A stretch of DNA of 62,437 nt, the filler included, from Planctomycetota bacterium (GTDB lineage Bacteria > Planctomycetota > Planctomycetia > JALXBF01), in assembly GCA_026991575.1 (NCBI GenBank). It is 5 parts of 5 records of this genome, joined end to end, with 100 filler letters (N's around TTAATTAATTAA, not from the genome) between each part and the next. Parts side by side here need not be neighbours in the genome. Positions count along the whole stretch, not along the records: positions 1 to 25,753 come from JALXBF010000028.1; 4 more parts are not named here. One strand, written 5' to 3'. Below the pieces are notes generated by a model that made no database searches, was not told the origin of the DNA, and saw only the letters and a list, made by a program, of their open reading frames with translations. Position 1 is the first letter of the stretch, and each line of letters starts with the position of its first letter. This document shows positions 1 through 62,437 of the stretch, one piece after another. The translations under genes were made by a program, and so were the position numbers.

Positions 1-1076
1 GCCGTCGTGCCTTTGATCTTATTCGTGCAGCAGATGTAGCAGAACTCGTAGACGCGGTCCCGAGCAAGATCCTCCAGGTAGTGAAACTCTGCGAGATGAA
101 CCCCCTGATCGATCAACAGGTAGTTGTGAACCGGCATGAAGCTCTTGTACTTCTTCAGGTAGGCGGCTTGATCCTCCGGAGCCGGGTGATACTCAACCCC
201 CGAAGTGTCTGCACCGATCATCATCGCGCCATGAGCTTCTACCAACCACCGTGCGGCTTCCAGCGTCAGCCCGGCCGTGTCATGCCTGGCGAGCAAGCCA
301 TCCGGATCCGCACCGACCTCACCCCAGTACCGCAGGGCTCCGGTCCGGACCAGTACCACGTCGCCGGGCCGCAACTCAGTGCCCTGTCGCTGGAGAGCCT
401 GCTTCAGGTCGGCAACGGAAATCGGGTAGTGTGGTGGCAGAGCGTCCAGCCCTTTGGCACCGGCCACGTCGATCAGCACCCCCCGAGCGATGATCGGTGG
501 AATGGTCGCCGCATCGCACTTTCTGGGCCCGAAATCGCCCCCCCATTCTGCCTCGGTGAACCCGTTGTACCAGTGGTTCACCAACCCGTCGTGCGGGCAT
601 CCCGGACCTTCGGTAGCGTGTGCCAGCCCATCGATCTGCGTGCCAACGTTGTCGCTGATAAACAGCGCGTTGGAATGCCATGCCGTCCCCCACGGGTTCA
701 CGTCAGGCCCGACAAGCTGTGGCAAATCCAGCTGCCGCTTCAAACCCTCAGGGCTCCGAAATGAGACGATCTCAGCAGGATTGTGTCCGGGCCACCGGTA
801 CGACTCACGGCTGTAAAGTACCCCCAGATCATAGACCTTACCCTGCTGCACCAGGCGCAGTGCATGCAAGCGGGTGGCGTCCGTCATCGCGTTCAATGCC
901 CCCACCTCATCCTCCTTACCCCAGATCCACCCCCAGCCCACGCCCTTACGCCAGCCTTTCACGGCCGGTGGCGCGGTCGCCTCGGCCGCGGGCTCGGCCA
1001 GGTAAGCGGTCAGAAGACCGACAACAAACGCCGCCGCGGCGACTGCCAGGTACCGATAGCAGCCAGATCCTGTCAT
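1..1076 (-). CDS. Cyclase family (kynurenine formamidase-like) metal-dependent hydrolase with N-terminal signal; 3' end runs off the window
   Basis: Not in the ORF track; translated manually from ATG at 1076 (AGGAG RBS upstream): MTGSGCYRYLAVAAAAFVVG...WGKEDEVGALN...GTQIDGLAH...RGVLIDVA...PGDVVLVRTG...VHNYLL..QGVHLAE, matching the cyclase family pattern. Confidence 0.85.
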   Translation of the reverse strand, partial: MTGSGCYRYLAVAAAAFVVGLLTAYLAEPAAEATAPPAVKGWRKGVGWGWIWGKEDEVGALNAMTDATRLHALRLVQQGKVYDLGVLYSRESYRWPGHNPAEIVSFRSPEGLKRQLDLPQLVGPDVNPWGTAWHSNALFISDNVGTQIDGLAHATEGPGCPHDGLVNHWYNGFTEAEWGGDFGPRKCDAATIPPIIARGVLIDVAGAKGLDALPPHYPISVADLKQALQRQGTELRPGDVVLVRTGALRYWGEVGADPDGLLARHDTAGLTLEAARWLVEAHGAMMIGADTSGVEYHPAPEDQAAYLKKYKSFMPVHNYLLIDQGVHLAEFHYLEDLARDRVYEFCYICCTNKIKGTT

Positions 1077-1472
1077 GACGAAACGTCTCCTGTTGGTCCA
1101 GTGCATCGCGGTAGCTATCGCAAGCAGAAGCCGACAGTGCCGGATGGCATCGATTCTACCGCCTCGCTCGTGCTAGATGGTGTCAGCCGCAGCGCACGCC
1201 AGCCCGCCACCCCTCAGCATTCGTCCTCTCCGAGGACGGCGCGGCAGTCCTGTCTGCGTCCGCCGTGGAGCAAGCGCCTGCTGGCACACGTCAACGGCGC
1301 GTTAGTTCATGGCCAAGAAGATGACATCGTGACCGCGACGTGAGCCGTATCCCACGCGTCGATCCGGCCGCCCGGTCCGACGGTTCCCGCAGCACCAAAG
1401 CGAAAGAGGAAGGGAGCTCCACTGCTGGGGCAGCACAGATGTGGATGGGCAGCGGGCCGATGTGACGAGATG

Positions 1473-2069
1473 CTAGCGGTCCGAGGGCCGTCTGCCCTGT
1501 TGACGCTGCTCTTCCTCCACGAACCTCAGCAACTCTTCGGTGCTGGCCGGGCTGGTGCTGCCAGGAAATGGCGGTGTCTCATCGGGTCCATAGTCAAAGT
1601 CATCGTCAGCCGTGAGCCGCACTGGCGTTTCGGGCAGACGAACGCGACGGCGTCGCCGCGCACGCTCCTCCTCGGGTCGCACCAGGTTTGCTCGTTCCAT
1701 CAGCGACTGTTCCGTGACCTTGTGGAACAGATCATCGGTCTCGGCATCATGCGCCTGCACCGGATCGGGTGTGTAGTCGATCTTGTACCGGTGCGTGGCG
1801 ATACCGATCACGTCACCCGGATAGACCCGCTTCTCATGAACCCGCTGACCGTTGACCTTGGTGCCATTGGTGGAATTCAGATCACGGATGGTCCAGTAGC
1901 CTTGGACGAAGCGCAGCTCGCAGTGTTTGGCCGAGACGTTGGCAAACGGCAGGCAGATGTCACAGTCCGGCCGTCGTCCCACGAGCAGGCGATCCTTAAG
2001 GAGTGGTATCGGATCACCTCCCCCGACTGGGTCCAGAACGCCTAATTGCTTCTTCTCGTCCTGACGCAC
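1473..2069 (-). CDS. FHA domain protein
   Basis: GRRPDCDI...NVSAKHC...DLNSTNGTKVNG FHA signature; GGGDPIPLLK N-terminus typical of planctomycete FHA proteins. Confidence 0.9.
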   Translation of the reverse strand: MRQDEKKQLGVLDPVGGGDPIPLLKDRLLVGRRPDCDICLPFANVSAKHCELRFVQGYWTIRDLNSTNGTKVNGQRVHEKRVYPGDVIGIATHRYKIDYTPDPVQAHDAETDDLFHKVTEQSLMERANLVRPEEERARRRRRVRLPETPVRLTADDDFDYGPDETPPFPGSTSPASTEELLRFVEEEQRQQGRRPSDR

Positions 2070-2412
2070 GACAGCGTCCTCCCCTTAGGCGGGCGTTCTC
2101 GCAGAGTTACCCGGGGCCGGCAGGCCGTGCCCAGCTTCGGGCCACGTCGACTGACTCCATACCATTATCCACCCGCAGGCCGGGTTGACTACCCGCCGCG
2201 GCCTGTTCCCGCACCGGTGTCCTGCGGGCCCAGACGTCACGGCGGCCAGCCCCGGCCCTCGTACTAGGGTTGTCCCCGCTCTTCGTTCGTGACCCGTGCT
2301 GCTGCCTCGCGGGCAAGCAGACCAGGGTGCCGCGGCAGGCCGATCCGCCGGCGTCGTGGTCGCCATCCAGTACGCGGAGGCAGCGGACCAAAGCAGAGGG
2401 CGACTGCAGTTG

Positions 2413-2441
2413 TTGACCCGCCACGGCACGGGCCGTACCAT
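2413..2441 (+). promoter_or_regulatory. sigma70-type promoter for tRNA-Glu
   Basis: TTGACC (2413-2418), 17-nt spacer, TACCAT (2436-2441), 46 nt upstream of the tRNA. Confidence 0.65.
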
Positions 2442-2487
2442 ACGGGTGATTTTCGCAGGGCCCGCTGGCGTGCAGCGGCGGGCCAGT

Positions 2488-2559
2488 GGCCCCGTCGTCT
2501 AAGGGTTAGGACACAGGCTTTTCAAGCCTGGAATACGGGTTCGAATCCCGTCGGGGTCA
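2488..2559 (+). tRNA. tRNA-Glu(TTC), CCA not encoded
   Basis: GGCCCCG acceptor pairs with CGGGGTC; anticodon arm CAGGC-TTTTCAA-GCCTG; T-arm GGGTTCGAATCCC. Confidence 0.95.
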
Positions 2560-2638
2560 TTCGCCACCTTCGCCCGACGATCGCCGCGGCAGGGTGGGCA
2601 CCGAGTATGCCACTAGCGTCGCATGCCTTGGACCGCGT

Positions 2639-4669
2639 TTACCGCGGCTGACCAAACGGTGCGCCGTGCAGCTCTGCTTTGCACTGCGGCGCCCGCTGGT
2701 ACTGCCACACAATCGCCCGGTCTCCAGGGCCAACCGGCAGGGAGAACCCCTCGGTTGCCAGCTCGCGTCCCGAGCGACACAGCATGCTCGACGGCCGATC
2801 CCAGTTCACGATCCTGTAGTGTGCGTTGGCTTCCAGGCCGTTCAGCCGAATTCGAATGCTTGCGCGCGGAGCCGTTGCAAACGCCAGTACCAGGCCACGG
2901 CCGGTCGCCTGCTCGTGGTACTGCCACGCAATCCAGCGGTGAGGATCGGTCAACCAGGGCGTCAGGGGATAGAAGTCCGCCAGGAACAGGTCGCGGACAG
3001 GCAGGTACTGAGCCAGGTGTTGCCGCAGGCGTTCGACTGCCGTCCGATCTCGGTAGTTGATCGGGAAACTCGCGCACGCCCCCATTCCGCTGCGCAGTGA
3101 CACGGTGTCGGTAGCTGCGGCCCCCAGCCCATGCAGGGGCAGCCACAGCGACAGGCCATAGGCCATCGCCTGCACGTTCCGCGGATACTGCTCGTCGTCC
3201 CAGCAGCTGTCGCTACGCCACAACACGACACTACGGCGCAGCAACTCAAAGTCGATCCGCCGACCACCTGAAGCGCACGTGTCGATGATTAGCTTCGGAA
3301 ACCGTCTCTGAAGCGTATCCAGCAGCCGGTAAAGGCCGTTGACGTGCCGCACCTCCAGGGTTACCGGCGACCAGGGCCCCGATTGCGTGTCCCAGAAAAC
3401 GCCCGGCGGCAGATTGCAGTCCAGCCGCAAGACGTCTACGCCGTGTCGTTGCACCTGGTCTTCGAGCCAGCCGATCAACCATCGAAGTGCGGAGGGGTGG
3501 CCCAGGTCGAAGAGGCGGAAACCGTCGTCTTTCAGGTACCGGTATGCTGATTTCAGTGGTGCTCCGGGGCGGAGAAGCCACTGAGGAAAAGTTCGGTCAA
3601 TCCAGGTTCCCTTCATTACCCGCTCCGGCTCATACCACACCAGGAACCGGAATCCCGCCTCGTGCACGACGCGCGCAACAGGCGTGAGCCCCCTTGGAAA
3701 CCGGTTCGGGTCGGGGTCGATGTTGCCCTGGCCACGAGGGAACCCACCGCGGCCCCAACCAGCATCCAACCAAATCGTGTCCAGCGGCAGCTTCGATCGA
3801 GCAATGCGTTGGACCAGATCGATGAGCCCGACTTCGCTCGTGTCGTTGAAGGCAAACTCACCGTGCACGCTTGCGGCCACGGGCATCAGCTCCGTGGGCG
3901 CGGCGCCCGGCTGTGGCCGCAGTTCATCCAGCATGAGCCGTCGGAAGCGGTTCTGGCCGCGAATCCAAGAGCCTTGATACGCTAGTAGCAGCAACGACGG
4001 TAAGCGGAGCCGCTGGCCCGGCTCGAGCTGCAGCGGGCCCCGCCGCTTGAGCCCGACTCGGACGCGCACGCAACTGGTCGAGGTCTGCTCGAAGAGTGCC
4101 TCCCAGTCACCGGACCAGCCCACGGCGAGGATCAGGCCACCGTGGGGCCTAGCCAGGTTGAAGTAGGGCAGAACGCCATCGGACGAGCGGCCACCGACGG
4201 AAGCGAACCGAAGGGGTTTGCTGGGTCGCAACTGCCGCCGTATGGGTCGAAAATCGTCTGCCTGGGCCCGACTCCCCACACTCCAGTGCACCGTCGTGGC
4301 TGCCGTCTCAGGGAAACGGACGACGAACTCAAAGGGGGGGATGTCGAACTCAACGCCGCGCTCAGGCGGCGCCTGGACCGCAAGCTCCCACAGTAATGCG
4401 TTGTGCTCAGGGTACGTGACGCGGGAAACCGTGAGCCGACCGCGGGTGCCGGTTTTCATCGATGGCAGCACCTCCGCCCGCTCGAACCGGTAGCTCTTCT
4501 CGAGCACGACACGGGGGAGACGGACAGCGTCCGGTGGCCGAGCGACAGGCTGCCCAGCCTGAGCGGCGCCGGCCATGACCAGCGTTATCGACGCCAACAG
4601 GATCACAACGCCATCGGACTTAGTACCCGGGCGCGGCCCGGGGAAGCGGCAGTGTAGCTGGGTTGCCAT
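2639..4669 (-). CDS. Alpha-galactosidase (GH36-like), probably exported
   Basis: GGRSSDGVLPYFN, WLDAGW, WYEPERV, IDTCASGGRRID, WRSD motifs; start codon uncertain. Confidence 0.85.
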   Translation of the reverse strand: MATQLHCRFPGPRPGTKSDGVVILLASITLVMAGAAQAGQPVARPPDAVRLPRVVLEKSYRFERAEVLPSMKTGTRGRLTVSRVTYPEHNALLWELAVQAPPERGVEFDIPPFEFVVRFPETAATTVHWSVGSRAQADDFRPIRRQLRPSKPLRFASVGGRSSDGVLPYFNLARPHGGLILAVGWSGDWEALFEQTSTSCVRVRVGLKRRGPLQLEPGQRLRLPSLLLLAYQGSWIRGQNRFRRLMLDELRPQPGAAPTELMPVAASVHGEFAFNDTSEVGLIDLVQRIARSKLPLDTIWLDAGWGRGGFPRGQGNIDPDPNRFPRGLTPVARVVHEAGFRFLVWYEPERVMKGTWIDRTFPQWLLRPGAPLKSAYRYLKDDGFRLFDLGHPSALRWLIGWLEDQVQRHGVDVLRLDCNLPPGVFWDTQSGPWSPVTLEVRHVNGLYRLLDTLQRRFPKLIIDTCASGGRRIDFELLRRSVVLWRSDSCWDDEQYPRNVQAMAYGLSLWLPLHGLGAAATDTVSLRSGMGACASFPINYRDRTAVERLRQHLAQYLPVRDLFLADFYPLTPWLTDPHRWIAWQYHEQATGRGLVLAFATAPRASIRIRLNGLEANAHYRIVNWDRPSSMLCRSGRELATEGFSLPVGPGDRAIVWQYQRAPQCKAELHGAPFGQPR

Positions 4670-4885
4670 TGCCGGTGTACGTCCTCGGGCGGTCCTGGCC
4701 ACGCGTTCGGTGCACGATGCCCACCACTGACTGCACAGCCCTCCGTTGAAGAGCCCGCGGGAGGGCACACCACGAACTCCTCCCAGCCACCTGGCAGCGG
4801 GATCGACGGTGCCCCCACGGCGCTGGGGGCGTCTTCACTGCGCACCGCCGGCCCCAACCGGTCATGACTCGAGGGTGGCTTTGCT

Positions 4886-5869
4886 CTATTGGTCTCTAGC
4901 GGATGTCTTCGGCGGCCTGCCCGGCAGGGCGCGGCTAAGCGCACTGACGTGAGCAACGACCGATTCGGCCAGTGCTTCGAGATGATACCCGCCCTCGAGA
5001 ACGCTGACGAGCCTGCCGCCGCAGTACTGGCGCGCGACATCCACGATTCGCGCCGTGATGTACGCGAAGTCATCGGTCTCAAGCCCCAGGTTGCCGATTG
5101 GGTCAAGCCGGTGGGCGTCGAATCCCGCGCTGACCAGCACCAGCTCCGGGTAGATGGCCGAAGCGGCCGTCTGAAGCCCACGTTCGAAGAGCTCGAGGTA
5201 CTCCTGGCGGCTCGTGCCGTAGCTGACCGGGATGTTCAGCGTATAGCCCAGGCCATCGCCCTCACCCCGCTCCTGCTCGCTGCCGGTGCCCGGGTAGAAG
5301 GGATAGCGGTGGATGGAGAAGAACATCACGTGATCGGTGCGGTAGAAGATTTCTTGCGTGCCGTTACCGTGGTGCACATCGAAATCGACGATCAGGATCC
5401 GTTTCACGCGGCGGCCCGCGGTTGGTTCGGTCAGCACGTGGCAGGCGGCGACTGCGACGTTGTTGAACAGGCAGAAGCCCATGGGGCGGCTGCTGGTGGC
5501 GTGATGTCCTGGAGGACGAACCAACACGAATGCGTTAATGCAAAGTCCGTCGGCAACGGCTCGCAGCGCGCGAAGCACACCGCCAACGGCCAATCGCGCC
5601 GCCCGCCAACTGCCCGGGGACACTACCGTGTCCGGGTCCAGGTGCACCGGTCGCCCCTGCTCGGACGCGTACTTAACCAGGGAAATGTGCTGTGAGGTGT
5701 GTGCCAGCAGAAGGTCGTCGTCGCCGGCCGGCTCGACGTCGGTAATCCACCGGATCGCCAGACCGCTTCGCTCGAGCGCCTCACGGCACGCGATCAAACG
5801 CTCTTTGCGTTCCGGGTGATCCCCGGTCTCGTGCTCTAGGCACCCCTCTGCGTACACAACACCGGTCAC
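4886..5869 (-). CDS. Histone deacetylase family protein
   Basis: [40 protein letters not shown] motifs. Confidence 0.95.
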
Positions 5870-5962
5870 GGGCTCGTCCCCTGGCGCAGCGTACCATCCC
5901 CATCAGCATCCCATCATGACCGTGCGCTACAGGTCCGTTGTCGACGCTGCAGCAGCGAGCAA

Positions 5963-6292
5963 TCAGTTCAGATGGGGGTCGATGAGTTGGCGTAGCCGAT
6001 CCGCGGGCACGAGCCCGACTTCACGCGCCACGGGTTGACCACCTTTGAACAGGATGAGCGTGGGGATCGACATCACCTGGTACTGGTTTGCGACCTCCGG
6101 CGCCTCATCCGTGTTCACCTTCACCACCTTCACCTTGCCGGCGTACTCCTTGGCAATCTGCTCTACCGTAGGCGCCAACATGCGGCAGGGGCCACACCAC
6201 GGTGCCCAGAAGTCGACCAGGACGGGCAAGCTCGCATCGAGCACCTCTTGCTTGAAGTTCTGACCCGTTACGTCCAGCACGCCTTCTGCCAT
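5963..6292 (-). CDS. trxA: Thioredoxin
   Basis: [10 protein letters not shown] active site, SIPT cis-Pro, 109 aa. Confidence 0.95.
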
Positions 6293-6542
6293 TGCTCTGC
6301 CTCCAGATGGCTTTTCTGCCGCCCCGCAGGCGGATTGGTGGGGCCACGAGCATTAAGTATAGAGCCGGCGCAGGATGCGAGCAAACTGAGCCGCAGGGCT
6401 GGGTCCCGTTCGCGCGTGCGTCACGGCCCCACTGGCCACGCAGGCAGCCTGTGGATTGCTCTAGCGGGCGGCGTGCGAAATTGCTACATCCACGTCAGCG
6501 TCATGGACGGAGCACCCTTGCCATTCCGGCGCGCAGGAAGCG

Positions 6543-9500
6543 ATGAACAGCAAAGTTCCGAAGAATCCCAGACCACCGCACCGCTTACCTACCGCGCTGC
6601 TTGCGCTGGCGCTGGTCGCCCTGCCCGCCGTCGCTGCCGAGCAAGCTCCCCCTGCGCGCGAACCGGTACAGGTCTACGTCGCATGGGAAAGCAAGCCGAA
6701 GGGGGCAACGCAGCTGGCCGTACGCCTCACCGGCGGCAAACTGATCCGGTGGCGGCCCGTGGCCGCCGATCCGGTAACGATCCGCGTCAAGAAAGCCAGC
6801 AACACGTGGGTCTTCCAGTGCGACCGGCCGATCACCACCGGCGGCATCGACCTGCGCGTCGCGTGCCAGGCAAACGACGCGATCGAGGTGGAAATCGACG
6901 GAAAGAGCCTGCGCACCACTCTGATGGAGCTTGCCGAAGGGCCCGCCAGCATTCGCTGGAACGCTGGCAGTCTAACGCTATCGCGACCGGCAAGCGACGT
7001 GGTACGCGTCCGGCCTGCCTCCGGCCGGCTGCTGCTCAAACCGGGCGAAACGACGCAGCTACTCTTCCAGATCTACCTGCTTGCCAGTTCTTCCGATCCG
7101 ATTCCGACCACCTTCCAGCTTGGGCTAGCACGCTACGGTCAGGATCCGGCCAGCTACCCGGTCAACGCGCGATACCGAATCGTGCCCAATCGGCCAGACC
7201 GGTCCAGGTTCAATCTTGAGATGAACGCCCCCGTGGAGCAGGGTCTGTATGAGCTGGTGGTTCGTGTCCAGCCGGAGAACTTGCCCGCCATCGTACGTCG
7301 AATACCGCTCGCCGTGTTCGATGCCACACCGGTGCGGCGCACGGGTGAACAAACGGACTGGGACTCGTGGCTTGCCGCAGCGCATCCGGTTCGTAGCGCG
7401 CGGTACGACGCCGGCCGCTGGCGCGATCAGTCGGCCTGGTGGCTCAGCGTGCGCCGGCTGCGCGAGCTGTGGCGCGGGATACGGCCCGCCCGCGCGGAGC
7501 AGCCAGCTGATAAGTGGGCCATTTCGCTGCCCGATCCGACCAAGCCACACGTGCTCAGGCTGCACGCGGAGGGCAAGCCGGGTAACTCTGGGCTGATCAC
7601 CGAGATCCACCGTGGGTTCGAACCGCACCTGCCGCTGGCACAGCCGCTGAAAGCCTGCATCTGGCTGGACGAGAGTACCGGCAGTACACGCAGCGGAACG
7701 TCGAGCGCCGAACTGCTCGTGTTGCCGGTTAACGACGAACTCTCGCTGCAAGTGCGGACTCCTTCAGCTGAGCTGGTCCGCACCGCCGAATGGATGCTTG
7801 GCCGCGTGCCACCGCTCGAACGGCTGCCCATGCGCGAACCCCGGCTTGCTGACCCGGCTACCAACCGGCTGCTCATCCTCCACTTGTCCAGCTATGCCCA
7901 GCTTTACCATTTCGCACAGCAGTCCGGTGGTCTGCCGCGGCACTGGCCGCTGCTTATGGCTGCGGCAACCAACCTCGCCTCGTACGCGTCGGCTGGCCAG
8001 TACGACGGGGTCGCGGTGCCCGTTGTCGGCCAGGGCGTCGTAACGTGGCCCTCCCGTCTGGCCCGCTCCGGCTTCGTCTGGGATCCCGACAGGCTGCCGG
8101 GTCCGCGGAGCGACCCGGTGGACAAGGACGTTCCGGAGCTCCTTTTCCGCTCCTGCCGCCAGCGATCCCTGTTGTTCGTACCCCTGTTCCGCTTCGACGG
8201 CATCGCCTTCGGCGACTCGGCCACCCGGCCGCTGAACCCGCTGAGCGCGACGGACCGGGCTCAGATGGTGGCGTTGGTCGAGGAGTTTGTCGGTCGGTAC
8301 AAGGACCACGACAATCTTCGCGCAATCGGTTTGATCGTCAGCCCCCGTGCGAGAACATGCCTGTCTGGTCCGGCGGATGGGCTGGATGAACAGATTGTGG
8401 CCCGATTTGTCAAGGATACCAAGCTGAAGCCGCCGGCAAACCGCACTGGCAAGGCCCTAGTGAGATGGGCTCTTGAACATGAGACGGAGCGGCTGATGGC
8501 ATGGCGCGCCCGCCAGGTGCTGGCGTTCTACAAGGCCGTGCTAGCCGTCCTGCGAAAACAGCGGCCCAAGGCAGTCTGCTACCTGATTGTCGACTTCGCC
8601 GACCTGCAATGGGCCGACCAGCTACGGCGGGCATCACATCGCGGCGACGACGTAGCGTCCGTTCTGCGCGAGAGCGGCCTAGACCTGGCCGGCTGGAGCC
8701 TGCCCGAAGGGCTGGTGCTGATCCGCCCGTACTTCGAGTCTGAGCACTCGGCCACGACGCTCTGGAGCAATCGCAACCGAGAATTGGATGCGGACTTCGC
8801 GCGCCATCCTCACGGCAGCATGTGCGCTGCAGAACAACTACCACTGACGTCCGACGGGTCCCATCGTCGCATCACCATCCTGCGCACTGGTCAAGGCGGA
8901 AGTCCCGGGGCAACGCGGGCCCTGGCCAACCTGGAACCTGTCGTGCTCTTTTCCGCTCCGGCTGTGCCCGTCTTGCCCCTCCGCTACGAGCAGCGAACGC
9001 TAGCTCGTGTGCTCCGGCAGCTGCCGCCGGGCAGCGCCCAGCGGAAAACGACCAAAGGGCCGGTGCGGATCAAGGGCTGGCAGAGCGGGCACGTGGTCCA
9101 CTGGCTCATCGCCAACATCGCGGCCCATCCGGTGCAGTGCACGCTGGAGTTCACCAAGCCCGGCCAGGTGCGTGTGGCCGTCCTGCGAGACGGCGGCCAG
9201 TACGAAGCTGACGAAGGGGGCCAGCGAATCCGGCTCAGGCTCAACGGCTACGACATCGCGCTGCTGCGCAGCCCCGACAGCACGGAACTTGCCTCGATGG
9301 ATGTCACGTTACCTCAATCGGCAGAGAATGTACTCCGGCAGCGCTTCCGCCAGATCACCAGAGCGGTGGCATTCCTGCGCAATGCCGATCGCGCGCCGAG
9401 CGCGAACTTGATCCTTGACGGCAGCTTCGAGCAGCCAGACGGCATGTCCACGCGATGGGAGCTTTTCCCGCCGGACCAGGGCGCGTATGTTGCCGAAGCA

Positions 9501-10097
9501 GCCCATGACGGTCAGCTTGGTCTGGAACTCGTCGGCCAGGGTGCCCGAGGGGCTTACGCGCTGAGCTGGCCGTTCACCGTGCCCCCGGGCACGAAACTGT
9601 CCGTCAGCCTGTTCGCACGCCGCCTGGACCCGAAGGCGGAGCTATTCGTGTGGCTGGTTCCGACCGACCATCCCCAAGAGCATGCCGCAGCCTTCAAGGT
9701 CCCCCTGACACAGCAGTGGCAACAGCACCGCGTTCAGCTCGCCCCGGGCACCGGCTACGAAGAGATCTGGTCCTGGCGGCTGGTGCTGCACGCCCGGGCT
9801 GGCACGGTGCTGGTCGACGAAGTTGAAGCAACGACGCAAGCCCTGACCGCCGAAGAACGGAACGCGATGATCAAGAGCCTCGCGCCAGCACTGCGCGCCT
9901 GGTACGACAAGCGGCTGGCCGATTTCTCAGCCCTCACCGCCGAGTACTGGCCCCAGTACCTGCTCCGTCAATTCGGCGGTGGCGACCGAGACGAACCGAC
10001 CAACGAGCAGCCCAGGCCCCAGAAGCCAAACCCGCAGAGTCCGCCGTCAACCCAGGAGCAGCAGCCGGAGACGGCCGACTCGTCCGAGAGCTTCTAA
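6543..10097 (+). CDS. Large secreted protein with a glycoside-hydrolase-like (GHL10/DUF187-like) core and a C-terminal CBM-like domain
   Basis: Signal peptide (ALLALALVALPAVAA); WPSRL..DVPELL..LNPL..EFVGRY core; NLILDGSFEQ CBM4/9-like start; 1184 aa open frame. Confidence 0.6.
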   Translation: MNSKVPKNPRPPHRLPTALLALALVALPAVAAEQAPPAREPVQVYVAWESKPKGATQLAVRLTGGKLIRWRPVAADPVTIRVKKASNTWVFQCDRPITTGGIDLRVACQANDAIEVEIDGKSLRTTLMELAEGPASIRWNAGSLTLSRPASDVVRVRPASGRLLLKPGETTQLLFQIYLLASSSDPIPTTFQLGLARYGQDPASYPVNARYRIVPNRPDRSRFNLEMNAPVEQGLYELVVRVQPENLPAIVRRIPLAVFDATPVRRTGEQTDWDSWLAAAHPVRSARYDAGRWRDQSAWWLSVRRLRELWRGIRPARAEQPADKWAISLPDPTKPHVLRLHAEGKPGNSGLITEIHRGFEPHLPLAQPLKACIWLDESTGSTRSGTSSAELLVLPVNDELSLQVRTPSAELVRTAEWMLGRVPPLERLPMREPRLADPATNRLLILHLSSYAQLYHFAQQSGGLPRHWPLLMAAATNLASYASAGQYDGVAVPVVGQGVVTWPSRLARSGFVWDPDRLPGPRSDPVDKDVPELLFRSCRQRSLLFVPLFRFDGIAFGDSATRPLNPLSATDRAQMVALVEEFVGRYKDHDNLRAIGLIVSPRARTCLSGPADGLDEQIVARFVKDTKLKPPANRTGKALVRWALEHETERLMAWRARQVLAFYKAVLAVLRKQRPKAVCYLIVDFADLQWADQLRRASHRGDDVASVLRESGLDLAGWSLPEGLVLIRPYFESEHSATTLWSNRNRELDADFARHPHGSMCAAEQLPLTSDGSHRRITILRTGQGGSPGATRALANLEPVVLFSAPAVPVLPLRYEQRTLARVLRQLPPGSAQRKTTKGPVRIKGWQSGHVVHWLIANIAAHPVQCTLEFTKPGQVRVAVLRDGGQYEADEGGQRIRLRLNGYDIALLRSPDSTELASMDVTLPQSAENVLRQRFRQITRAVAFLRNADRAPSANLILDGSFEQPDGMSTRWELFPPDQGAYVAEAAHDGQLGLELVGQGARGAYALSWPFTVPPGTKLSVSLFARRLDPKAELFVWLVPTDHPQEHAAAFKVPLTQQWQQHRVQLAPGTGYEEIWSWRLVLHARAGTVLVDEVEATTQALTAEERNAMIKSLAPALRAWYDKRLADFSALTAEYWPQYLLRQFGGGDRDEPTNEQPRPQKPNPQSPPSTQEQQPETADSSESF

Positions 10098-10303
10098 CGC
10101 AGTCACGGCCGACCGGCTGGTGCCCGCACCGGACCGCGGATCGGACCGCTGCCGGAAGGCACCGTTCCGTGAACGATATGGCCCGGTCACGACTAGTTCA
10201 GTGATCTACGAGCGGATCGACCTCTGCGCGGTCAGATGGTGCCAATAGTAGAGGAAAGGATGGACCGAACCGGAGGGGCCTGCGTCGGCAGCAGGTCATC
10301 CGG

Positions 10304-10332
10304 TTGACAATGCGGCGCCGCTGTGCGACACT
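10304..10332 (+). promoter_or_regulatory. Possible sigma70 promoter
   Basis: TTGACA (10304-10309), 17 nt, TGc-GACACT extended -10-like, upstream of the 10366 ATG. Confidence 0.45.
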
Positions 10333-10365
10333 GTAGGCGGAGAGACCCCTCTGGGAGAGCCAAAC

Positions 10366-10896
10366 ATGAAGCGAATCTTTGGGTTGTGTTCAAGCATCGC
10401 ATGCCTCGTTGCGCTCGGCGCATTTGGCCTGATCGGCTGCGGTGGCTCCGCCAATGAGCCAGGTGGCGGAACCGCACCGCCGGCGGGCGAGAACGAGAAA
10501 AAGGAAACCGGTCAGAGCAACGTGCCGACCACCGGGTCGGAGTCGCAATCGTTGGCGATAACGACCACTTCAGACGATAGTCTGGCGGCCGCTGCGGCGG
10601 GGAAGCTGTCCGACGAAAGGCCGGCCGACCACTCAGGCGCACCGGCCGATCCCCCGAAACGTGACCGTGCGCTGGCTCAGTTTGGCGGTTTCGGGGGGGG
10701 TGGCTTCGGCGGCATGGGCGGTATGGGTGGCATGGGCGGAATGGGGGGCTTTGGAGGCGGTGGCTTCGGCGGCGGTGCTGGCGGGGTGCAGATCAGCCCG
10801 CCGGTGAAGTTCGTGGACAAGGCGGATAAGGCGTTGCGCGAAGGGCAGCAGAAAGCCGAAACGAGCAAGCCGAAAGACGATTTCGTTGCCGACTAA
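10366..10896 (+). CDS. Lipoprotein with Gly-rich low-complexity tract
   Basis: Lipobox LIGC after a hydrophobic signal; GGFGGGGFGGMGGMGGMGGMGGFGGGG tract (about 10681-10782). Confidence 0.75.
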   Translation: MKRIFGLCSSIACLVALGAFGLIGCGGSANEPGGGTAPPAGENEKKETGQSNVPTTGSESQSLAITTTSDDSLAAAAAGKLSDERPADHSGAPADPPKRDRALAQFGGFGGGGFGGMGGMGGMGGMGGFGGGGFGGGAGGVQISPPVKFVDKADKALREGQQKAETSKPKDDFVAD

Positions 10897-10920
10897 GGCC
10901 GATTGAGCGTCGAAGCAATC

Positions 10921-10958
10921 AGGACGCGCCGTAGCTGCGGCGCGTCCTTTGGCTTTTT
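10921..10958 (+). terminator. Intrinsic terminator-like hairpin
   Basis: AGGACGCGCCG-TAGCTG-CGGCGCGTCCT (11-bp stem) followed by TTGGCTTTTT. Confidence 0.7.
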
Positions 10959-10975
10959 CGGAAGGATCGCGAAGT

Positions 10976-12187
10976 ATGCCAGGGACCAGCTCACGACGCA
11001 CGTTCCTGCGTTGGGCAACCGTCTCCTCTCTGCTCACCTCCACCTCCCTGCTGGCTGCTGCCCGCCACAGCCGAACGGTCGAGCCTACTGATGGCCGTCG
11101 CCAACGGCGCCTCTACCTCAGACGACTTGAGCAGTCGGTCCAGGCAACGCTTTCATCCGGAGCCGAACTCAGCGATCGCCAGCGATTTCTCGGCGGGCTG
11201 CTAAGCATAGAACGCCTCTACGTGATCGACGACGACATCGTGCTGGAAGGCCCGGCGGTCGACAAGTGGCGGCTATTCCAGGGCCACACGGCACTGGCCG
11301 AACCAGGGGCTCAGACCCCCTTGCTGTGCCTGGATGATCTGGTCATTGCGTTGCGCAACGTCTACCACGGCAACCCGCCGCCGCTGCTGTCGCTGGAACC
11401 GAGGCGTGAGTCTTTGCAAGCGGTCCGGAACGTTCTCCGACGCTTTGGACTGCCACGCAATCGAGCGGCCGTGCGCGAGCTGGAACACGAAATCCGCCGG
11501 GTCTGGGGTAAGCAGGACGCGGTGCTTGAAGGGGTCCCACGGCAAACGCGCTTTGCACTCGTGATGACCTACGCCGACTGGGAGATGAAGCGGCTGTCGC
11601 TCGGCCTGCGGCGCGCCCCGGGCGTAGAGCTACAAGCCTACGTGGACATGGAGTTCCAGGACTACGTCTCGGCCGTCCGGACGCACGGCCCCCGCGCGAA
11701 GCCTCCTGCTCTGGGCAGCCGGTTCTGGTTCATGGCCAGCGACGAGCCGTTCGTTCGATCGGTGGACCACCGGGCGTACAGGTTTCCGCGGCGTCCGCTG
11801 CAGCTTGCGACCGAAGGCTACTTCCGCTCGAAGACGTTCCAACGGGTAGACGTGCAGCCCACGCCGGCAGCACGGCGCTTCGCGGCAGAGTTCACTGCCT
11901 GTTTCGACAAGCTGGCTGGCCAGCTGGCCGTCTTCCACGACCTCCGCAACCTCTTTCACCTGGTGGCCCTGGCCAAGCTCCTGCAGAAACTCCGTCTGCC
12001 AGAGCAGCTGAACTGGGATCTGTCGTTTTGGCTGGAACGCTATCCGGTGCGGGCGGTTGCGGCCCCGAGGCAAATGCCGGGGCTCGCGGTTGTCCGGTGG
12101 GACGAGGTAAGGCTCGACGATGGCCGGACCACGGCACGACTGTTCTTTCCGGCCTGGGGAGGGGTACAGATCGATCCGGTGCTCTAG
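10976..12187 (+). CDS. DUF1598 family protein with Tat signal
   Basis: SRRTFL twin-arginine motif; LDDLVIALR, ADWEMKRLSLG, RFWF, FHDLRNLF, C-terminal GGVQIDP. Confidence 0.75.
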   Translation: MPGTSSRRTFLRWATVSSLLTSTSLLAAARHSRTVEPTDGRRQRRLYLRRLEQSVQATLSSGAELSDRQRFLGGLLSIERLYVIDDDIVLEGPAVDKWRLFQGHTALAEPGAQTPLLCLDDLVIALRNVYHGNPPPLLSLEPRRESLQAVRNVLRRFGLPRNRAAVRELEHEIRRVWGKQDAVLEGVPRQTRFALVMTYADWEMKRLSLGLRRAPGVELQAYVDMEFQDYVSAVRTHGPRAKPPALGSRFWFMASDEPFVRSVDHRAYRFPRRPLQLATEGYFRSKTFQRVDVQPTPAARRFAAEFTACFDKLAGQLAVFHDLRNLFHLVALAKLLQKLRLPEQLNWDLSFWLERYPVRAVAAPRQMPGLAVVRWDEVRLDDGRTTARLFFPAWGGVQIDPVL

Positions 12188-12406
12188 CGGGCCATGCGCG
12201 CAGCAGCCGACCGGGCGACGGCGGGTGCCCGATCATCCCCGCTTGGCCCCTGATGCAATCGCCTCGCGGCCGATTGTCGTGATCCGCCGGGTGGGCGTCA
12301 TCGGAACGGTGGCGTCTCCCGAGCTGTTGCATACTCGGGGCGATCACACGCGTGCCTTGGATGCGCGATCGGGGACGATCGGGCGCAGGGGGGTTAGTCT
12401 GGCCGC

Positions 12407-13324
12407 TTACCAGTACGTCTCGAAGTGGATGTTGCCCGGGTCCTTCGGATGGTGGATCTTGAAACCGCGTCGAACGAGCAACTCCACCGCACCGGTCGGC
12501 TGGGGAAAGACCAGATTGCCCTGCTCGTCTTTCTTCGGCGGACCGATCATGGCCGGGTTGCCGCAGAGGAAAACATGCGTGCAGGACGGATCAAGCTGCC
12601 AGCCGAGCCGCTCTTCGAGCTCTCCGCTGCGCAGGATGTCCTGGATGTACTTCTTCTCGCGGACTTCCGGGTCGCGCGTGGTCAGCGTGATGTATCGATA
12701 GTTCGGGCGGTACTGCTCGAGCCGCCGGTGGGCCTGTAGGTAAGCGAGGTCACGGCTATAGCGGACGCACACCACGGAACCGATAGGGCCCCGATGGCCC
12801 GAGCGCACGAGTTCCAGGATCATCTTGTTGTGCGGCGCTTCGCCCGTGCCGGTGGCCAGGAACAGCACGCGGTCGTCCGGTTGCACGCCATCCAGTGTGT
12901 AGTGTCCGGTGATCTTTGGGCCGCAAACTAAGCGATCTCCCTCCTTGAGCCGGAACAGTCGCGGGGTCAACGCCGGCGGTTTACCGTTTGCGCGCTTGAC
13001 CAGAACGATGTAGAACTCAAGTTCCGTTTCGTCCTCGGGCCGAATCAGATCGCCATCGCGCCAGATCGAGCTGGAGATCGAGTAGGCGCGGCGGACCACT
13101 TTCCGCACCTGATCCTCGGCCAGTTCCTCCGGCTGTGCCTCGGGCACGCGCGGCTCCCAGTAGCCCAGTCCGAGCGTGGTGTACTGGCCCGGCTTGTACG
13201 GGGGAATCGGAAAATCCGGCCTAACCCTCAGAATCATCAGCTCATCATGTGGCTTGTAGAGGTAGGCGACGGTCGCGTTGTAGTACTTCTGCCGCAGTTG
13301 CGCGATCTCTTCCGGGCTGAGCAT
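12407..13324 (-). CDS. fpr: Ferredoxin--NADP+ reductase
   Basis: GQYTTLG, RAYSISS, ATGTGEAP, CGNPAMI, C-terminal ETYW; AGGAG RBS before the ATG at 13324. Confidence 0.9.
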   Translation of the reverse strand: MLSPEEIAQLRQKYYNATVAYLYKPHDELMILRVRPDFPIPPYKPGQYTTLGLGYWEPRVPEAQPEELAEDQVRKVVRRAYSISSSIWRDGDLIRPEDETELEFYIVLVKRANGKPPALTPRLFRLKEGDRLVCGPKITGHYTLDGVQPDDRVLFLATGTGEAPHNKMILELVRSGHRGPIGSVVCVRYSRDLAYLQAHRRLEQYRPNYRYITLTTRDPEVREKKYIQDILRSGELEERLGWQLDPSCTHVFLCGNPAMIGPPKKDEQGNLVFPQPTGAVELLVRRGFKIHHPKDPGNIHFETYW

Positions 13325-13476
13325 CGCCGTACTCCTGTCCGGCGTGTTGAGCGTATGCGAAACGATCGCCATAGGCGCCCTCCCATTATCCCTCGTGCTG
13401 ACCCATTCCGCGTGGCGAGGAGACACACTCAAATGTAGGTCAAGCCTCAGCGCACCGCGAGGGCGCCTGGGTTGGT

Positions 13477-15357
13477 TCAAAGCCACTGAGCGGCCCAGTC
13501 GATGTCCAGGTCGTTCAACGTGGCGCGGGTGGGCAGGCCGGTGGCCGGGTCCCATCCCATGATCGCATAGTAGTCGCGCAGCCGCTCACGGAACAGGACC
13601 GGATCGATCCGTTCTCCCTTCAGCGGTCCGCTCTCGATCGGCTCGAACATTCGCGGCGGCAGATCGTCGCACGCAGTCCCCCGCCCCTCACGATGGTTGT
13701 AGATCCGGAACAGCGCCGAGCTCCGCTCTGCCGCCTTGCACAGCTCCCACAGCGAGATGTCCCAGCCGGTGACCCCGCGGAGGTAGTCCTCCATCGTGTG
13801 CAGGTCGAGGCTGCCGATTGGAACGCCGACGAAGCAGCACATGCCAATGATGTTGTAGAAGCTCCACAGCTTCTGAGCGTAAGCGAACGCCTTCACTTTG
13901 CGCGGGCTGAAATCAAGCATCGCCACCGGCTCGATCAGCCCCAGGGGCGCAAGGGCATGCTTACCCGGGAAGAACCCCTCAAACAGTGGATCGTGCGGCG
14001 CTTCCATGTGGTCGGCACCGGTGGGGCTGGTGGCATACGCCAGGGCCAAGCTCTTCTTGCCTCGTGGCTCGTGCATCGGTAGCTCTTGACCGCGTACATG
14101 GAGCGCGATCCGCTCAGCCGCCGGCCCCAGCCGCTTGGCAGCACGAGCAACCCCGTCGGCAAGCAACGCGCCGATGCCTCTTCGATGGGCGATCAGCTCG
14201 ATCAGCCGTACGACAACGTCCGGATCACCAAAGCGGAGCTTCAGGCCGTCGGTATCGGCCTCGGTCAGCAAGCCGCGTTCATAGGCCTCGATCGCAAAGG
14301 CGATGACGGCGCCCGTGGAGATGGAATCCAGCACGTACTTGGCACAGAGCTGGTTCGCCAGCGCGATCTTTTTCAGATCCCCTACCGCGTTCAACGAACC
14401 GAGGGCTGCGATCGATTCGTACTCCGGCCCCCCGTACTTCGGCACCACACCGAGTTCCGGCACCGCGACCTCCCGCTTGCACGCAACCGCACACGCGTAG
14501 CAGGTGCCTCGACGGGTGAGGATCGTCTCGGCCATGCGCTGGCCGGTGATGTTCTCAAACTGGTCAAAAACGCCGGTGCGGAAGTTATAGGTGGGCAGGA
14601 TCCCATCGCGCTGCAAGTTCTTCACGCCTCGGGCTGTGCCATAGAGATGCATCGTATCGGAGCGGCGATCGTACACGGAGTTGAAGTGCCGTTGAGCACG
14701 TCGGGCCAACTCCGGCTCAGCCGGCACAACCCGGCCCTTGCCCACGGCAACGACAGCCTTCAGGTTCTTTGACGCCATGACCGCCCCGAGCCCACAGCGG
14801 CCGTGGAAGTGCTTGCAGTTGTTGACCAGAGCGGCAAACCGCACCCGGTTCTCGCCGGCGATCCCGGTCTGCAGCACGACGGCTCTCGGTTCAGCCAGGT
14901 CATCCTTGAGCCGTTCGTCCACCTCGGCGGCCTCGCGGCCCCAGTACTGGCGCCCGTCGCGCAGCTCCCAGCCCCCCTCATAAACCACCAACACCACCGG
15001 CCGCTCCGCCTTCCCCGTAATCAAGATGGCGTCGTAGCCAGCCTGCTTCAGGGCCGGCCCCCAGAATCCCCCTGCCTCACTTTCGCCGAAGGCGAGCGTC
15101 AGCGGACTCTTGGCCACCACCGAGTAGCGGTTTGCCCCCGACATGGCCGTACCGTTCATGGCACTGGTGGCAATGATCAGCGGTGCGCGCGGATCGTAGG
15201 GGTCAAGACCGGGGGGAGTTTCGCGTAGCAGGTAGTACACGCCCAGCAGCCCCCCACCCAGGTAGCGGCGGAGGAAGCCTTCCTCCAACCGCTCCACGCG
15301 CCCTGTGCCACCAGTTAGATCGATCCGCAGCAGGCGTCCGGCAAAGCCACCCGGCAT
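13477..15357 (-). CDS. Aldehyde:ferredoxin oxidoreductase (tungsten-pterin AOR family)
   Basis: LRIDLT, KSPLT, GRCGLGAVMASKNLKA, CYACAVAC Fe-S motif, GPEYE, YYAIMGWD..GLPT. Confidence 0.93.
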   Translation of the reverse strand: MPGGFAGRLLRIDLTGGTGRVERLEEGFLRRYLGGGLLGVYYLLRETPPGLDPYDPRAPLIIATSAMNGTAMSGANRYSVVAKSPLTLAFGESEAGGFWGPALKQAGYDAILITGKAERPVVLVVYEGGWELRDGRQYWGREAAEVDERLKDDLAEPRAVVLQTGIAGENRVRFAALVNNCKHFHGRCGLGAVMASKNLKAVVAVGKGRVVPAEPELARRAQRHFNSVYDRRSDTMHLYGTARGVKNLQRDGILPTYNFRTGVFDQFENITGQRMAETILTRRGTCYACAVACKREVAVPELGVVPKYGGPEYESIAALGSLNAVGDLKKIALANQLCAKYVLDSISTGAVIAFAIEAYERGLLTEADTDGLKLRFGDPDVVVRLIELIAHRRGIGALLADGVARAAKRLGPAAERIALHVRGQELPMHEPRGKKSLALAYATSPTGADHMEAPHDPLFEGFFPGKHALAPLGLIEPVAMLDFSPRKVKAFAYAQKLWSFYNIIGMCCFVGVPIGSLDLHTMEDYLRGVTGWDISLWELCKAAERSSALFRIYNHREGRGTACDDLPPRMFEPIESGPLKGERIDPVLFRERLRDYYAIMGWDPATGLPTRATLNDLDIDWAAQWL

Positions 15358-15460
15358 GGTCCACTCCTCGCGCTGCAGAACATCTCGTCGTCATCGCCGC
15401 CGTGGACGTTCCATCATAATAGGAAGAGCGTCGTGACCAACCTGCCGGAGAGTCCCTGTC

Positions 15461-16126
15461 ATGTTGCCACGCGTTCTGGAACCGGAGGCAATGGATAGCG
15501 AGGAAGAGGCACGTGAGTACGACGAGATGGATCATTCGGAAGTCAACCGCCTCTTCGTCGCCGACTTCCTCGCCACCTCCCCATCCCTGCACACGGTCGT
15601 CGACCTAGGCACCGGCACGGCTCGGATCCCGATCGAGCTGTGCCGGCAGGCACCGTCGGCGCGCGTGCTGGCAGTGGATGTCGCCCAGTGGATGCTCCGC
15701 CGCGGTCGTTCGAATGTGCAGCAGGCTGGCTACAGTGACCGTATCCTGCTGCTTCGAGCCAACGCCCGCCGGCTGCCACTGGTCGACGGCGCCGCGGCGT
15801 CGGTCATGTCCAACAGCCTAATCCATCACATCCCTGAACCCGCCGAGGTGCTGGGAGAGATGGTCCGCATTCTCGCCCCCGGCGGCGTCCTCTTCATCCG
15901 CGACCTCATGCGACCGCACTCGCAGCAAGAGCTGCAACGGCTCGTGACACTTTACGCCAGCAACACCACAGCCAAGCAGCGTGCCATGTTCGCAGCCTCG
16001 CTGCATGCAGCCCTTACCGTGCCGGAGGTGCAAGCCCTTGGTCGGCGCTTCGGAATCCAGCCTGAGTCGGTTCGCCCCACCTCCGATCGTCACTGGACGC
16101 TGCTCTGGCGCCGTCCGCACGCCTAG
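15461..16126 (+). CDS. Class I SAM-dependent methyltransferase
   Basis: PRVLEPEAMD N-terminus, VDLGTGTA motif I, SNSLIHHI. Confidence 0.9.
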   Translation: MLPRVLEPEAMDSEEEAREYDEMDHSEVNRLFVADFLATSPSLHTVVDLGTGTARIPIELCRQAPSARVLAVDVAQWMLRRGRSNVQQAGYSDRILLLRANARRLPLVDGAAASVMSNSLIHHIPEPAEVLGEMVRILAPGGVLFIRDLMRPHSQQELQRLVTLYASNTTAKQRAMFAASLHAALTVPEVQALGRRFGIQPESVRPTSDRHWTLLWRRPHA

Positions 16127-17166
16127 CGGTCAGCAATATCGCGGAACGTCACCCGCCACCAGAGCCGGTCGCGGGATACCGGTCTGCCGTTGATCTCGGC
16201 ATGAGGGTAAACGAAGTAATTCAACTGCCCGGCAGCCGCCGGCGGCACTAGCGGTATGTCTCGACCGACGCTCAGCGCCACTCGGTTCTCGGTCAGATTG
16301 CCGAAATAGTACTCCGTAAGCGCGGGGTGCTTATCGGCCTCGGAGATGTCCACCGGTATCCACCCGATGCCGTCGACGTGGAAATACGCCCAGCAGTGGT
16401 AGCCCGGTATCACGCCATGGCCGCGTCGCTCCGGTAACGGGAAGCCAATCACGAATCGAGTGGGGATTCCGTAGTAGCGGGTCATGGCCATGAAAAGGCT
16501 GTGGAAGTCGGTGCAGTTCCCATAGCCGGCCTGGCAGGCCCACTCGACGCTGCCCCGTCCCCATCCGGTCCCCACCTTACGGTAGGTCATATGAGCCAGT
16601 ACCTTGTGGTAAATCGCATACGCCAGCCTGACTTCGTCCCCTTCGGAAGGAAGGCCCCGTAAGAGCCGCAGCGCAGGTCCGCCGACGGGAACCAGCCGAC
16701 TAGGGCTCAGGTACAGCTGCCGCTGCGTCTCGGACAGCTGCACCGGTACCACGTTGCTGGCTCCCTGGAACGCCCTGCCCCGATGTCCGCCAAAGACCGG
16801 AGCCCTCACTTCGACGCGCGTCAACTCAAGCTCCACCTGCACCGCCGCGCCCTCAACGGGCCCGGTCCACCGGGCAAACAGGATCTGGTTGCCGTAGCGG
16901 GGATCGCGGGTCAGTTGTATCCGGCCAGCGCCCCGAATTCGCACGCCATGCAGCCGCTGGTGCGGCGAATCATGCCACAGCGGCAGCCACAGCTGTACCG
17001 CCGTTCCAGGGTGCACGTCGCGCACACCAGCCTCATAGCGCAACACGAACCGCCGCGTAGCCGGTTGGCTCCGGTTCGAATCGTCCGAGCACTGAGCCGC
17101 CGAAACGACGAGCAGGACGGTCAGCAGCGCGGTGCGCAGCTGATGGCAAAGGGCTCTGCAGTACAT
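16123..17166 (-). CDS. Transglutaminase-like domain protein, exported
   Basis: GNCTDFHSLF (Cys), YHCWA (His), WIPVD (Asp) triad; signal peptide. Confidence 0.9.
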   Translation of the reverse strand: MYCRALCHQLRTALLTVLLVVSAAQCSDDSNRSQPATRRFVLRYEAGVRDVHPGTAVQLWLPLWHDSPHQRLHGVRIRGAGRIQLTRDPRYGNQILFARWTGPVEGAAVQVELELTRVEVRAPVFGGHRGRAFQGASNVVPVQLSETQRQLYLSPSRLVPVGGPALRLLRGLPSEGDEVRLAYAIYHKVLAHMTYRKVGTGWGRGSVEWACQAGYGNCTDFHSLFMAMTRYYGIPTRFVIGFPLPERRGHGVIPGYHCWAYFHVDGIGWIPVDISEADKHPALTEYYFGNLTENRVALSVGRDIPLVPPAAAGQLNYFVYPHAEINGRPVSRDRLWWRVTFRDIADR

Positions 17167-17465
17167 CGCGTTACCTCAGCCGCCGGTGTGGAACACTATG
17201 GAACGGGACCAATGGAGGGGAAGGCTTATCGAGCGGGCTTGTCCGGGAGCGGACACGCCGTTCCACTAGGCAGACAGGTGTCACCCGAAGCCGGAGGTGG
17301 TAGTTCGAAGCCGGCTCCGTCGCAGTCGCAGGCGTGTTGGCTCAGGCAATGCGCGGCGGCAACACATCTTCTCTCGAACTATACGACCTCTCGCCATTAT
17401 GCGTTGGCATGCTGGCGGCTGTCAAGCACGCCGCAACTGGTCGGCTGCGGACACCCCGTCGGTAC

Positions 17466-17492
17466 TTGACTGTGTGTGTGTGTGTGTAGACT
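17466..17492 (+). promoter_or_regulatory. sigma70-like promoter with a (TG)8 spacer
   Basis: TTGACT (17466-17471), 15-nt spacer made entirely of the TG repeat, TAGACT (17487-17492); 30 nt upstream of the 17523 ATG. Confidence 0.65.
17471..17486. repeat. (TG)8 dinucleotide microsatellite
   Basis: tgtgtgtgtgtgtgtg read directly; no other such run was noticed in the window. Confidence 0.95.
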
Positions 17493-17522
17493 TCTGATGG
17501 TCGAAGGGAGGAAGCCTCCGTC

Positions 17523-18380
17523 ATGGCGGCGCGTCGGTTTTGGTGTGTGGTAGCGGGAATCGTGCTCTTGGCGGCCGCGGTGGCGAAGTTCCAGGCCGGG
17601 ACGAGGCTTGCGTACCTGCCGGGACCGCTTGGCGTGGTTGACGCTAGCTGGCCGGCCATTGAAGCTCTCGTAGGAGTAGTCGCGCTGGCTGGTGCCGGTA
17701 GACGGTTGCCCCATCTTGCCGTTACGGCCGTATTTACGCTCATCTTTCTCGTCGCTTTGTACGTGGTGCTGGCGGGCTACCCGTCGTGCGGATGCTTCGG
17801 CGCGGTGGAGATTCCGCCGCTGTTCGTCGCTATGTTGGACGCGGTGATTTTGGCCGGCCTACTGTCTGCTTTCTCGCGGCGGGCCACGACCGCCCTCTTG
17901 ACCGCTGGCGCCGGCCTTGTCGCGGCCGTGTGTACAGCATGGGCACTTGCGCCACCTCCAGCTCCGCTGTATCCATTGGCATGTGGAATCTGGGTGCACC
18001 GCAACGCCGCGGTGGTGCATCTCGACCCCGAGCTATGGCTGGACAGGCAGTGTCCTGTCGGCCTTGTAGGACCAGGCGGCAACGGGCCAACGGCGACGTG
18101 GTGCGTGCTGGTCCGTCCCGACTGTGCTCGCTGCAAGAACTGGGCAGCAGACTTCAAACGCCTTGCCAAGCGGACTGGTGCTAGCTTTCGCGAGTTTGTC
18201 ATTGGAAGCCACACGATGAAGATTGGGAGCGGGCGTTACGAAATCTGCGCGTGGCAGGACCCGGTTGCGTTTCTTGTGGACCGCCGCGGAACAGTGCGAC
18301 GGGTAGAGCCATTTGCCCAGAAGAAGGCTAGGCAGCGAGGGGCTCCACCCCGCTGCCCTATGCGCTACGGCGCGTCGTGA
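17523..18380 (+). CDS. MauE/DoxX family membrane protein with a C-terminal thioredoxin-like CxxC segment
   Basis: LLAAAVAK helix, E in helix 2, SCGCFG motif, about 5 TM segments; later RPDCARC and DPVAF. Confidence 0.75.
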   Translation: MAARRFWCVVAGIVLLAAAVAKFQAGTRLAYLPGPLGVVDASWPAIEALVGVVALAGAGRRLPHLAVTAVFTLIFLVALYVVLAGYPSCGCFGAVEIPPLFVAMLDAVILAGLLSAFSRRATTALLTAGAGLVAAVCTAWALAPPPAPLYPLACGIWVHRNAAVVHLDPELWLDRQCPVGLVGPGGNGPTATWCVLVRPDCARCKNWAADFKRLAKRTGASFREFVIGSHTMKIGSGRYEICAWQDPVAFLVDRRGTVRRVEPFAQKKARQRGAPPRCPMRYGAS

Positions 18381-18438
18381 CTGACGCGCGCTGCGGCGTG
18401 CAGGTGGGTCATTGATAACGCTTTGTGGAGGTGGTACA

Positions 18439-18738
18439 ATGCTTCGCGCTATTGCTGCTCTTGTCGGTCAGGCCACTGTGTGCCTTGTGTTCGGTTTTGC
18501 GCTTGGCCAGCTTGTCCCGTGGTCCGACATTGCGGTGGCGCAGCAGCGTGATCCCAGGTGCGACGGCGATAAAGTCTGCGACAGGGATTGCACGCTTACT
18601 TCCGGCGCTTGTAGCGGTGGCTGCAAGACCGAACAGGAACGCTGCAGGGACTGTGGCTGCTTCCGGGAGCAGACAAGCGACTTCCCTGCCTGTGTATGCG
18701 AGCTCTCCGCGGACGCCATCATCGGGGGGCGCGAGTAG
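18439..18738 (+). CDS. Small secreted cysteine-rich peptide (99 aa, 10 Cys in the mature part)
   Basis: GGAGGT RBS 6 nt before the ATG; hydrophobic signal ending AVA|QQ; CDGDKVCDRDCTLTSGACSGGCKTEQERCRDCGCFREQTSDFPACVC. Confidence 0.75.
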   Translation: MLRAIAALVGQATVCLVFGFALGQLVPWSDIAVAQQRDPRCDGDKVCDRDCTLTSGACSGGCKTEQERCRDCGCFREQTSDFPACVCELSADAIIGGRE

Positions 18739-18840
18739 CCGGCGCACGTGGGACGTGGATACCGGGCAAGCCCGGCGTTCCGCGAAGGCAGTAGTGCTGA
18801 GTGGTCGGGGATCTTGCTCGCAAGGGCATGGCCCGGAGAG

Positions 18841-19974
18841 ATGGCCATGGTTGTATGGGTCAGAGGTGGTGTGACCGGTGCGTGTGTCATCGTCACCTTG
18901 TTTGTCAGCCAGCTGCGCCTTTACGCTCAACACGATAGCCGCCTCACCCCGAGCGCCCTGCGTGCAGCGTGGCGCCGTTGGGCCGAGGCGTTCCAGGAAC
19001 TTGCTTGGGAAGGGGTTTATACGTCGAACGTCGAAGAGATCGTTTACCGCAAGAAGACAGCCTCATCCTCAAACTCCGAAGTAAACAGAGACGACCAGGG
19101 ACAAACAGAGCTAGAAAAGGAAATCCGCTCCACTTACCACTACACGTTCCTGTGCAAGTGGCCGGAAATCGTATGGCGAGTTCGTCGAGAGGAAACAATC
19201 ACCAGGCCGGGCCAGCGGCCAACGAGCACCACCAAGCTATCGGCTGGGCTTCTGCGGCAGGGCAGACTCTTTGTGCTGACCGGTAGCGAGAACGGGTGGG
19301 TAGTGCGATCGGTGTTGATGGACGCGTACGACCCCGCGGCACCGCCGGACTATTGGACGCTACTTACGGCGCCGCTGGACGGGCGGGCGGACCACAAACA
19401 ATTCCGATCCTTTGTGTGCGCCCCCATGCGGTACTTGTGTCGGTACCTAGATTCAGGCCGTTTGCGGTTCGATCGTGTGGAATCGACCGACGAAGGATTG
19501 GCGGTAGAATGGCATCTAGAGCTCGAAGGGCTGCCTGAAAACGAGCGTGTCGACCTGACTCCATGGCAGCGGGGCCGCTGGATCCTTGATCCAAACAACT
19601 CGTACATGATCGTGCATTCCGTAATTGCCGGGCCACTGTACCATGGCGGAACCTCAAGACAAGAAGTGAAGGTTCGCTACCGTCGGTACCGAGGGGTTCC
19701 TCTCATGACAGGCGGAAGCCTCCATTTAGTACTGGAGGACGAGAAGTACCTCAATCGATTTACATCGCAGTGGAGCCGTGAGATAGAGCGCGTCTCCACG
19801 GAGGTGGATCGTTCGAAGCTGACACTGACGCGGTTTGGCCTTCCAGACGAGCTTCGGATAGGCCCTCCGACGAAGGGCGTTCCCAGATGGTCTCGCTTGC
19901 TGGTGGCGGCGGTAGCGTTGTTGATTTGTGGCATGCTTCTATGGTGGGTGCGCAGTAGGAAGACGGCGCTCTGA
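18841..19974 (+). CDS. Exported hypothetical protein with a C-terminal membrane anchor
   Basis: N-terminal hydrophobic signal; beta-rich body; C-terminal LLVAAVALLICGMLLWW followed by basic RSRK; start uncertain. Confidence 0.7.
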   Translation: MAMVVWVRGGVTGACVIVTLFVSQLRLYAQHDSRLTPSALRAAWRRWAEAFQELAWEGVYTSNVEEIVYRKKTASSSNSEVNRDDQGQTELEKEIRSTYHYTFLCKWPEIVWRVRREETITRPGQRPTSTTKLSAGLLRQGRLFVLTGSENGWVVRSVLMDAYDPAAPPDYWTLLTAPLDGRADHKQFRSFVCAPMRYLCRYLDSGRLRFDRVESTDEGLAVEWHLELEGLPENERVDLTPWQRGRWILDPNNSYMIVHSVIAGPLYHGGTSRQEVKVRYRRYRGVPLMTGGSLHLVLEDEKYLNRFTSQWSREIERVSTEVDRSKLTLTRFGLPDELRIGPPTKGVPRWSRLLVAAVALLICGMLLWWVRSRKTAL

Positions 19975-20139
19975 GCGAACAGCGTGCTATTTGTGCAAAG
20001 GAATGGTGGGTTGCTCGTTGGCGGGTCGAGGCGAGCGGCGGTGAGAGGCGCCGCTTGGGGAACACAGGGGGGCAGACCGTACATGGCGCCCGTTGGACTC
20101 AGGTGCGGACACGGTCGAGGGCGGTGTGCGGGGGTGGGG

Positions 20140-21885
20140 ATGGCGGCAGCCATCGGGTCGCTGTGGCTTGCCGCAGTGGCTCCGAGCCTCCTCGTACACG
20201 CGCCGAACGTGGACGAGCCGGCCCACTTGATGTCGGCCCTCGCGATCTACCGTCTCTACCGATTTGACATCTACGGGGTAAATCCGCCATTGACGCGAAT
20301 CATCGGCGGGCTCGGAGCATCTAGGTTGGCCCCGGGAGACGGTGACCTCTGGCGAGATTGGACTCGGTATGTCGACCACCCGGGGGCGTACACCGTCTTC
20401 CCCCACGCCCTGTCAACATTTGCGGATCAGCTGCCACACTCGTTCGATTGGCTGCGGGCAGCTCGAGTGGTGCTTGCCGTTGTCACGGTGCTGGGACCGC
20501 TGGCCGTCTGGCTTTGGGCAACTACCGCGTACGGACCGTGGTCCGGCTTGCTGGCCACGGCCCTGTACGGCTTGAACCCCGAGTTGCTACACTGGTCGGG
20601 ATGCCTGAATGCGGACGGCCTTGCGGCCGCGATGGCCGCTGCCACGGGACTTGCGTACGCACTGTACGTGGACAGCCCAACCGTGGGCCGTGCTACTCAG
20701 ACCGGGGTTGTCCTGGGCCTGGCGCTGCTAACGAAGTACACGCTTCTGCTGCTCGCCGTGTTCGTGATCTGTTCGGAGCTCGCCTGGGCGCTGTGGTTGG
20801 CCTTGAGCCGTAAGCGGCACGAGGCACTGAGTCGGCTGTTCCATCTGATGTTCGTCGCCGGGATCGCCTGCTTTGTGGTCAATCTGGGGTACGGAGGCAC
20901 CGGCCACTGGCGCGCGCTGGGCGAGTACACGTTTCGCAGTGATCCTCTGGCAACGGTTCGTTCCATCGCCGTCGCAATGACGGGTGGTCTTGTGCAGGAA
21001 ATTCCCCTGCCGGTGCCGGACCTGTACATATACGGTCTGGACGTCCAGCTGCACGACACGGCCATCGCCCGTCCCACGTGGGTAGCCGGCCGCCTGCATC
21101 CACACGGCGTCAGCTACTTCTACCTCTATGGGTTACTGGTGAAGCTCCCGCTCGGCTTTTGGATCCTTGTCCTCTGGCGCGCGGCCCAGGCACTTCGCAG
21201 GCCGGGACTACGAGAGGGACGTGCTGTACTGTACCAACTCGTGCCGGGCTTGCTGATCCTTGGCATGCTGTCAACATTCTCCACCCTGACCGTCTTCCTG
21301 CGCTACGCGACGCCTGTTCTGCCGTTTCTGATCGTCTGGACCAGCGGTCTACTTGGTGCAGGTCGCCCTCGATTCACGCGACTGGCTGCCGTGGTGTGCC
21401 TGCTTGGCTGGCAGCTCTGGGCCGTCGCTAGCGCTGCGCCGCACTACCACGCTTACCTGAACGAGTTGGTTGGCGGACCTGCCGGCGGCTACCGCTACTT
21501 CGCCGGCCCGTCGGTTTCGTTCTACGAGGACTTCTTCGTCGTCCGGCGGCTGTGGCAGCAATACCGCAACAAGGGTGAGCCCGTGTTCGTGTCTTTCCGG
21601 GACGCGTGCCGCCTAACCAGCTACTGGCGGCTGGACGCTCCCAAGGTACCACCTCCCGAAGAGTTCGGCGATTCAGGCCCCCCTGTCGGATGGTACATCG
21701 TGGACCCGCACACCCTGGTGCAGCTCTATCCGGAAGCTCCAGAGACACGTTTTCTGCACTACATCCGCTATCTCAACCCGGTAAGGGTCGAAGGCTCCGT
21801 ACTCGTGTATCATGTGACCAAAGAAGACGCGGCCAGAATAGCTCGGCTACTCGGAAGCGGGAACCAGTCATCCCCGGAGAGGTGA
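20140..21885 (+). CDS. GT-C fold glycosyltransferase (PMT_2/ArnT/GT39-like)
   Basis: NVDEPAHL, VNPPL, GLALLTKYT, YFYLYGLLVKLP, RY..P.LPFL, YLNELVGGP; multiple TM helices; start may be as early as 19984. Confidence 0.85.
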   Translation: MAAAIGSLWLAAVAPSLLVHAPNVDEPAHLMSALAIYRLYRFDIYGVNPPLTRIIGGLGASRLAPGDGDLWRDWTRYVDHPGAYTVFPHALSTFADQLPHSFDWLRAARVVLAVVTVLGPLAVWLWATTAYGPWSGLLATALYGLNPELLHWSGCLNADGLAAAMAAATGLAYALYVDSPTVGRATQTGVVLGLALLTKYTLLLLAVFVICSELAWALWLALSRKRHEALSRLFHLMFVAGIACFVVNLGYGGTGHWRALGEYTFRSDPLATVRSIAVAMTGGLVQEIPLPVPDLYIYGLDVQLHDTAIARPTWVAGRLHPHGVSYFYLYGLLVKLPLGFWILVLWRAAQALRRPGLREGRAVLYQLVPGLLILGMLSTFSTLTVFLRYATPVLPFLIVWTSGLLGAGRPRFTRLAAVVCLLGWQLWAVASAAPHYHAYLNELVGGPAGGYRYFAGPSVSFYEDFFVVRRLWQQYRNKGEPVFVSFRDACRLTSYWRLDAPKVPPPEEFGDSGPPVGWYIVDPHTLVQLYPEAPETRFLHYIRYLNPVRVEGSVLVYHVTKEDAARIARLLGSGNQSSPER

Positions 21886-21886
21886 C

Positions 21887-22375
21887 ATGGCAAGGAAACA
21901 CGTGATGGCCGTGGCCCCGACGTGGTTCGTGTTCCTGGCGGTGGGGGTGTTGCTTGCCGGTACGGTCGTCCTGGTACGCTTGGAGGGAACCCCAGTCGTT
22001 TTCGAACCACCGGAGCCGCGCGTAGAGGACGCGACGGCAGGGACACGAGTCAAAGTGCCGCTGGGCATTCGCAATGTGAGCACGAGAGAAGTGACCATCG
22101 TAGGGGCGCACAGGGGGTGAGGAATCCGCCTGGTTAGCAGCGTGCCGGTCCGGCTCGCTCCAGGTCAGACGACCAACGTGGTTTTCGAGGTCCTTGCTCC
22201 ACGCGCGGGCAAGACATTCGTGTACCCGATGATGCTGTGCGTGAACGATGGACGCGCCCTTTATCTACTGCAGGGGCAGATTACCATAAGCAGCCGACAG
22301 GAAGAACCCAAGCAAACCGATGGATCGGCACGGGAATCGTCGCACGCGGCGGATGCGCCTGATCACCCGTCATGA
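21887..22375 (+). CDS. Membrane-anchored DUF1573-like (Ig-like) protein with in-frame TGA at codon 78; candidate selenoprotein, otherwise a pseudogene
   Basis: ORFs 21887-22120 and 22142-22375 are in the same frame, joined by TGA plus 7 sense codons: IRNVSTREVTIVGAHRG*GIRLVSSVPVRLAPGQ. Confidence 0.6.
22128..22165 (+). promoter_or_regulatory. Candidate bacterial SECIS hairpin
   Basis: CCTGG(22129-33)/CCAGG(22160-64), AGCG/CGCT and GCC/GGC stems with apical GGTCC loop 27 nt after the TGA. Confidence 0.5.
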
Positions 22376-23053
22376 TCGCGCCGCAATCAGCCCAACTGGG
22401 TGACCGAGAGGACCATGCCTACACCAATTGCCCTGGTCTGGCCGCAAGCGGAGTTCGAACCAGACTGAATCCAACTTGCGGGCCTGATGTCTGCGGGTAG
22501 CGCCAACCTGTATCTTGACAACGCATGTATTCCGCCGCGCGCCGGGAAGCCGCCAGGGAAAGTGCAGCCTGTGACTCTGGCTCGCGGTCAACGTCTGGAG
22601 AGCTGCTGCGCATGCCCAGTAGCTAAAGGGCACTTCCCTGCTGAGAGGTTAGCAAGGTGTCTAGCCAGAACCTCCGATCCGGACTTTGCCGCGCGTGCAC
22701 ACGGGCGCGTCCCAGGCTTGCCAGCTCGTCCACGAATGACGGAGAAGGACCGACCGGCTGCCCATCCACCGCACGCTCGTGTGCCTCCTTGCTGCGTGCC
22801 CTCTGCGGTCGCGGGGGAGTCACGCTGCACCGCTGCGGTATAGCCGATTCGCAGTCGCAATCCGCGAACAACAGCGGCATGCACGCTGATCCATGCGATC
22901 ACGCAACTGGGCAGCCGGACAGAGAACGGCACCGGCCCCCACTCTACGAAGCGTCACCATAGCGTCGGTCGGACGACCTCAGGCCTGGCTAACGCAGGAC
23001 GTACGACACAGCGGTCAACTGGGGGGCCACCCTGGTGCCAGTTCGGTTTCGGA

Positions 23054-23878
23054 TCACTGGTCGCCATTTGAGCCGACGCGCCGTTGTCTACTGGAGCGCA
23101 ACCCGAGAGCCGTTAGGGCAACACCACAAATCAATGAGCCCATTGTCGCCGGCTCAGGCGTCGGATGACTCCAGAATCGCACGTCGTCAATCACTGCATT
23201 CAAATACTGTCCATCACGCCGCGCACCGATCCATGGTCCTATTGAGGTGCGAAGCCCGGGCTCGCCGTTGAACGGCCCGGTAACCTCTTTCACCAGTGTA
23301 CCGTTGAGCCACACCCGGTTGAACTGCTGATACTTGTACTCGATCTCCAGAAATACCCACGTATTCAGAGGAATGGTTCCACCCCATATCTCTGTGTGGC
23401 CGGTCCCGCTCTCCTGCCAGATACTTGATCCGGCCGCGCCACTGTCATACACGTACATCCCATATGCCCAGGTCCCACTCGGTTCGGTTGGCGGTCCACC
23501 CAGCGAGACGACTGGCTGTCTGGCTTGCGGGTGCCCATCGGTATTCACTGCCAGCACCTTGATCCACGCCGATATACGGATCACGCCCGTGTAGTACGCC
23601 GTGCCGGGAACATGCGTGGAAAACCACTCGCTGGCGGGCAACTCCACGTAGTCGTTAATCCCGTCGAAGAGCAGCGCTCCAGCCGGGTTGCCGAACCGGT
23701 CAGTCGCGGGAACCGCGCCCGAGATGGTGCCATGCAACCCGTTGGGCCCCGCATCGTTGGCGTTTCCGTCCATCGGGTAGTACGCTATAAGTCCCCCACT
23801 GGCGCTGTCTGCCGGGCCCAGCACGGCAACCAGTGCGGCAATCATGACAAAGGTGATGTGGTTTGCCCACCGCATCAA
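23054..23878 (-). CDS. PEP-CTERM-sorted LamG/concanavalin-A-like protein
   Basis: Signal peptide; GLIAYYPMDGNAND..TDRFG..ALLFDG..IDDVRFW LamG pattern; C-terminal TPEPATMGSLICGVALTALGLRSSRQRR; GGAGG RBS. Confidence 0.88.
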   Translation of the reverse strand: MMRWANHITFVMIAALVAVLGPADSASGGLIAYYPMDGNANDAGPNGLHGTISGAVPATDRFGNPAGALLFDGINDYVELPASEWFSTHVPGTAYYTGVIRISAWIKVLAVNTDGHPQARQPVVSLGGPPTEPSGTWAYGMYVYDSGAAGSSIWQESGTGHTEIWGGTIPLNTWVFLEIEYKYQQFNRVWLNGTLVKEVTGPFNGEPGLRTSIGPWIGARRDGQYLNAVIDDVRFWSHPTPEPATMGSLICGVALTALGLRSSRQRRVGSNGDQ

Positions 23879-24452
23879 GACACCTCCTCAACACACGCCA
23901 ATTTAGCACGCTGTGGAGATCAAAGCGCACCCGCATCCCTGCGGTCTCGGGTTCACCACCACAGGGACCAGATCCGGCGCCTCCGCAAACGACACCCCCA
24001 TGGCGGCAGGACAGTACAGCAATAGCATACTGGAGCCGTGCCACCGCGTCAACCACTGCGCCTAGAGGCTCGGGGCACGACGGCCGGAGCAGTGCAGGCA
24101 TCCGGTTGGGACGGTGGCCTCGATGAGTCGGCCGTTTTGAGCGCACGCCCCACGGAGGTCGCCCTGGTCCCAAGGAGAGCACGGACTCAGTCCGCTTGCG
24201 ACTCACCTTCAACCCGAACAAGCTGCTATCTGTACTGCCTCCTTCCGCACAATGTGAAGTGCGTCACCCGTGGTGAGGGGCCGAGCCTGATCCTAACGCC
24301 CCCCCGCTACGCGAATACCGTCAATTGGGAATCCCCTGCTGGGGCACACCTGCAGAACGTGTTGCCGGGCCAGAAGAAGTGCGGTACGAGCCTGCACCAG
24401 GCCAGGTGGTTCGCCGGAGGCGGAGTCCGGGACCTGGCGCACGGACCGGGAG

Positions 24453-25753
24453 TTACCGCTCGTCTATGCGATAGATTCGCACGGCGGGCGTCACATAGTG
24501 AACCGGGTCGACTGATCGCAGGTGTGCGTAGGGGCTGTCGAGTTCATAAAGCGCGCGGACGAAAACGGCGTAGGTGCCGGTAAGCCGTCGGCTGAGGTGG
24601 GCCTGGCCGGATGAGCGGCTAGGATCGACCGGCAGCGTTCCTTGCTCCAGCCCAGCTGCTTTCAACAGGTGACGGGCAAATAGGTTGCTGTACACAATCC
24701 CGTCTAGCTTGACGTTGGGATGACGCTCCAGCCATCGTTTCAGCGCTAGCAGATCCTGGCCCCAGTCGATGTTGCTGTCCAACAGGTGCTTGTGGCCGTT
24801 GTACGCACCGCCGCTCGGATAGTTGAAGAACGACTCAGAGTGCGGTAATTGGCTCAAGCTGGCCGCAATGCCCAGCAGGAGTGCGAGGCAGGCCGTTGCG
24901 GTAAGCAGTCGACCTGCCGTGCGCCGCCTTGTTGGTGGCACCAGCGCCGTGCAGGAGAAAAGGTAAAGCAGCGGCAGGGCCGGCAGCACGTAGCGGTAAT
25001 GGTGGCTGAAGCCGCGCTGCGTGCTGACGACGCCGAAAACAAATGCCGCCGTGCCCAGGACGACCCACGTCCAGAACTGCCTGGGGCGCAACGCAAGTGA
25101 CACGACCGCGACGGCAAACAGGACAAGGTACCCGGCCGGCTCCTTGACAAGGGCCGCGTAGGCGTAGTACACATACCAGCCACCTTTCCGCCACCTGCCC
25201 GCCATGTACGACCAGAACCCCTGCTCGAAGTCGACCCGCTGTCGATCAATGCCGAGCACGTAGTCCTCGGGCAGTGGAACGGGGATGTGTTCGAGCAGGG
25301 TCCCGCGGAAGCGATTTCCGGGTGCTTCGATGGACGCGCTCGGTCCACCCAACAGTTGGGAACGGAACGGGAATGCCCCCAGAGGGCGTGCCAGACCACG
25401 GAAACCGTAGCTGGCGGCGATGACGGTAAGCGAGACGACCGCGGCAAGGGCAAGCTGCCCACACACCGCCCGTAGTCGATGCTGTCGTCTGCCGAGCAGC
25501 CAGGCAGCGGCAGTCAGCGGCGGCACCAGAAGCAGGCAGGTGAACTTGCTGGCGCACGCCAGCCCCAGTGCCCCGCCGAACGCTGCTGCCCCGGCCCACG
25601 TGGGACGTTCGCACCAGAGAGCAAAAACGAGGACCGTGGTCGCGGCGAAAGCCGCGGCACACGCATCAGGTACCAGAAGGGCACTGTAGGCGAGCACCGT
25701 GGGGGAAAAACAATACATCGCGGCCGCAGCCAGCCCCACACGCGCGCCCCAGT
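24453..25753 (-). CDS. Second GT-C (PMT_2/ArnT-like) glycosyltransferase, 5' end truncated by the contig end
   Basis: GLACASKFT, PLPEDYVLGID, GWYVYY..LVKEP, RYVLP.LP, LLDSNIDWGQDL. Confidence 0.85.
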
Positions 25754-25853
25754 NNNNNNNNNNNNNNNNNNNNNNNNNNNNNNNNNNNNNNNNNNNNTTA
25801 ATTAATTAANNNNNNNNNNNNNNNNNNNNNNNNNNNNNNNNNNNNNNNNNNNN
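25754..25853. other. Artificial contig linker
   Basis: N-run, TTAATTAATTAA (stops in all frames), N-run; identical at four positions. Confidence 0.97.
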
Positions 25854-26304
25854 CGATCATCTCCCGGTTCTCGCTGTCCCCTCGACCCGAATACACCGCC
25901 AACAAAGCCAGATCCAGCGGCGTCAGACGACCATGCTCCACGGCCGTTGCCAGCACTGCCATGTACCCAGGACGCAGCACCCCTGCCGGATCACTATGAT
26001 CCTTCACCCGACCCAACCCCTCCAGACGCCGCGCCCACGGCTCCGACACGTCCGTCTGGTCTACTGCTACCAGTACCTGCTCGGGTAAGTGTTTCAACAC
26101 CTGCTCCCTCTGCCGGTCAATCACCAGGTCGATGTACAGCTTCGGCACGCGATCACTTACCTGCTGCCGAAGCAGACGGGAGGCTCAGCTCCCCAGCTGC
26201 ATGAACTCCTCATGGCTCAACGGAGCGTGCACGCGCAACGCACGGGTCAGGTGACCTGCACCGCCCGATCCAGACCAACCACCAAGTTCGGTATCAGCCA
26301 ACAT
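25854..26304 (-). mobile_element. Degenerate IS4-like DDE transposase N-terminus, cut by the contig end
   Basis: GGAGG RBS and ATG at 26304; in-frame TGA at 26185-26187; VAVDQTDVSEPWARRLEGLGRVKDHS..PGY resembles the first catalytic Asp region of IS4-superfamily transposases. Confidence 0.6.
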
Positions 26305-26492
26305 GCCTCCTTCCTCAGAATCGCCCTCGCCAGATCAGCCGCGAACTGCCGCAATTCGTTGCAACAAGCATCCGAAAATCACCAGTCGTCTCTTGGCATT
26401 GGTCGCCTCCGGGCCGTCGGTTGCCTTTTCTTAACCCTGGGGCACGACGGGGGTGCTTCTTGTGCAAAATCGCTTCATCGGTGAACTCCAGG

Positions 26493-27290
26493 CTACTGTC
26501 GCACAGCGTTCGGTCTGACCAGGTGCTCGACTGCATCCACGACGAGAGCTCAGGCGAGGAGGCCTGGGCCACGTACTGGACTCGGTTCATTCAGCAACAG
26601 GCTCGGCAACCCGCCTGTGCCGTCTACATCACCGAGATGTGGGACGCATGGGATCTGCACCATTTCCGGCACCGCAGGACACTCGATCACCGGCAACCGT
26701 ACGGTGTCGGTGATGTGTCGCAGAACAGCCACCAGAAAGGCCAGCTCAACGGGAACCGCCGCCGCTGGGCGCGCTGCTAACGGATGCGTATCGCACCGGG
26801 CCCGATGAACACGGTGAAGTGTTCGGGGCCGACGGCGGCCGATTCGGCGACGCACGGGGCGACATCGAACGCTGGTGGCGGTCCTTGGTGGGGCGGCCGC
26901 AGTGGTTCATTCTCACCGCCCCCCCTACTGCCTGGGACTGAGCGAACCGGCCCGCGCATGGATCCGTACGGCACGCATGGTGGAGCCGCTCGTGCCTTTC
27001 CGACAACTCGAATCACTGCTCCGCTTGTTGGAGGATCGCGCGGCGAGCGAAGCGCACCTGGCGACCTGGCCCGGCAGGCCCACGTGATCGACTTGCCCGG
27101 TGGCGGCTCCGTTCAGCCGGATCTCACTCACCAGTCGGGCCGCTATGAGCTACACTGGTTCAACGTACAGAAGGCAAACGCCTTGCCCGGCCCTGCGGGC
27201 GAGGGGGGCAAGGAGGCGCTCCTGCAACCAGCCGGCAGAGGCCACGGGGTTAGTGGGCTGCTGGGGGCGCGCGGGGCCGATGAGGGCTAG
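26493..27290 (+). pseudogene. 5'-truncated, multiply frameshifted remnant of a conserved glycoside-hydrolase-like protein
   Basis: Conserved-looking segments switch frame: DESSGEEAWATYW..TEMWDAWDL..DVSQNSHQKG / PMNTVK / FGADGGRFG..IERWWR / HRPPYCLGLSE / LHWFNV. Confidence 0.55.
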
Positions 27291-27327
27291 GCCCCTAGCG
27301 GGCCGCGTGCGAATGCCGGATCGAGCA

Positions 27328-28086
27328 ATGGCTGGCTTGTGCCTGAATATCTTCGTCAGTGTCCAGACGGTTGCTGAGGCCCGTGTGGCGGCCCGCTACC
27401 CGTGTATCGTCGATGTCAAGAATCCGCGACGCGGCAGTCTGGGAGCGCCCTCCTCGCGACAGCTGTCGCTGGTGGAGGCGGTGGTGCGGCCGAAACAGCG
27501 ACCGATGAGTGTTGCGCTGGGCGATGGTCCCCCATGGCAGACTTCCGACGGCGTGCCCGTCGACCAGTTGGTGGCGCTGGCGGACGTGCAGTTCGTGAAG
27601 CTGGGCCTGGCCGGCGTGGTCGAGCTATGCACCTCGCTAGAGCTCTTTGATCTGGTGTGCGAAGCGATCATACGGATCCGGCGGGCCAATCGGCATGTTG
27701 CTGTGGTGCTCGGAACCTTTGCTGACTACCATCGTTGTGCCGCTCCGCCGCCGGCGGAACTCATCGACCTGGCCGCCTACAGCGGGGCCGACGGGGTGCT
27801 GGTGGACACGTATGAGAAGCGGGCGAATGAGTCGCTGTTTACGCACATGCCATGGCGCGAGCTGCAGCGGTTGCGCCATCGCTGTGCCCTGCATGCACTT
27901 CGCTTTGCCGTGGCCGGGAACCTGCAGCCAGGCCACGTCTTCTTGCTCAAGAACGTCCAACCCCACTATGTTGGCTTTCGCTCAGCGCTGACCCGGGCCG
28001 GTTCGCGCCGCAGCACACTGGACGAACGCAAGCTTGCTGCTCTGTGTGACATGTTGCTGGCTGCGCGGCAGGTCGTTCGCGCCTGA
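27328..28086 (+). CDS. mfnB: (5-formylfuran-3-yl)methyl phosphate synthase (DUF556, methanofuran synthesis)
   Basis: VSV..VAEA, IVDVKNPRRGSLGA, SVALGD, VKLGL, LVDTYEK, AG.L, GFRSA. Confidence 0.85.
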   Translation: MAGLCLNIFVSVQTVAEARVAARYPCIVDVKNPRRGSLGAPSSRQLSLVEAVVRPKQRPMSVALGDGPPWQTSDGVPVDQLVALADVQFVKLGLAGVVELCTSLELFDLVCEAIIRIRRANRHVAVVLGTFADYHRCAAPPPAELIDLAAYSGADGVLVDTYEKRANESLFTHMPWRELQRLRHRCALHALRFAVAGNLQPGHVFLLKNVQPHYVGFRSALTRAGSRRSTLDERKLAALCDMLLAARQVVRA

Positions 28087-28318
28087 TCCGCCGACCGGGC
28101 AGAGCGCTTCTGGGGAGGGTTGATCGGTGGCCGAGCCGGCGACTGTGCGGCTTGGGACAGCTGGCGCGCGCACCGGCGCGCGCAACGAGCACAAGTGGCC
28201 GGGAACCGATCCGCCTGTAGCACCGCTCACGGCCTCCGACGCCCCATGGCACGCTGATTGCTTTGGGCGTGAGGCTGTGCCTGGACATGTCTGCTTGGGT
28301 TGGGTCACGCAAGTAACT

Positions 28319-29122
28319 ATGGATCAAACGGCGCGCCATAAAGAGCAACAACGGGCTGCGAGCTCACCGCCGCTTCGACCGATCGAGGCCACCGACCGGC
28401 TTGCGATGATCGGCCAGGTGGCGAGCGGACTGGCCCACGAGCTGAATACGCCGCTTGCCTGCGTGGCCGCCCACGCCGAAGAGGCCATCGAGCTGCTGGA
28501 GCGGGCCGTGCTGCACCACGTGCCCGAGGAACTGGCCACCGAGCTACGCATGCACCTGTTGGCCATCGTGCGCCATTCTGGCCGCTGCGCCCGCATTCTC
28601 CATCAGTTGCTCCAGTTTGCCCGGCCCTCCGGCCGACTCAGCGGCCACGCTGCGCTGCCGCAGGTGGTCACCGACGTGGTCGAGCTGCTCCGGCCGCTGG
28701 CCGATAGCAAGGCTGTCGGACTCCAGCTGGATGTCCCCCGGCACCTACCGCCGCTGGCCATCGCACCGGCCGATCTGGAACAACTGCTCGCAAACCTGAT
28801 CCACAACGCCATCGACGCCTGCGGTCACGGCGGCCTGGTTACGATTTCGGCCAGCCAACAAGACGATATGGTCCAAGTGATCGTGGCCGACAACGGCTGC
28901 GGTATTCCCGAGGAGAACCTGGCACGCGTGTTCGAGCCGTTCTTTACGACGAAGCCGGAGGGAAAAGGCTCAGGTCTAGGCCTGAGCGTCTGTCATGGCA
29001 TCGTGCGCGCGGTCGCTGGCGACATTCGCATCGAGAGCACGGAGGGCGCTGGTACGAAGGTCTTTGTGAAGCTGCCGGTTTCCTTTACCGCCGACGTTGT
29101 GAAGCGAGCGGCCGATCAGTGA
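28319..29122 (+). CDS. Sensor-less histidine kinase (HisKA + HATPase)
   Basis: [11 protein letters not shown]-box, [10 protein letters not shown]-box, [20 protein letters not shown]. Confidence 0.9.
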
Positions 29123-29565
29123 GCACACTGCGGACCGTGTTGCTCACCTTCGCGCGGCGCCGGCGATTCGGTTGCCTGCGGGCCACGCACGCGTGCAGCC
29201 AGAGCGGCCTGAAGCACTTTCAGCGGCAGCAGAGCGCAGCGCATCCGCACCGGCGTCAGCTCAATGCCCACCAGCTCCAGGACCTTCTTCAGATCCCAAC
29301 GGCGCACCTCCTCACGCGACTTGCCGGCCGCCTCCTCGCAGACCAACGACGCACTCGCCTGGCTAATCACACACCCCTCACCATCGAACCGAATGTCGGC
29401 GATCCGGTCGTCCTCGAACTTCACCTCGACGCGGACACGGTCCCCGCACAGCGGGTTCTCGTCTTCGAAGACCACATCCGGATCTTCCAGGTGGCCCCGC
29501 CGAGGCGAAGAGTAGTAATGATCCAGGAGCTCTTCGGCGTAGACGTCCTCTTCCCAACTGCTCAA
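29116..29565 (-). CDS. sufU: SufU/IscU Fe-S scaffold
   Basis: LLDHY, NPLCGD, GCVISQAS, RMRCALL; downstream of sufS. Confidence 0.92.
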   Translation of the reverse strand: MSSWEEDVYAEELLDHYYSSPRRGHLEDPDVVFEDENPLCGDRVRVEVKFEDDRIADIRFDGEGCVISQASASLVCEEAAGKSREEVRRWDLKKVLELVGIELTPVRMRCALLPLKVLQAALAARVRGPQATESPAPREGEQHGPQCAH

Positions 29566-29568
29566 TGT

Positions 29569-30897
29569 CTACCCTCGCTGGCTGCTGACACGCTGCCGGA
29601 ACCGAGCGAACCGTTCGACGGTCTGTTTCAACGCATCGACGAGTGCGTCGACATCGGCCCGAACATTATAAAGGTAGAAGCTCGCTCGAGTGGACGCGCG
29701 CAATCCGAGCAGTTGGTGCAGCGGCTGCGCGCAGTGATGACCCGCGCGCACGGCCACGCCGTACCGGTCCAGGAACTGGGCAACGTCGTGCGGATGGATT
29801 CCCTCGATCGCAAACGCCACCAGTCCTGAGCGATTGGGCGGTGCTGGCCCCAGCAACCGGATGCCGGGCACCTCCTGTAGCCGCTCAAACGCATAGCTCA
29901 CCAGCAGCTGCTCATGGGCGCGGATGAAGTCCCAACCCACGTCGCGCAGGAAATCGACCGCCGCGCCCAACGCCACGGCCGGTGCCACCGGCGGGGTGCC
30001 CGCTTCAAACTTCCAGGGAAGGTCGTTCCAGGCCGCTTCGTCGAACGTTACCTTCTTGACCATCTCGCCGCCGGTGAACATCGGCGGCATTGCCTCCAAC
30101 AGTTCCAGCTTTCCGTACAGCACACCCACCCCCTCCGGACCACACATCTTGTGACCGGAGAAGGCCAGAAAGTCGCAATCCAGCGCCTGGACATCACAAC
30201 CGAAATGAGGCACGCTCTGGGCACCGTCCACCAGCACCCTGGCTCCTACCCCATGCGCCAACCGCACGATCTCGGCCACCGGAGGTACCGTGCCGAGCAC
30301 GTTCGAGGCACCCGTCACCGCTACCAACTTGGTCCGCTCCGACAGCATCGCTTCCAGCGCGGCCAGGTCCAGCTGGCCGTCTCCGGTCAGCGGTGCAAAA
30401 CGCAGCGTGGCGCCAGTGCGACGACAGACCTGCTGCCACGGCACCAGGTTCGCGTGGTGCTCCATTTGCGTGACCACCACTTCGTCGCCCGGCTTCAGAT
30501 TGGTGCCGCCCCACGACCAGGCGACCAGGTTGATGCTTTCCGTCGTGCCGTGCGTGAAGATCACCTCGGCGGTGGACGATGCGTTGATGAAGCGCGCGAC
30601 TTTCTCGCGGGCAGCCTCGTATGCGGCCGTGGCCTCTTCAGCGATCGTGTAAATGCCGCGATGTACGTTCGCGCTACGAAGGCGGTAATGCTCGGCCAGC
30701 GCATCGATGACCGAGTCGGGTTTCAACGACGTCGCGGCACTGTCCAGGTAGACCAGCCGAACACCGGGCCGCACTTCCCGCCGCAAGATCGGGAAGCGTT
30801 GCCGCAGCTCGGCAGCACGCTGCTCGAGCTGCTCGGCAGTGTACACGGCGTTGGCCGGCCCAGAGGAGGTGAAGGCAGCCTGAGGATCCATGGTCAA
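29569..30897 (-). CDS. sufS: Cysteine desulfurase
   Basis: YLDSAATS, MEHHANLVPW, FSGHKMCGP, EAGTP, RAGHHCAQPL. Confidence 0.95.
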   Translation of the reverse strand: MTMDPQAAFTSSGPANAVYTAEQLEQRAAELRQRFPILRREVRPGVRLVYLDSAATSLKPDSVIDALAEHYRLRSANVHRGIYTIAEEATAAYEAAREKVARFINASSTAEVIFTHGTTESINLVAWSWGGTNLKPGDEVVVTQMEHHANLVPWQQVCRRTGATLRFAPLTGDGQLDLAALEAMLSERTKLVAVTGASNVLGTVPPVAEIVRLAHGVGARVLVDGAQSVPHFGCDVQALDCDFLAFSGHKMCGPEGVGVLYGKLELLEAMPPMFTGGEMVKKVTFDEAAWNDLPWKFEAGTPPVAPAVALGAAVDFLRDVGWDFIRAHEQLLVSYAFERLQEVPGIRLLGPAPPNRSGLVAFAIEGIHPHDVAQFLDRYGVAVRAGHHCAQPLHQLLGLRASTRASFYLYNVRADVDALVDALKQTVERFARFRQRVSSQRG

Positions 30898-31023
30898 GAC
30901 CTCAAGGAACCACGGTGAGTCGCTGCCCTGACGGCAGGTCGCGAAGCTATCTGTTCCATTCTAGGGCGGCTGCGGGGGCCGTCCCCGTAGAATCAGCGGG
31001 TGATCCTGTCGGAGCAACGGGCC

Positions 31024-32307
31024 ATGGCCGAATCCGTACGGTTGACCGTTCTGCGCGAAATCCTGCGCTACGTCCAGAGCTTTCGAGACCGAACGTTCGT
31101 GATCGCTCTGGACAGCGGCCTGCTGTGCGACCCCAGCCTGGCGAACCTGCTTGTCGACATCGCCCTGCTCCACAGTATCAACATCCGCCCCATCGTCGTG
31201 GCTGACCTCGCCGCCGAACTGACCCGCCTGCAGCCAGAGATCAGTCCGGAGGTGGCCGCTGCGCTGGCACCGGTTCCGCCTCAGACCATGACGGCAGTGT
31301 GCCGAGCCAGTGGCGAGGTGTGCGAGACGCTGCTGAGCGGGTTTTGCTCCGTGGACCTTCCCACTGCGCTGGCGCCGGCCATTGTGGCCCACCCGGCCGG
31401 CATCCGCGGCGGGATCGACTGGCAGTATGCTGGCCGGATCGATCGTATCGACGCCCCGCTGTTGCACCGGCTCATCGATGCCCGGATCGTTCCGATCCTT
31501 CTTCCGATCGGATTCGACGGTGAGGGGCACTCCTATCTGGTCAATGCCGATGAGGCCGCAGCCGAGGTGGCCGCGGCGCTGGCAGCCGCCAAGCTGCTTT
31601 ACGTGACAACCGCGCCGGGACTGCAGCTCCAGGGACAACTCGTGCGCCAACTCCGATTGGAGGAGGCAACGGAACTGCTGGCGGCCGATCCTCCCTTGCC
31701 GGTCGCGCTGAGGCAGAAGCTGCGGTGCGCGTGCCGCGCGTGCCGGGGCGGCGTGGAGCGAGTGCACCTGGTGGACGGCCGCGTTGAGGAAGGGCTGCTG
31801 GCGGAGGTCTTTTCAGCCGAAGGCGTCGGCACGCTGATCCACCGCGATGAGTATGCAGCGATCCGGCCCGCCGGCCCGAAAGACGCTCCGGAAATCTTCC
31901 GCCTGCTGCAACCGGCCATCGCAAACGAGGAGCTGCTGCCAAGGACCCTGGATGAAATCCGCTCGCTGACCGATCGCTTCCTCGTCTACGATCTGGACGG
32001 AACGATCGTCGGCTGCGTAGCCGTGATCCCCTACGCCGAATCGCAGCAGGCGGAGATTGCCTGCCTGGCCGTGGATGACGCATACGAGCATCAGGGGATC
32101 GGGCGGCGGCTGGTTGAGGTGGCACTCAGGCGGGCGCGAGAATCGGGCGCTCAGGAAGCGTTTGTGCTAACCACGCAAGCGGCAAACTACTTCCGCACGA
32201 AATTCGGCTTCGAAGACAGCACGCCGGAGAACCTGCCACCGGACCGCCATGCGCGCTGGCTGGCCAGCGGCCGCAACTCCCGCGTCCTGCGCAAACGACT
32301 GGATTAG
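31024..32307 (+). CDS. argA: Amino-acid N-acetyltransferase (AAK + GNAT)
   Basis: GVERVHLVDG, LLAEVFSAEGVGTL, AEIACLAV, LTTQA, RNSRV. Confidence 0.9.
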   Translation: MAESVRLTVLREILRYVQSFRDRTFVIALDSGLLCDPSLANLLVDIALLHSINIRPIVVADLAAELTRLQPEISPEVAAALAPVPPQTMTAVCRASGEVCETLLSGFCSVDLPTALAPAIVAHPAGIRGGIDWQYAGRIDRIDAPLLHRLIDARIVPILLPIGFDGEGHSYLVNADEAAAEVAAALAAAKLLYVTTAPGLQLQGQLVRQLRLEEATELLAADPPLPVALRQKLRCACRACRGGVERVHLVDGRVEEGLLAEVFSAEGVGTLIHRDEYAAIRPAGPKDAPEIFRLLQPAIANEELLPRTLDEIRSLTDRFLVYDLDGTIVGCVAVIPYAESQQAEIACLAVDDAYEHQGIGRRLVEVALRRARESGAQEAFVLTTQAANYFRTKFGFEDSTPENLPPDRHARWLASGRNSRVLRKRLD

Positions 32308-32466
32308 CGCGACCGCACACGCGCCTCGCGAGCTTGCCCGCGGCCAGATTCACCACCACGCCCACCCCGCCGGCTTGACCCGGAGATCCTGCGACACGGC
32401 ACTGGCGGTGCACGGTTCGGGTCGGCGGCCCACTCTGGGCGACGTCCCCTTCTACCACCGTGTGAC

Positions 32467-34509
32467 CTACTCGTGCAGCGGCACCGGAAGCTTTCGCCTT
32501 GGGCCAGCATCCTTCCAGTTGAACGGCCGGAGGCCCAGCTTCGTCGCGGGTGAACCGGGTCGGAGTCCAAAGTCCAACGCGTACGCGTCGGCAAATAACG
32601 GATCGGCCACAATGGAATGCTCATCGTGACCGAGCGCCTGCCACCGCTCCAGTGACCGGTTGCCCGGGAAGGTGACCGGGCCTGAGTAGTTCCAGTAGAG
32701 GTTGTGATCAAGCACAAGGCGTGCTTTGGTCCAGGCGCCGGTCATGAGCGCCCCCTGATCGTAGACCACGATGTTCCGCTCGAAGTAAAAACTGATGTGC
32801 GGTTCAGGTCGGGTGAGCTGCAGCTGCTGGACGCGGCTGAACGCGAAAATGTTGTTCACCACGCGATTCTCCCTGCCGTAATGCTGATGGAACCCGCCGG
32901 TCTTCGTGCGGTACACCAGGTTCTCGGTGATCTCTAGGAACGAACTGCCCTCGTCCGGGTAAATCCCCCAGCCGCCGTAGCTGTACGACTCAACGTCGTA
33001 GATGACGTTCCCGCGAAGGATCGTGCCCGGGGAGATGCCCAGCGTGTAGATCCCCCCCATGTCGCTCAACACGCCCCGGCCGACATTGTGGATTACGTTC
33101 TTGACGATCCGGTTATGGTGTGCCGTCGAAGGCGCATAGCCCCAGCTCCAGCCCACGGAGATGCCCGTGTAGAAGAGGTCACAGATATGGTTATGCTCCA
33201 CGGTATTGTACGATGCCCGACCGATCCAGACGCCGACGGCGGCGTGGTAGACACGACCCGTAGACCGGATCAGGCAATCGCGCACCACGTTGTGCTCGGC
33301 GCGCCTTCGAGGCTCCTTTGGCAATCCGGTCTGGCCGATGCGCACCCCACCGGCTCCGAGGTCTACGAACGCACACGCCTCCACCACGTTGTGCTGGCAC
33401 CCTTCGTCCAACCACAACCCATATGTGCCAACGTGCCGAACAACGCAATCACGCCAGTAGCAATGACGGGCACCGTAGGCGTGCACTGCCGCCGTCTTCA
33501 GAAACGCGGCCGCCTGGCCATCACACCGCTCATCGCGTCCAAGCCGCCAGTCGGCATACTCGAAGACGAGTCCCTCGAACCCGACGTGCGCAACATAGCG
33601 CTCTGACCGCGCATCGCCGGACAGAACGAGTAACTCGGTCAGTTCCGGCAACACTGCTTCGGTTCGTTCCGGGTGCTCACCCGGCAGCGGCTTGTACAGC
33701 AGGACTCTGTGCCCGGCGTCAAAGTACCATTCGCCCGCCGCATCCAACGCCGCCCGGCAGTTTTCCAGGTACCACCGTGCCCGCCGGTCCCAGTAGCCGA
33801 CCGGCCAGTTTGACGGCGCGGTGAAGCGGACCGTACCCGCTGCCGGGTCCAATTCCTTGATGTGGTGTCGGGAGGCCGTCCAGGAGTGGAACAGGAGGAT
33901 TTCCGCCTCAGGCAGGTCCGAGGGAGTGATGTCGCGGAGGTCGTCCGGTTGCACGCGGATCCCCAACCGAGTTTCCAGCCGCTTGCGCGCTTCGGTTCGG
34001 TCCTGCCACGGGACGAGCGGACCGAGAATCCGGAAATAGCCCGCATTGGGACTGCGAGCCCGGGTACGCCGCCCACCGTTGATGAACAGCTGCTGCACCT
34101 CAGTCCGATCGGGCACTCGGAGCTCCCACAGGCCATCGCCCCGCTGGCGCCACGCTGACCAAGCACGCCCCCCGCGGATGAATACCTTACCAGGCTGGGC
34201 AGCCCGGAACACCGTCGGGCCGCTCTCCGTGCCTGATACTCCAGGGTCGATGCGCCACGGTTCGCTCAAGACGTACACGCCCGGTGCGATCACCACGGTC
34301 ACCCGTCCTTTGAAACCTGTGCTCCGCAGCTCGCGGACCGCTTCGGTTGCCCGGTGCAGTGACCGAAACGGTCCCTGCTTGCGGGCCGGATCCGCGGTAG
34401 CGGCCGTGCCGGACCAACCGTCGTTACCCGTCGGGGAGACGTAGAAACGGTGCTCGTCGGTGGATCCGATCACGAGCCCGGCGAGGAGAACGGTCCAGGG
34501 CGCAGTCAT
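32467..34509 (-). CDS. Secreted right-handed parallel beta-helix protein (polysaccharide lyase/GH-like)
   Basis: FYVSPTGNDGWSG, LDAAGEWY, YTGISVGWSWGY, LSDMGGIYTLG, GWGIYPDEGSS. Confidence 0.85.
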   Translation of the reverse strand: MTAPWTVLLAGLVIGSTDEHRFYVSPTGNDGWSGTAATADPARKQGPFRSLHRATEAVRELRSTGFKGRVTVVIAPGVYVLSEPWRIDPGVSGTESGPTVFRAAQPGKVFIRGGRAWSAWRQRGDGLWELRVPDRTEVQQLFINGGRRTRARSPNAGYFRILGPLVPWQDRTEARKRLETRLGIRVQPDDLRDITPSDLPEAEILLFHSWTASRHHIKELDPAAGTVRFTAPSNWPVGYWDRRARWYLENCRAALDAAGEWYFDAGHRVLLYKPLPGEHPERTEAVLPELTELLVLSGDARSERYVAHVGFEGLVFEYADWRLGRDERCDGQAAAFLKTAAVHAYGARHCYWRDCVVRHVGTYGLWLDEGCQHNVVEACAFVDLGAGGVRIGQTGLPKEPRRRAEHNVVRDCLIRSTGRVYHAAVGVWIGRASYNTVEHNHICDLFYTGISVGWSWGYAPSTAHHNRIVKNVIHNVGRGVLSDMGGIYTLGISPGTILRGNVIYDVESYSYGGWGIYPDEGSSFLEITENLVYRTKTGGFHQHYGRENRVVNNIFAFSRVQQLQLTRPEPHISFYFERNIVVYDQGALMTGAWTKARLVLDHNLYWNYSGPVTFPGNRSLERWQALGHDEHSIVADPLFADAYALDFGLRPGSPATKLGLRPFNWKDAGPRRKLPVPLHE

Positions 34510-34623
34510 CGTGCGATGTCTCCATCGGGTTGCTTGGAGGCTAGCTCGGCAGGCAGCAGTTGAGGCGGGATGAGGATCAACGACCGCGTGTGACGGTCGA
34601 GGCACAAGCGGTGGGGTATGTTC

Positions 34624-35145
34624 CTATGTTACCTGGTTTCGCCGGTGGAACTCCTCAGTCGCCTCCTCGATAGCAGACCGGTTCGGCTCGCAATCGCGCA
34701 TGGATTTCAGGTGCTCGATCGCTCGCTCCAGCGGCCAGCCGCGGACCCAGTGCAGGTACGCTGCCGCCACGCTCGGAGCCCGGCCCACGCCGGCAGAACA
34801 GTGCAGGTACACACGGGGACGCGTTCGAATCAGCTCGTCTAACACGTGCACCGCCTCCGGTAGGTGGGCCACCAGATCGATCGGATCGCCATCCCGGATC
34901 GGCACCCGGTAGGGCTCAATATCCTCGGCAGCATACCATTGCTCGTAATCGTGCCACTGACGCCCAAAGGCATACAGGTCTTCGTCCGTTTGCAGGCACA
35001 GGACCGAGCGGACCCCCTCTTCGGCCAGGAGGCGGATGTGGGTTGGCCCTGCCGGAAATGACCCGACCAGCAACTCAGGCAATGGCTCGCAGTAGTCCAT
35101 GGGCCGAATGCTCCCTGTTGACAGGTAGACGAAACGTTGGGCCAT
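34624..35145 (-). CDS. Dual-specificity protein phosphatase
   Basis: VYLHCSAGVGRA (HCxxGxxR). Confidence 0.9.
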   Translation of the reverse strand: MAQRFVYLSTGSIRPMDYCEPLPELLVGSFPAGPTHIRLLAEEGVRSVLCLQTDEDLYAFGRQWHDYEQWYAAEDIEPYRVPIRDGDPIDLVAHLPEAVHVLDELIRTRPRVYLHCSAGVGRAPSVAAAYLHWVRGWPLERAIEHLKSMRDCEPNRSAIEEATEEFHRRNQVT

Positions 35146-35247
35146 GCCATTATGGCTGTATCCGGCCCGGTCGGCGGCGCGCGCTGCTATAGTGGTCTAC
35201 GGTGTCCCGAGATTGTGCCCAAGCGGCAGTGTGTCCGGAAGATCACC

Positions 35248-38200
35248 ATGAGAGCTACCTTAATTGCACGATTCTGTGTGCTAACGGCTGTGGTCGTTGG
35301 TGCGGCCACTGGCTTCTCAAACGACGCTGCGGGCAACAAGGATATCAGCTCGGCTGCACGGACCGAACGGAAGCTGAACGGCCGAACGCTGTTCTTGCCG
35401 GAGGGGTTCGAGGTCGAGCTAGCGGCAGGTCCCCCGCTAGTGGAACGGCCGATTTGCATTGCGTTCGATGACCGGGGCCGGTTGTACGTGGCGGAAAGCT
35501 CAGGCTCGAACGATCCGGTCCAGGTGCAGCTGAAGAAGCGACCGCACCGCATTCTCCGGCTGGAGGATACCGACGGCGACGGCAAGTACGATCGTCGCAC
35601 CGTGTTCGCCGACCGGATGATGTTCCCAGAAGGGGTACTGTGGTACCGCGGTTCGGTCTACGTAGCGGCACCGCCAAGCATCTGGAAGCTGACCGACACG
35701 GACGGCGACGGCGTGGCGGACGTGCGGCAGGAGTGGTTCCTGGGCAAGACGCTGACCCACTGTGCAAACGACCTGCACGGGCCATACCTGGGGCCGGATG
35801 GCCGACTGTACTGGTGCAAGGGGGCGTTTGCCGAGCAGAGGTACCCGCGTTTCGGGGGAGAGGTCTTTGTTACCCGTGCCGCACACATTTTCCGCTGTCC
35901 GGTGGACGCACCGCTTGAGCCGTCCACCAACGCGGTCGACCCGCGATATGTGGAGCCGGTGATGACGGGCGGCATGGACAACCCGGTCGAAGTGGTATTC
36001 ACCCCGGAAGGCGAGCTAATTTTCTCGACCACGTTTCTGGTTCATCCGGGCGGAGGCTTACGTGACGGCCTGATTCATGCGATCTACGGCGGGGTCTACG
36101 GTAAGGACCAGCCGGCGATCGAAGGCCATCGGAGAACCGGTGAGCTGATGCCGGTGCTGCTGCACCTTGGGCCGGCCGCAGCGTGTGGCCTGGAGCGGTA
36201 CCAGAGTGGTGTGTTCGGGCGGTCATTCACAAACAACCTTTTCGTCTGCGCGTTCAACTTACACGAAGTCTTCCGCGTGCAGCTCACGCCCGAAGGCGCC
36301 AGCTACCGAGCCACGGCCACACCGTTCTTCGGATCACCGGACGTTGACTTCCATCCGACCGATGTTGCTGAGGACGCGGACGGCAGCCTGCTGGTAGTCG
36401 ACACGGGGGGATGGTACAAGCTTTGCTGCCCCAGCTCCCAACTATGGAAACCCGACGTGCTCGGGGCGATCTATCGTATCCGACGCCGGGGAGCAGGGGG
36501 GCCGGAGGATCCGTGGGGGCGAGCCATTCGATGGCAGCGGTTAGGTCCGCAGGAGCTGGTGCGGTACCTGGGGGATCCCCGCCCGATGGTCCACTGGCAG
36601 GCGGTCGACCGGTTGGCACAAGCAGGTGACCGGGCCGTGCCTGTGCTGGCGGAGGTGCTTGTTGGCGATGCACCGCTGACTGCTCGACTCGGTGCCATCT
36701 GGGCGTTGAGTCGCATCGGCACGGCGGCGGCGTTGCGTCAGGTGCGTGGGGTGCTGGAGCGTGAGTCGCCCGAGCAGCTGACGCGCGCAGCGCTGCATGT
36801 TGTGAGCCTCTACCGGGACGAAGCTGCGACGCAGCGCCTGATCGAGCTGCTCGAAGCAACCAGCCCGTACGTTCGCCGCCGAGCGGCCGAGGCGCTCGGG
36901 AGAATCAGAGCCAGAGAGGCTGTGCCGCGACTGCTGGCTGCAGCTGCCCGAGTCGCAGACCGTGCCGAGGAGCACGCGGTCATCTATGCATTGATCGAAA
37001 TTGGCGACGTGACGGCCACACGCCGCGGGTTGGCCGAGCGGAACGAACCGGCCGTGCGCCGGGCGGCGCTGATCGCGTTGGACCAGATGCGGCACTCAGA
37101 CCTCCGACCCCGCGATGTCCTGCCGTTGCTGTTCGCCAGCGACCAGGCCTTGCGTAGCGCCGCCCGCTGGGTACTGTCGCACCGTGCCGACTGGGGTAAA
37201 GCGGCCGTGGGCTTTCTGCGCGAGCACCTGACTGTTCCTCCCAGCAACCAGCACAGTCGCGAGGCGCTGGCGACACTGCTGCGTACGTTTGCCTCGGAAC
37301 CGGCCGTACAGCAGTTCCTGGCGGAGTTGTTTCGCGGGCCGGGCCGACGCGAACTGAAGCGATTCGTCCTCGAGCAGCTTGCCGTCTCCAGCGCACGTCG
37401 TCTCGACGCATCGCTGGCCGAGTCGCTGGCGGAGCTCTTGGAGGCCGAGGGCGCGCAGCCGAGCGGGCTCACGGCCGCTGCCGTCGAAGTCCTGTTCCGC
37501 GCGGCGGCAGGCGGTGCTCATCCCCGCCTGCAGACGGCCCTTGCCGCACTTGCCCGGCGAAGCGATCTGCCCGACGAGCTACGGCTGAAAGCGCTGGTGG
37601 CCACTCCGGGACAGTTACCCACGCTGGATGAGGCACTGTTTGAGTATCTGCTGCAGCGGCTCGCGCCACAGGAACCGGTTAGCACGCGAGCGCTAGCCAG
37701 CCGCGCGTTGACCAAGGCGTCGCTAACCAAAGCCCAGGTCCTCCGGTTGACGCGGCTCCTGCCGGAACTCGGACCGCTGGAGGTCGAGCAATTGCTGTTG
37801 GTCTACCGGAACTGGGACGACGAGCAGGTGGCGCGCGAGCTGTTGCACGCGCTGCGGTCGGCACCGGCCCGCACGGCGCTGAACCTGCAGCTTATCAACC
37901 AGCGCCGCAGGCAGTACCCTGCCGCGATGCAGCGCGTGTTGGAGGAACTGGCCAAGCTGGTGGAGGCCGAAATAGCGCGTCGCCGGGAGCATATCGTGGA
38001 GCTCTATCGCTCGTTACCGCCAGGCGACGTTCGCCGCGGACAAAAGGTGTTCCTGAGCAGCAAAGCTGCCTGCTCAGCCTGCCACGCGATCGGCTACCTG
38101 GGCGGTCGTGTCGGACCGGACCTGACGCGCATCGGACGCGTACGCAGTAAGCTGGAATTGTTGGAAGCAATCATCGATCCGTCAGCCAGCATCATCCGAA

Positions 38201-38439
38201 GTTATGAGCCAGTGCTGGTGATGACCAAGGAGGGCAAGGTGATCAACGGGCTGATCCAGCGCGAGACTGCAGAGGAGTTGGAGCTGGTAACCGGCCCGAA
38301 CCAGACGGTGACCGTTCGGCGCGCAGACATCGAGGCGATGCGTGTGAGCAACGTGTCGATCATGCCTGCAGGCCTGGACCAGCAGTTGAGTCGTCAGGAG
38401 CTAGCCGACCTGCTGGAGTTCCTGGCCAATTGCCGATGA
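35248..38439 (+). CDS. PVC-type membrane-bound dehydrogenase domain protein with HEAT repeats and c-type heme
   Basis: LPEGFEVEL, LEDTDGDG repeats, HEAT-like repeats, CSACH heme motif, GPDLT, S.MP.GL. Confidence 0.9.
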   Translation: MRATLIARFCVLTAVVVGAATGFSNDAAGNKDISSAARTERKLNGRTLFLPEGFEVELAAGPPLVERPICIAFDDRGRLYVAESSGSNDPVQVQLKKRPHRILRLEDTDGDGKYDRRTVFADRMMFPEGVLWYRGSVYVAAPPSIWKLTDTDGDGVADVRQEWFLGKTLTHCANDLHGPYLGPDGRLYWCKGAFAEQRYPRFGGEVFVTRAAHIFRCPVDAPLEPSTNAVDPRYVEPVMTGGMDNPVEVVFTPEGELIFSTTFLVHPGGGLRDGLIHAIYGGVYGKDQPAIEGHRRTGELMPVLLHLGPAAACGLERYQSGVFGRSFTNNLFVCAFNLHEVFRVQLTPEGASYRATATPFFGSPDVDFHPTDVAEDADGSLLVVDTGGWYKLCCPSSQLWKPDVLGAIYRIRRRGAGGPEDPWGRAIRWQRLGPQELVRYLGDPRPMVHWQAVDRLAQAGDRAVPVLAEVLVGDAPLTARLGAIWALSRIGTAAALRQVRGVLERESPEQLTRAALHVVSLYRDEAATQRLIELLEATSPYVRRRAAEALGRIRAREAVPRLLAAAARVADRAEEHAVIYALIEIGDVTATRRGLAERNEPAVRRAALIALDQMRHSDLRPRDVLPLLFASDQALRSAARWVLSHRADWGKAAVGFLREHLTVPPSNQHSREALATLLRTFASEPAVQQFLAELFRGPGRRELKRFVLEQLAVSSARRLDASLAESLAELLEAEGAQPSGLTAAAVEVLFRAAAGGAHPRLQTALAALARRSDLPDELRLKALVATPGQLPTLDEALFEYLLQRLAPQEPVSTRALASRALTKASLTKAQVLRLTRLLPELGPLEVEQLLLVYRNWDDEQVARELLHALRSAPARTALNLQLINQRRRQYPAAMQRVLEELAKLVEAEIARRREHIVELYRSLPPGDVRRGQKVFLSSKAACSACHAIGYLGGRVGPDLTRIGRVRSKLELLEAIIDPSASIIRSYEPVLVMTKEGKVINGLIQRETAEELELVTGPNQTVTVRRADIEAMRVSNVSIMPAGLDQQLSRQELADLLEFLANCR

Positions 38440-38557
38440 CGTGCTCGGTTCAGCCAGCAGCGGCGCTGGCTCAGCGGACCGGCGGAAGACGACGAGGCTA
38501 GGCACGTGCGTGCGGCTCTGAAGTGATGGTCGCTTCAGTCGACGGGGGCAGTTGCTC

Positions 38558-39118
38558 ATGAACCTGAAGCCGGTCAGTGATGCGTTCGAGATCGTGCTCC
38601 GCGAGATTCAAGCGACGTTGGAAGATATCAAAGACGAAGCGGCTGCGGCGATGCGCTCAGGCGACTTCCAACGCGCACGCCACCTGCTCGGTTGTGCGGA
38701 ACGGGTCGAAGCGTTTCGCGACGAGGTCCACGACTTCCAGAAGCGCTGGCCCCGGCTCTTCAGCGAAGATGCCACCCCGGTGGGCCGCGCTCGGCGGAAG
38801 CGGCGGCGCAGGCGCGTCGGCATCCCTGGCAAGGCGTTCCGCCGACCGATTCTGGAGGCACTCGTGGAGCTCGGCGGACGGGCCTCCATCCAGGACGTGC
38901 TGCATTTGGTCGAGCAGAAACTGAAGGACAAGCTTACCAAGGACGACTACGAGCCGCTACCGTCGCTGCCGGATACGCCCAGGTGGCGCCATAAGGCTCA
39001 GGTGTGCCGGGCCGCGCTGGTCAAGCGTGGCTTGGTGTTGCCGAGCAGCGAGATGGGTATCTGGGAGATTTCCGAGGCGGGTCGCCGCTGGCTGGAAGAG
39101 CATCGCGAAGAATCGTAG
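38558..39118 (+). CDS. Stand-alone Mrr N-terminal-like winged-helix protein
   Basis: FRRPILEALVELGG..PRWR..LVKRG..GIWEISEAG; no nuclease domain follows. Confidence 0.7.
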   Translation: MNLKPVSDAFEIVLREIQATLEDIKDEAAAAMRSGDFQRARHLLGCAERVEAFRDEVHDFQKRWPRLFSEDATPVGRARRKRRRRRVGIPGKAFRRPILEALVELGGRASIQDVLHLVEQKLKDKLTKDDYEPLPSLPDTPRWRHKAQVCRAALVKRGLVLPSSEMGIWEISEAGRRWLEEHREES

Positions 39119-39540
39119 TGCTGCCGCCGCGGGCCGACCGTGGCAGAGGGCCGCGAACCGTCCCGTGAACCCCCTGTGGCCGTGATGGCCACTGTTCGGC
39201 CCCGGCTCATCGAGCCAGCGTGCCGGAAAAGCGGGCCATGGGTTGAAAGCCATCTCGGCGATCCATCGGGCCTTGTGTGCTGCAGCGGCGTGCAACAGGG
39301 CTGGTCGAGCCGGTGCTACGTGATGACGGGCCGGGGACAAAGCCTACACAATCGATAGAACTGACACATCCGGCACGACTCGAATTACATCGTCTGTCTT
39401 GCGCTGCTTTCCCTTAACTCCTAGACTCCGGGTTGTATATTTCCAGTGACACGTTCGTGTGCACGTCACCAACGCATGTTGAACGCTGGCAACAGCCGGG
39501 ACATGACGGCGGTTGGTTCGAACGTTCAAGGGGGGAGTTC

Positions 39541-41007
39541 ATGGCCACATCCGTGTTGCTGGTGGACGCCGATCGGTATCTTGTCCAGCCGATGGCGGAG
39601 TACCTGCGGGAGCAAGGTTTCGAGGTTACCACGGCGCGGAACTACGCAGAGGCGATTGAGCGGCTGACGGAGGGCGAATTCGACATCGTCTTGAGCGAAG
39701 TCGACCTGGGCGAGCGGGACGGCTTTGCGCTGCTGGACTGGGTCAAAGAGCACAGTCCGGAGACGTCCGTGATTCTGATGACCGGTTACGGGACGATCGA
39801 TAACGCGGTCGAGGCGATCCGACGCGGCGCGGTGGATTACCTGGTCAAGCCGATCTTGGTGGAGGAGCTCAGGATTTCGTTGGATCGGGCCATGGCCCAG
39901 CACAACCTGCGGGCTGAGAACCGCCGCCTGAAGCGACAGCTTGACGACCGGTACGGGCTGGACGCGATCGTTGGCCGCGATGTGCGGATGCTTCAGGTGT
40001 ATGAGTTGATCGAGGCGGTGGCTGATACCCGTACCACCGTGCTGATCACAGGGGAAAGTGGTACGGGCAAGAGCCTTACGGCTCGCGCGATTCATCGGCT
40101 GAGCCGGCGGCGGAACGGACCGTTTGTCGAAGTCTGTTGCGGCGCGCTGCCGGAGACACTGCTGGAAAGCGAACTCTTCGGACACAAGGCTGGCTCGTTC
40201 ACCGGGGCGGTGGCCGATCGCAAGGGCAAGTTTGCTCTGGCCGACGGCGGCACGATCTTCCTGGACGAGATCGCCACGGCGTCGCCCGCGCTGCAGGTCA
40301 AGCTCCTGCGCGTGTTGCAGGACATGGAGTTTGAGCCGATCGGCAGCAGCGAAACGATCCGGGTCGATGCACGCCCGATCCTGGCCACCAACCAGGACCT
40401 CGAGCAGCTCGTACGCGAAGGAAAGTTCCGTGAGGACCTCTACTACCGGATCAACGTGATCAATATCCAGCTACCCCCCCTGCGGGAGCGAGCTTCTGAC
40501 ATCCCGCTGCTGGCCGAGCACTTCCTGAAAAAGTACCGCGAGGAAACGGGCAAACCCGTGCGCGGCTTCACCTCGGCGGCAATGGACCTGCTGCAGTGCT
40601 ACCATTGGCCGGGCAACATTCGGGAGTTGGAGAATGCCGTGGAGCGGGCTGTGGTGCTGTGTCGCGGCGAGCTGATTGAACCGGAAGATCTGCCCCCCAC
40701 GTTACGCCGCTCGGCACTGAGCGTCCCCGTAGCGTCACTGCCTTCCCAGGGCCAAGGCGCGCCGCAAAAAGGCCTGAAGGCAGCGCTACTGGAACCGGAG
40801 CGGCAGCTTGTGCTTGCTGCTCTGGAGGCAAACAACTGGAACAAGCAGCGGACTGCCAAGGCATTGGGGATCAACCGGGCAACGCTGTACAAGAAAATGA
40901 GGAAACTCGGGCTGCTACCTCCCAAGCAGGACGGCCAGGGGCGGAGCAAGCAGGCAGGCAAGTCGGGGGCAGACAGCAAGCCGTCGGAACTTTACGCCCG
41001 CGGGTGA
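39541..41007 (+). CDS. Sigma54-dependent response regulator (NtrC/AtoC family)
   Basis: Receiver domain, GESGTGKS, ESELFGH, GSFTGA, FLDEI, WPGNIREL, Fis-type HTH. Confidence 0.93.
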   Translation: MATSVLLVDADRYLVQPMAEYLREQGFEVTTARNYAEAIERLTEGEFDIVLSEVDLGERDGFALLDWVKEHSPETSVILMTGYGTIDNAVEAIRRGAVDYLVKPILVEELRISLDRAMAQHNLRAENRRLKRQLDDRYGLDAIVGRDVRMLQVYELIEAVADTRTTVLITGESGTGKSLTARAIHRLSRRRNGPFVEVCCGALPETLLESELFGHKAGSFTGAVADRKGKFALADGGTIFLDEIATASPALQVKLLRVLQDMEFEPIGSSETIRVDARPILATNQDLEQLVREGKFREDLYYRINVINIQLPPLRERASDIPLLAEHFLKKYREETGKPVRGFTSAAMDLLQCYHWPGNIRELENAVERAVVLCRGELIEPEDLPPTLRRSALSVPVASLPSQGQGAPQKGLKAALLEPERQLVLAALEANNWNKQRTAKALGINRATLYKKMRKLGLLPPKQDGQGRSKQAGKSGADSKPSELYARG

Positions 41008-41918
41008 GTCCGGTCGTAGACTTCGCGAATGCGCCGGCCGGTAATGTGCGTGTAGACCTGCGTTGTGGACAGCAGTTCGTGGCCAAGCAGTTCCTGCACG
41101 GCCCGGATATCCGCGCCACGGTCCAGCATGTGGGTGGCGAAGCTGTGGCGGAGCGTGTGCGGGGAGAGCTTCTTGTCGATTCCCGCCTGCCTGGCCCGCT
41201 TCTGCACCATGCGCGCCACCGATCGTTGGCTGATCCGGCGGCCATAGCGATTCAGAAACAGAGCCGAGCGATCCCAGCGTCCGTCACGCGCCACCCGGCC
41301 ACGCACGGCTAACCAGGCCCGCAGCGCCTCAATGGCCACGCCCCCCACCGGGGCGAGCCGCTCCTTCTTGCCCTTGCCGCGAACCAGCACCACGCCGTTA
41401 TCCAGGTCGAGGTCTGCTACGTCCAGTCCCACCAGTTCCCCGACGCGTAGCCCGGCCGAGTAGAACAGCTCCAGGATCGCCCGATCCCGTACCGCGAACC
41501 AATCGCTACCGGCCGTGTCGTCCAGCAATCGAGCGGCCTCCTCCTCGGTGAGCACACCGGGCAGAGTCCGCCGCTCCCGTGGGCTGCGTAACCCGGCCGC
41601 GGGGTTGCGCGCAAGGACCCCCTGACGGACCAGGTACTTCAGGAACGTGCGGACGGCCGCAAGCTTGCGATTGATCGACCTTGCCGCCAGTCCACTCTGG
41701 CCCAGCCCGGCCAGCCAGGCACGCACGTGTCGCGTCGAGATCCGTTCGGCTCGCTCCACCCGGGTGCCGCTCAGATGGGCTGCGAACTGCTCGAGATCCT
41801 TGCGGTACGCTCGGACCGTGTGTTCGGAAGCGTTACGTTCGACCCTGAGATGTTGAACGAACCGGTCAATCCAGTCTGTGATCGTCGAGGTTGGCACGCC
41901 GCGTTCGTCCATGGTCAC
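40992..41918 (-). CDS. xerC: Tyrosine recombinase XerC
   Basis: SEHTVRAY, GLRVGEL, GKGKKER, HTLRHSFATH, LLGH, TTQVYTH. Confidence 0.85.
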   Translation of the reverse strand: MTMDERGVPTSTITDWIDRFVQHLRVERNASEHTVRAYRKDLEQFAAHLSGTRVERAERISTRHVRAWLAGLGQSGLAARSINRKLAAVRTFLKYLVRQGVLARNPAAGLRSPRERRTLPGVLTEEEAARLLDDTAGSDWFAVRDRAILELFYSAGLRVGELVGLDVADLDLDNGVVLVRGKGKKERLAPVGGVAIEALRAWLAVRGRVARDGRWDRSALFLNRYGRRISQRSVARMVQKRARQAGIDKKLSPHTLRHSFATHMLDRGADIRAVQELLGHELLSTTQVYTHITGRRIREVYDRTHPRA

Positions 41919-42000
41919 CGTTCACGTGTCCGGACCACCAGCTAGGAGCTCACAGCACCCGGTGCCGGCAACCGGTGTGCTCGTTCACCCCATCGGCGTG

Positions 42001-42237
42001 CTAGGAAAGCAGACCGTCGGGGCCGCAGGTCAGCTGCAGGCGTTCCCAGAGGGCCTGAGGAAGCAGGCCGGCACGCTCGCTGAGCATCTTGGCATCAGCC
42101 CTCGAGAGGTTCAGGCGGGGATCTGCTGCAAACTTGTGCAGGACGCGGATCAGAGCTGGCCGGCTAGCATCGTCATACAGAAAGATGTAGCGATGATCAC
42201 CTTTGGCCAGAGCGAGGATGTTCAGGTCACGTGACAT
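42001..42237 (-). CDS. Small conserved planctomycete-type hypothetical protein
   Basis: MSRDLNILALAKGDHRYIFLYDD..FAADPRL resembles a small planctomycete family; GGGAG RBS. Confidence 0.65.
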   Translation of the reverse strand: MSRDLNILALAKGDHRYIFLYDDASRPALIRVLHKFAADPRLNLSRADAKMLSERAGLLPQALWERLQLTCGPDGLLS

Positions 42238-42376
42238 CGTTGCTCCCGCGGCTGCTGATTGCCTGCCTTGGCGGAGTTGTGCATCCCTTCTGTAGATCGG
42301 TCGCCACGGGGACCGACCATTAGGTCCGTCGTGCCTGCCTCTGTGCCCGGCTTCTACCACAGCCTCCCGCTATCGT

Positions 42377-44941
42377 CTACGGCAGTTGGCCAGGCCTGGA
42401 CACATTCGGCTCTGCGGCAGGAACCTGACTTGCCTCTCTCGGACCGTTCTCACTGACTGCCTTGATGAACTCATTGTCCGGATCGCCAAGCAGGATCAGC
42501 CGCCGTTTCGGGCGCGTCGCAGCGACGTAGAAGATACGTTCCTCTTCGGCATCCCAGTGCCGCCCGTCCTCAGCGCCATTACCCCGACGGCACAGTGGGA
42601 ACAGCCCGTTGTGCAGCCCGGCAACGTACACCGTATCGAACTCCATCCCTTTGACCTGATGGACCGGCAGCACAGGCAACCCCTCATCGATCATTGTCAG
42701 CTCGACATTGCGCACCAGCGCGCACGTGTGGAGCACCTCCTGCACCAACGGTCGGCTCGGCACGATGTCTCTTCCCCCCTGGAAGCGAACGATGTGCTCT
42801 ACCAACTCCGACAGATGCCTCCATCGTTCCGGATCGTGCTTGTAGACCTCGTCCAGGCCAATCAGCTGCAGACCGTCGGCAAGTAGCTGGGCAGGGGGTT
42901 GCTTCCAGACCAGGGACCGCAGCTGATCCAACGCGGCCGCCGTCGGTCCTACGTTCTCGGCCACCGGCTCAAGCAAAGTACGCCGTTCGTTTGTAGCCAG
43001 CGAGATCGCTACAAGCAGTTGCCGCGCCAGCTGTACCGTTGCGTACACGTCGTCCTTGGCCCGGTGGCTGGGCCGGTGCGAGAGCTCTAGGGTTTCAGCC
43101 AGCGTGCGGAGGTCATACCGCTCAACGTTGGGCAAGACCCTCCGGGCAAGCTCCCGCGTGTCGTCCCAGTCGTTCATCTCCGGCAGAGCGATGCCACAGC
43201 GACGGGCGTGGCTGCGGAGCACGTCGAGGTCGAAGCTGACATTGTGCCCGACAATGTGCACGCCTTGCAGGAACTCGGCAATCCGTCGAAACGCTTTTGG
43301 CGGGGGTGTTCCGCCTGCGCGCAACTCGTCTTCGGTTAACCCGTGGATGTCCTGCCCTTCGATCCGACCTTCAATCGGCCAAAACAAAAGGTGAAGCTCA
43401 GCGACAATCTTGCCGTCCTGCACCCTGGTACCGAAGAACTCGATGACCTCTGCCTTGTTAGGGTCCAGTCCGGTCGTTTCGACATCAAGGACCACAACGG
43501 ACCCGTCACGCCAGCGCGCAAGCAACGGCGCAAAGGGCTCGCCGTGCTGCCAGGTACGTGCCATCAGCAGATCGCACAGGCGCACGTAACAACTGCGGCC
43601 CTGCTCCACGATCTGCTTCAGCGTCCGGTCCCCGACGCCGATCTTCAACGACCGCAGCAGCCGTCGGGCGGACCAGGAATCGAACGGATTGGCGATCAAT
43701 CTCAGCAACGCCAGAGCGTCCTTGATCTCCTTTCGGCGGAAGAACTCAAAGCGGTCCACCAGGCAGACCTGGATGCCAGCCTGTTGCAGCTCCCCGGCAA
43801 CCTCCTCCGCATGCCTCCTGGTCCTGGTCAGTACCACGGCCTTATGTGACCGTGGGTCAAGCTTGTTCTGGCGGATGTCTTGGGCAATGACTCGAGCTTG
43901 CTCCGATGCCGCGCGCGCCGCGACGGTCACGACCGGATCGCCCGCCAAGCTGCCGCTTGGCGCTTTCGGTGCCGGCAGGTCGGGGGCGTACCGGCGCAGC
44001 AGCCGTGCGGCGACATCGACCAGCGTCTTGGTGGACCGGAAGTTGTACGAAAGGGTGAATTCTTTCGGTTTGAACGCCTCTTTGTACCGACGCAGCACCG
44101 TCCGTGGGCACGATCCGCGCCACTCGTAGATCGTCTGGGCAATGTCCCCGAAAAAGGACAGTTGGCCATGGTCGCGCGCGAGCATCTCCAGGACGGCGTA
44201 CTCAGCCAGATGCGTGTCTTGAACCTCATCCACCTGGATCCACTGAAACCGCTCTGCCCAGTAACGCCGGCAGGCGTCGTCTGTGTAGAAGAGATGTCGG
44301 ACATAGCGGATCAAGTCTGAGAAGTCGACGGCACTGGCGGCACTGAGCGCCCGGTCGTAGCGACGCAGTAATTGGGCTACGTAGTCCGGCCCGCCGAAGC
44401 TATGAGGACTAGGGCCTTCCTCAGAAGCCATGGTGTTGAGGATGTCCTTGATCGAGTCGTCCAGGCTGTGTTGCTTGAGCTTTACGCGGCTGAGAAGCTC
44501 CCAGCACGATCGCGCCGCGCGCCGTACGTCCTTATCGAACGCGGCCAGGTTCTGCTCGGCGATCTCCCTCAGCAGTTCCGGGCCATCGACATCGTCGAGG
44601 ATCATGTACTCGCGTGGGATTCCCACCCGGTCACCGTCACGTCGGAGCACTTCGGCACAGAACCGGTGAAACGTGGCGCAGAAAACCGCCCTGGCCTGTT
44701 CTCCCAGCCGGTGCGCGACACGATTCTGGATTTGTCGCGCGGCACGGTTCGTGAAGGTCAGGCACAATGTGCGGTCAGCTGCCACCGTGCCGGATTCGAT
44801 CGCGTAACGTAGCCGCTCGGCCATGGTGAGCGTCTTGCCACTGCCGACCATGGCCAGCACCAGGACCGGGTGGTTTACGCAGTGGACCACGGCCCGCTGC
44901 TCGTCAGTGAGCCTGATGCTCGCCAGATCCGTGCTTGTCAT
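42377..44941 (-). CDS. UvrD/Rep helicase with an inserted DEDDh (DnaQ-like) 3'-5' exonuclease
   Basis: GSGKT, LTFTNRAA, VDEVQD, QTIYEWRG, NFRS, KGMEFD, YVAATR; insert LDVETTG..HNVSFD..HRAKDD. Confidence 0.9.
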   Translation of the reverse strand: MTSTDLASIRLTDEQRAVVHCVNHPVLVLAMVGSGKTLTMAERLRYAIESGTVAADRTLCLTFTNRAARQIQNRVAHRLGEQARAVFCATFHRFCAEVLRRDGDRVGIPREYMILDDVDGPELLREIAEQNLAAFDKDVRRAARSCWELLSRVKLKQHSLDDSIKDILNTMASEEGPSPHSFGGPDYVAQLLRRYDRALSAASAVDFSDLIRYVRHLFYTDDACRRYWAERFQWIQVDEVQDTHLAEYAVLEMLARDHGQLSFFGDIAQTIYEWRGSCPRTVLRRYKEAFKPKEFTLSYNFRSTKTLVDVAARLLRRYAPDLPAPKAPSGSLAGDPVVTVAARAASEQARVIAQDIRQNKLDPRSHKAVVLTRTRRHAEEVAGELQQAGIQVCLVDRFEFFRRKEIKDALALLRLIANPFDSWSARRLLRSLKIGVGDRTLKQIVEQGRSCYVRLCDLLMARTWQHGEPFAPLLARWRDGSVVVLDVETTGLDPNKAEVIEFFGTRVQDGKIVAELHLLFWPIEGRIEGQDIHGLTEDELRAGGTPPPKAFRRIAEFLQGVHIVGHNVSFDLDVLRSHARRCGIALPEMNDWDDTRELARRVLPNVERYDLRTLAETLELSHRPSHRAKDDVYATVQLARQLLVAISLATNERRTLLEPVAENVGPTAAALDQLRSLVWKQPPAQLLADGLQLIGLDEVYKHDPERWRHLSELVEHIVRFQGGRDIVPSRPLVQEVLHTCALVRNVELTMIDEGLPVLPVHQVKGMEFDTVYVAGLHNGLFPLCRRGNGAEDGRHWDAEEERIFYVAATRPKRRLILLGDPDNEFIKAVSENGPREASQVPAAEPNVSRPGQLP

Positions 44942-45003
44942 CGTCACCCCCGAAAGTTCCCCTGTTGGGAACGTTCTCTTGAACGGCCGCTTGCGGCGCA
45001 ATC

Positions 45004-46425
45004 CTACCCCACCGGCACAAACACGAAGTCCCGGTCCCGCCACGGCGGGCACGCCAGCCGTTTCAGCAGTTCGTTCAGTTCTGCGGAGCCTATCCCCGCA
45101 TGGTGCCACACGACCCACAGGACATCGGCCTCTTGTGGTCGGCTATGGGGCAATGGTGTGAAGCCGTCCGTCAGCACGACCACGAGTGTCGGCGGCGGAT
45201 GCAATTGAAGAGCAGCCTGGAGCCCGGCCCGCATGTCGGTGCCACCGCCGCCTCGCAGTCGGCGGCGCAGACTGGCCACCTCGCGCCTCGACCGCACAAC
45301 GATCGGCTCATAGGCGACGGCATCACACGGGATCACCACGATCGGTCCAGCAACCTGGACGAGCAGTGCCCCGAGCTCTGCCACTGCCTGGCCGAGCTCC
45401 TGCTGAGAAATCGAACCGGATGTGTCGACAACACAGGCGACACGGGGCACCAACTTGCCGGCCAGGCGTGGCAGGACAAACGGCTCGTAGGCCGCAGACT
45501 TCCGATGCGGTCGTGCGTAGCAGTAGTCAATGCGCGCCTCGGATCCTAGCGCCAGCTTACCGCGCACCGCACGCCGTAGCCGCTCCTGCCAGCGAACCAT
45601 CGGCTTACACTGCTGCTCGGCCCAACGTAGCGCGCCGCGCGGCAACGTGCCGCGGGCCTTATGTTCGAGAATGTCTCGCGCGACGGTGGCCTGAATCTGA
45701 GCGGCGATCTGCTGGAGCTCATGGGCACCACTCTTCTCTGTGCTCGCCTGGCCAGCGGTAACCGCGCCGAGGTGCGCAGCGATGCCGTCGGCGGAAAGCG
45801 GCGCGCCGTTGATGTCACGGGCCGTCTCGGGCAGACCGAAACGGTCAAACAGCCGCTCCTGCAACTTCTGGTCGACGGCCTCCGGCCTCGAGTGCTCGGA
45901 ACCGAACGGCCATCGTCCCCGTCTCGACCCAGCTGTCCGCTTGCTGGCCGAGTGCCGTGCTCGCTCTAGCATCCGAAGGAACTGTTCGTAGTACCACTCC
46001 GCCGTACGACCGGCCGGCAGTTCGAGCTTCTTTGGTTCGATCAGCCACCACTCGTCCGGGCGGGCCAAGCCCGGCGGGGTCCAGTCGTTGATTTCCAGGT
46101 CGCAGGCCAGATGCCAGAGGCTGCGGTAGCGGTTGCCGCAGCGGTCAACGTGATCGCGCAGGAAATGGCATGTCAGATGCACGCAGCCGAACGCCAGTTT
46201 GGCTACTGCCTGCTTCGTGTCTTGCCTGGCCAACTCGCGCAGCCGATCGACGTCCCAGTAAGCCGTAAGCGGGGGCACGTACGCCACAACAGTGCCGATC
46301 CCATGGGCCAGCCGGTGCTTGAATGCAACCAGGGCCCTGCCGTAGTAGGGGGCGTGGTCCAGGGCGTAGAACCGCGCGAGCCTCAGCAGCTTACGTAGCT
46401 TGTCGATCTCGGTCGAAAAACTCAT
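45004..46425 (-). CDS. DUF2201-type protein (metallopeptidase-like N-terminus + vWA domain)
   Basis: ACDLEIND, AEWYY, VDTSGS MIDAS, GGGGTD, LTDG. Confidence 0.85.
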   Translation of the reverse strand: MSFSTEIDKLRKLLRLARFYALDHAPYYGRALVAFKHRLAHGIGTVVAYVPPLTAYWDVDRLRELARQDTKQAVAKLAFGCVHLTCHFLRDHVDRCGNRYRSLWHLACDLEINDWTPPGLARPDEWWLIEPKKLELPAGRTAEWYYEQFLRMLERARHSASKRTAGSRRGRWPFGSEHSRPEAVDQKLQERLFDRFGLPETARDINGAPLSADGIAAHLGAVTAGQASTEKSGAHELQQIAAQIQATVARDILEHKARGTLPRGALRWAEQQCKPMVRWQERLRRAVRGKLALGSEARIDYCYARPHRKSAAYEPFVLPRLAGKLVPRVACVVDTSGSISQQELGQAVAELGALLVQVAGPIVVIPCDAVAYEPIVVRSRREVASLRRRLRGGGGTDMRAGLQAALQLHPPPTLVVVLTDGFTPLPHSRPQEADVLWVVWHHAGIGSAELNELLKRLACPPWRDRDFVFVPVG

Positions 46426-47707
46426 CGAGCTCCCGCAAGATGCTGGCCAGTTCCGTACCGCCAAGCTTTGTGGCCAGGCTGCCGGCCAACTCCCGGCGCC
46501 GACTTTCATCCGGAACCAACTGCACGACGTTGCTGAAAAACCCGGTCTTGGCCAGCCGCCGTAGCGATGGCACGACGACATCGGCCCGATCCGCATCGGC
46601 CGTGTGGGCGCACAGGTCGGCGTACCGGAGGATCGCTTCGATAAGCGTGTCGATGTCCTCGGGCTGCCTGCTGTGCCGGGCTGTTTCGTGGAGCCTGCTG
46701 AGCACCGCTGCGCAGCCGGACCAGAAAATCCAGTGTTCGTCTTCTCGCAGCTTCACCGGGTCGAACTCGTGCCTATCCACCAGCACCCGCTGCGGGTCCG
46801 GAATGCGCAGCTCCTCCACGAAGGCTCGGAACGCCCGCGCGGCCGCCAGACCGACTGTCCCTTCAATCAGGTTCCAGACGGCTTGCCGTGGCTTGCCGTT
46901 CGCTTCCCAGTCCGCCTGTCCGGGCAGGGGGATCAGGCTCAGCACGCTGGCCGTTGTCAGCAGGTAGGCGGCGTACTCCCAGGTGCGTGGCGATGCGAAC
47001 GCATACGGATAGCGGTCCTCGTCCGGTTCGGTGCACAGGTACTCGGAGCCGGCGTGCTGCAGGAAGCGCGCAATGGTCAACCGCCAGGAGGGCAGGATGC
47101 GGGAGTGCGTGTCGCGCGGTATGCTGGGCAGGCTGACGCGTGGAAAGTCGACGGCGAGCGCTTCGGCATAGGCCAGGGTGGGGTATTCCCAGTAGACGTG
47201 GGCGAACCGGTTTGCCAGCGGAGCCGACAGCTCCCATCCGGCCGCCATCTGCTCAGGGGGATTGCCTGCGGCCACGATCACCACGCCTTCGGGCAGCGCA
47301 TAGCTGCCCACGCGCCTCTCCAGCACCAGACGAAGCAGGGCAGCCTGGACGCTTGGCGGCGCCGTGGTCAGCTCATCCAGGAACAGAATCCCCCGCCCGG
47401 TTGGCTCAAAGTGGCGCAGCCAGCCTGGCGGTGCGAACTGCATGCTGCCGGTTTCCTTGTCCAGCATGGGGAAGCCCGAAAAATCGGTGGGGTCGTGGAT
47501 CGATGCGATGAGCGTGAAGACCGGGAGATCATCGCGCGCGAACGCTTCGACAAAGGACGACTTGCCCGTACCCGGAGCTCCCCAAACCAGCGCCGGGATG
47601 CCCTGGGCGCCGCGCGGTGACGGCGTGGCCATGCAAAGCATCAGCTCCACCGTACCGGACGGTCCCCTGTTCTGCAGCTCGCGTAGCTCGTCAAGCAGCG
47701 ATTTCAT
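46391..47707 (-). CDS. MoxR-like AAA+ ATPase
   Basis: GAPGTGKS Walker A, LFLDEL Walker B, AAGNP, LANRF, SPRTWE. Confidence 0.88.
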   Translation of the reverse strand: MKSLLDELRELQNRGPSGTVELMLCMATPSPRGAQGIPALVWGAPGTGKSSFVEAFARDDLPVFTLIASIHDPTDFSGFPMLDKETGSMQFAPPGWLRHFEPTGRGILFLDELTTAPPSVQAALLRLVLERRVGSYALPEGVVIVAAGNPPEQMAAGWELSAPLANRFAHVYWEYPTLAYAEALAVDFPRVSLPSIPRDTHSRILPSWRLTIARFLQHAGSEYLCTEPDEDRYPYAFASPRTWEYAAYLLTTASVLSLIPLPGQADWEANGKPRQAVWNLIEGTVGLAAARAFRAFVEELRIPDPQRVLVDRHEFDPVKLREDEHWIFWSGCAAVLSRLHETARHSRQPEDIDTLIEAILRYADLCAHTADADRADVVVPSLRRLAKTGFFSNVVQLVPDESRRRELAGSLATKLGGTELASILRELDEFFDRDRQAT

Positions 47708-47825
47708 CTGCCACCTGCTCCCAACGGTGCTCGGTTCCGACCCTTACCAGCGTTCCTATTCACTAGACACTTGTCGCGCGCAGTTGCTGACAGGAGCTGC
47801 GCACCGGGGCAGCCAGCCCCGGTAC

Positions 47826-48950
47826 TCAGCGGTACAGGGTCAGGACCATCTCGAGCATAGCCAGCTGGTCGCTCGGACCGCGCACGTGCGTAAGCAGCGT
47901 CTGCACCAGCCAGACAATCGCCTGGCGGACCCAGTCGGTACGCTGAGCATCGCGGGCCACTGCCGGCCCTTGCCCTGCCAGAAACTGGCTCCGGATCGAT
48001 CGGAACAGCTGTTCACGTGCCTGCTCGTCCGCCACCGCGCGATGCAGGACCGCGGTAAGCCGTTCGCCGATCGGCCCGGTCCACGGTTCCGGATTTCCGC
48101 TCAGTTGGGCAGCGCGCACGGCGCAGGCAACGCCGGTGAGCAGGCACCAGAAGCGCGTATGCTGCAGGAGGGTTGCTGCCCAGCGGCACAGGGGCTGGAC
48201 CGCCGCGGACTCGATCGTCGAGTACAGATGCGGCCATAGCCGCGGCACGGCGTGGTCCAGTAGGTGTCCCGGATCGAGTTCGGCTGCGTGGTGTAGCCCG
48301 CTGAGCAAGTCAACGCCCCGCAAGCGTGCATCAGCCGCCAGTGCTGCGACCAATGTCGCATCTTCCAGCGAAGCGGCGGCGACAAGAAACGCAGCCGGTG
48401 AGCGGTTGGAGATCTGGGCCAGCCGCTCGCGCGCCAGCCGCTCAGCGTCCGGCCAGGATTCGATCACGTCGTCTTCGTTCAGCAGATGGGCGAGCAGTTC
48501 AGCCCGTGCCTCAGCCACTCGTGGTCCGCTGATGTAGACCTGCTCGTCGCAGCGTGCCTGGACGCTGCGCAGCTCGTTGTAGCACTGGATCGCATCGTGC
48601 GCCGAATCCCGGTGTGACAGCTCCGGCAAGTTCAAATCAGCAAGGGCCACAACGACGGGGACCACATCCTGCGTTCGCCGGGCGACCGTGACACAGGCCG
48701 GTTCATCGGTTGCCTGTCGCGGTCGCAGGAAGTCGGGCAGATACAGACAGGGGCTAGCTCGGAACGCCGCAAACCCGTCACCGGTTAGCGTGAACTCGAC
48801 GCTGTGGATCGCCTGCCCACACCGCAGCGGCATCCGGACCACGTGACCTGTTGCGATAAAGAAGCCTGGCACAGTCAGTCCCTCGAGCTTTCCAGGCGCG
48901 CGGCCGGCCCACTGCGCTGAAGCGTACCGGCGCCGCCCGTGGCTGTGCAA
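47826..48950 (-). CDS. Hypothetical protein, first gene of the AAA/vWA/helicase cluster
   Basis: 374-aa ORF, helical composition, co-oriented with downstream genes; start uncertain. Confidence 0.55.
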   Translation of the reverse strand: MHSHGRRRYASAQWAGRAPGKLEGLTVPGFFIATGHVVRMPLRCGQAIHSVEFTLTGDGFAAFRASPCLYLPDFLRPRQATDEPACVTVARRTQDVVPVVVALADLNLPELSHRDSAHDAIQCYNELRSVQARCDEQVYISGPRVAEARAELLAHLLNEDDVIESWPDAERLARERLAQISNRSPAAFLVAAASLEDATLVAALAADARLRGVDLLSGLHHAAELDPGHLLDHAVPRLWPHLYSTIESAAVQPLCRWAATLLQHTRFWCLLTGVACAVRAAQLSGNPEPWTGPIGERLTAVLHRAVADEQAREQLFRSIRSQFLAGQGPAVARDAQRTDWVRQAIVWLVQTLLTHVRGPSDQLAMLEMVLTLYR

Positions 48951-49135
48951 GCCGGGGCCGCCGACCTGATAAGGGATGGTCCCGGAGGCCGCTGCGCGCG
49001 AGCCAGATACCCCCGCGGTGCGGGGGGCTCGACCCGACGTGCGATCGGTCCGCGGGCTGCCTTAGAATCTTGGGCAGCGAGCATCCGTTTCGCCCTTCGG
49101 GCACATAGCCTGCGTATGGCGTTTCTGGCAGACCT

Positions 49136-49633
49136 TTGACAGCGAACCATGAGCGGGAGGTGGCACGCGTGCCCCGCATCCATGAGGCTCGCGGCTTGTA
49201 CTACCAGGAAATCGAGGAAGGGGAGGTGTGGCTGAGCCCGTCGCGTACGGTGACCGAGGCCGACATTGTGCTGTTTGCCGCGTTGACCGGTGATATGAAC
49301 CCCCTCCACGTGGACCACGAGTTCGCACGGCAGAGTGCCTTTGGCCGACCGGTGGCTCACGGGCTATTGGGCCTGAGTCTCGTTGCCGGACTCGGTGCAA
49401 ACTGGCCCCGCATGCAGACGCTTGCGTTTGTGCGTATCCACGAGTGGCATTTCTTGAAGCCGATCATGCCTGGGGACACGGTGCACGTTCGCACGGAGGT
49501 GCTGGCGATCGAGCCGCGAGCCCGCGGTCGGCGGGCACTGGTGCGGTGGAAGCGGCAGTTGATCAACCAGGACAACGTCGTGGTGCAGGAGGGGGTGACC
49601 GAGACGCTGGTGGAGGGACGGCCAGGGGCATGA
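49136..49633 (+). CDS. MaoC-like dehydratase
   Basis: SRTVTEADI..FAALTGDMNPLHVD..AHG..PGDTV. Confidence 0.9.
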   Translation: MTANHEREVARVPRIHEARGLYYQEIEEGEVWLSPSRTVTEADIVLFAALTGDMNPLHVDHEFARQSAFGRPVAHGLLGLSLVAGLGANWPRMQTLAFVRIHEWHFLKPIMPGDTVHVRTEVLAIEPRARGRRALVRWKRQLINQDNVVVQEGVTETLVEGRPGA

Positions 49634-50808
49634 TCGAACATTTGGTTACGGCCAAGAACGACTACCGGAGCGTGTGTGAGAAGCTTTCGAAGCTGGATCG
49701 CTTCGGGTTGGACACCGAGTTCATCGGCGAAGGCCGTTACCGGCCAACGCTCTGCCTGGTGCAGGTGGCCACGGACGATGCACTCTATGCGCTTGACCCG
49801 CTGGCCCTGGGCAGCCTGGCCGAGTTCTGGGAAATTGTCGCTTCGGGTGAGCAGACCGTTGTCGTTCATGCGGGCCAGGCCGAATCGCGACTCTGCTACC
49901 TGGCTATCGGCAAGCCTCCCGGCCGGCTGTTCGACGTGCAGGTCGCGGCCGGTCTGGTCGGGCTGCCGTATCCGCTGTCCTATGGGGTCCTGGTCTCGGA
50001 AGTGCTTGGCGAAGAGGTCGGTCAATCGGCGACGATGACCGACTGGTCCAAACGCCCGCTGTCGACCCCTCAGCTCCGTTACGCGTTCGAGGATGTTCGC
50101 TATCTGTTGCGGCTGCATGATGTGCTCTGCGGCCGACTCCGTGAGCTTGGGCGCGAGCGCTGGGCCGAAGAGGAGTTTCGTCGAGTGGCGCACCGGGCTG
50201 ACGAGGAGCTGGACGCTGGCGCGCGTGGTGAACCGTGGCGGCGTCTGAAAGGGACGCGTACCCTGGGGCCACGCCAGCTTGCCGCTCTGAAGGCCCTCTA
50301 TGAGTGGCGCGAAGAGGAGGCGTTTCGCACGAACCGGTCAGCAAAGTCGATCTGCGCCAACCACGTGCTCGTGGAGCTGGCGCGACAGCTACCGCAGAAC
50401 GAACAGCAGGTCCGCGCCGTGCGCGGCGTGCCGCGTCGCTACGTCGACGAGCTGTACCGCGTGCTGAAGGCAGCGTACGCCTTGCCCCCGGACGCACTGC
50501 CTGAGGTCATCGAAAGCGATCCGCCCCAAGTGCAGCTCCTGGTTCAATTCCTACAAGCGTGCCTGCACACACTGGCTGCACGCATGCAACTGGCCCCCGG
50601 CCTCGTTGCTAGCCAACCGGACATCCGCCGCTGGCTCCGCCGCCGACTGGTGCTGCCGTCCGCCGAGACGCCGAGCATACTGGAGGAAGGCTGGCGGGCC
50701 GAAGTCATCCTCCCCGTCTTGGAAAAATGCCTTCGGGGCGAATACTGGCTCGGCGTCGGCGCCCTTGAGGAGTCCGTGCCGTTGCGGCTGGAGGCAACCA
50801 GGCGATGA
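49630..50808 (+). CDS. rnd: Ribonuclease D
   Basis: DTEF, LCLVQVA, VHAG, FDVQVA, TDWSKRPLS..QLRYA.EDV, HRDC domain; ATGA overlap with the upstream gene. Confidence 0.9.
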   Translation: MIEHLVTAKNDYRSVCEKLSKLDRFGLDTEFIGEGRYRPTLCLVQVATDDALYALDPLALGSLAEFWEIVASGEQTVVVHAGQAESRLCYLAIGKPPGRLFDVQVAAGLVGLPYPLSYGVLVSEVLGEEVGQSATMTDWSKRPLSTPQLRYAFEDVRYLLRLHDVLCGRLRELGRERWAEEEFRRVAHRADEELDAGARGEPWRRLKGTRTLGPRQLAALKALYEWREEEAFRTNRSAKSICANHVLVELARQLPQNEQQVRAVRGVPRRYVDELYRVLKAAYALPPDALPEVIESDPPQVQLLVQFLQACLHTLAARMQLAPGLVASQPDIRRWLRRRLVLPSAETPSILEEGWRAEVILPVLEKCLRGEYWLGVGALEESVPLRLEATRR

Positions 50809-51058
50809 CCACCGACGGGCAAGCCAAGGCGCAAACGAGCCTGGCAGATCTCGGCTCCGACTGGCTCGACCGGATCCACGTGGGGGATTGCGTCAGCGTG
50901 CTGGACCGATGGGTCGGAGACCACGTGGTGGATATGATCTTCGCCGACCCCCCCTACAACATCGGTTACAGCTACGACATCTACAACGACGCACGGCCCG
51001 ACGAGGAGTACCTCACCTGGCTCAGGCAGTGGATCAGCCGGTGCACGGCGCTGCTGGC
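50805..51058 (+). CDS. N4/N6 DNA methyltransferase, truncated by the contig end
   Basis: IHVGDC..VDMIFADPPYNIG (motif IV). Confidence 0.85.
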
Positions 51059-51158
51059 NNNNNNNNNNNNNNNNNNNNNNNNNNNNNNNNNNNNNNNNNN
51101 NNTTAATTAATTAANNNNNNNNNNNNNNNNNNNNNNNNNNNNNNNNNNNNNNNNNNNN
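51059..51158. other. Artificial contig linker
   Basis: N-run/TTAATTAATTAA/N-run. Confidence 0.97.
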
Positions 51159-51431
51159 GCGAAGCGGCGATTCACGAAGCGGATGGGCGACGACGGCCGC
51201 GTGCTTCGCGAGCAGGCCAATGGCGATTGCATCTTCTTTGACCGCAAGACGCGGGAGTGCACGGTGTATGACGTGCGCCCCGCTCAGTGCCGCACTTGGC
51301 CGTTCTGGCCGTCCAACCTCAGAACGCCCCAGGCCTGGGTCGAGACCTGCCAGACGTGTCCGGGAGCCGGAACCGGAAGGCTATTCAGCGTCGAGGAGAT
51401 TCTTGAAGCGTCGCGTCAGATCGATCCATAG
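51159..51431 (+). CDS. YkgJ family (CxxCxxCC) protein, 5' truncated
   Basis: GDCIFFD..CTVYDVRPAQCRTWPFW..CPG. Confidence 0.85.
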   Translation, partial: AKRRFTKRMGDDGRVLREQANGDCIFFDRKTRECTVYDVRPAQCRTWPFWPSNLRTPQAWVETCQTCPGAGTGRLFSVEEILEASRQIDP

Positions 51432-51434
51432 GAA

Positions 51435-51923
51435 ATGATTTCCAATCCTCAGGAAACAGCGCAACACCCGGGTCGTGATGGATCCTCTGCTGAGCCGGTC
51501 GGCCCGGTACCGGAGGGATTCCGGCAGGAGCTGGTGCACCTCTATGAAGAACTCGACCGGGAGATCGAACGGTTGGGTGTGCGCTGCCAGCTTAGCGGAC
51601 GCTGCTGTCGCTTCGACGAGTGGGGCCATATGCTTTTCGTTAGCTGGGTGGAGGCGAAACTACTGGCTGCGGAACCGCCATCCTCGGCACGACTCACCTC
51701 GGGTCGGTGCCCGTATCAGGTGGGCAATCTCTGCACAGCCCATGCGCGTCGCCCGCTAGGCTGTCGTGTTTTCTTCTGCGACCCGACCTACCAAGAGGTC
51801 ATGGCCGAGTTGGCCGAGCGCTACCACGACCGGCTCAAGAGACTGTACCTCAAGTACGGTCTGCCGTGGCGGTATGGACCGCTGCATACGATGCTGGCCC
51901 CCTGGATCGACCATGGCCGGTGA
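51435..51923 (+). CDS. YkgJ-like cysteine-cluster protein
   Basis: CQLSGRCC, CPYQ..CTAH..RPLGCRVFFCD. Confidence 0.8.
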   Translation: MISNPQETAQHPGRDGSSAEPVGPVPEGFRQELVHLYEELDREIERLGVRCQLSGRCCRFDEWGHMLFVSWVEAKLLAAEPPSSARLTSGRCPYQVGNLCTAHARRPLGCRVFFCDPTYQEVMAELAERYHDRLKRLYLKYGLPWRYGPLHTMLAPWIDHGR

Positions 51924-51976
51924 CCGCTATCTTTTGTTCCGACCACTTTGACACGGAACGAACTCATCGACGCAGG

Positions 51977-54925
51977 TTAGGCCATAGCCGGCTCATGCGG
52001 CGTGGGCCGGCTCGGCATGGCTTTGACCGGTTCAACGGCCAGCGTCGCCAGCAGTAGTTCGGCTGGGTGGAGCACGGGCAGCTCGGTGAAGTGACGCAGC
52101 TGGATCTGACACGCACAGCACTCGCTGACGACGAAATCGACCGGTCGGGCTGTGACTGCGTCGCGCAGAGCCCGGCCCGCAGCCAGGGACGTCGCTTCGT
52201 TCTTGACGTGCAGACCGTAGGTGCCTGCCATACCGGAGCAGCCGGCCTCCAGATCGCGGACTCGCATGCCTGGCACGCGGCGTAGCAGCTCTAAGAACGG
52301 CCGACCGCGTTCTAGCGCCAGAAGGTGGCACGGAGCGTGATACGCAACGATCCAGGGACAGCGGCGCAGTGCCACCTTGTGGCCGGCCCTCCAGAGCCGG
52401 CTAAGGTAGTCACCCAGTTCGTAAGTTCGCTGGGCAACCAGCTCGCTTTCTGGCCCCGGCACGAGCCAGGGGTACTCCTCACGGAGCATGAGGGCTGCGG
52501 TCGGCTCTGAGCAGACGACGTCCCAGCCGTCCCGGACAAGGTCCCCCAGAACGCGCAGGTTCTGAAGCGCACGACTGCGGGCTGCCGCCACGTCACCGTA
52601 GTTCAAGAGCGGCATCCCGGAGGGCAGCTGTTGCGGGGGGACGAAGACCGTGACACCGTGTGCAGCCAGGAGTTGCAGCGAGGCCAGACCGAGTTCCGGC
52701 CGAATGTACGCTGCGAAAAGGTCAGCGAAGTAAACGGCGCGTTTGCCTCCTGCCCCGCGCGGCCGCTCTGTCCACCCGAACCGTTCGGCCCGAGCAAACA
52801 GGGTGCTGGCGGCAAGCTCAGGCAGCCGCCGCGAGCGTGAGAACCCGGCCATTCGTTCCAGCAGCCAGCGGCAGAGGCTGTTGCGCAACAACCGGTTCAC
52901 CACCGGTGCTGCCGGCTGAGTCCATCTCACCCACGTCTCGATTCTCGACAGGAACCATTCCGCAACGGACAGCCCGTTCTGCTCGGCGTAGGCGGCCTTG
53001 GCATCCAGCATCAGCCTCGGGACGTCGACGGCCGCCGGGCATTCCCGCTTGCACATCCGGCAATTAACGCACAGGTCGATCACCTCCTTGAACTCGGACC
53101 TGTAAGCCGCCTCGACCGGAAGCTCACCTTGAAGCAACGCGCGCAGCAGGTTCGCCTTGGCCCGAGGCGAAGCGTGCTCGGTCCCGTCAGCTCGAAAGAT
53201 CGGACACATTCGCATCGCCTCCCCCTGGGTGCGGCATAGAGCGCAGCCGTTACACCGGCGGACTTCCCGTGCCACATCGGCTGGCTGAACCCCCAGAGGG
53301 GAGTGCCACTGGTTACGGACCGCTGCCGGGGGTGCATCGCGCACCATGGCGGGCACCGGCGGCAACGACCCGGTGATCTTCTGCGGGTTGAGCAGCTCGC
53401 AGGGGTCAAACAGGCGGCGAACCTCGCGAAACGCCTCGACCAGTCGCCCGTACTGGCGGCGTACGTACGGCAACCGGGCGATGCCAACGCCGTGTTCGCT
53501 GCTGACAGAGCCCCCCATTTCCAGCACGATGCTGTAGAGCTCCTCGGCCAGCTCCTCGAGCATGCCAAAGTCCAGCGGATTGGACACGTCCAGAAACGGC
53601 CGCACGTGCACCTTGCCCTGGCCCGCGTGCGCATAGACGGTGGCCACGAGATTGCGCCGCCGCAGCAGTGCCAACGCGGTAGAGAGGAATTCGCGCAGCG
53701 TGCGCACGGGCACGCCAAGGTCCTCCAGGTACGGTACTGGCCGAGCGGGACCGCGCACGCGAGCCAGCTCACGCGCCGCTACCGCTCGCACCGACCACAG
53801 CCAGTCCGCCTCCTCCGGCTCGTACGCCTCGTATGCGTGTCTGGCGAGCCGTCGCACCCGACGGACCCGGTTCACGGTCAAACGCATCCGGTTGTACACC
53901 TCGATGGCATCATCGGCTTCGTGTTCGATCAGCAGGGCGGCTTCGGCGTCGGGCGGAATCAGCCGCTCGTAGCGGCCACCTGTTGCACGCACCAGGTGAA
54001 GCAGGCGGCGATCGAGCAGATCGCACGCAGTTGGTCCGTACGTTGTGATTTCATGGACGGCTTCAAGCGCGTGATCCAGGGTGTCGAAAAACAGCAGCGC
54101 AACGGCCCGGGCGGTCGGAGCAGGCAGCGTACGAACCGTTGCTCCGGTGACCACGGCCAGTGTCCCCTCGGTCCCGCACAGGAAGCGGGCCAGATGGACC
54201 GTCCCGTTTCGAACGATGTCGTGCAAGAGGTAGCCGCAGCGGTTCGGCGCCTGCCGCTGCAGCTGCAGCCGTTCGATCTCCGGCCAGTAGCGGCGAACGA
54301 TCTCTTTCAGCCCTCGGGCAATCGACTCCGGTGCCCGATCTCCCGGCGCGACCAGCCGCCCGTTCACACGAACCTCGCCCACGTCCCACAGCGTGCCGTC
54401 CGGCAGCACACAGCGGACCCGCTGCACGTACTCGCGCACATAGCCGAAGCGAAGGCTACGAGACCCGGATGCGTTCGTGGCAATCATCCCCCCCAGCGTG
54501 CACGCCGCTCCGCTAGCCGGATCGACCGGCAACCTCCTCCCTGCTGCCGACAGCATCCGGCTGACTTCGCGGAACGGGGCACCGGGCTGCACGACAACCG
54601 TCTCATCGTCCACGCGGACAACGCGGTTCATGAACTTGCAAAAGTCAAGCACGATCCCCTGCCCGAGTGATTCGCCGGCGAGCCCGGTGCCGGCCCCCCG
54701 CGGCAACACGGGGATGCGATTCTCTGCGGCGTACCGCAGTACCTGCATCACGTCCCCTTCGTGCCGGGGGTAAACGACGCCAAGCGGTAGGATCCGAAAG
54801 ATGCTGGCATCGGTGGCGTACAGGACGCGACTGATCGGATCGAACCGTACCTCCCCCTCGATGATCCCCCGCAGATCATCGGCAATGCGGTCCACGTCTC
54901 TGGGCGGCACGGTGACAATGGACAT
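51977..54925 (-). CDS. FAD-linked oxidase fused to 4Fe-4S/CCG (GlpC-like) domains
   Basis: YATDAS, PRGAGTGLAG, GTEGTL, SEHGVG, CNGCALC, CVNCRMC..CP, CSGMAG. Confidence 0.9.
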   Translation of the reverse strand: MSIVTVPPRDVDRIADDLRGIIEGEVRFDPISRVLYATDASIFRILPLGVVYPRHEGDVMQVLRYAAENRIPVLPRGAGTGLAGESLGQGIVLDFCKFMNRVVRVDDETVVVQPGAPFREVSRMLSAAGRRLPVDPASGAACTLGGMIATNASGSRSLRFGYVREYVQRVRCVLPDGTLWDVGEVRVNGRLVAPGDRAPESIARGLKEIVRRYWPEIERLQLQRQAPNRCGYLLHDIVRNGTVHLARFLCGTEGTLAVVTGATVRTLPAPTARAVALLFFDTLDHALEAVHEITTYGPTACDLLDRRLLHLVRATGGRYERLIPPDAEAALLIEHEADDAIEVYNRMRLTVNRVRRVRRLARHAYEAYEPEEADWLWSVRAVAARELARVRGPARPVPYLEDLGVPVRTLREFLSTALALLRRRNLVATVYAHAGQGKVHVRPFLDVSNPLDFGMLEELAEELYSIVLEMGGSVSSEHGVGIARLPYVRRQYGRLVEAFREVRRLFDPCELLNPQKITGSLPPVPAMVRDAPPAAVRNQWHSPLGVQPADVAREVRRCNGCALCRTQGEAMRMCPIFRADGTEHASPRAKANLLRALLQGELPVEAAYRSEFKEVIDLCVNCRMCKRECPAAVDVPRLMLDAKAAYAEQNGLSVAEWFLSRIETWVRWTQPAAPVVNRLLRNSLCRWLLERMAGFSRSRRLPELAASTLFARAERFGWTERPRGAGGKRAVYFADLFAAYIRPELGLASLQLLAAHGVTVFVPPQQLPSGMPLLNYGDVAAARSRALQNLRVLGDLVRDGWDVVCSEPTAALMLREEYPWLVPGPESELVAQRTYELGDYLSRLWRAGHKVALRRCPWIVAYHAPCHLLALERGRPFLELLRRVPGMRVRDLEAGCSGMAGTYGLHVKNEATSLAAGRALRDAVTARPVDFVVSECCACQIQLRHFTELPVLHPAELLLATLAVEPVKAMPSRPTPHEPAMA

Positions 54926-54946
54926 CGTGGCAGACGGACCCCGCAG

Positions 54947-55462
54947 CTAGCCCGGTGAGGCTGACCGATCGCCTGCTGCTGCTGCTGCTTCAGCCTGCTT
55001 CCGCTCGTGCCGGAATTTTTCGCCGATCTCCAGGTCCCAGGGACCGTGCTCCTCGTTCCGCTCGAACCCCCGGAACACCGCACCGCAGCGATAGCAACAG
55101 GTCACATCCCCAATGGCAACGTACAGCAGCGCGTCGATCGCCGCCGTCGCCACCAATACGGCCAGCGCCCAGATGTACTCGAAGTAGAACCACAGCACAG
55201 TGCTCACCACAAAGCCAGCCAGCAAGATGGCCAGCCCCCAGCCGTGGGGAAAGTCTTTCTTGACATACATCATCGGCTCACGGCACAGCGGGCAATGGAC
55301 GAGCCTGCCCCCCTGCACGGCGTCGCCATGCCACGAGAAGCTCACCCCGCAGTACCGGCAGGCCACCCGATCGGTGGCCGTCGGCACGGGATTCCAGCCG
55401 GCGCATTTCGGGCACTGATACTGGCGAGGCACGCGCTGCTGCAAGCCAGCGGGCTGTTGCAT
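54947..55462 (-). CDS. Zn-ribbon membrane protein
   Basis: Four CxxC pairs and two TM helices. Confidence 0.75.
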   Translation of the reverse strand: MQQPAGLQQRVPRQYQCPKCAGWNPVPTATDRVACRYCGVSFSWHGDAVQGGRLVHCPLCREPMMYVKKDFPHGWGLAILLAGFVVSTVLWFYFEYIWALAVLVATAAIDALLYVAIGDVTCCYRCGAVFRGFERNEEHGPWDLEIGEKFRHERKQAEAAAAAGDRSASPG

Positions 55463-55572
55463 CGGGATACCTAACGGGGTTGGTGCTGCTGGTGGATTGT
55501 AACAATTGGCTTTGCCAAAGGATACGGTCTAGCAGCCGACTGGTGGCGGCCATACCGAAGGTAGCGATCCGG

Positions 55573-56298
55573 CTAGATGGGTAAACCCAACCTGGCAGCA
55601 GCCACACGGGCTGCCAGTTCCCCTAGCAGGGCCATGGCGGTGGCTGCGTACAGGATGCCGGTCGCCGACTGTGTCGACCGAATGCGCGCGCACCGCCAGG
55701 CCAACAGAAGACCTACGGTCACCCCTCCCAGCCCGACCAGCAAATGGGCAGCAAGCAGTCCCGTCGGAACCGCCTCTGCAGCGCCGCGCACCAAGTCGGC
55801 CACGTGTTGCATGCTGAATGCGAGCCGCACGGCCAGGGCCGTAGCTGCCAGGCCAAGTGCGCGTGCCAGCGGCCGAACGCTCATCCACGGCCAGACGAGG
55901 TACCAGTGGCCCAGCAGCATCGCAGCATACACGGCTGCCACCAGCACCGCCGATGCCGTAAAGGTCAAGAACCAGGCCCAGGAACCTTCCGCAGCCGCCG
56001 GCAGCAGTCGCCAGCTCACCCAGGCAGCCACCAGAGCCAGGCAGGCGAAGGCGGCGCGACCGGCAGCCCGAAGCCCGACCGACCAGAGCACAAAGGTCAC
56101 CCAGGCAAGCCCCGCCAGCAGCCAGCCCCGGCCGCCAAGTCCGGCAAGCGCAGCCAGGGTGGCAAAGCCGAAGGCAACGAGGGCCTGCGTGCGGAAGTAC
56201 CACGGGTCAATCTCAGCATCCCGCGTGCCGGCCATCACGATGGCCAGTCCCAGAATGGCCTGAACACAGAACTCAGTAAACACCTGCCAGCCAGCCAT
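55573..56298 (-). CDS. Conserved integral membrane protein
   Basis: Multiple TM helices, AMLLGHWYL and STQSATGILY motifs; 1-nt overlap with folE. Confidence 0.75.
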   Translation of the reverse strand: MAGWQVFTEFCVQAILGLAIVMAGTRDAEIDPWYFRTQALVAFGFATLAALAGLGGRGWLLAGLAWVTFVLWSVGLRAAGRAAFACLALVAAWVSWRLLPAAAEGSWAWFLTFTASAVLVAAVYAAMLLGHWYLVWPWMSVRPLARALGLAATALAVRLAFSMQHVADLVRGAAEAVPTGLLAAHLLVGLGGVTVGLLLAWRCARIRSTQSATGILYAATAMALLGELAARVAAARLGLPI

Positions 56299-56957
56299 CA
56301 GTAAAGGGCCAGATTGCCCGAGCTGTGGATCAGTGCGAGGAAACCGCTGGGATCATCCTTCAACGTGCCCCTCAGTGCGCTGGTGATGCAAACGCTTGTC
56401 TGATTCTTCACGCCCCGAATCGTCATGCAGGTGTGGACCGCTTCCACCACCACCGCCGCGCCTCGCGCATGTAGCCGCTCCATGAGCAGGTCGGCGAGCT
56501 GCTCCGTGAGCCGTTCCTGCACCTGCGGCCGCCGGGCCACGACCTCAACGACCCGGGCCAATTTGCTCAGCCCAACGATCGTCCCGTTGGGGACGTAGCC
56601 GATGTGGACCTTGCCGAAGAAGGGCAGCAGATGGTGCTCGCAGAGGCTGGCGAAGCTGATATCTCGCACGATCACCGTCTCGTCGTATTTCTGGGTAAAG
56701 ACCTTCTCCAGGTGCACGCACGGGTCTTCGTGCAGCCCGCCAAGCAGCTCGGCGTACATGCGTGCCACCCGTGCCGGAGTCTCTTGCAGCCCTTCACGAT
56801 CAGGATCTTCCCCGACGGCCAGCAGGATTTCCCGAACGGCACGCTCGATGCGCTTCAGGTCAATCGAAAAGGCAGGACGACTTCCGTCGGTCTCGCTGCC
56901 CGCCACGTGTTCAGAGGCGAGCATTTCGGCTTCGGTCATCAGTTCACGTCGGTTCAT
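56298..56957 (-). CDS. folE: GTP cyclohydrolase I
   Basis: GEDPDREGLQETPARV, SLCEHHLLPF, GLSKLAR, QVQERLT, HTCM..RG; start 56957 or 56939. Confidence 0.95.
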   Translation of the reverse strand: MNRRELMTEAEMLASEHVAGSETDGSRPAFSIDLKRIERAVREILLAVGEDPDREGLQETPARVARMYAELLGGLHEDPCVHLEKVFTQKYDETVIVRDISFASLCEHHLLPFFGKVHIGYVPNGTIVGLSKLARVVEVVARRPQVQERLTEQLADLLMERLHARGAAVVVEAVHTCMTIRGVKNQTSVCITSALRGTLKDDPSGFLALIHSSGNLALY

Positions 56958-57557
56958 GAGGCAGGTGGCCCGTCGTCGCCTAGAGTCCGCCCGGAAACGA
57001 GCCGGGTTCACGAACTGCCCGGATCGCTCATCGCCACGGATTGATTCTAGGCGGCGCGGATCAGGGCAGACAATGCACACGACGGCCGCCAGGCCAGTCC
57101 GCCTCGCATGCTTACGAACCGCAGGTCGGCATACACCAAACAACCAACTCACGCACCGGCCACACGTAATCCCGCCGTCCTTAACACCCACGACAGCAGA
57201 ACCGGCCGTGTTTCGACGCACCAAGAGACAGGTTCGGCGGTGCTACCGGTGCCTTTCCCGGCCACGCTTGTGTCACACGCGCTCTTCTCAGGACCGGCTG
57301 CGGGCCACCGTGGCGGCGCCGCGTGCCTGCCAATCCCGAGCGGCGTCAGACCGGCTCCTTGCCTCCCGGTGTCTTGACGCAGCAACCGCCTCTGGACAAA
57401 ACCGAACCCGACGCATGCCAACCACATCGTCGGTGTGAACGAGCAGTGCCGGGCGGCAGAACACACCGCTCGCGGGGCCGCGAACCGAAGTGTCGGTCCG
57501 GTTCGGACCGCCGCGTGTGATTGATCTGCTCCAAGCCAGTGCTCTCAGGCCGGTGCA

Positions 57558-57791
57558 CTACTTCTTGTTGTAGTCTGGAGCGCCAGCCTTGGGGTTGAAC
57601 ATCTTCATCATGTCCTGTTCGGACATCTCACCCCGGTAGACCCGCTCCATGCCCGGCATCGTCTTACGGACAACGTCTTCTTCTGATGAGATCTCAACCG
57701 GCGATCGACTGGGTTCGCTGCCACAGCCACACAGAATGAACGCACAGGCAACCAGAGCGGTCGCCACAGCGGGCACACGGCGCCAAGCCAT
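57558..57791 (-). CDS. Small lipoprotein (typical DUF1559 partner)
   Basis: GAGGAG RBS; signal peptide ending LCGC; immediately downstream of a DUF1559 gene. Confidence 0.7.
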   Translation of the reverse strand: MAWRRVPAVATALVACAFILCGCGSEPSRSPVEISSEEDVVRKTMPGMERVYRGEMSEQDMMKMFNPKAGAPDYNKK

Positions 57792-57861
57792 CGGTTCGTG
57801 ACTCCTCGTCGTCCTCCCAAGCGGCCACAGCGGGCCCAGTGCCGTCGGCTCGGTCAACAGG

Positions 57862-57886
57862 GGGGGGCTGATGCTATCAGCCCCCC
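57862..57886. terminator. GC-rich hairpin between the DUF1559 gene and the lipoprotein gene
   Basis: GGGGGGCTGAT-GCT-ATCAGCCCCCC perfect 11-bp stem; weak U-tail. Confidence 0.5.
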
Positions 57887-57921
57887 GGAACTCAAGACCT
57901 GACGCAGCTCCACCCTGCGGT

Positions 57922-58455
57922 CTAGAAGGTCAAATCGGTCTCGGAAATCGGCTCACGCTCGTTTCGCGTGCCGATCGCCCACCAGACGCGTTGGTCAATG
58001 TCCTCGCTGATGAACCGCACTCGGCCATCGCAGAACAGAACATTTACGCCTCCCGGATGCAAGCTGCTTGCCGCCATGCTGTGCTCACCAATCCCCCAGG
58101 GCAACCCATCCCTGGAAACGCAGCTCTTGCGGTTCGGTCGCTTGGAAAAACCGATACCGGTGCCCCGGCCGACCTGACTCAAGTACCATGCCTCTCCTTT
58201 GAAGTCCCAGTAGTAGTCCGTTGATTGCTCGCACATCCGCTCCAGCCAAGCATCCCCTTCCCGGCGGGAAGTCTTCCCGTAGCCTCCTTCCCACCAACGT
58301 GGTCCATACCAGACCACAGCCAGGTCGTCGCCACGCTGCGCCGTCATCCGCCCCTGCATCCCGCCACGGATCCATTCGGAGAAAGCTGCCGTTAGGGCCG
58401 TTCCGTCAACGATGTCTCGCAGACCGATCGGCTTATTGAAGCCATGGTCCCACCC
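57922..58455 (-). CDS. DUF1559 (prepilin-type, H-X9-DG) protein, 5' truncated
   Basis: Frame open to the contig end: RDIVDGTALTAAFSE...SSLHPGGVNVLFCDGRVRFISEDID. Confidence 0.9.
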   Translation of the reverse strand, partial: GWDHGFNKPIGLRDIVDGTALTAAFSEWIRGGMQGRMTAQRGDDLAVVWYGPRWWEGGYGKTSRREGDAWLERMCEQSTDYYWDFKGEAWYLSQVGRGTGIGFSKRPNRKSCVSRDGLPWGIGEHSMAASSLHPGGVNVLFCDGRVRFISEDIDQRVWWAIGTRNEREPISETDLTF

Positions 58456-58555
58456 NNNNNNNNNNNNNNNNNNNNNNNNNNNNNNNNNNNNNNNNNNNNT
58501 TAATTAATTAANNNNNNNNNNNNNNNNNNNNNNNNNNNNNNNNNNNNNNNNNNNN
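58456..58555. other. Artificial contig linker
   Basis: N-run/TTAATTAATTAA/N-run. Confidence 0.97.
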
Positions 58556-60466
58556 CACGTAACCCTGGAACGCCTCGCGCCGCTTGCGCACTGCTCATGC
58601 CGGACGACAAACCAACCGGATGGCATCGGCGGACGGGAACAGCCCGGTGCCGAGAAGGATTCAGGTCAAGCGAAGCCGCAGGGCCATGGCGCAACACCAA
58701 GCCCGCATGGCATTCGACCGGTACGATTGCTCGCGGTGCGGCCGGGTGAGCACACTTGGCATGCACGCGGACCGAAGGGTGAGCGGGTTGTGCTCCGGAG
58801 GATCGATTTTCCAGACGCGCTCGGCGCGCCGGTCAATGCGCCCCCGGAGCTGCCCGATGCCAGTCGCGTCCGATGGCTCCGGCGCGTTTGTCCCCAGTGT
58901 CCCTACCTGCTGGTACGCGGGTGGGTTGAGGGAGTATCGTTTGCGCATCTTGCTGTACAGCCACGTCGGCCATCCCCGCGGGCTGTCATCAGATGGGTTC
59001 AGGATGTGGGACGAACACTGGAACGGCTGCTCAGCTGCGGTGCGGCGCCCGCTTACTTGAGCCCCCAGAACCTTTTCCTGGACCGTTTCGGTCGCGTCGT
59101 GCTGACCGAACCTGCGCTCTGGCGGCCCGCCGCGCTGGCTCGCTTTCGTTCAGCAGGCTCCCGCCCTCTGCTATACCTGGCTTGGGTGGCTCCCGAGGTT
59201 CTGCATGGGGGCGAGCTTACTGAGCAGTCCGCGCTAAGTTACTCACTGGCCGCTTGCGCTGCGTCGCTGCTTGGCGTGCCGGCCCCGCCGCTTGCCGTCT
59301 TGCCCCCCGAGCGACACGAAGTGGCCTGGTGGCAGTTTGCGCGACGGCTTGAAGCGGTCGGGTTGGCCCGTCGCTGGCGTGAGCAGCTGCTGGTCGGCTG
59401 TGCACCCAACCCGGAAGAACGCTCTGGCGGTCCGGCGCAGTGGGCCGAAGGCCTTGCGGCAATCAATCGGTCGCGACGGTACGCAGTGGTGCCGGTGCAA
59501 CACAGATCCGAGCCGCCGCTGCTTGGCCCGCAGCTGCGCCCGCCCACGGTCCGATGGCAGCCGTGGCTGCGCAGCGTGTTGGCAGGTCTAGCACTGGGAG
59601 CGACTGTCACCGCCGCATTCGTGACCACCCGTTTCACGCTTCCGTCAGGCCTGCCCGTGCCGCTGCGCATCGTCCCAAGCGAGCGTCCTGCGTTGCACGC
59701 CGCGTCCCCGTTGTCGCGCGCCAGGCGGTGGCGGGTCGCCAGTCAGGAAGCGTTCCGCGAAGCCCTGGTACGGGCGAACGAAGGGGACGTCGTGCTGCTG
59801 GAGAACTCAGGCCCCTTCACCGTTCCGGAGCAAACCATCGAAGCATCCATCACGATCCTCGGCACGGCTTCGGCCGAGCCTGTGGTTCTGGTTGGGGAGC
59901 ACGGGCTGCACGTGCGTGCCCGTAGCTTGGCGGTTGAAAACGTTCACTTCGTTGTCCCGGCACTGCCGGGCGGGGCTTCGCAGCCAGATCCGGTGGTGCT
60001 GGCTGAGGTGGATGAGCTGGAGCTGGTTGGCTGCTCAATCCAGGCGTTGCACCGGGGGGGCAAGGCCCGCTGCGGTATCGCAGTCCTGCCGCTGAGCCCG
60101 CAGAGCATGCCGCGTGTCGTTCTGGACCGAGTGTTGCTCAAGGGCCTGGACCGCCAGATCGAGCTGCACGTGAACCGGGCCGCCGAGCTTCAACTGGCCA
60201 ATGTCCTTGCCACCGGTTCCGGCCGATGCATCGTGCTGGTGGCCAACGGTGCTCCGGACGCGCGGTTCTCGTGCTGGCTCAGCCGAACAAGCATCTACGG
60301 ACCGACGGTGTTGACCGCCTCAGCCGCCCCGCCTCGCTCGTTGCCCTGGATTGACGTCCGCGCGGAACGCTGCCTGTTCGTGCCGCGGAACCGATCGCGC
60401 GCCGTGGTCGAGTTGCATTACGGACGCAAGCCGGCAGTGCCAGTAGAGCGGTTCAGCTGGCAGGGC
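58556..60466 (+). CDS. Ser/Thr kinase-like domain + TM + beta-helix-like region, truncated at both ends
   Basis: Frame open across the whole contig; LSPQNLFLD, APE, YSLA kinase remnants; TM at VLAGLALGATVTAAF. Confidence 0.6.
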
Positions 60467-60566
60467 NNNNNNNNNNNNNNNNNNNNNNNNNNNNNNNNNN
60501 NNNNNNNNNNTTAATTAATTAANNNNNNNNNNNNNNNNNNNNNNNNNNNNNNNNNNNNNNNNNNNN
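60467..60566. other. Artificial contig linker
   Basis: N-run/TTAATTAATTAA/N-run. Confidence 0.97.

Positions 60567-62437: not shown

Follow-up and report, generated by a model that had tools for sequence, protein, structure and literature searches.

Five co-oriented open reading frames (ORFs), here called g1 to g5, lie on the plus strand between positions 17523 and 22375 of the stretch of DNA that we analysed (henceforth referred to as the window; 62,437 nt, filler included), as an earlier reading made from the sequence alone had described, and a Shine-Dalgarno-like sequence precedes each of them. The features of the locus are as follows:

17466..17492, plus strand: putative promoter-like element, TTGACT (17466), 15-nt spacer and TAGACT (17487), read from the sequence
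17523..18380, plus strand: g1, predicted MauE-type membrane protein (5 TM) with a periplasmic thioredoxin-fold domain, from Pfam, motifs, TM segments, AF2 and Foldseek
18439..18738, plus strand: g2, ORF of 99 aa whose N-terminus is signal-like and whose mature part (~65 aa) has 10 Cys, from ORF call and hydrophobicity, with the cleavage site judged by eye
18847..19974, plus strand: g3, predicted 375-aa orphan, signal/anchor at the N-terminus and TM at the C-terminus, from hydrophobic segments
19984..21885, plus strand: g4, predicted GT-C (PMT_2-type) polytopic glycosyltransferase, from Pfam; alternative starts ATG 20084 or 20141
21887..22375, plus strand: g5, predicted 162-aa Ig-fold protein of the DUF1573/ASH type with a membrane anchor, its TGA read as probable Sec78 (G-U-G-I), from HMMER, alignment, AF2 and Foldseek
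22128..22165, plus strand: SECIS-like hairpin, from predicted fold and bSECIS criteria

The intergenic gaps from g1 to g5 measure, in order, 58, 108, 9-166 and 1 nt, where the range of the third reflects the uncertain start of g4. The codon signal of g1-g3 is weaker than in reference genes. In agreement with the earlier statement that the window has no methylamine dehydrogenase genes, a scan of 52 window ORFs returned no methylamine dehydrogenase domain.

The spacer between the two promoter-like hexamers ahead of g1 is a (TG)8.5 tract (17471-17487), which is the sole dinucleotide array of the window. Phase-variable promoters with repeat tracts inside the -35/-10 spacer are known from Haemophilus and Neisseria, and the site upstream of g1 is like them in that a perfect dinucleotide tract fills the space between two hexamer-like sites; unlike them, its spacer is 15 nt and, with a single copy of the locus, it is a candidate only. 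A sigma-70 promoter scan made no call at the TTGACT/TAGACT site because the 15-nt spacer falls outside 16-18 nt. The terminator scan found 5 terminators against 4.2 expected, i.e. no excess, and g1 to g5 may be co-transcribed. The sequence-only reading had gone further and regarded the five genes as a single switchable (phase-variable) pathway dedicated to the g2 peptide, which would be folded, and perhaps glycosylated and displayed, either as a RiPP-like molecule or as a surface antigen. The single strand, the Shine-Dalgarno site of every gene, the 1-nt g4/g5 junction, the terminator count and the TG tract within the promoter-like spacer all speak for such a pathway; given the evidence on g2, g3 and g4 described below, we nevertheless consider it unlikely.

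We turn first to g1, the MauE protein with an SCGCFG motif and a CxxC tail of the earlier reading. Both motifs are present, as S-C89-G-C91-F-G in the MauE part and C201-A-R-C204 in the C-terminal domain; Pfam MauE (PF07291.16) matches with E=2.9e-5 and 24.8 bits, just below the 27-bit cut-off, and precomputed protein-database annotation assigns PF07291.17 to g1. C89-G-C91-F92-G93 is placed between the hydrophobic segments TM3 (65-83) and TM4 (100-118), while K22 lies in TM1 (6-24) and E47 in TM2 (38-56), and K22, E47 and CGC-F-G are invariant in all four aligned sequences. The only two close relatives found, both with 53% identity, retain all motifs. In the AF2 model of the C-terminal domain (pLDDT 70-90), C201-A-R-C204 comes after a strand (191-197) and starts a helix (202-218), which is a beta-CxxC-alpha arrangement. 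Its top Foldseek domain matches were CcmG, DsbE, ResA and Etrx (E 5e-3 to 4e-2, probability ~1.0); no Foldseek match was obtained at E<=1e-3 and no Pfam match at E<=1 for this domain, and a PDB profile match of g1 to the CxxC region of DsbG had E=1.2.

According to the accessible part of a recent preprint, MauE replaces DsbB in E. coli, and thioredoxin-superfamily fusions make up 8.2% of InterPro MauE entries (bioRxiv 10.64898/2026.03.05.709764). As far as that part of the source describes its MauE proteins with MauD or a fused thioredoxin, g1 resembles them in the number of MauE helices (about four), in the periplasmic CXC with F-G behind it, in the Lys of TM1 and the Glu of TM2, and in the CxxC domain tethered to it, where the equivalence of the Lys and Glu is judged by position, without alignment to the proteins studied there; it differs in its score just under the Pfam cut-off and in its scarcity of close relatives. 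This match of active-site features supports the extracytoplasmic thiol-redox role proposed earlier for g1, which we predict to be a redox protein with a DsbB/DsbA-like arrangement.

The last gene, g5, had been described as a DUF1573-like ORF with an in-frame TGA and as a possible selenoprotein. The TGA is at 22118-22120, and a weak match to DUF1573 (PF07610; E=0.047, 14.2 bits, below the 26.1 cut-off) runs across it. An exhaustive HMMER search with g5 gave 40 matches, and 27 of the 33 rows of the g5 alignment matched DUF1573 at E<=0.01 (best 5e-11). The TGA column is Cys in all 29 homologs that cover it (alignment A2), whereas the second position of the CxC motif is Ile in g5 and Cys in 25 of the 29. 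When read through, g5 gives one Ig domain with an AF2 pLDDT of 90.2, for which Foldseek gave 100 matches at E<=1e-3 and returned ASH/PapD-like folds, including OCRL ASH, VesB Ig, CEP192, HYDIN and 2qsv; the A2 profile also matched FAP74 at 6e-7.

The nearest relative of g5 is split at the same codon: P0007 (62% identical) stops at residue 77 and P0006 (74% identical) restarts at 84 as a separate ORF, and P0011 (46% identical) consists of the C-terminal half alone. The stop codon at the break in these split relatives would be TGA. Downstream of the g5 TGA, a predicted hairpin presents an apical loop GUC at 22148-22150, 27 nt past the UGA; its upper stem has 4 bp and, beyond a U-U mismatch, continues with helices of 4 bp and 6 bp that a 5-nt bulge separates. 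With -19.9 kcal/mol, it agrees with all four published bSECIS constraints (in the model applied, a loop of 3-9 nt with G within the first two loop positions, a stem of at least 4 bp, a location 16-37 nt past the UGA and an MFE <= -7.5), a result to be read against a background of 216/1414 (15%) of all window TGA triplets that also pass, or 99/1414 (7%) when G[GU] is required. The folding-energy z-score of the hairpin (-0.59) is not significant, and a comparison of the region with Rfam gave no match. From the Cys column, the relative split at the same codon and the hairpin that fits the bSECIS model, it follows that g5 is very probably a selenoprotein, with Sec78 the probable reading of the TGA, and the earlier suggestion is thus strongly supported.

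We considered whether g5 could instead have decayed into a pseudogene, or be no more than two short ORFs unrelated to each other, in which case the cluster would be a chance neighbourhood of envelope genes. A Cys codon (TGY) is one mutation from TGA, and a nonsense mutation at this site is therefore not far-fetched. Gene callers split g5 (P0005). SECIS-like folds occur often in this DNA, which is rich in GC, and the window contains none of selA, selB, selC and selD and only a tRNA-Glu as its tRNA; full Sec-insertion gene sets do occur in some Planctomycetes. This reading is nevertheless very improbable, for the relative breaks at the same residue with its downstream half the better conserved, the ten-residue stretch S84-G93, whose codons lie inside the hairpin, is unchanged in P0006, and the read-through product folds as a single confident domain. 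The codon signal also persists in the half of g5 downstream of the TGA. TGA is an ordinary stop in this DNA, where it terminates 11 of 21 genes checked.

DUF1573/OS_HP2 is listed as a selenoprotein family with the motif UGC in the sections available of two reviews (PMC9312934, PMC13188914), which trace it to a study of Olavius symbionts (PMC1976440), whose main text, in its accessible part, is without that name. Compared with the family as listed there, g5 is alike in having its probable Sec in place of the first Cys of CxC, and differs in that it belongs to a divergent subfamily, has a TM anchor at its N-terminus and the motif U-G-I, and comes from a Planctomycetota-like genome. Its divergence from the known DUF1573 selenoproteins is also apparent in its score below the PF07610 cut-off and its missing second Cys. 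Against the NCBIfam OS_HP2 selenoprotein model (NF041425, cut-off 100 bits), g5 gave no match at E<=0.1 and its relatives score 13-26 bits.

Evidence that g1 and g5 are functionally tied comes from other sequences. Three of the 40 HMMER matches (P0018, P0020 and P0035), which are mutually distant (20-25% identity), are fusions of a MauE-like CGC, 2 TM and a DUF1573-like domain, and this domain takes the exact place held by the thioredoxin domain in g1. These fusions attest to the MauE link independently of the reading of g5, which also counts against a chance neighbourhood. Further, in a 5.4-kb Phycisphaeraceae contig the two are neighbours: 25 nt separate the end of a DUF1573 gene (E=7e-15) from a following gene for MauE (E=2.6e-7) and CxxC. 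This adjacency was seen at one locus out of one found. Since MauE and DUF1573 are fused or adjacent elsewhere, the two protein types probably work together, which ties the first and the last gene of the cluster. This link is what is new here: we found no connection of MauE to the DUF1573 selenoprotein family in print, and the main text of the preprint, in the part accessible, mentions neither DUF1573 nor Planctomycetes nor selenocysteine. The claim that no characterised system has this architecture has to be qualified for its parts, which have precedents in DUF1573 selenoproteins, MauE-thioredoxin fusions and, as far as the source describes them, Streptomyces mauE genes with Cys-rich precursors.

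Alternatively, the DUF1573-like domain could use its Cys/Sec site to bind a metal or chalcogen (e.g. Cu, Hg or Se) on the surface of the membrane, with MauE merely setting the redox state of that site. In line with this, AF2 and Foldseek place the CxC on an Ig-type sandwich loop and not in a thioredoxin fold, and the review table that contains DUF1573 includes, in the portion available, several metal-handling selenoprotein families, among them MerT, a cation ATPase and a mercuric-reductase-like protein (PMC9312934, PMC13188914). However, 4 of the 29 homologs are single-Cys variants, the U-G-I of g5 would make a poor chelating site, and in the fusions the domain replaces what are redox partners in MauE-Trx fusions, which renders such binding quite improbable.

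Overall, we favour with moderate confidence the view that the cluster codes for a thiol/selenol redox module that acts outside the cytoplasm, in which g1 is the oxidase and g5 its selenoprotein partner or client; the domain identities, active-site motifs, Sec/Cys pairing, split relative, fusions and adjacency are the observations on which it builds. Points against it are the window without Sec machinery, the nonsense mutation conceivable at the TGA, the 7-15% background of the hairpin criteria and the unremarkable hairpin energy, the profile scores of g1 and g5 below their Pfam cut-offs, the OS_HP2 model without a match, the missing second Cys of g5, the single adjacent locus, the weaker codon signal of g1-g3, and the thioredoxin domain of g1 without a Pfam match or a Foldseek match at E<=1e-3. 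Quinone-linked membrane oxidases that work with a redox partner in the periplasm, in some cases as a single chain, are known from DsbB-DsbA and VKOR-thioredoxin fusions; P0018, P0020 and P0035 differ from these in carrying an Ig-type DUF1573-like domain in the partner position, not a thioredoxin fold. In the redox module, g1 would be a DsbB/DsbA-type oxidase complete in itself: its MauE domain would pass electrons from the periplasmic C89-G-C91 loop to quinone, the direction of flow being the one we infer, and would re-oxidise its own tethered CxxC domain, which in turn would introduce disulfides into exported proteins. The g5 protein, anchored in the same membrane and facing the same side, would carry selenocysteine in place of the family-invariant first Cys of CxC, and most likely serves the MauE module as a redox partner or client; it may contact g1 and would form transient selenenyl-sulfide bonds. 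If expressed, g2 would be a plausible disulfide-rich substrate.

We then considered what g2, g3 and g4 say about a single peptide-dedicated pathway. In its favour, g2 occupies an otherwise empty 466-nt stretch between g1 and g3, has a strong Shine-Dalgarno sequence (GGAGGTG, 5 nt upstream of the ATG) and, as described before, combines a signal-like start (hydrophobic residues 4-22) with 10 Cys beyond the eye-judged cleavage site. Among the 317 window ORFs of 60-150 aa, of which 10 have at least 9 Cys, g2 ranks in the top ~1% by Cys content. However, its codon score of 0.061 is no better than that of the antisense frame (0.135), which leaves g2 uncertain as a coding gene, and searches gave no relative of g2 or g3. 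For g2, Pfam and NCBIfam contained no family or relative, and the ESM Atlas and PDB returned nothing usable. Hydrophobic segments at both termini of g3 agree with the exported, membrane-anchored protein predicted before; a word-based protein search found g3 itself alone, with its start at 18847, Pfam and NCBIfam gave no match, and in the ESM Atlas the closest clusters (0.96-0.97) consist of Planctomycetota proteins without a name, a TP_0789/LolA-like match at 0.82 being a mere lead. The GT-C assignment of g4 was borne out by PMT_2 (PF13231; E=2e-7, 31.8 bits, over the 26.1 cut-off), many hydrophobic segments and, by eye, an acidic V-D-E-P behind the first TM, which we take to be the acidic motif of GT-C enzymes. 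A second GT-C, 31% identical to g4, lies 2.5 kb away in a different context (24453-25739, minus strand), which also argues against a dedicated pathway. The same holds for the Phycisphaeraceae contig, where the single related locus has the DUF1573 and MauE-Trx pair only (the contig ends ~200 nt downstream), and for the argument, in the part of the preprint available, that MauE is a generalist oxidase and not a dedicated maturase (bioRxiv 10.64898/2026.03.05.709764).

The closest precedent for a peptide pathway is found in Streptomyces, where the accessible part of the decRiPPter study describes candidate RiPP families with mauE (one also with mauD) beside a precursor with at least 8 Cys (PMC7794033). 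Compared by the description given there, the present cluster is alike in that a MauE gene adjoins a small Cys-rich ORF, without methylamine dehydrogenase genes, and unlike in its phylum, its MauE-thioredoxin fusion, the Sec-type signal on the peptide, the GT-C and the selenoprotein. From that description, both the Streptomyces families and this cluster are candidates and neither is characterised.

Returning to the redox module, a bolder form of it would make the DUF1573/ASH Ig domain with its CxC/Sec loop a new, non-thioredoxin periplasmic oxidoreductase that is re-oxidised directly by MauE, and the operon a dedicated line (MauE-Trx, Sec-Ig protein and GT-C) that processes the 10-Cys peptide. 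We regard this form as doubtful; if true, the DUF1573/ASH-type domain would do with an Ig fold what DsbA does with a thioredoxin fold.

The best-supported reading of the cluster is that g1 is a MauE-thioredoxin oxidase working with g5, a membrane-anchored DUF1573-type selenoprotein. Five co-oriented genes had been proposed at 17466-22375 in the sequence-only reading, and all five open reading frames are present on the + strand:

Genes of the cluster (positions along the whole stretch)
17523-18380, + strand: g1, MauE-type protein with a CxxC domain (ORF scan)
18439 (best start, ATG) to 18738, + strand: g2, secreted ORF with 10 Cys (ORF scan)
18847-19974, + strand: g3, orphan protein, start as in its sole database copy
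19984-21885, + strand: g4, GT-C glycosyltransferase (alternative starts ATG 20084 or 20141)
21887-22375, + strand: g5, DUF1573/ASH-type protein with an in-frame TGA at 22118-22120

A Shine-Dalgarno-like sequence was found at every start, the gaps from g1 to g5 measure, in order, 58, 108, 9-166 and 1 nt, and terminator-like sites were not in excess over shuffles (5 versus 4.2 expected). The earlier statement that methylamine dehydrogenase is absent also held, no such domain being found in the 52 window ORFs scanned. At the putative switch upstream of g1, TTGACT and TAGACT flank a 15-nt spacer occupied by a perfect (TG)8.5 tract, the sole dinucleotide array in the window; this site was not called by the promoter scan. 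A promoter-like site within the cluster, TTGATA-17-TACAAT with an extended TG (18412-18440; 10 of 12 promoter matches), overlaps the ATG of g2. This internal site may be due to chance; if it is real, the start of g2 or the transcript is other than assumed.

Against the Pfam MauE model g1 scored 24.8 bits (E=2.9e-5) where the cut-off is 27, and it carries a PF07291 annotation in the protein database. The protein has five hydrophobic segments and residues of active-site type: C89-G-C91-F-G between segments 65-83 and 100-118, plus K22 (TM1) and E47 (TM2). Each of these is invariant across both relatives with 53% identity and the protein of a related locus (L001) on a Phycisphaeraceae contig. A word-based protein search with g1 returned two relatives. 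The fifth TM segment is followed by a domain containing C201-A-R-C204, which Pfam did not recognize. In an AlphaFold model of g1 built from 4 sequences (mean pLDDT 59), this C-terminal domain reached pLDDT 70-90 and showed a strand-CxxC-helix arrangement; its top Foldseek matches (E 5e-3 to 4e-2, probability ~1.0, none at E<=1e-3) were CcmG, DsbE, ResA, Etrx and SdbA, which are membrane-anchored periplasmic thioredoxin-fold oxidoreductases. Because the PF07291 features are combined with a strand-CxxC-helix and thioredoxin-fold matches, we read g1 as a probable MauE-thioredoxin fusion, a kind of protein that has already been described. A March 2026 preprint (bioRxiv 10.64898/2026.03.05.709764), in which DsbB was replaced in E. 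coli by MauE from two phyla, places the MauE active site at a periplasmic CXC that lies in the TM3-TM4 interval and has a conserved F-G after it. The preprint also reports a conserved TM1 Lys and TM2 Glu close to the predicted quinone site, and thioredoxin-superfamily fusions in 8.2% of InterPro MauE entries. The g1 protein resembles MauE as described there in the position of its CXC and F-G, in its TM1 Lys and TM2 Glu, and in its probable thioredoxin-type fusion.

Read through the TGA, g5 has 162 residues, and its match to DUF1573 is weak (E=0.047) yet spans the stop. A word-based protein search with g5 found nothing, and an exhaustive HMMER search recovered 40 proteins at E<=1e-3, 32 of which were aligned with the query. 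Left out of this alignment were P0005 (the window's own N-terminal half), P0009 and P0031 (257 aa, two-domain) and the long multidomain proteins P0008, P0021, P0022, P0032 and P0034. DUF1573 was matched at E<=0.01 in 27 of the 33 rows and the HYDIN/VesB Ig family in 13. The AlphaFold model of g5 made with an alignment (pLDDT 90.2) comprises a TM helix (residues 3-33) and a beta sandwich, the latter being nearest to ASH/PapD-like Ig domains by Foldseek. An N-x-S/T sequon-like motif (N-V-S, residues 63-65 of g5) lies 13 residues before the Cys/Sec position and is conserved in 26 of the 31 members of the family; the gene directly upstream of g5 encodes a GT-C glycosyltransferase, and the motif could be purely structural.

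In the alignment column of the TGA, all of the 29 homologs that cover it have Cys, the leading Cys of a CxC motif; the other Cys of this motif is kept in 25 of these 29 and replaced by Ile in g5. The closest relative of g5 is present as two proteins, P0007 (62% identical), which ends exactly at residue 77, and P0006 (74% identical), which starts at 84, and the half downstream of the break is therefore the better conserved; P0011, 46% identical, consists of the C-terminal half alone. We consider it quite probable that the g5 residue at the TGA is selenocysteine. The main rival explanation is that a nonsense mutation turned a TGY codon into TGA. Elsewhere in this DNA TGA serves as a normal stop, terminating 11 of the 21 genes checked. 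After the UGA, a hairpin at 22128-22165 with a 4-bp upper stem presents a GUC loop 27 nt downstream and agrees with a published bacterial SECIS model in all four constraints, a test that is permissive in window DNA (216 of 1414 TGA triplets pass, and 99 of 1414 still do under a G[GU] requirement). Residues S84-G93, which are encoded inside this hairpin, are identical in P0006. The folding energy of the hairpin was not unusual (z-score -0.59), and Rfam returned nothing at the TGA region beyond a chance snoRNA match (E=8). By their coordinates, the other 9 flagged in-frame TGA sites are antisense to better-supported genes or ORFs of the opposite strand and were rejected. In the available text of two reviews (PMC9312934, PMC13188914), 'DUF1573 domain-containing protein' is a selenoprotein family with the motif UGC. 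The NCBIfam OS_HP2 (seleno)protein model was matched weakly by relatives of g5 and not by g5 itself. Genes for Sec insertion are known from some Planctomycetes; none was found in the window.

The link between MauE and DUF1573 recurs outside the window. Three of the 40 HMMER hits (P0018, P0020 and P0035), mutually just 20-25% identical, contain a CGC loop of MauE type that exactly two TM segments separate from a DUF1573-like domain C-terminal to it; this is the layout of g1 with an Ig domain replacing the thioredoxin domain. A scan of contigs, one genome per species, gave L001 as the sole related locus, a 5.4-kb Phycisphaeraceae MAG contig on which a DUF1573 gene (E=7e-15, Cys-Ser-Cys motif) ends 25 nt upstream of a MauE (E=2.6e-7) and CxxC gene. 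The L001 DUF1573 protein (2766-3962) is, at 398 aa, far longer than g5; its N-terminus is signal-like, a further region follows the Ig domain, and its ORF includes a short masked stretch. The known MauE partners are thioredoxin-fold proteins without exception. The MauE-DUF1573 fusions and adjacency suggest that oxidative folding can employ a non-thioredoxin partner and provide a first testable role for DUF1573, a large family without an assigned function; a redox role is supported because selenocysteine, with its redox-type use, would stand at the invariant Cys of the family. The g5 protein would also be an additional membrane-anchored selenoprotein for a phylum with few described. MauE itself has only recently been proposed as the second most common bacterial path to disulfide bonds. 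We did not find its association with DUF1573 in print: MauE is absent from the available text of PMC9312934, PMC13188914 and a Bacteroides paper, in which DUF1573 appears in a gene table only, and DUF1573 is absent from the main text of the MauE preprint. Literature searches for MauE with selenoprotein gave author-name matches alone.

With regard to the genes between this pair, g2 has a strong Shine-Dalgarno sequence, a signal-like N-terminus and 10 Cys within ~65 mature residues. Among 317 small ORFs its Cys content ranks in the top 1%, with at least 9 Cys present in 10 of the 317, and the codon signal of g2 was ambiguous. A PDB search with g2 gave defensin-like chains alone, at non-significant E=1.3-2.9, and the Atlas gave no usable match. 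The orphan g3 is bitopic, was the only protein returned by its own word-based search, and has nearest Atlas clusters that are mostly Planctomycetota; a TP_0789/LolA-like Atlas match at 0.82 was rejected as too weak. The PMT_2-type GT-C enzyme g4 has a 31%-identical paralog at 24453-25739 (-), which adjoins a gene for a Laminin_G_3 lectin-like protein at 23054-23878 (-). By eye the C-terminus of the lectin-like protein resembles a PEP-CTERM sorting tail, which NCBIfam did not confirm. The idea that all five genes mature a disulfide-rich peptide has a precedent, because mauE adjoining Cys-rich precursors has been proposed to mark candidate RiPP families in Streptomyces (available text of PMC7794033). 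This precedent includes no characterised example, and a five-gene peptide-maturation system is a possible, candidate extension of the g1-g5 pair.

The composition of g1-g3 differs from that of 14 reference genes, with GC3 of 0.66-0.69 versus 0.72-0.80 and lower codon scores, which could reflect recent acquisition or fast evolution; 18001-20000 is the 2-kb block with the least GC in the window (60%). A transglutaminase-core gene at 16123-17166 (-), divergent from g1, is preceded by a promoter-like site (11 of 12 matches) at 17425-17396. A transglut_core gene stands beside a Sec-insertion operon in a paper on Planctomycetes, and this resemblance is possibly a coincidence. The window has a planctomycetal appearance, with DUF1598 and DUF7133 genes and a 4-HFC-P synthase (27100-28086, +). 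Together with this synthase, an aldehyde:ferredoxin oxidoreductase (13477-15357, -) and a large FAD-oxidase/4Fe-4S/CCG protein (51977-54925, -) suggest an anaerobic or C1-cofactor-using lifestyle. Selenoproteins are common in organisms of this type. At each of 25754-25853, 51059-51158, 58456-58555 and 60467-60566, a stretch that resembles masked sequence consists of two 44-base N runs with 12 bases between them; the first of these stretches truncates the second GT-C gene at its N-terminal side.

Follow-up and report, generated by a model that had tools for sequence, protein, structure and literature searches.

A TG-repeat spacer in a predicted promoter upstream of an envelope operon: a candidate repeat-length switch within a class of like-built promoters in a vent planctomycete

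Upstream of a three-gene operon in the genome of a free-living, uncultured planctomycete recovered from a vent metagenome (Planctomycetota bacterium, GCA_026991575.1; hereafter G000), the entire gap between the -35-like and -10-like hexamers of a predicted sigma-70-type promoter consists of TG repeats. This promoter is probably a repeat-length switch, captured in the assembly as a weak or OFF allele, and one of a set of contingency promoters in the same organism. The stretch of DNA analysed (the window; 62,437 nucleotides) is not a single molecule: it is made of five contigs (C28, C30, C46, C59 and C62) joined by N-padded linkers at window positions 25754-25853, 51059-51158, 58456-58555 and 60467-60566. 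The promoter lies on contig C28, which occupies positions 1-25753. The G000 assembly as a whole comprises 4.96 Mb in 191 contigs, with a G+C content of 64%.

Results

Anatomy of the TG-repeat promoter

By sequence reading, the -35-like hexamer is TTGACT (17466-17471, + strand); the -10-like hexamer, TAGACT, lies at 17487-17492 on the same strand, and the 15 nt that separate them, GTGTGTGTGTGTGTG or (GT)7G, take up the whole of the gap (17472-17486). Tandem Repeats Finder describes the tract, without strand and with 100% matches, as a (TG)8.5 microsatellite at 17471-17487, the sole period-2 array among its 32 rows for the window, and the repeat is one of only 11 dinucleotide runs of at least 13 nt in the 4.96 Mb of G000. 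Scored with a weight matrix derived from the canonical promoters of this genome, TAGACT is the top pick at the locus (7.7, against 8.0 for the best -10), and the hexamer occurs three times in the 16-18-nt spacing peak described below against once in the background; it scores as a good putative -10 for this organism.

From the geometry of sigma-70 promoters, transcription is predicted to start about 7 nt past the -10, at 17499-17500 (+). A Shine-Dalgarno-like GGGAGG follows at 17506-17511 (+), 11 nt before the ATG of gene 1 (17523), which itself stands 30 nt from TAGACT, and the -35, the repeat spacer, the -10, the Shine-Dalgarno motif and the start codon are found in proper order. At 17466-17492, a simple sequence repeat is thus set between the -35 and -10 of a predicted sigma-70-type promoter, and the coordinates agree with those of an earlier, sequence-only reading of this DNA, which had placed TTGACT-15 nt-TAGACT 30 nt upstream of the first gene of the cluster. 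The same reading had pointed to the 17-nt spacer of a tRNA promoter in the window, and this is borne out by TTGACC-17 nt-TACCAT at 2413-2441, which precedes the tRNA-Glu gene at 2487.

Among the promoter-like sites listed for the 356-bp intergenic region, there is no second one on the + strand. On the opposite strand, TTGACA-18-CATAAT (17396-17425, minus; 11/12 matches) is a candidate promoter for the divergent transglutaminase-like gene; it lies 41 nt from the TG promoter and does not overlap the repeat. No operator-like inverted repeat (palindrome) was found in the region, and the two Rfam matches obtained there both scored far under the gathering score.

The operon downstream and its neighbour

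Gene 1 (17523-18380, +) encodes a MauE-like (DoxX-type) membrane protein of 285 aa matching Pfam PF07291 with an E value of 2.9e-5, at 24.8 bits, slightly below the cut-off of 27. A locally built HMM identifies it as one of five MauE-like paralogues in G000; a paralogue of gene 1 at C118:57789-58574 is devoid of a repeat promoter and displays only a G8 run, inside the gene or at its 5' end. The product of gene 2 (18748-19974, +) is an orphan protein of 408 aa without Pfam or NCBIfam match, whose nearest Atlas clusters (score 0.96) are hypothetical proteins mostly from Planctomycetota. It is not recognisable as a DUF1573 paralogue: the C28 operon, searched by tblastn with DUF1573-like sequences and further paralogues, gave no match at 1e-3. 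Gene 3 (19984-21885, +) encodes a PMT_2 (ArnT/PMT-type) glycosyltransferase of 633 aa (PF13231, E 2e-7; 31.8 bits, above the cut-off). The divergent neighbour (16123-17166, minus) is the transglutaminase-like gene (PF01841, E 1.9e-22).

Spacer preference and association of repeats with the -35 motif

The spacing preference of G000 was read from all TTGACN-k-TANNNT pairs with k of 8-31. Spacers of 16, 17 and 18 nt occur 47, 72 and 52 times, respectively, over a background of about 22, and TAGAAT, TAGCAT, TAGGAT and TATACT are the -10 hexamers enriched in this peak. A spacer of 15 nt lies outside the preferred range, since the corresponding count (19) is at background level; the hexamer pair alone, at this distance, is a chance-level occurrence. 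None of the 171 canonically spaced (16-18 nt) pairs of G000 has a pure repeat as its spacer.

The coincidence of repeat and -35 motif is another matter. TTGAC adjoins 6 of the 11 dinucleotide runs of at least 12-13 nt in G000, against 1.1% of 200,000 random positions, and is likewise found beside 8 of 71 dinucleotide runs of at least 10 nt, 9 of 125 trinucleotide runs of at least 12 nt and 1 of 111 homopolymer runs of at least 8 nt. Beside long dinucleotide runs, it ranks first of the 1024 possible 5-mers, the next being TGACA, CTTGA and ACTTG, all of which overlap with it, and AGTCT, the complement of AGACT, recurs on the opposite side of the runs. When 60 word permutations were compared, a repeat of at least 12 nt followed TTGAC at 17 sites, the overlapping CTTGA at 14, TACGT at 11 and each of the others at 7 or fewer. 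The association between repeats and TTGAC is non-random.

Enrichment of TACGT beside repeats was ruled out as a real signal, as it stems mainly from a coding element present in many copies, which accounts, with near-identical flanks, for 9 of the 11 sites; the remaining two are unrelated. Paralogy inflates counts of words beside repeats. The nine near-identical copies, which contain TACGT-(GTG)4, map to contigs C139, C143, C149 (two), C157, C165, C167 and C173 (two), several of them near contig ends, and the element is probably an insertion sequence or other multi-copy gene.

A genome-wide class of repeat-spacer promoters

The TG promoter of C28 is one of about 17 promoters of the type TTGAC(A)-di-/trinucleotide repeat-(-10) in G000, a count that leaves out one CCGG site devoid of a -10 and for which one (GCGAG)3 site is treated as doubtful; the catalogued repeats are perfect by construction of the search. 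Those with dinucleotide units comprise TTGACA-(GA)7-C-TAGCAT (C6:89914), TTGACAG-(TC)6.5-TTCTC-TAGACT (C151:712), TTGACA-(AG)7-... (C104:26634), TTGACA-(CA)4-GGAGCAG-TAAGAT (C122:4084) and, at two loci 8 kb apart on C33 (positions 48255 and 56517 of that contig), TTGACA-(GT)10-... and TTGACA-(CA)12-AAT-TAACAT. Trinucleotide units are found in TTGACA-(AGG)n-ATAAT (four loci on C63, two on C74 and one each at C39:18390 and C129:8028) and in TTGACAG-(AGA)7-TAAT (C118:18336), such that the repeat units of the class are TG, AC, AG, TC, AGG and AGA. At the end of contig C54 (1952-1964), the contig stops inside a (TC/AG)6.5 run, leaving the -35 side absent from the assembly; beyond the run come TAGAAT and, 19 nt further on, the ATG of a DUF1573-like gene. 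C54 is the only contig of G000 that breaks within a repeat and no partner contig was found for it, so that assembly breaks give no evidence of heterogeneity.

A co-oriented ORF lies downstream of every one of the approximately 17 catalogued loci, and at each locus inspected the orientation is suitable and a Shine-Dalgarno motif and ATG lie at a fitting distance. What follows most of the promoters is either an operon of one of the paralogous types (MauE-like, DUF1573 or DUF1559) or an orphan gene for a secreted protein. One operon type, in which a MauE-like gene is followed by a DUF1573 (Ig-like) gene and further genes, is represented on C28, C6, C33, C104 and C151, with a PMT_2 glycosyltransferase as the last gene in two cases; another, in which a DUF1573-like gene precedes DUF1559/H-X9-DG pseudopilin-like genes, is found on C33 and C122. 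DUF1559, the H-X9-DG domain and DUF1573 are families typical of the phylum Planctomycetes, and their presence agrees with the assignment of this DNA to the phylum, which the Atlas result for gene 2 also supports. A further DUF1559 gene, on C139, is preceded by an AC run of only 10 nt, below the catalogue threshold. The orphan genes of C63, C74 and C129 encode proteins whose N-termini, judged by eye, are hydrophobic and signal-peptide-like.

Two sites on C118 deserve separate mention. Downstream of TTGACAG-(AGA)7 lies a gene (C118:18882-20291; L110:883-2292) for a 469-aa protein combining a Peptidase_C39 domain with a DUF1573/PapD-like Ig domain. The doubtful pentamer site, TTGACG-(GCGAG)3 (C118:70341-70360, minus; L111), is located about 560 nt upstream of a 693-aa ORF followed by ORFs of 367 and 506 aa, which, from their N-terminal sequences, may be prkA-, yeaH- and spoVR-like. 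This short pentamer repeat is probably stable and part of a canonically spaced promoter.

Spacer register

In a register test based on the -10 weight matrix of the G000 canonical promoters, the top-scoring hexamer was taken from -5 to +12 nt of each repeat end. The dinucleotide spacers of G000 then measure 15 nt on C28, C6 and C122, 17 nt on C104 (with a weak GAGAAT), 19 nt on C151, and 23 nt (weak) and 27 nt at the two C33 loci; those of G001, a genome of the same family and another genus, measure 17, 19, 19, 21, 21 and 23 nt. Spacers are odd (15-27 nt) at 13 of 13 dinucleotide loci, seven in G000 and six in G001, and 17 nt is therefore reachable by whole repeat units; the same holds for 9 of 9 dinucleotide loci with a -10 score of at least 7. 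This parity is not built in, because the flanking non-repeat bases range from 0 to 7 nt. At the trinucleotide loci, the top picks of (AGG)n-GATAAT (11, 11, 14, 14 and 35 nt) and that of the (AGA)7 locus (20 nt) are all congruent with 17 modulo 3. On C74, the long copy would have a spacer of 29 nt if measured to its mutated GATAAC, which is not the top -10 pick there. A narrow optimum at 16-18 nt, with whole-unit steps leading into and out of 17, is thus found in silico. We note that the parity test was conceived after seeing the data and that some loci are paralogues, so that the result is only suggestive of a functional coupling of the putative -35 and -10 boxes at 17 nt.

Few of the loci presently stand at the preferred spacing. 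Within the G000 class, only C104 (17 nt, weak GAGAAT) and C129 (16 nt, TAGAGT) fall within 16-18 nt, the doubtful (GCGAG)3 site (C118:70360) likewise having 17 nt (CACAAT), and a single locus does so in G001 (17 nt, weak GAGAAT). Either nearly all of the loci are OFF, or spacing is not the sole determinant of their activity.

Repeat number among paralogues and relatives

On C63, three tandem units bear (AGG)12, (AGG)4 and (AGG)4, although 123-132 of the 140 bases upstream are identical between their flanks (132 between copies a and b). The upstream flanks of these paralogues are about 6% diverged, and the repeat differences accordingly reflect lability over evolutionary time, not rapid switching. 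The array (C63:16837-21274, minus; L107) comprises three or four paralogous units, each consisting of a small ORF with a signal-peptide-like start and an orphan protein of 349-397 aa (41-68% mutually identical); a separate TTGACA-(AGG)n-ATAAT promoter precedes each of three units. The two units of C74 differ as (AGG)10 and (AGG)5, the -10 of the long copy being changed to GATAAC.

The architecture extends to relatives. In G001, TTGAC(A) adjoins 4 of 4 (AG) loci and 2 of 3 (AC) loci with at least seven units, and MauE-like ORFs, detected with the HMM built from G000, lie downstream of 4 of the 6 TTGAC-repeat loci. Together, the approximately 17 loci of G000 and the six of G001 make up a multi-locus repeat set that is enriched at surface or envelope genes, the repeats being retained between relatives while their unit and length vary. 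A search of 301 genomes of the class for TTGACN{0,1}(AG)6 gave nine matches in five of them (two in G000, four in G001 and one each in G075, G251 and G296), and the reversed control pattern gave none in the 301 genomes; from this spread, the AG type is concentrated in the family of G000 and G001 and occurs only sporadically outside it. An orthologous locus, with downstream proteins that are 59% identical, is shared by G075 and G251, which are different species of one further genus. Here one species carries TTGACG-(AG)6-AAAA-TACGTT and the other TTGAC-(AG)11-TAGTAT (spacers counted by eye), in non-coding flanks that have otherwise diverged. Along with C63 and C74, this pair shows repeat number changing on an evolutionary scale while the putative boxes persist. 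The comparison with relatives that the sequence-only reading had proposed thus reveals a difference in repeat number between orthologues, (AG)6 against (AG)11; for the C28 locus itself, no conspecific strain of G000 was found in the metagenome contigs.

Repeats of other kinds were encountered elsewhere. G002 and G003, of the same order, have long repeats located mostly at contig ends, none of them with TTGAC; in G002, a compound (CT)19(GT)20 lies at the ends of two contigs, C123 (L039, 18-95) and C183 (L065, 1501-1538), with no adjacent TTGAC. In G008, also outside the family of G000, TTGAC is followed directly by G13 about 60-100 nt upstream of a MauE-like gene (C31, L007, 1389-1406) and is a homopolymer version of the repeat-spacer architecture. 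In G018, from another family of the class, a (GGCT)8.75 repeat that coincides with the start of a MauE-like gene or immediately precedes it (C59, L011, 1451-1485) is a candidate translational or leader repeat switch.

The sequencing data searched were three runs of one study, all as Logan contigs and none on record as RNA. A single contig (depth 44) of run X1, probably the source run, spans the TG locus and is identical to the window; no contig of runs X2 and X3 was placed on the locus. As assembled contigs drop minority alleles, this one identical contig cannot show minority TG lengths. In the metagenome contigs, a search for relatives of gene 1 returned 181 pattern matches, none of which was confirmed, and a flank-anchored DNA pattern with a variable gap at the TG locus returned none. 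The tract-length differences that we report are therefore those between paralogues (C63, C74) and between species (G075/G251), the C28 locus being represented by one contig.

Discussion

We propose that the TG tract would serve as the spacer of a sigma-70-type promoter driving the three-gene envelope operon. With n TG units, the spacer would measure 2n-1 nt: the assembled n = 8 would give 15 nt, a sub-optimal length at which the promoter should be weak or OFF, whereas the optimal 17 nt would be reached with n = 9, and 19 nt with n = 10. That one extra unit would lead to exactly 17 nt, as earlier claimed, holds by this relation and falls on the 16-18-nt peak of G000. Slipped-strand mispairing in replication would change n by whole units, and the population would hold heritable and reversible ON and OFF variants; the approximately 17 like-built promoters would act as a contingency set varying the cell envelope combinatorially. 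MutS and MutL are both present in G000, so that slippage would be at least partly corrected, and (TG)8 is a modest tract. The idea of a phase-variable promoter, put forward by the sequence-only reading, gains from the position of 15 nt outside the preferred range, from the good -10 and from the existence of a class that extends across the genome and beyond the genus, as would be expected of contingency loci. From these sequence features we infer promoter activity and its start site, an OFF state for the 15-nt allele and stochastic switching at an appreciable frequency.

Other readings of the same features were weighed. It is very improbable that the locus has no promoter, i.e. that chance hexamers happen to lie beside a neutral, slippage-born intergenic microsatellite and that the operon is transcribed from elsewhere. 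The background frequency of TTGACN-15-TANNNT (19 in G000) would agree with such a coincidence; yet the repeat/TTGAC association is far above chance in G000, in G001 and class-wide, every locus inspected has a Shine-Dalgarno motif and an ATG in fitting orientation and at a fitting distance, and no alternative + strand promoter-like site is listed in the intergenic region. Improbable, too, is an action of the repeats through non-B DNA, the promoter being a supercoiling sensor, or through a spacer that is the binding site of a regulator. Under negative supercoiling, Z-DNA can arise in (TG)n, and triplex H-DNA in (AG)n, (AGG)n and (AGA)n. All TTGAC-adjacent units are either alternating purine-pyrimidine (TG/AC) or homopurine-homopyrimidine mirror (AG/TC, AGG, AGA) sequences, both of them classical non-B formers, the class has no AT or CG dinucleotide tracts, and spacers of 23-35 nt would be unworkable as plain B-DNA spacers, all of which speaks for an unusual structure. 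A tract of 15 bp, however, offers little length for a Z or H transition to be stable, the two classes of repeats form different structures and yet occupy the same place in the promoter, this model has no need of a repeat number that varies between copies, and no operator-like palindrome was found in the region.

A reading that we regard as rather unlikely accepts the promoter as real and sees in the repeat an evolutionary tuning knob or rheostat, effectively fixed in length, which sets a low constitutive level of expression and changes only slowly. Only fixed differences between paralogues or species were observed, no within-population variant was seen (one contig, depth 44), mismatch-repair genes are present, and the spacers range from 11 to 35 nt, as expected from drift; moreover, a rheostat-type repeat is described for Helicobacter pylori sabA in the accessible part of PMC4081817. 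Contigs, however, are unable to show minority alleles; perfect, uninterrupted tracts of 13-37 nt are inherently unstable, and point mutations erode them if neither renewal nor selection intervenes; and the 17-nt register, found at 13 of 13 dinucleotide loci, suggests visits to the ON length and selection for it. The repeat-length switch is the reading that we prefer.

Such a switch would belong to an established class of mechanisms. Repeats between the -10 and -35 are known to modulate expression around an optimum of 17/18 nt, hif and porA being cited as examples (PMC4235727), as the sequence-only reading had described these precedents. The (TA)n promoter of hifA/hifB in Haemophilus influenzae (van Ham et al. 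1993, as cited in PMC4235727 and in the accessible part of PMC11868660) is the closest parallel: in both systems, a dinucleotide repeat constitutes the -35/-10 spacer, whole-unit changes move (or, on C28, would move) this spacer through the optimum of about 17 nt, the genes controlled concern the envelope or a surface structure, and the intergenic region is divergent. The two differ in that the hif repeat is common to two overlapping divergent promoters, whereas the divergent promoter of C28 (17425..17396) lies outside the repeat, in the unit (TA as opposed to TG), and in the host, a host-adapted pathogen in one case and a free-living vent planctomycete, whose switching is predicted only, in the other. 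The porA, opc and fetA genes of Neisseria meningitidis, as presented in the accessible part of PMC4235727, likewise have a repeat between the -10 and -35, with high, intermediate and low expression centred on one tract length, and, as in G000, several loci per genome, there forming a phasotype; their tracts are homopolymers (poly-G/poly-C), whereas those of G000 are di- or trinucleotide.

The C63 array, with its (AGG)12, (AGG)4 and (AGG)4, resembles in layout yet another system, the vlp lipoprotein family of Mycoplasma hyorhinis. Each vlp promoter has a poly-A tract in its spacer, and the family consists of paralogous tandem surface-protein genes, each with a repeat-bearing promoter, most of which are at non-optimal lengths at once. 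The small number of G000 loci at 16-18 nt would fit a mostly-OFF family of this kind. The vlp tracts differ in being homopolymers, the gene families and phylum are unrelated, and the ON/OFF pattern of G000 is a prediction.

Taken alone, the C28 locus is thus ordinary in mechanism. Its interest lies in its belonging to a multi-locus system that is conserved and that occurs in a phylum and a lifestyle from which such switches are not known to have been described. In the accessible parts of PMC4235727 and PMC11868660, nearly all known cases of repeat-driven phase variation are from commensals and pathogens adapted to a host, and that of PMC4060949 offers general repeat statistics by phylum only. 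No paper linking Planctomycetes with repeat-mediated phase variation was found in the literature outside subscription journals, which accords with the earlier statement that the phenomenon appeared not to have been described in this group.

We tentatively suggest, giving the idea a little less than even weight, that a planctomycete family, and sporadically other Planctomycetia, may run a large promoter 'phasome' of more than 12 sigma-70 promoters per genome, their spacers consisting wholly of di- or trinucleotide repeats, that stochastically switch paralogous envelope operons (MauE-like/DUF1573/PMT_2, DUF1573/DUF1559 pseudopilin-like and orphan secreted proteins). If true, no system of this kind and scale would have been known before except in host-associated bacteria, and it would endow a free-living vent bacterium with combinatorial surface diversity, which could plausibly hedge its bets against phages or grazers; it would also provide a functional handle on the large DUF1559 and DUF1573 expansions. 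The register screen is a cheap in-silico test that is applicable to further genomes. A metagenome consensus assembly can show operons of this kind OFF and, in this respect, be unrepresentative of all cells. The set of promoters would extend contingency loci to environmental bacteria, and would link the enigmatic and expanded DUF1559, DUF1573 and MauE-like families to variable envelope functions.

Follow-up and report, generated by a model that had tools for sequence, protein, structure and literature searches.

A probable selenoprotein of the DUF1573 type encoded across an in-frame UGA codon in a Planctomycetota draft genome

In a draft genome of a Planctomycetota bacterium (GCA_026991575.1), an in-frame TGA codon separates two short open reading frames downstream of a gene for a membrane glycosyltransferase. 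Does this codon terminate a short gene, or is it read as selenocysteine (Sec) within a single, longer one? Here, we address this question by analyzing the whole stretch of DNA in which the locus lies (62,437 nucleotides; hereafter, the window). In automatic annotation, the locus appears as two "hypothetical proteins" of 77 aa each, and the relatives in public protein collections are split likewise. We conclude that the two parts probably form a single gene that was mis-split by annotation and that encodes a selenoprotein, a divergent addition to the already listed DUF1573 selenoprotein family.

Structure of the interrupted reading frame and its predicted domain

The features of the locus are the following.

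20041-21885, + strand: gene for a GT-C (PMT_2/ArnT-like) membrane glycosyltransferase (Pfam PF13231, 31.8 bits; cut-off, 26.1)
21876-21882, + strand: Shine-Dalgarno-like GGAGAGG, 4 nt before ATG 21887, read from the sequence
21887-22120, + strand: ORF A, start ATG 21887, 77 aa, stop TGA 22118-22120
21887-22117, + strand: codons 1-77, for a short basic N-terminus, a signal-anchor helix, and the first beta-sandwich strands (translation, AlphaFold2 model, and relative P0005)
21917-21988, + strand: predicted signal-anchor helix, residues 11-34 (AlphaFold2 helix; strands start at residue 37)
22118-22120, + strand: codon 78, the in-frame TGA and proposed Sec codon (Cys column in homologues; published DUF1573 motif UGC)
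22121-22372, + strand: codons 79-162, for the remaining beta-sandwich to about residue 136, followed by a low-confidence polar tail (AlphaFold2 model, P0004/P0007, and G+C pattern)
22128-22165, + strand: stem-loop within the coding region, candidate bacterial SECIS (-20.1 kcal/mol by RNA folding)
22142-22375, + strand: ORF B, start GTG 22142, 77 aa, stop TGA 22373-22375
22373-22375, + strand: true stop codon, also TGA, read from the sequence

As originally predicted, and with the sequence quoted there confirmed, ORF A and ORF B are in one frame and separated only by the TGA at 22118-22120 and seven sense codons (22121-22141); translation through this TGA yields a protein of 77 + 1 + 84 = 162 residues. 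The motif at the site, as translated, is U-G-I, with Ile at position +2. Inspection of the sequence 5-12 nt ahead of GTG 22142 revealed no Shine-Dalgarno-like purine run. In the candidate frame, the G+C contents by codon position are 0.69/0.48/0.74 in the part that precedes the TGA and 0.68/0.49/0.66 in the part that follows. On both sides, the pattern is of the coding type found in the upstream gene (0.67/0.50/0.73), and it also matches the pattern in four long genes of the window that have Pfam support. Based on the shared frame, the G+C pattern, and the single domain described below, the UGA lies within one continuous coding region.

The AlphaFold2 model of the read-through protein, computed from a 12-row alignment (mean pLDDT, 85.7; pTM, 0.66), consists of a helix (residues 11-34) and a single beta-sandwich (residues 37-136) that is continuous across the TGA. 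The block-mean pLDDT is 92 for residues 71-80, 97 for residues 81-90, and 92-98 over residues 71-140. Based on Foldseek comparison with the PDB, the model resembles the Ig-like domains of PapD, ASH, HYDIN, and VesB proteins; the best match is 4lk4 (VesB Ig-like domain; E 1.9e-6), and further matches are 6fvi (CEP192, ASH/PapD-like), 2e6j and 2ys4 (HYDIN, PapD-like), and 2qsv (a Porphyromonas protein). The predicted fold is, accordingly, the PapD/ASH-like Ig beta-sandwich of DUF1573 domains. A sequence-profile search of the PDB returned only weak matches to ASH-type ciliary proteins (E 0.007).

At the level of sequence, the assignment to DUF1573 (PF07610) is distant. With Cys put at residue 78, the family matches residues 45-120, a span that includes the TGA, at 14.1 bits (E 0.047), which is below the Pfam gathering cut-off of 26.1 bits. 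With X at residue 78, Pfam gives no DUF1573 match, and NCBIfam holds no family for the read-through protein. The link to DUF1573 is transitive: Pfam was run on eight full-length homologues that the window protein had retrieved, namely P0009 and the seven aligned below; four pass the cut-off (P0009, P0010, P0014, and P0017) and one scores 25.9 bits. The best explanation of these observations is a 162-residue type II membrane-anchored protein with a divergent DUF1573-type (PapD/ASH-like) beta-sandwich that, judging from the predicted topology, would be extracytoplasmic. The protein had originally been described as exported. The N-terminal signal-anchor helix in the AlphaFold2 model supports this description in part, and the protein is better called membrane-anchored, with its domain presumably outside.

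The Cys column and the relatives interrupted at the same codon

HMMER, run exhaustively against 1.84 billion cluster representatives, returned 18 matches at E<=1e-3. Twelve of these were retrieved and 10 were aligned with the query, leaving out P0003, which is the window's own ORF A, and the two-domain protein P0009; six long multi-domain matches (P0006, P0011, P0012, P0013, P0018, and P0020) are outside the retrieved set. In all seven aligned full-length homologues (P0008, P0010, P0014, P0015, P0016, P0017, and P0019), which are 23-34% identical to the window protein, the TGA column is occupied by Cys. For these seven proteins and the query, the alignment is ungapped between the flanking blocks RN.S..VT..GA and P...PG. 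The expected presence of a DUF1573 Cys motif at the position of the stop is, thus, borne out at codon 78, with conserved blocks on both sides of the site, and the UGA stands opposite a conserved Cys in the manner of a Sec/Cys pair.

The TGA column corresponds to the first Cys of a C.C motif, e.g., GCGC in P0019; GCGC can also be read in each of the two domains of P0009. The second Cys, at +2, is present in six of the seven aligned full-length homologues, and the window has Ile. Compared with the motif of DUF1573 selenoproteins as printed in reviews, the proposed Sec, therefore, takes the place of the first Cys of C-G-C, while Ile is found where a Cys would follow two residues later.

The closest relatives are interrupted as well. 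Apart from the window's own ORF, the three closest matches (P0005, P0004, and P0007) are halves only, all known from predicted proteins only, and no full-length form is found among the close relatives in the 18 HMMER matches. P0005 (72 aa) matches residues 10-77 with 62% identity, and its last residue is exactly the one that precedes the TGA. P0004 (80 aa; 74% identity) starts with MSSVPVRL, which aligns to VSSVPVRL six residues past the TGA, and P0007 (90 aa; 46% identity) starts with MPVRLAP; the starts of these two proteins are, thus, six to eight residues past the TGA. P0004 and P0005 may share one organism, so that the number of independent interrupted lineages is two to three. A word-based protein search among proteins of similar lengths found nothing, and among shorter ones, it found only the window's ORF A and P0004, which is encoded on a 2374-nt contig. 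Searches of genome contigs gave 103 pattern matches with the alignment of the C-terminal halves and 55 with the glycosyltransferase and its two relatives, none of which was confirmed.

Sec decoding, the candidate SECIS, and alternative explanations

The hairpin originally proposed as SECIS-like at 22128-22165 is real as a predicted structure (-20.1 kcal/mol) and fits the SECIS rules. Its upper part (22139-22159; -11.3 kcal/mol) consists of 4 bp, a U.U mismatch, and 4 bp and ends in the apex GCCG-GUC-CGGC, with the loop GUC at 22148-22150, at a distance of 27 nt from the UGA. We take the G-GUC-C apex to resemble the GGUC loop of the E. coli fdhF SECIS. The hairpin is compatible with all four published bSECIS constraints, including a spacing between UGA and loop that is 16-37 nt in the consensus bacterial model as given in PMC13188914. 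However, of the 1414 TGA triplets that the window contains, 256 (18%) pass a comparable, simplified SECIS filter, with the folding energy of the candidate at the 28th percentile, and because of this background, the hairpin carries little weight. Compared with dinucleotide shuffles, the 81-nt region is not exceptionally stable (z = -0.22; 76/200 shuffles fold as well), and the contiguous 4-bp upper stem scored alone gives only -3.7 kcal/mol. Rfam returned no SECIS family for the whole window at gathering thresholds or for 21850-22420 (571 nt) at E<=10.

The hairpin encodes the PVRLAP stretch of the protein, and the top of the helix encodes P-V-R (CCG GUC CGG). When the interrupted forms of the window, P0004, and P0007 are aligned, PVRLAP is the only run of six residues that is invariant in all three, and the Cys homologues vary at these positions. 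The invariance in the interrupted forms at the top of the putative hairpin could reflect a constraint on the RNA.

Pfam scanning of 33 window ORFs revealed no SelA, SelB, or SelD domains, and no tRNA-Sec was found in the window, in which the sole tRNA is tRNA-Glu. TGA ends 11 of the 24 Pfam-backed ORFs of the window. A global reassignment of TGA was considered and rejected, since TGA is an ordinary stop in these 11 ORFs; any recoding at codon 78 would, consequently, be site specific and not the result of a changed code. A screen of the window for ORF pairs bridged by TGA gave 152 pairs. Nine of these, comprising eight from the 11 with the best scores besides the candidate and one ranked 13th, were translated through the TGA. 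All nine look non-coding or antisense, and none supports the use of Sec in a second selenoprotein.

Three explanations that do not involve Sec have to be weighed against these data. If the stop were a real, conserved terminator, the locus would give rise to a truncated 77-aa product, or it would be a split gene with separately made halves, the second from GTG 22142. That gene callers in the source collections call the halves as separate proteins fits this explanation, as do the lack of Sec machinery in the window and a hairpin that is within background. Against it, the position of the break coincides exactly with the Cys column and is in the middle of a single beta-sandwich, with pLDDT >90 on both sides, and the relatives preserve the downstream half with its frame undisrupted, at identities of 74% and 46%. 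Moreover, ORF B has neither a signal or anchor helix nor a Shine-Dalgarno sequence, and its product would presumably be located across the membrane from the half-domain made from ORF A. We consider a conserved terminator unlikely. The conservation of both halves together with the stop would be explained equally well by read-through of the UGA without Sec machinery, i.e., by near-cognate insertion of Trp or Cys or by another type of programmed read-through, which would yield a selenium-free full-length protein, and for which the lack of sel genes in the window poses no difficulty. However, we know of no read-through mechanism that targets a Cys column specifically, and TGA is a normal stop in nearly half of the Pfam-backed ORFs, as counted above. 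Alternation between Cys and UGA is, rather, described in PMC13188914 as the hallmark by which selenoproteins are found, and in the published tables considered below, DUF1573 is already listed as Sec-containing at the same residue. Sec-free read-through is, therefore, very unlikely in our view.

The third explanation is an error in sequencing or assembly or a recent nonsense mutation (e.g., TGC/TGT to TGA), either of which would make the locus a simple pseudogene. The assembly is a draft made of joined contigs, and TGC, the commonest Cys codon in the window (145 TGC vs 47 TGT), is one substitution away from TGA. However, relatives that are 62%, 74%, and 46% identical break at the same place. 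A break shared across 46-74% identity argues strongly against an error or a recent mutation private to this genome, and the downstream half staying in frame at 74% and 46% identity argues against a decaying pseudogene. We regard this explanation as extremely improbable.

Altogether, the data favor the reading of the locus as a selenoprotein gene. The original prediction is partly supported, by a TGA in the middle of a single domain and at the Cys column of a family for which selenoproteins are in print, and by relatives that are split at the same site. Not supported are the hairpin as a distinguishing feature and the proposed role in disulfide formation, to which we return below. We suggest that the UGA at codon 78 of a single gene would be read as Sec, which would replace the first Cys of the CxC motif of the family and give U-G-I. 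SelB and Sec-tRNA(Sec) would be recruited by the stem-loop at 22128-22165, with its G-U-containing apical loop 27 nt after the UGA, and would outcompete RF2 at UGA 22118, while the second TGA (22373) would terminate translation normally. This model presumes that the stop in the relatives is also UGA, that the organism has Sec machinery, and that the hairpin functions as a SECIS. The Sec could serve as a redox or metal-binding residue at the outer face of the membrane; because of the Ile at +2, no selenylsulfide would form within the motif.

Genomic neighbourhood and comparison with known selenoproteins

The contigs in the window are joined by spacers (N44-TTAATTAATTAA-N44, with stops in six frames) at 25754-25853, 51059-51158, 58456-58555, and 60467-60566. 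The window is, therefore, a chain of at least five contigs, in which physical linkage to the candidate is limited to positions 1-25753, and genes beyond are not necessarily its neighbours. The stop codon of the glycosyltransferase gene (TGA 21883-21885) lies 1 nt before the candidate ATG at 21887, and because of this spacing, the two genes are probably co-translated. The form of the glycosyltransferase in the library (P0021; 614 aa) has the relatives P0022 and P0023, which are 74% and 55% identical to it. These identities parallel those of the halves, suggesting co-inheritance. A 408-aa ORF without a Pfam or NCBIfam family (18748-19974, + strand), which shares the frame of the glycosyltransferase ORF and ends 9 nt ahead of it, is probably also part of the operon of the candidate.

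The Sec had originally been proposed to provide a redox residue for a neighbouring disulfide-forming system. This proposal is not supported. The MauE-like ORF (17523-18380, + strand) scores 24.8 bits, below the Pfam cut-off of 27, and is located 3.5 kb upstream of the candidate with two genes between, while the gene that is coupled to the candidate encodes the PMT_2-type glycosyltransferase.

Several other genes of the window are recorded here as separate observations. A gene with a Transglut_core domain (16123-17166, - strand) is divergent from the MauE-like ORF; based on the available part of PMC4807772, a transglut_core gene is present inside the Sec-insertion operon of one planctomycete, and we regard this correspondence as probably a coincidence. 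A second PMT_2-type glycosyltransferase gene (24453-25739, - strand; 27.9 bits), cut by the contig end, is convergent with the operon of the candidate. Between them, 23054-23878 (- strand) encodes a Laminin_G_3/ConA-like protein with the C-terminus PTPEPATMGSLICGVALTALGLRSSRQRR, which we take to resemble a PEP-CTERM sorting tail. A gene for an aldehyde:ferredoxin oxidoreductase (13477-15357, - strand; AFOR_N and AFOR_C, E 1e-120) adjoins one for an NAD_binding_1 oxidoreductase (12407-13555, - strand), and the next contig carries a gene for a 4-HFC-P synthase of the methanofuran type (27100-28086, + strand). Together, these three genes hint at an anaerobic or C1 metabolism. Finally, 42377-45118 (- strand) encodes a UvrD-type helicase whose UvrD_C region contains an insertion, at residues 542-697, of an RNase_T (DEDDh) exonuclease domain.

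The coupling to the glycosyltransferase gene allows a more specific speculation. The protein could represent a lineage-specific, extracytoplasmic DUF1573 protein with a lone Sec and without a resolving Cys that is made and works together with the GT-C glycosyltransferase at the outer face of the membrane, for example in a lipid-linked glycosylation step, of which it could be a substrate or to which it could contribute, as a partner, selenium-based redox chemistry or metal handling. We consider this rather doubtful as it stands. If true, it would be the first clue to a function of DUF1573, and the protein would be a periplasmic selenoprotein of a kind not described in Planctomycetes. In any case, an anchored Sec protein together with a GT-C glycosyltransferase is a testable pairing for a domain family without a known function. 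Confirmation of the Sec reading itself would extend the few listed DUF1573 selenoproteins by a divergent branch, probably of planctomycete origin, and it would imply that this draft genome decodes Sec, in which case other genes split by TGA in it would merit re-reading.

The tables of PMC9312934 and PMC13188914 include DUF1573 (PF07610), with the motif UGC, among the selenoprotein families of prokaryotes. In the sections concerned, both reviews credit Zhang & Gladyshev 2007, the study of the Olavius symbionts (PMC1976440), in the available part of which the names are of the OS_HP type and DUF1573 is not mentioned. According to PMC4807772 with its tables S8 and S9, a complete set of Sec genes is present in some Planctomycetes. 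Table S9, in its available part, contains 13 split-gene selenoprotein candidates from two Planctomycetes, none of which is described as DUF1573, and our literature search yielded no DUF1573 selenoprotein reported from a planctomycete.

Compared with the published DUF1573 selenoproteins, i.e., with their printed motif and not their sequences, the window protein is alike in having the proposed Sec at the first Cys of CxC/CGC, abundant Cys homologues, and a stem-loop after the UGA within the coding region. It differs in the Ile in place of the second Cys and in its Pfam score, only 14.1 bits against the 26.1 of the cut-off. Its setting is also different: it is planctomycete-like (DUF1598 and DUF7133), with coupling to a GT-C glycosyltransferase gene, whereas the published proteins are from a deltaproteobacterial symbiont. 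Small anchored Cys-containing DUF1573 proteins (P0010 and P0014 to P0017; 148-178 aa) share with the window protein the arrangement of one N-terminal helix and one DUF1573 domain as well as the blocks that flank the site, RN.S..VT[IL][IV]GA on the N-terminal and P...PG on the C-terminal side; they are 23-32% identical to it and carry C.C where the window has TGA-G-I. Relative to E. coli fdhF-type and consensus bSECIS elements, the candidate hairpin is alike in being a stem-loop just 3' of the UGA whose small apical loop, at a spacing of 27 nt, contains G-U; however, such hairpins are common in this DNA with its 64% G+C. A parallel in gene layout is to the Planctomycetes candidates in table S9 of PMC4807772, and the locus in the window is split in a similar way. 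As described there, each candidate is annotated as a pair of neighbouring genes that are separated by an in-frame UGA; the closest homologue has Cys, and bSECISearch detects a hairpin for most of the candidates.
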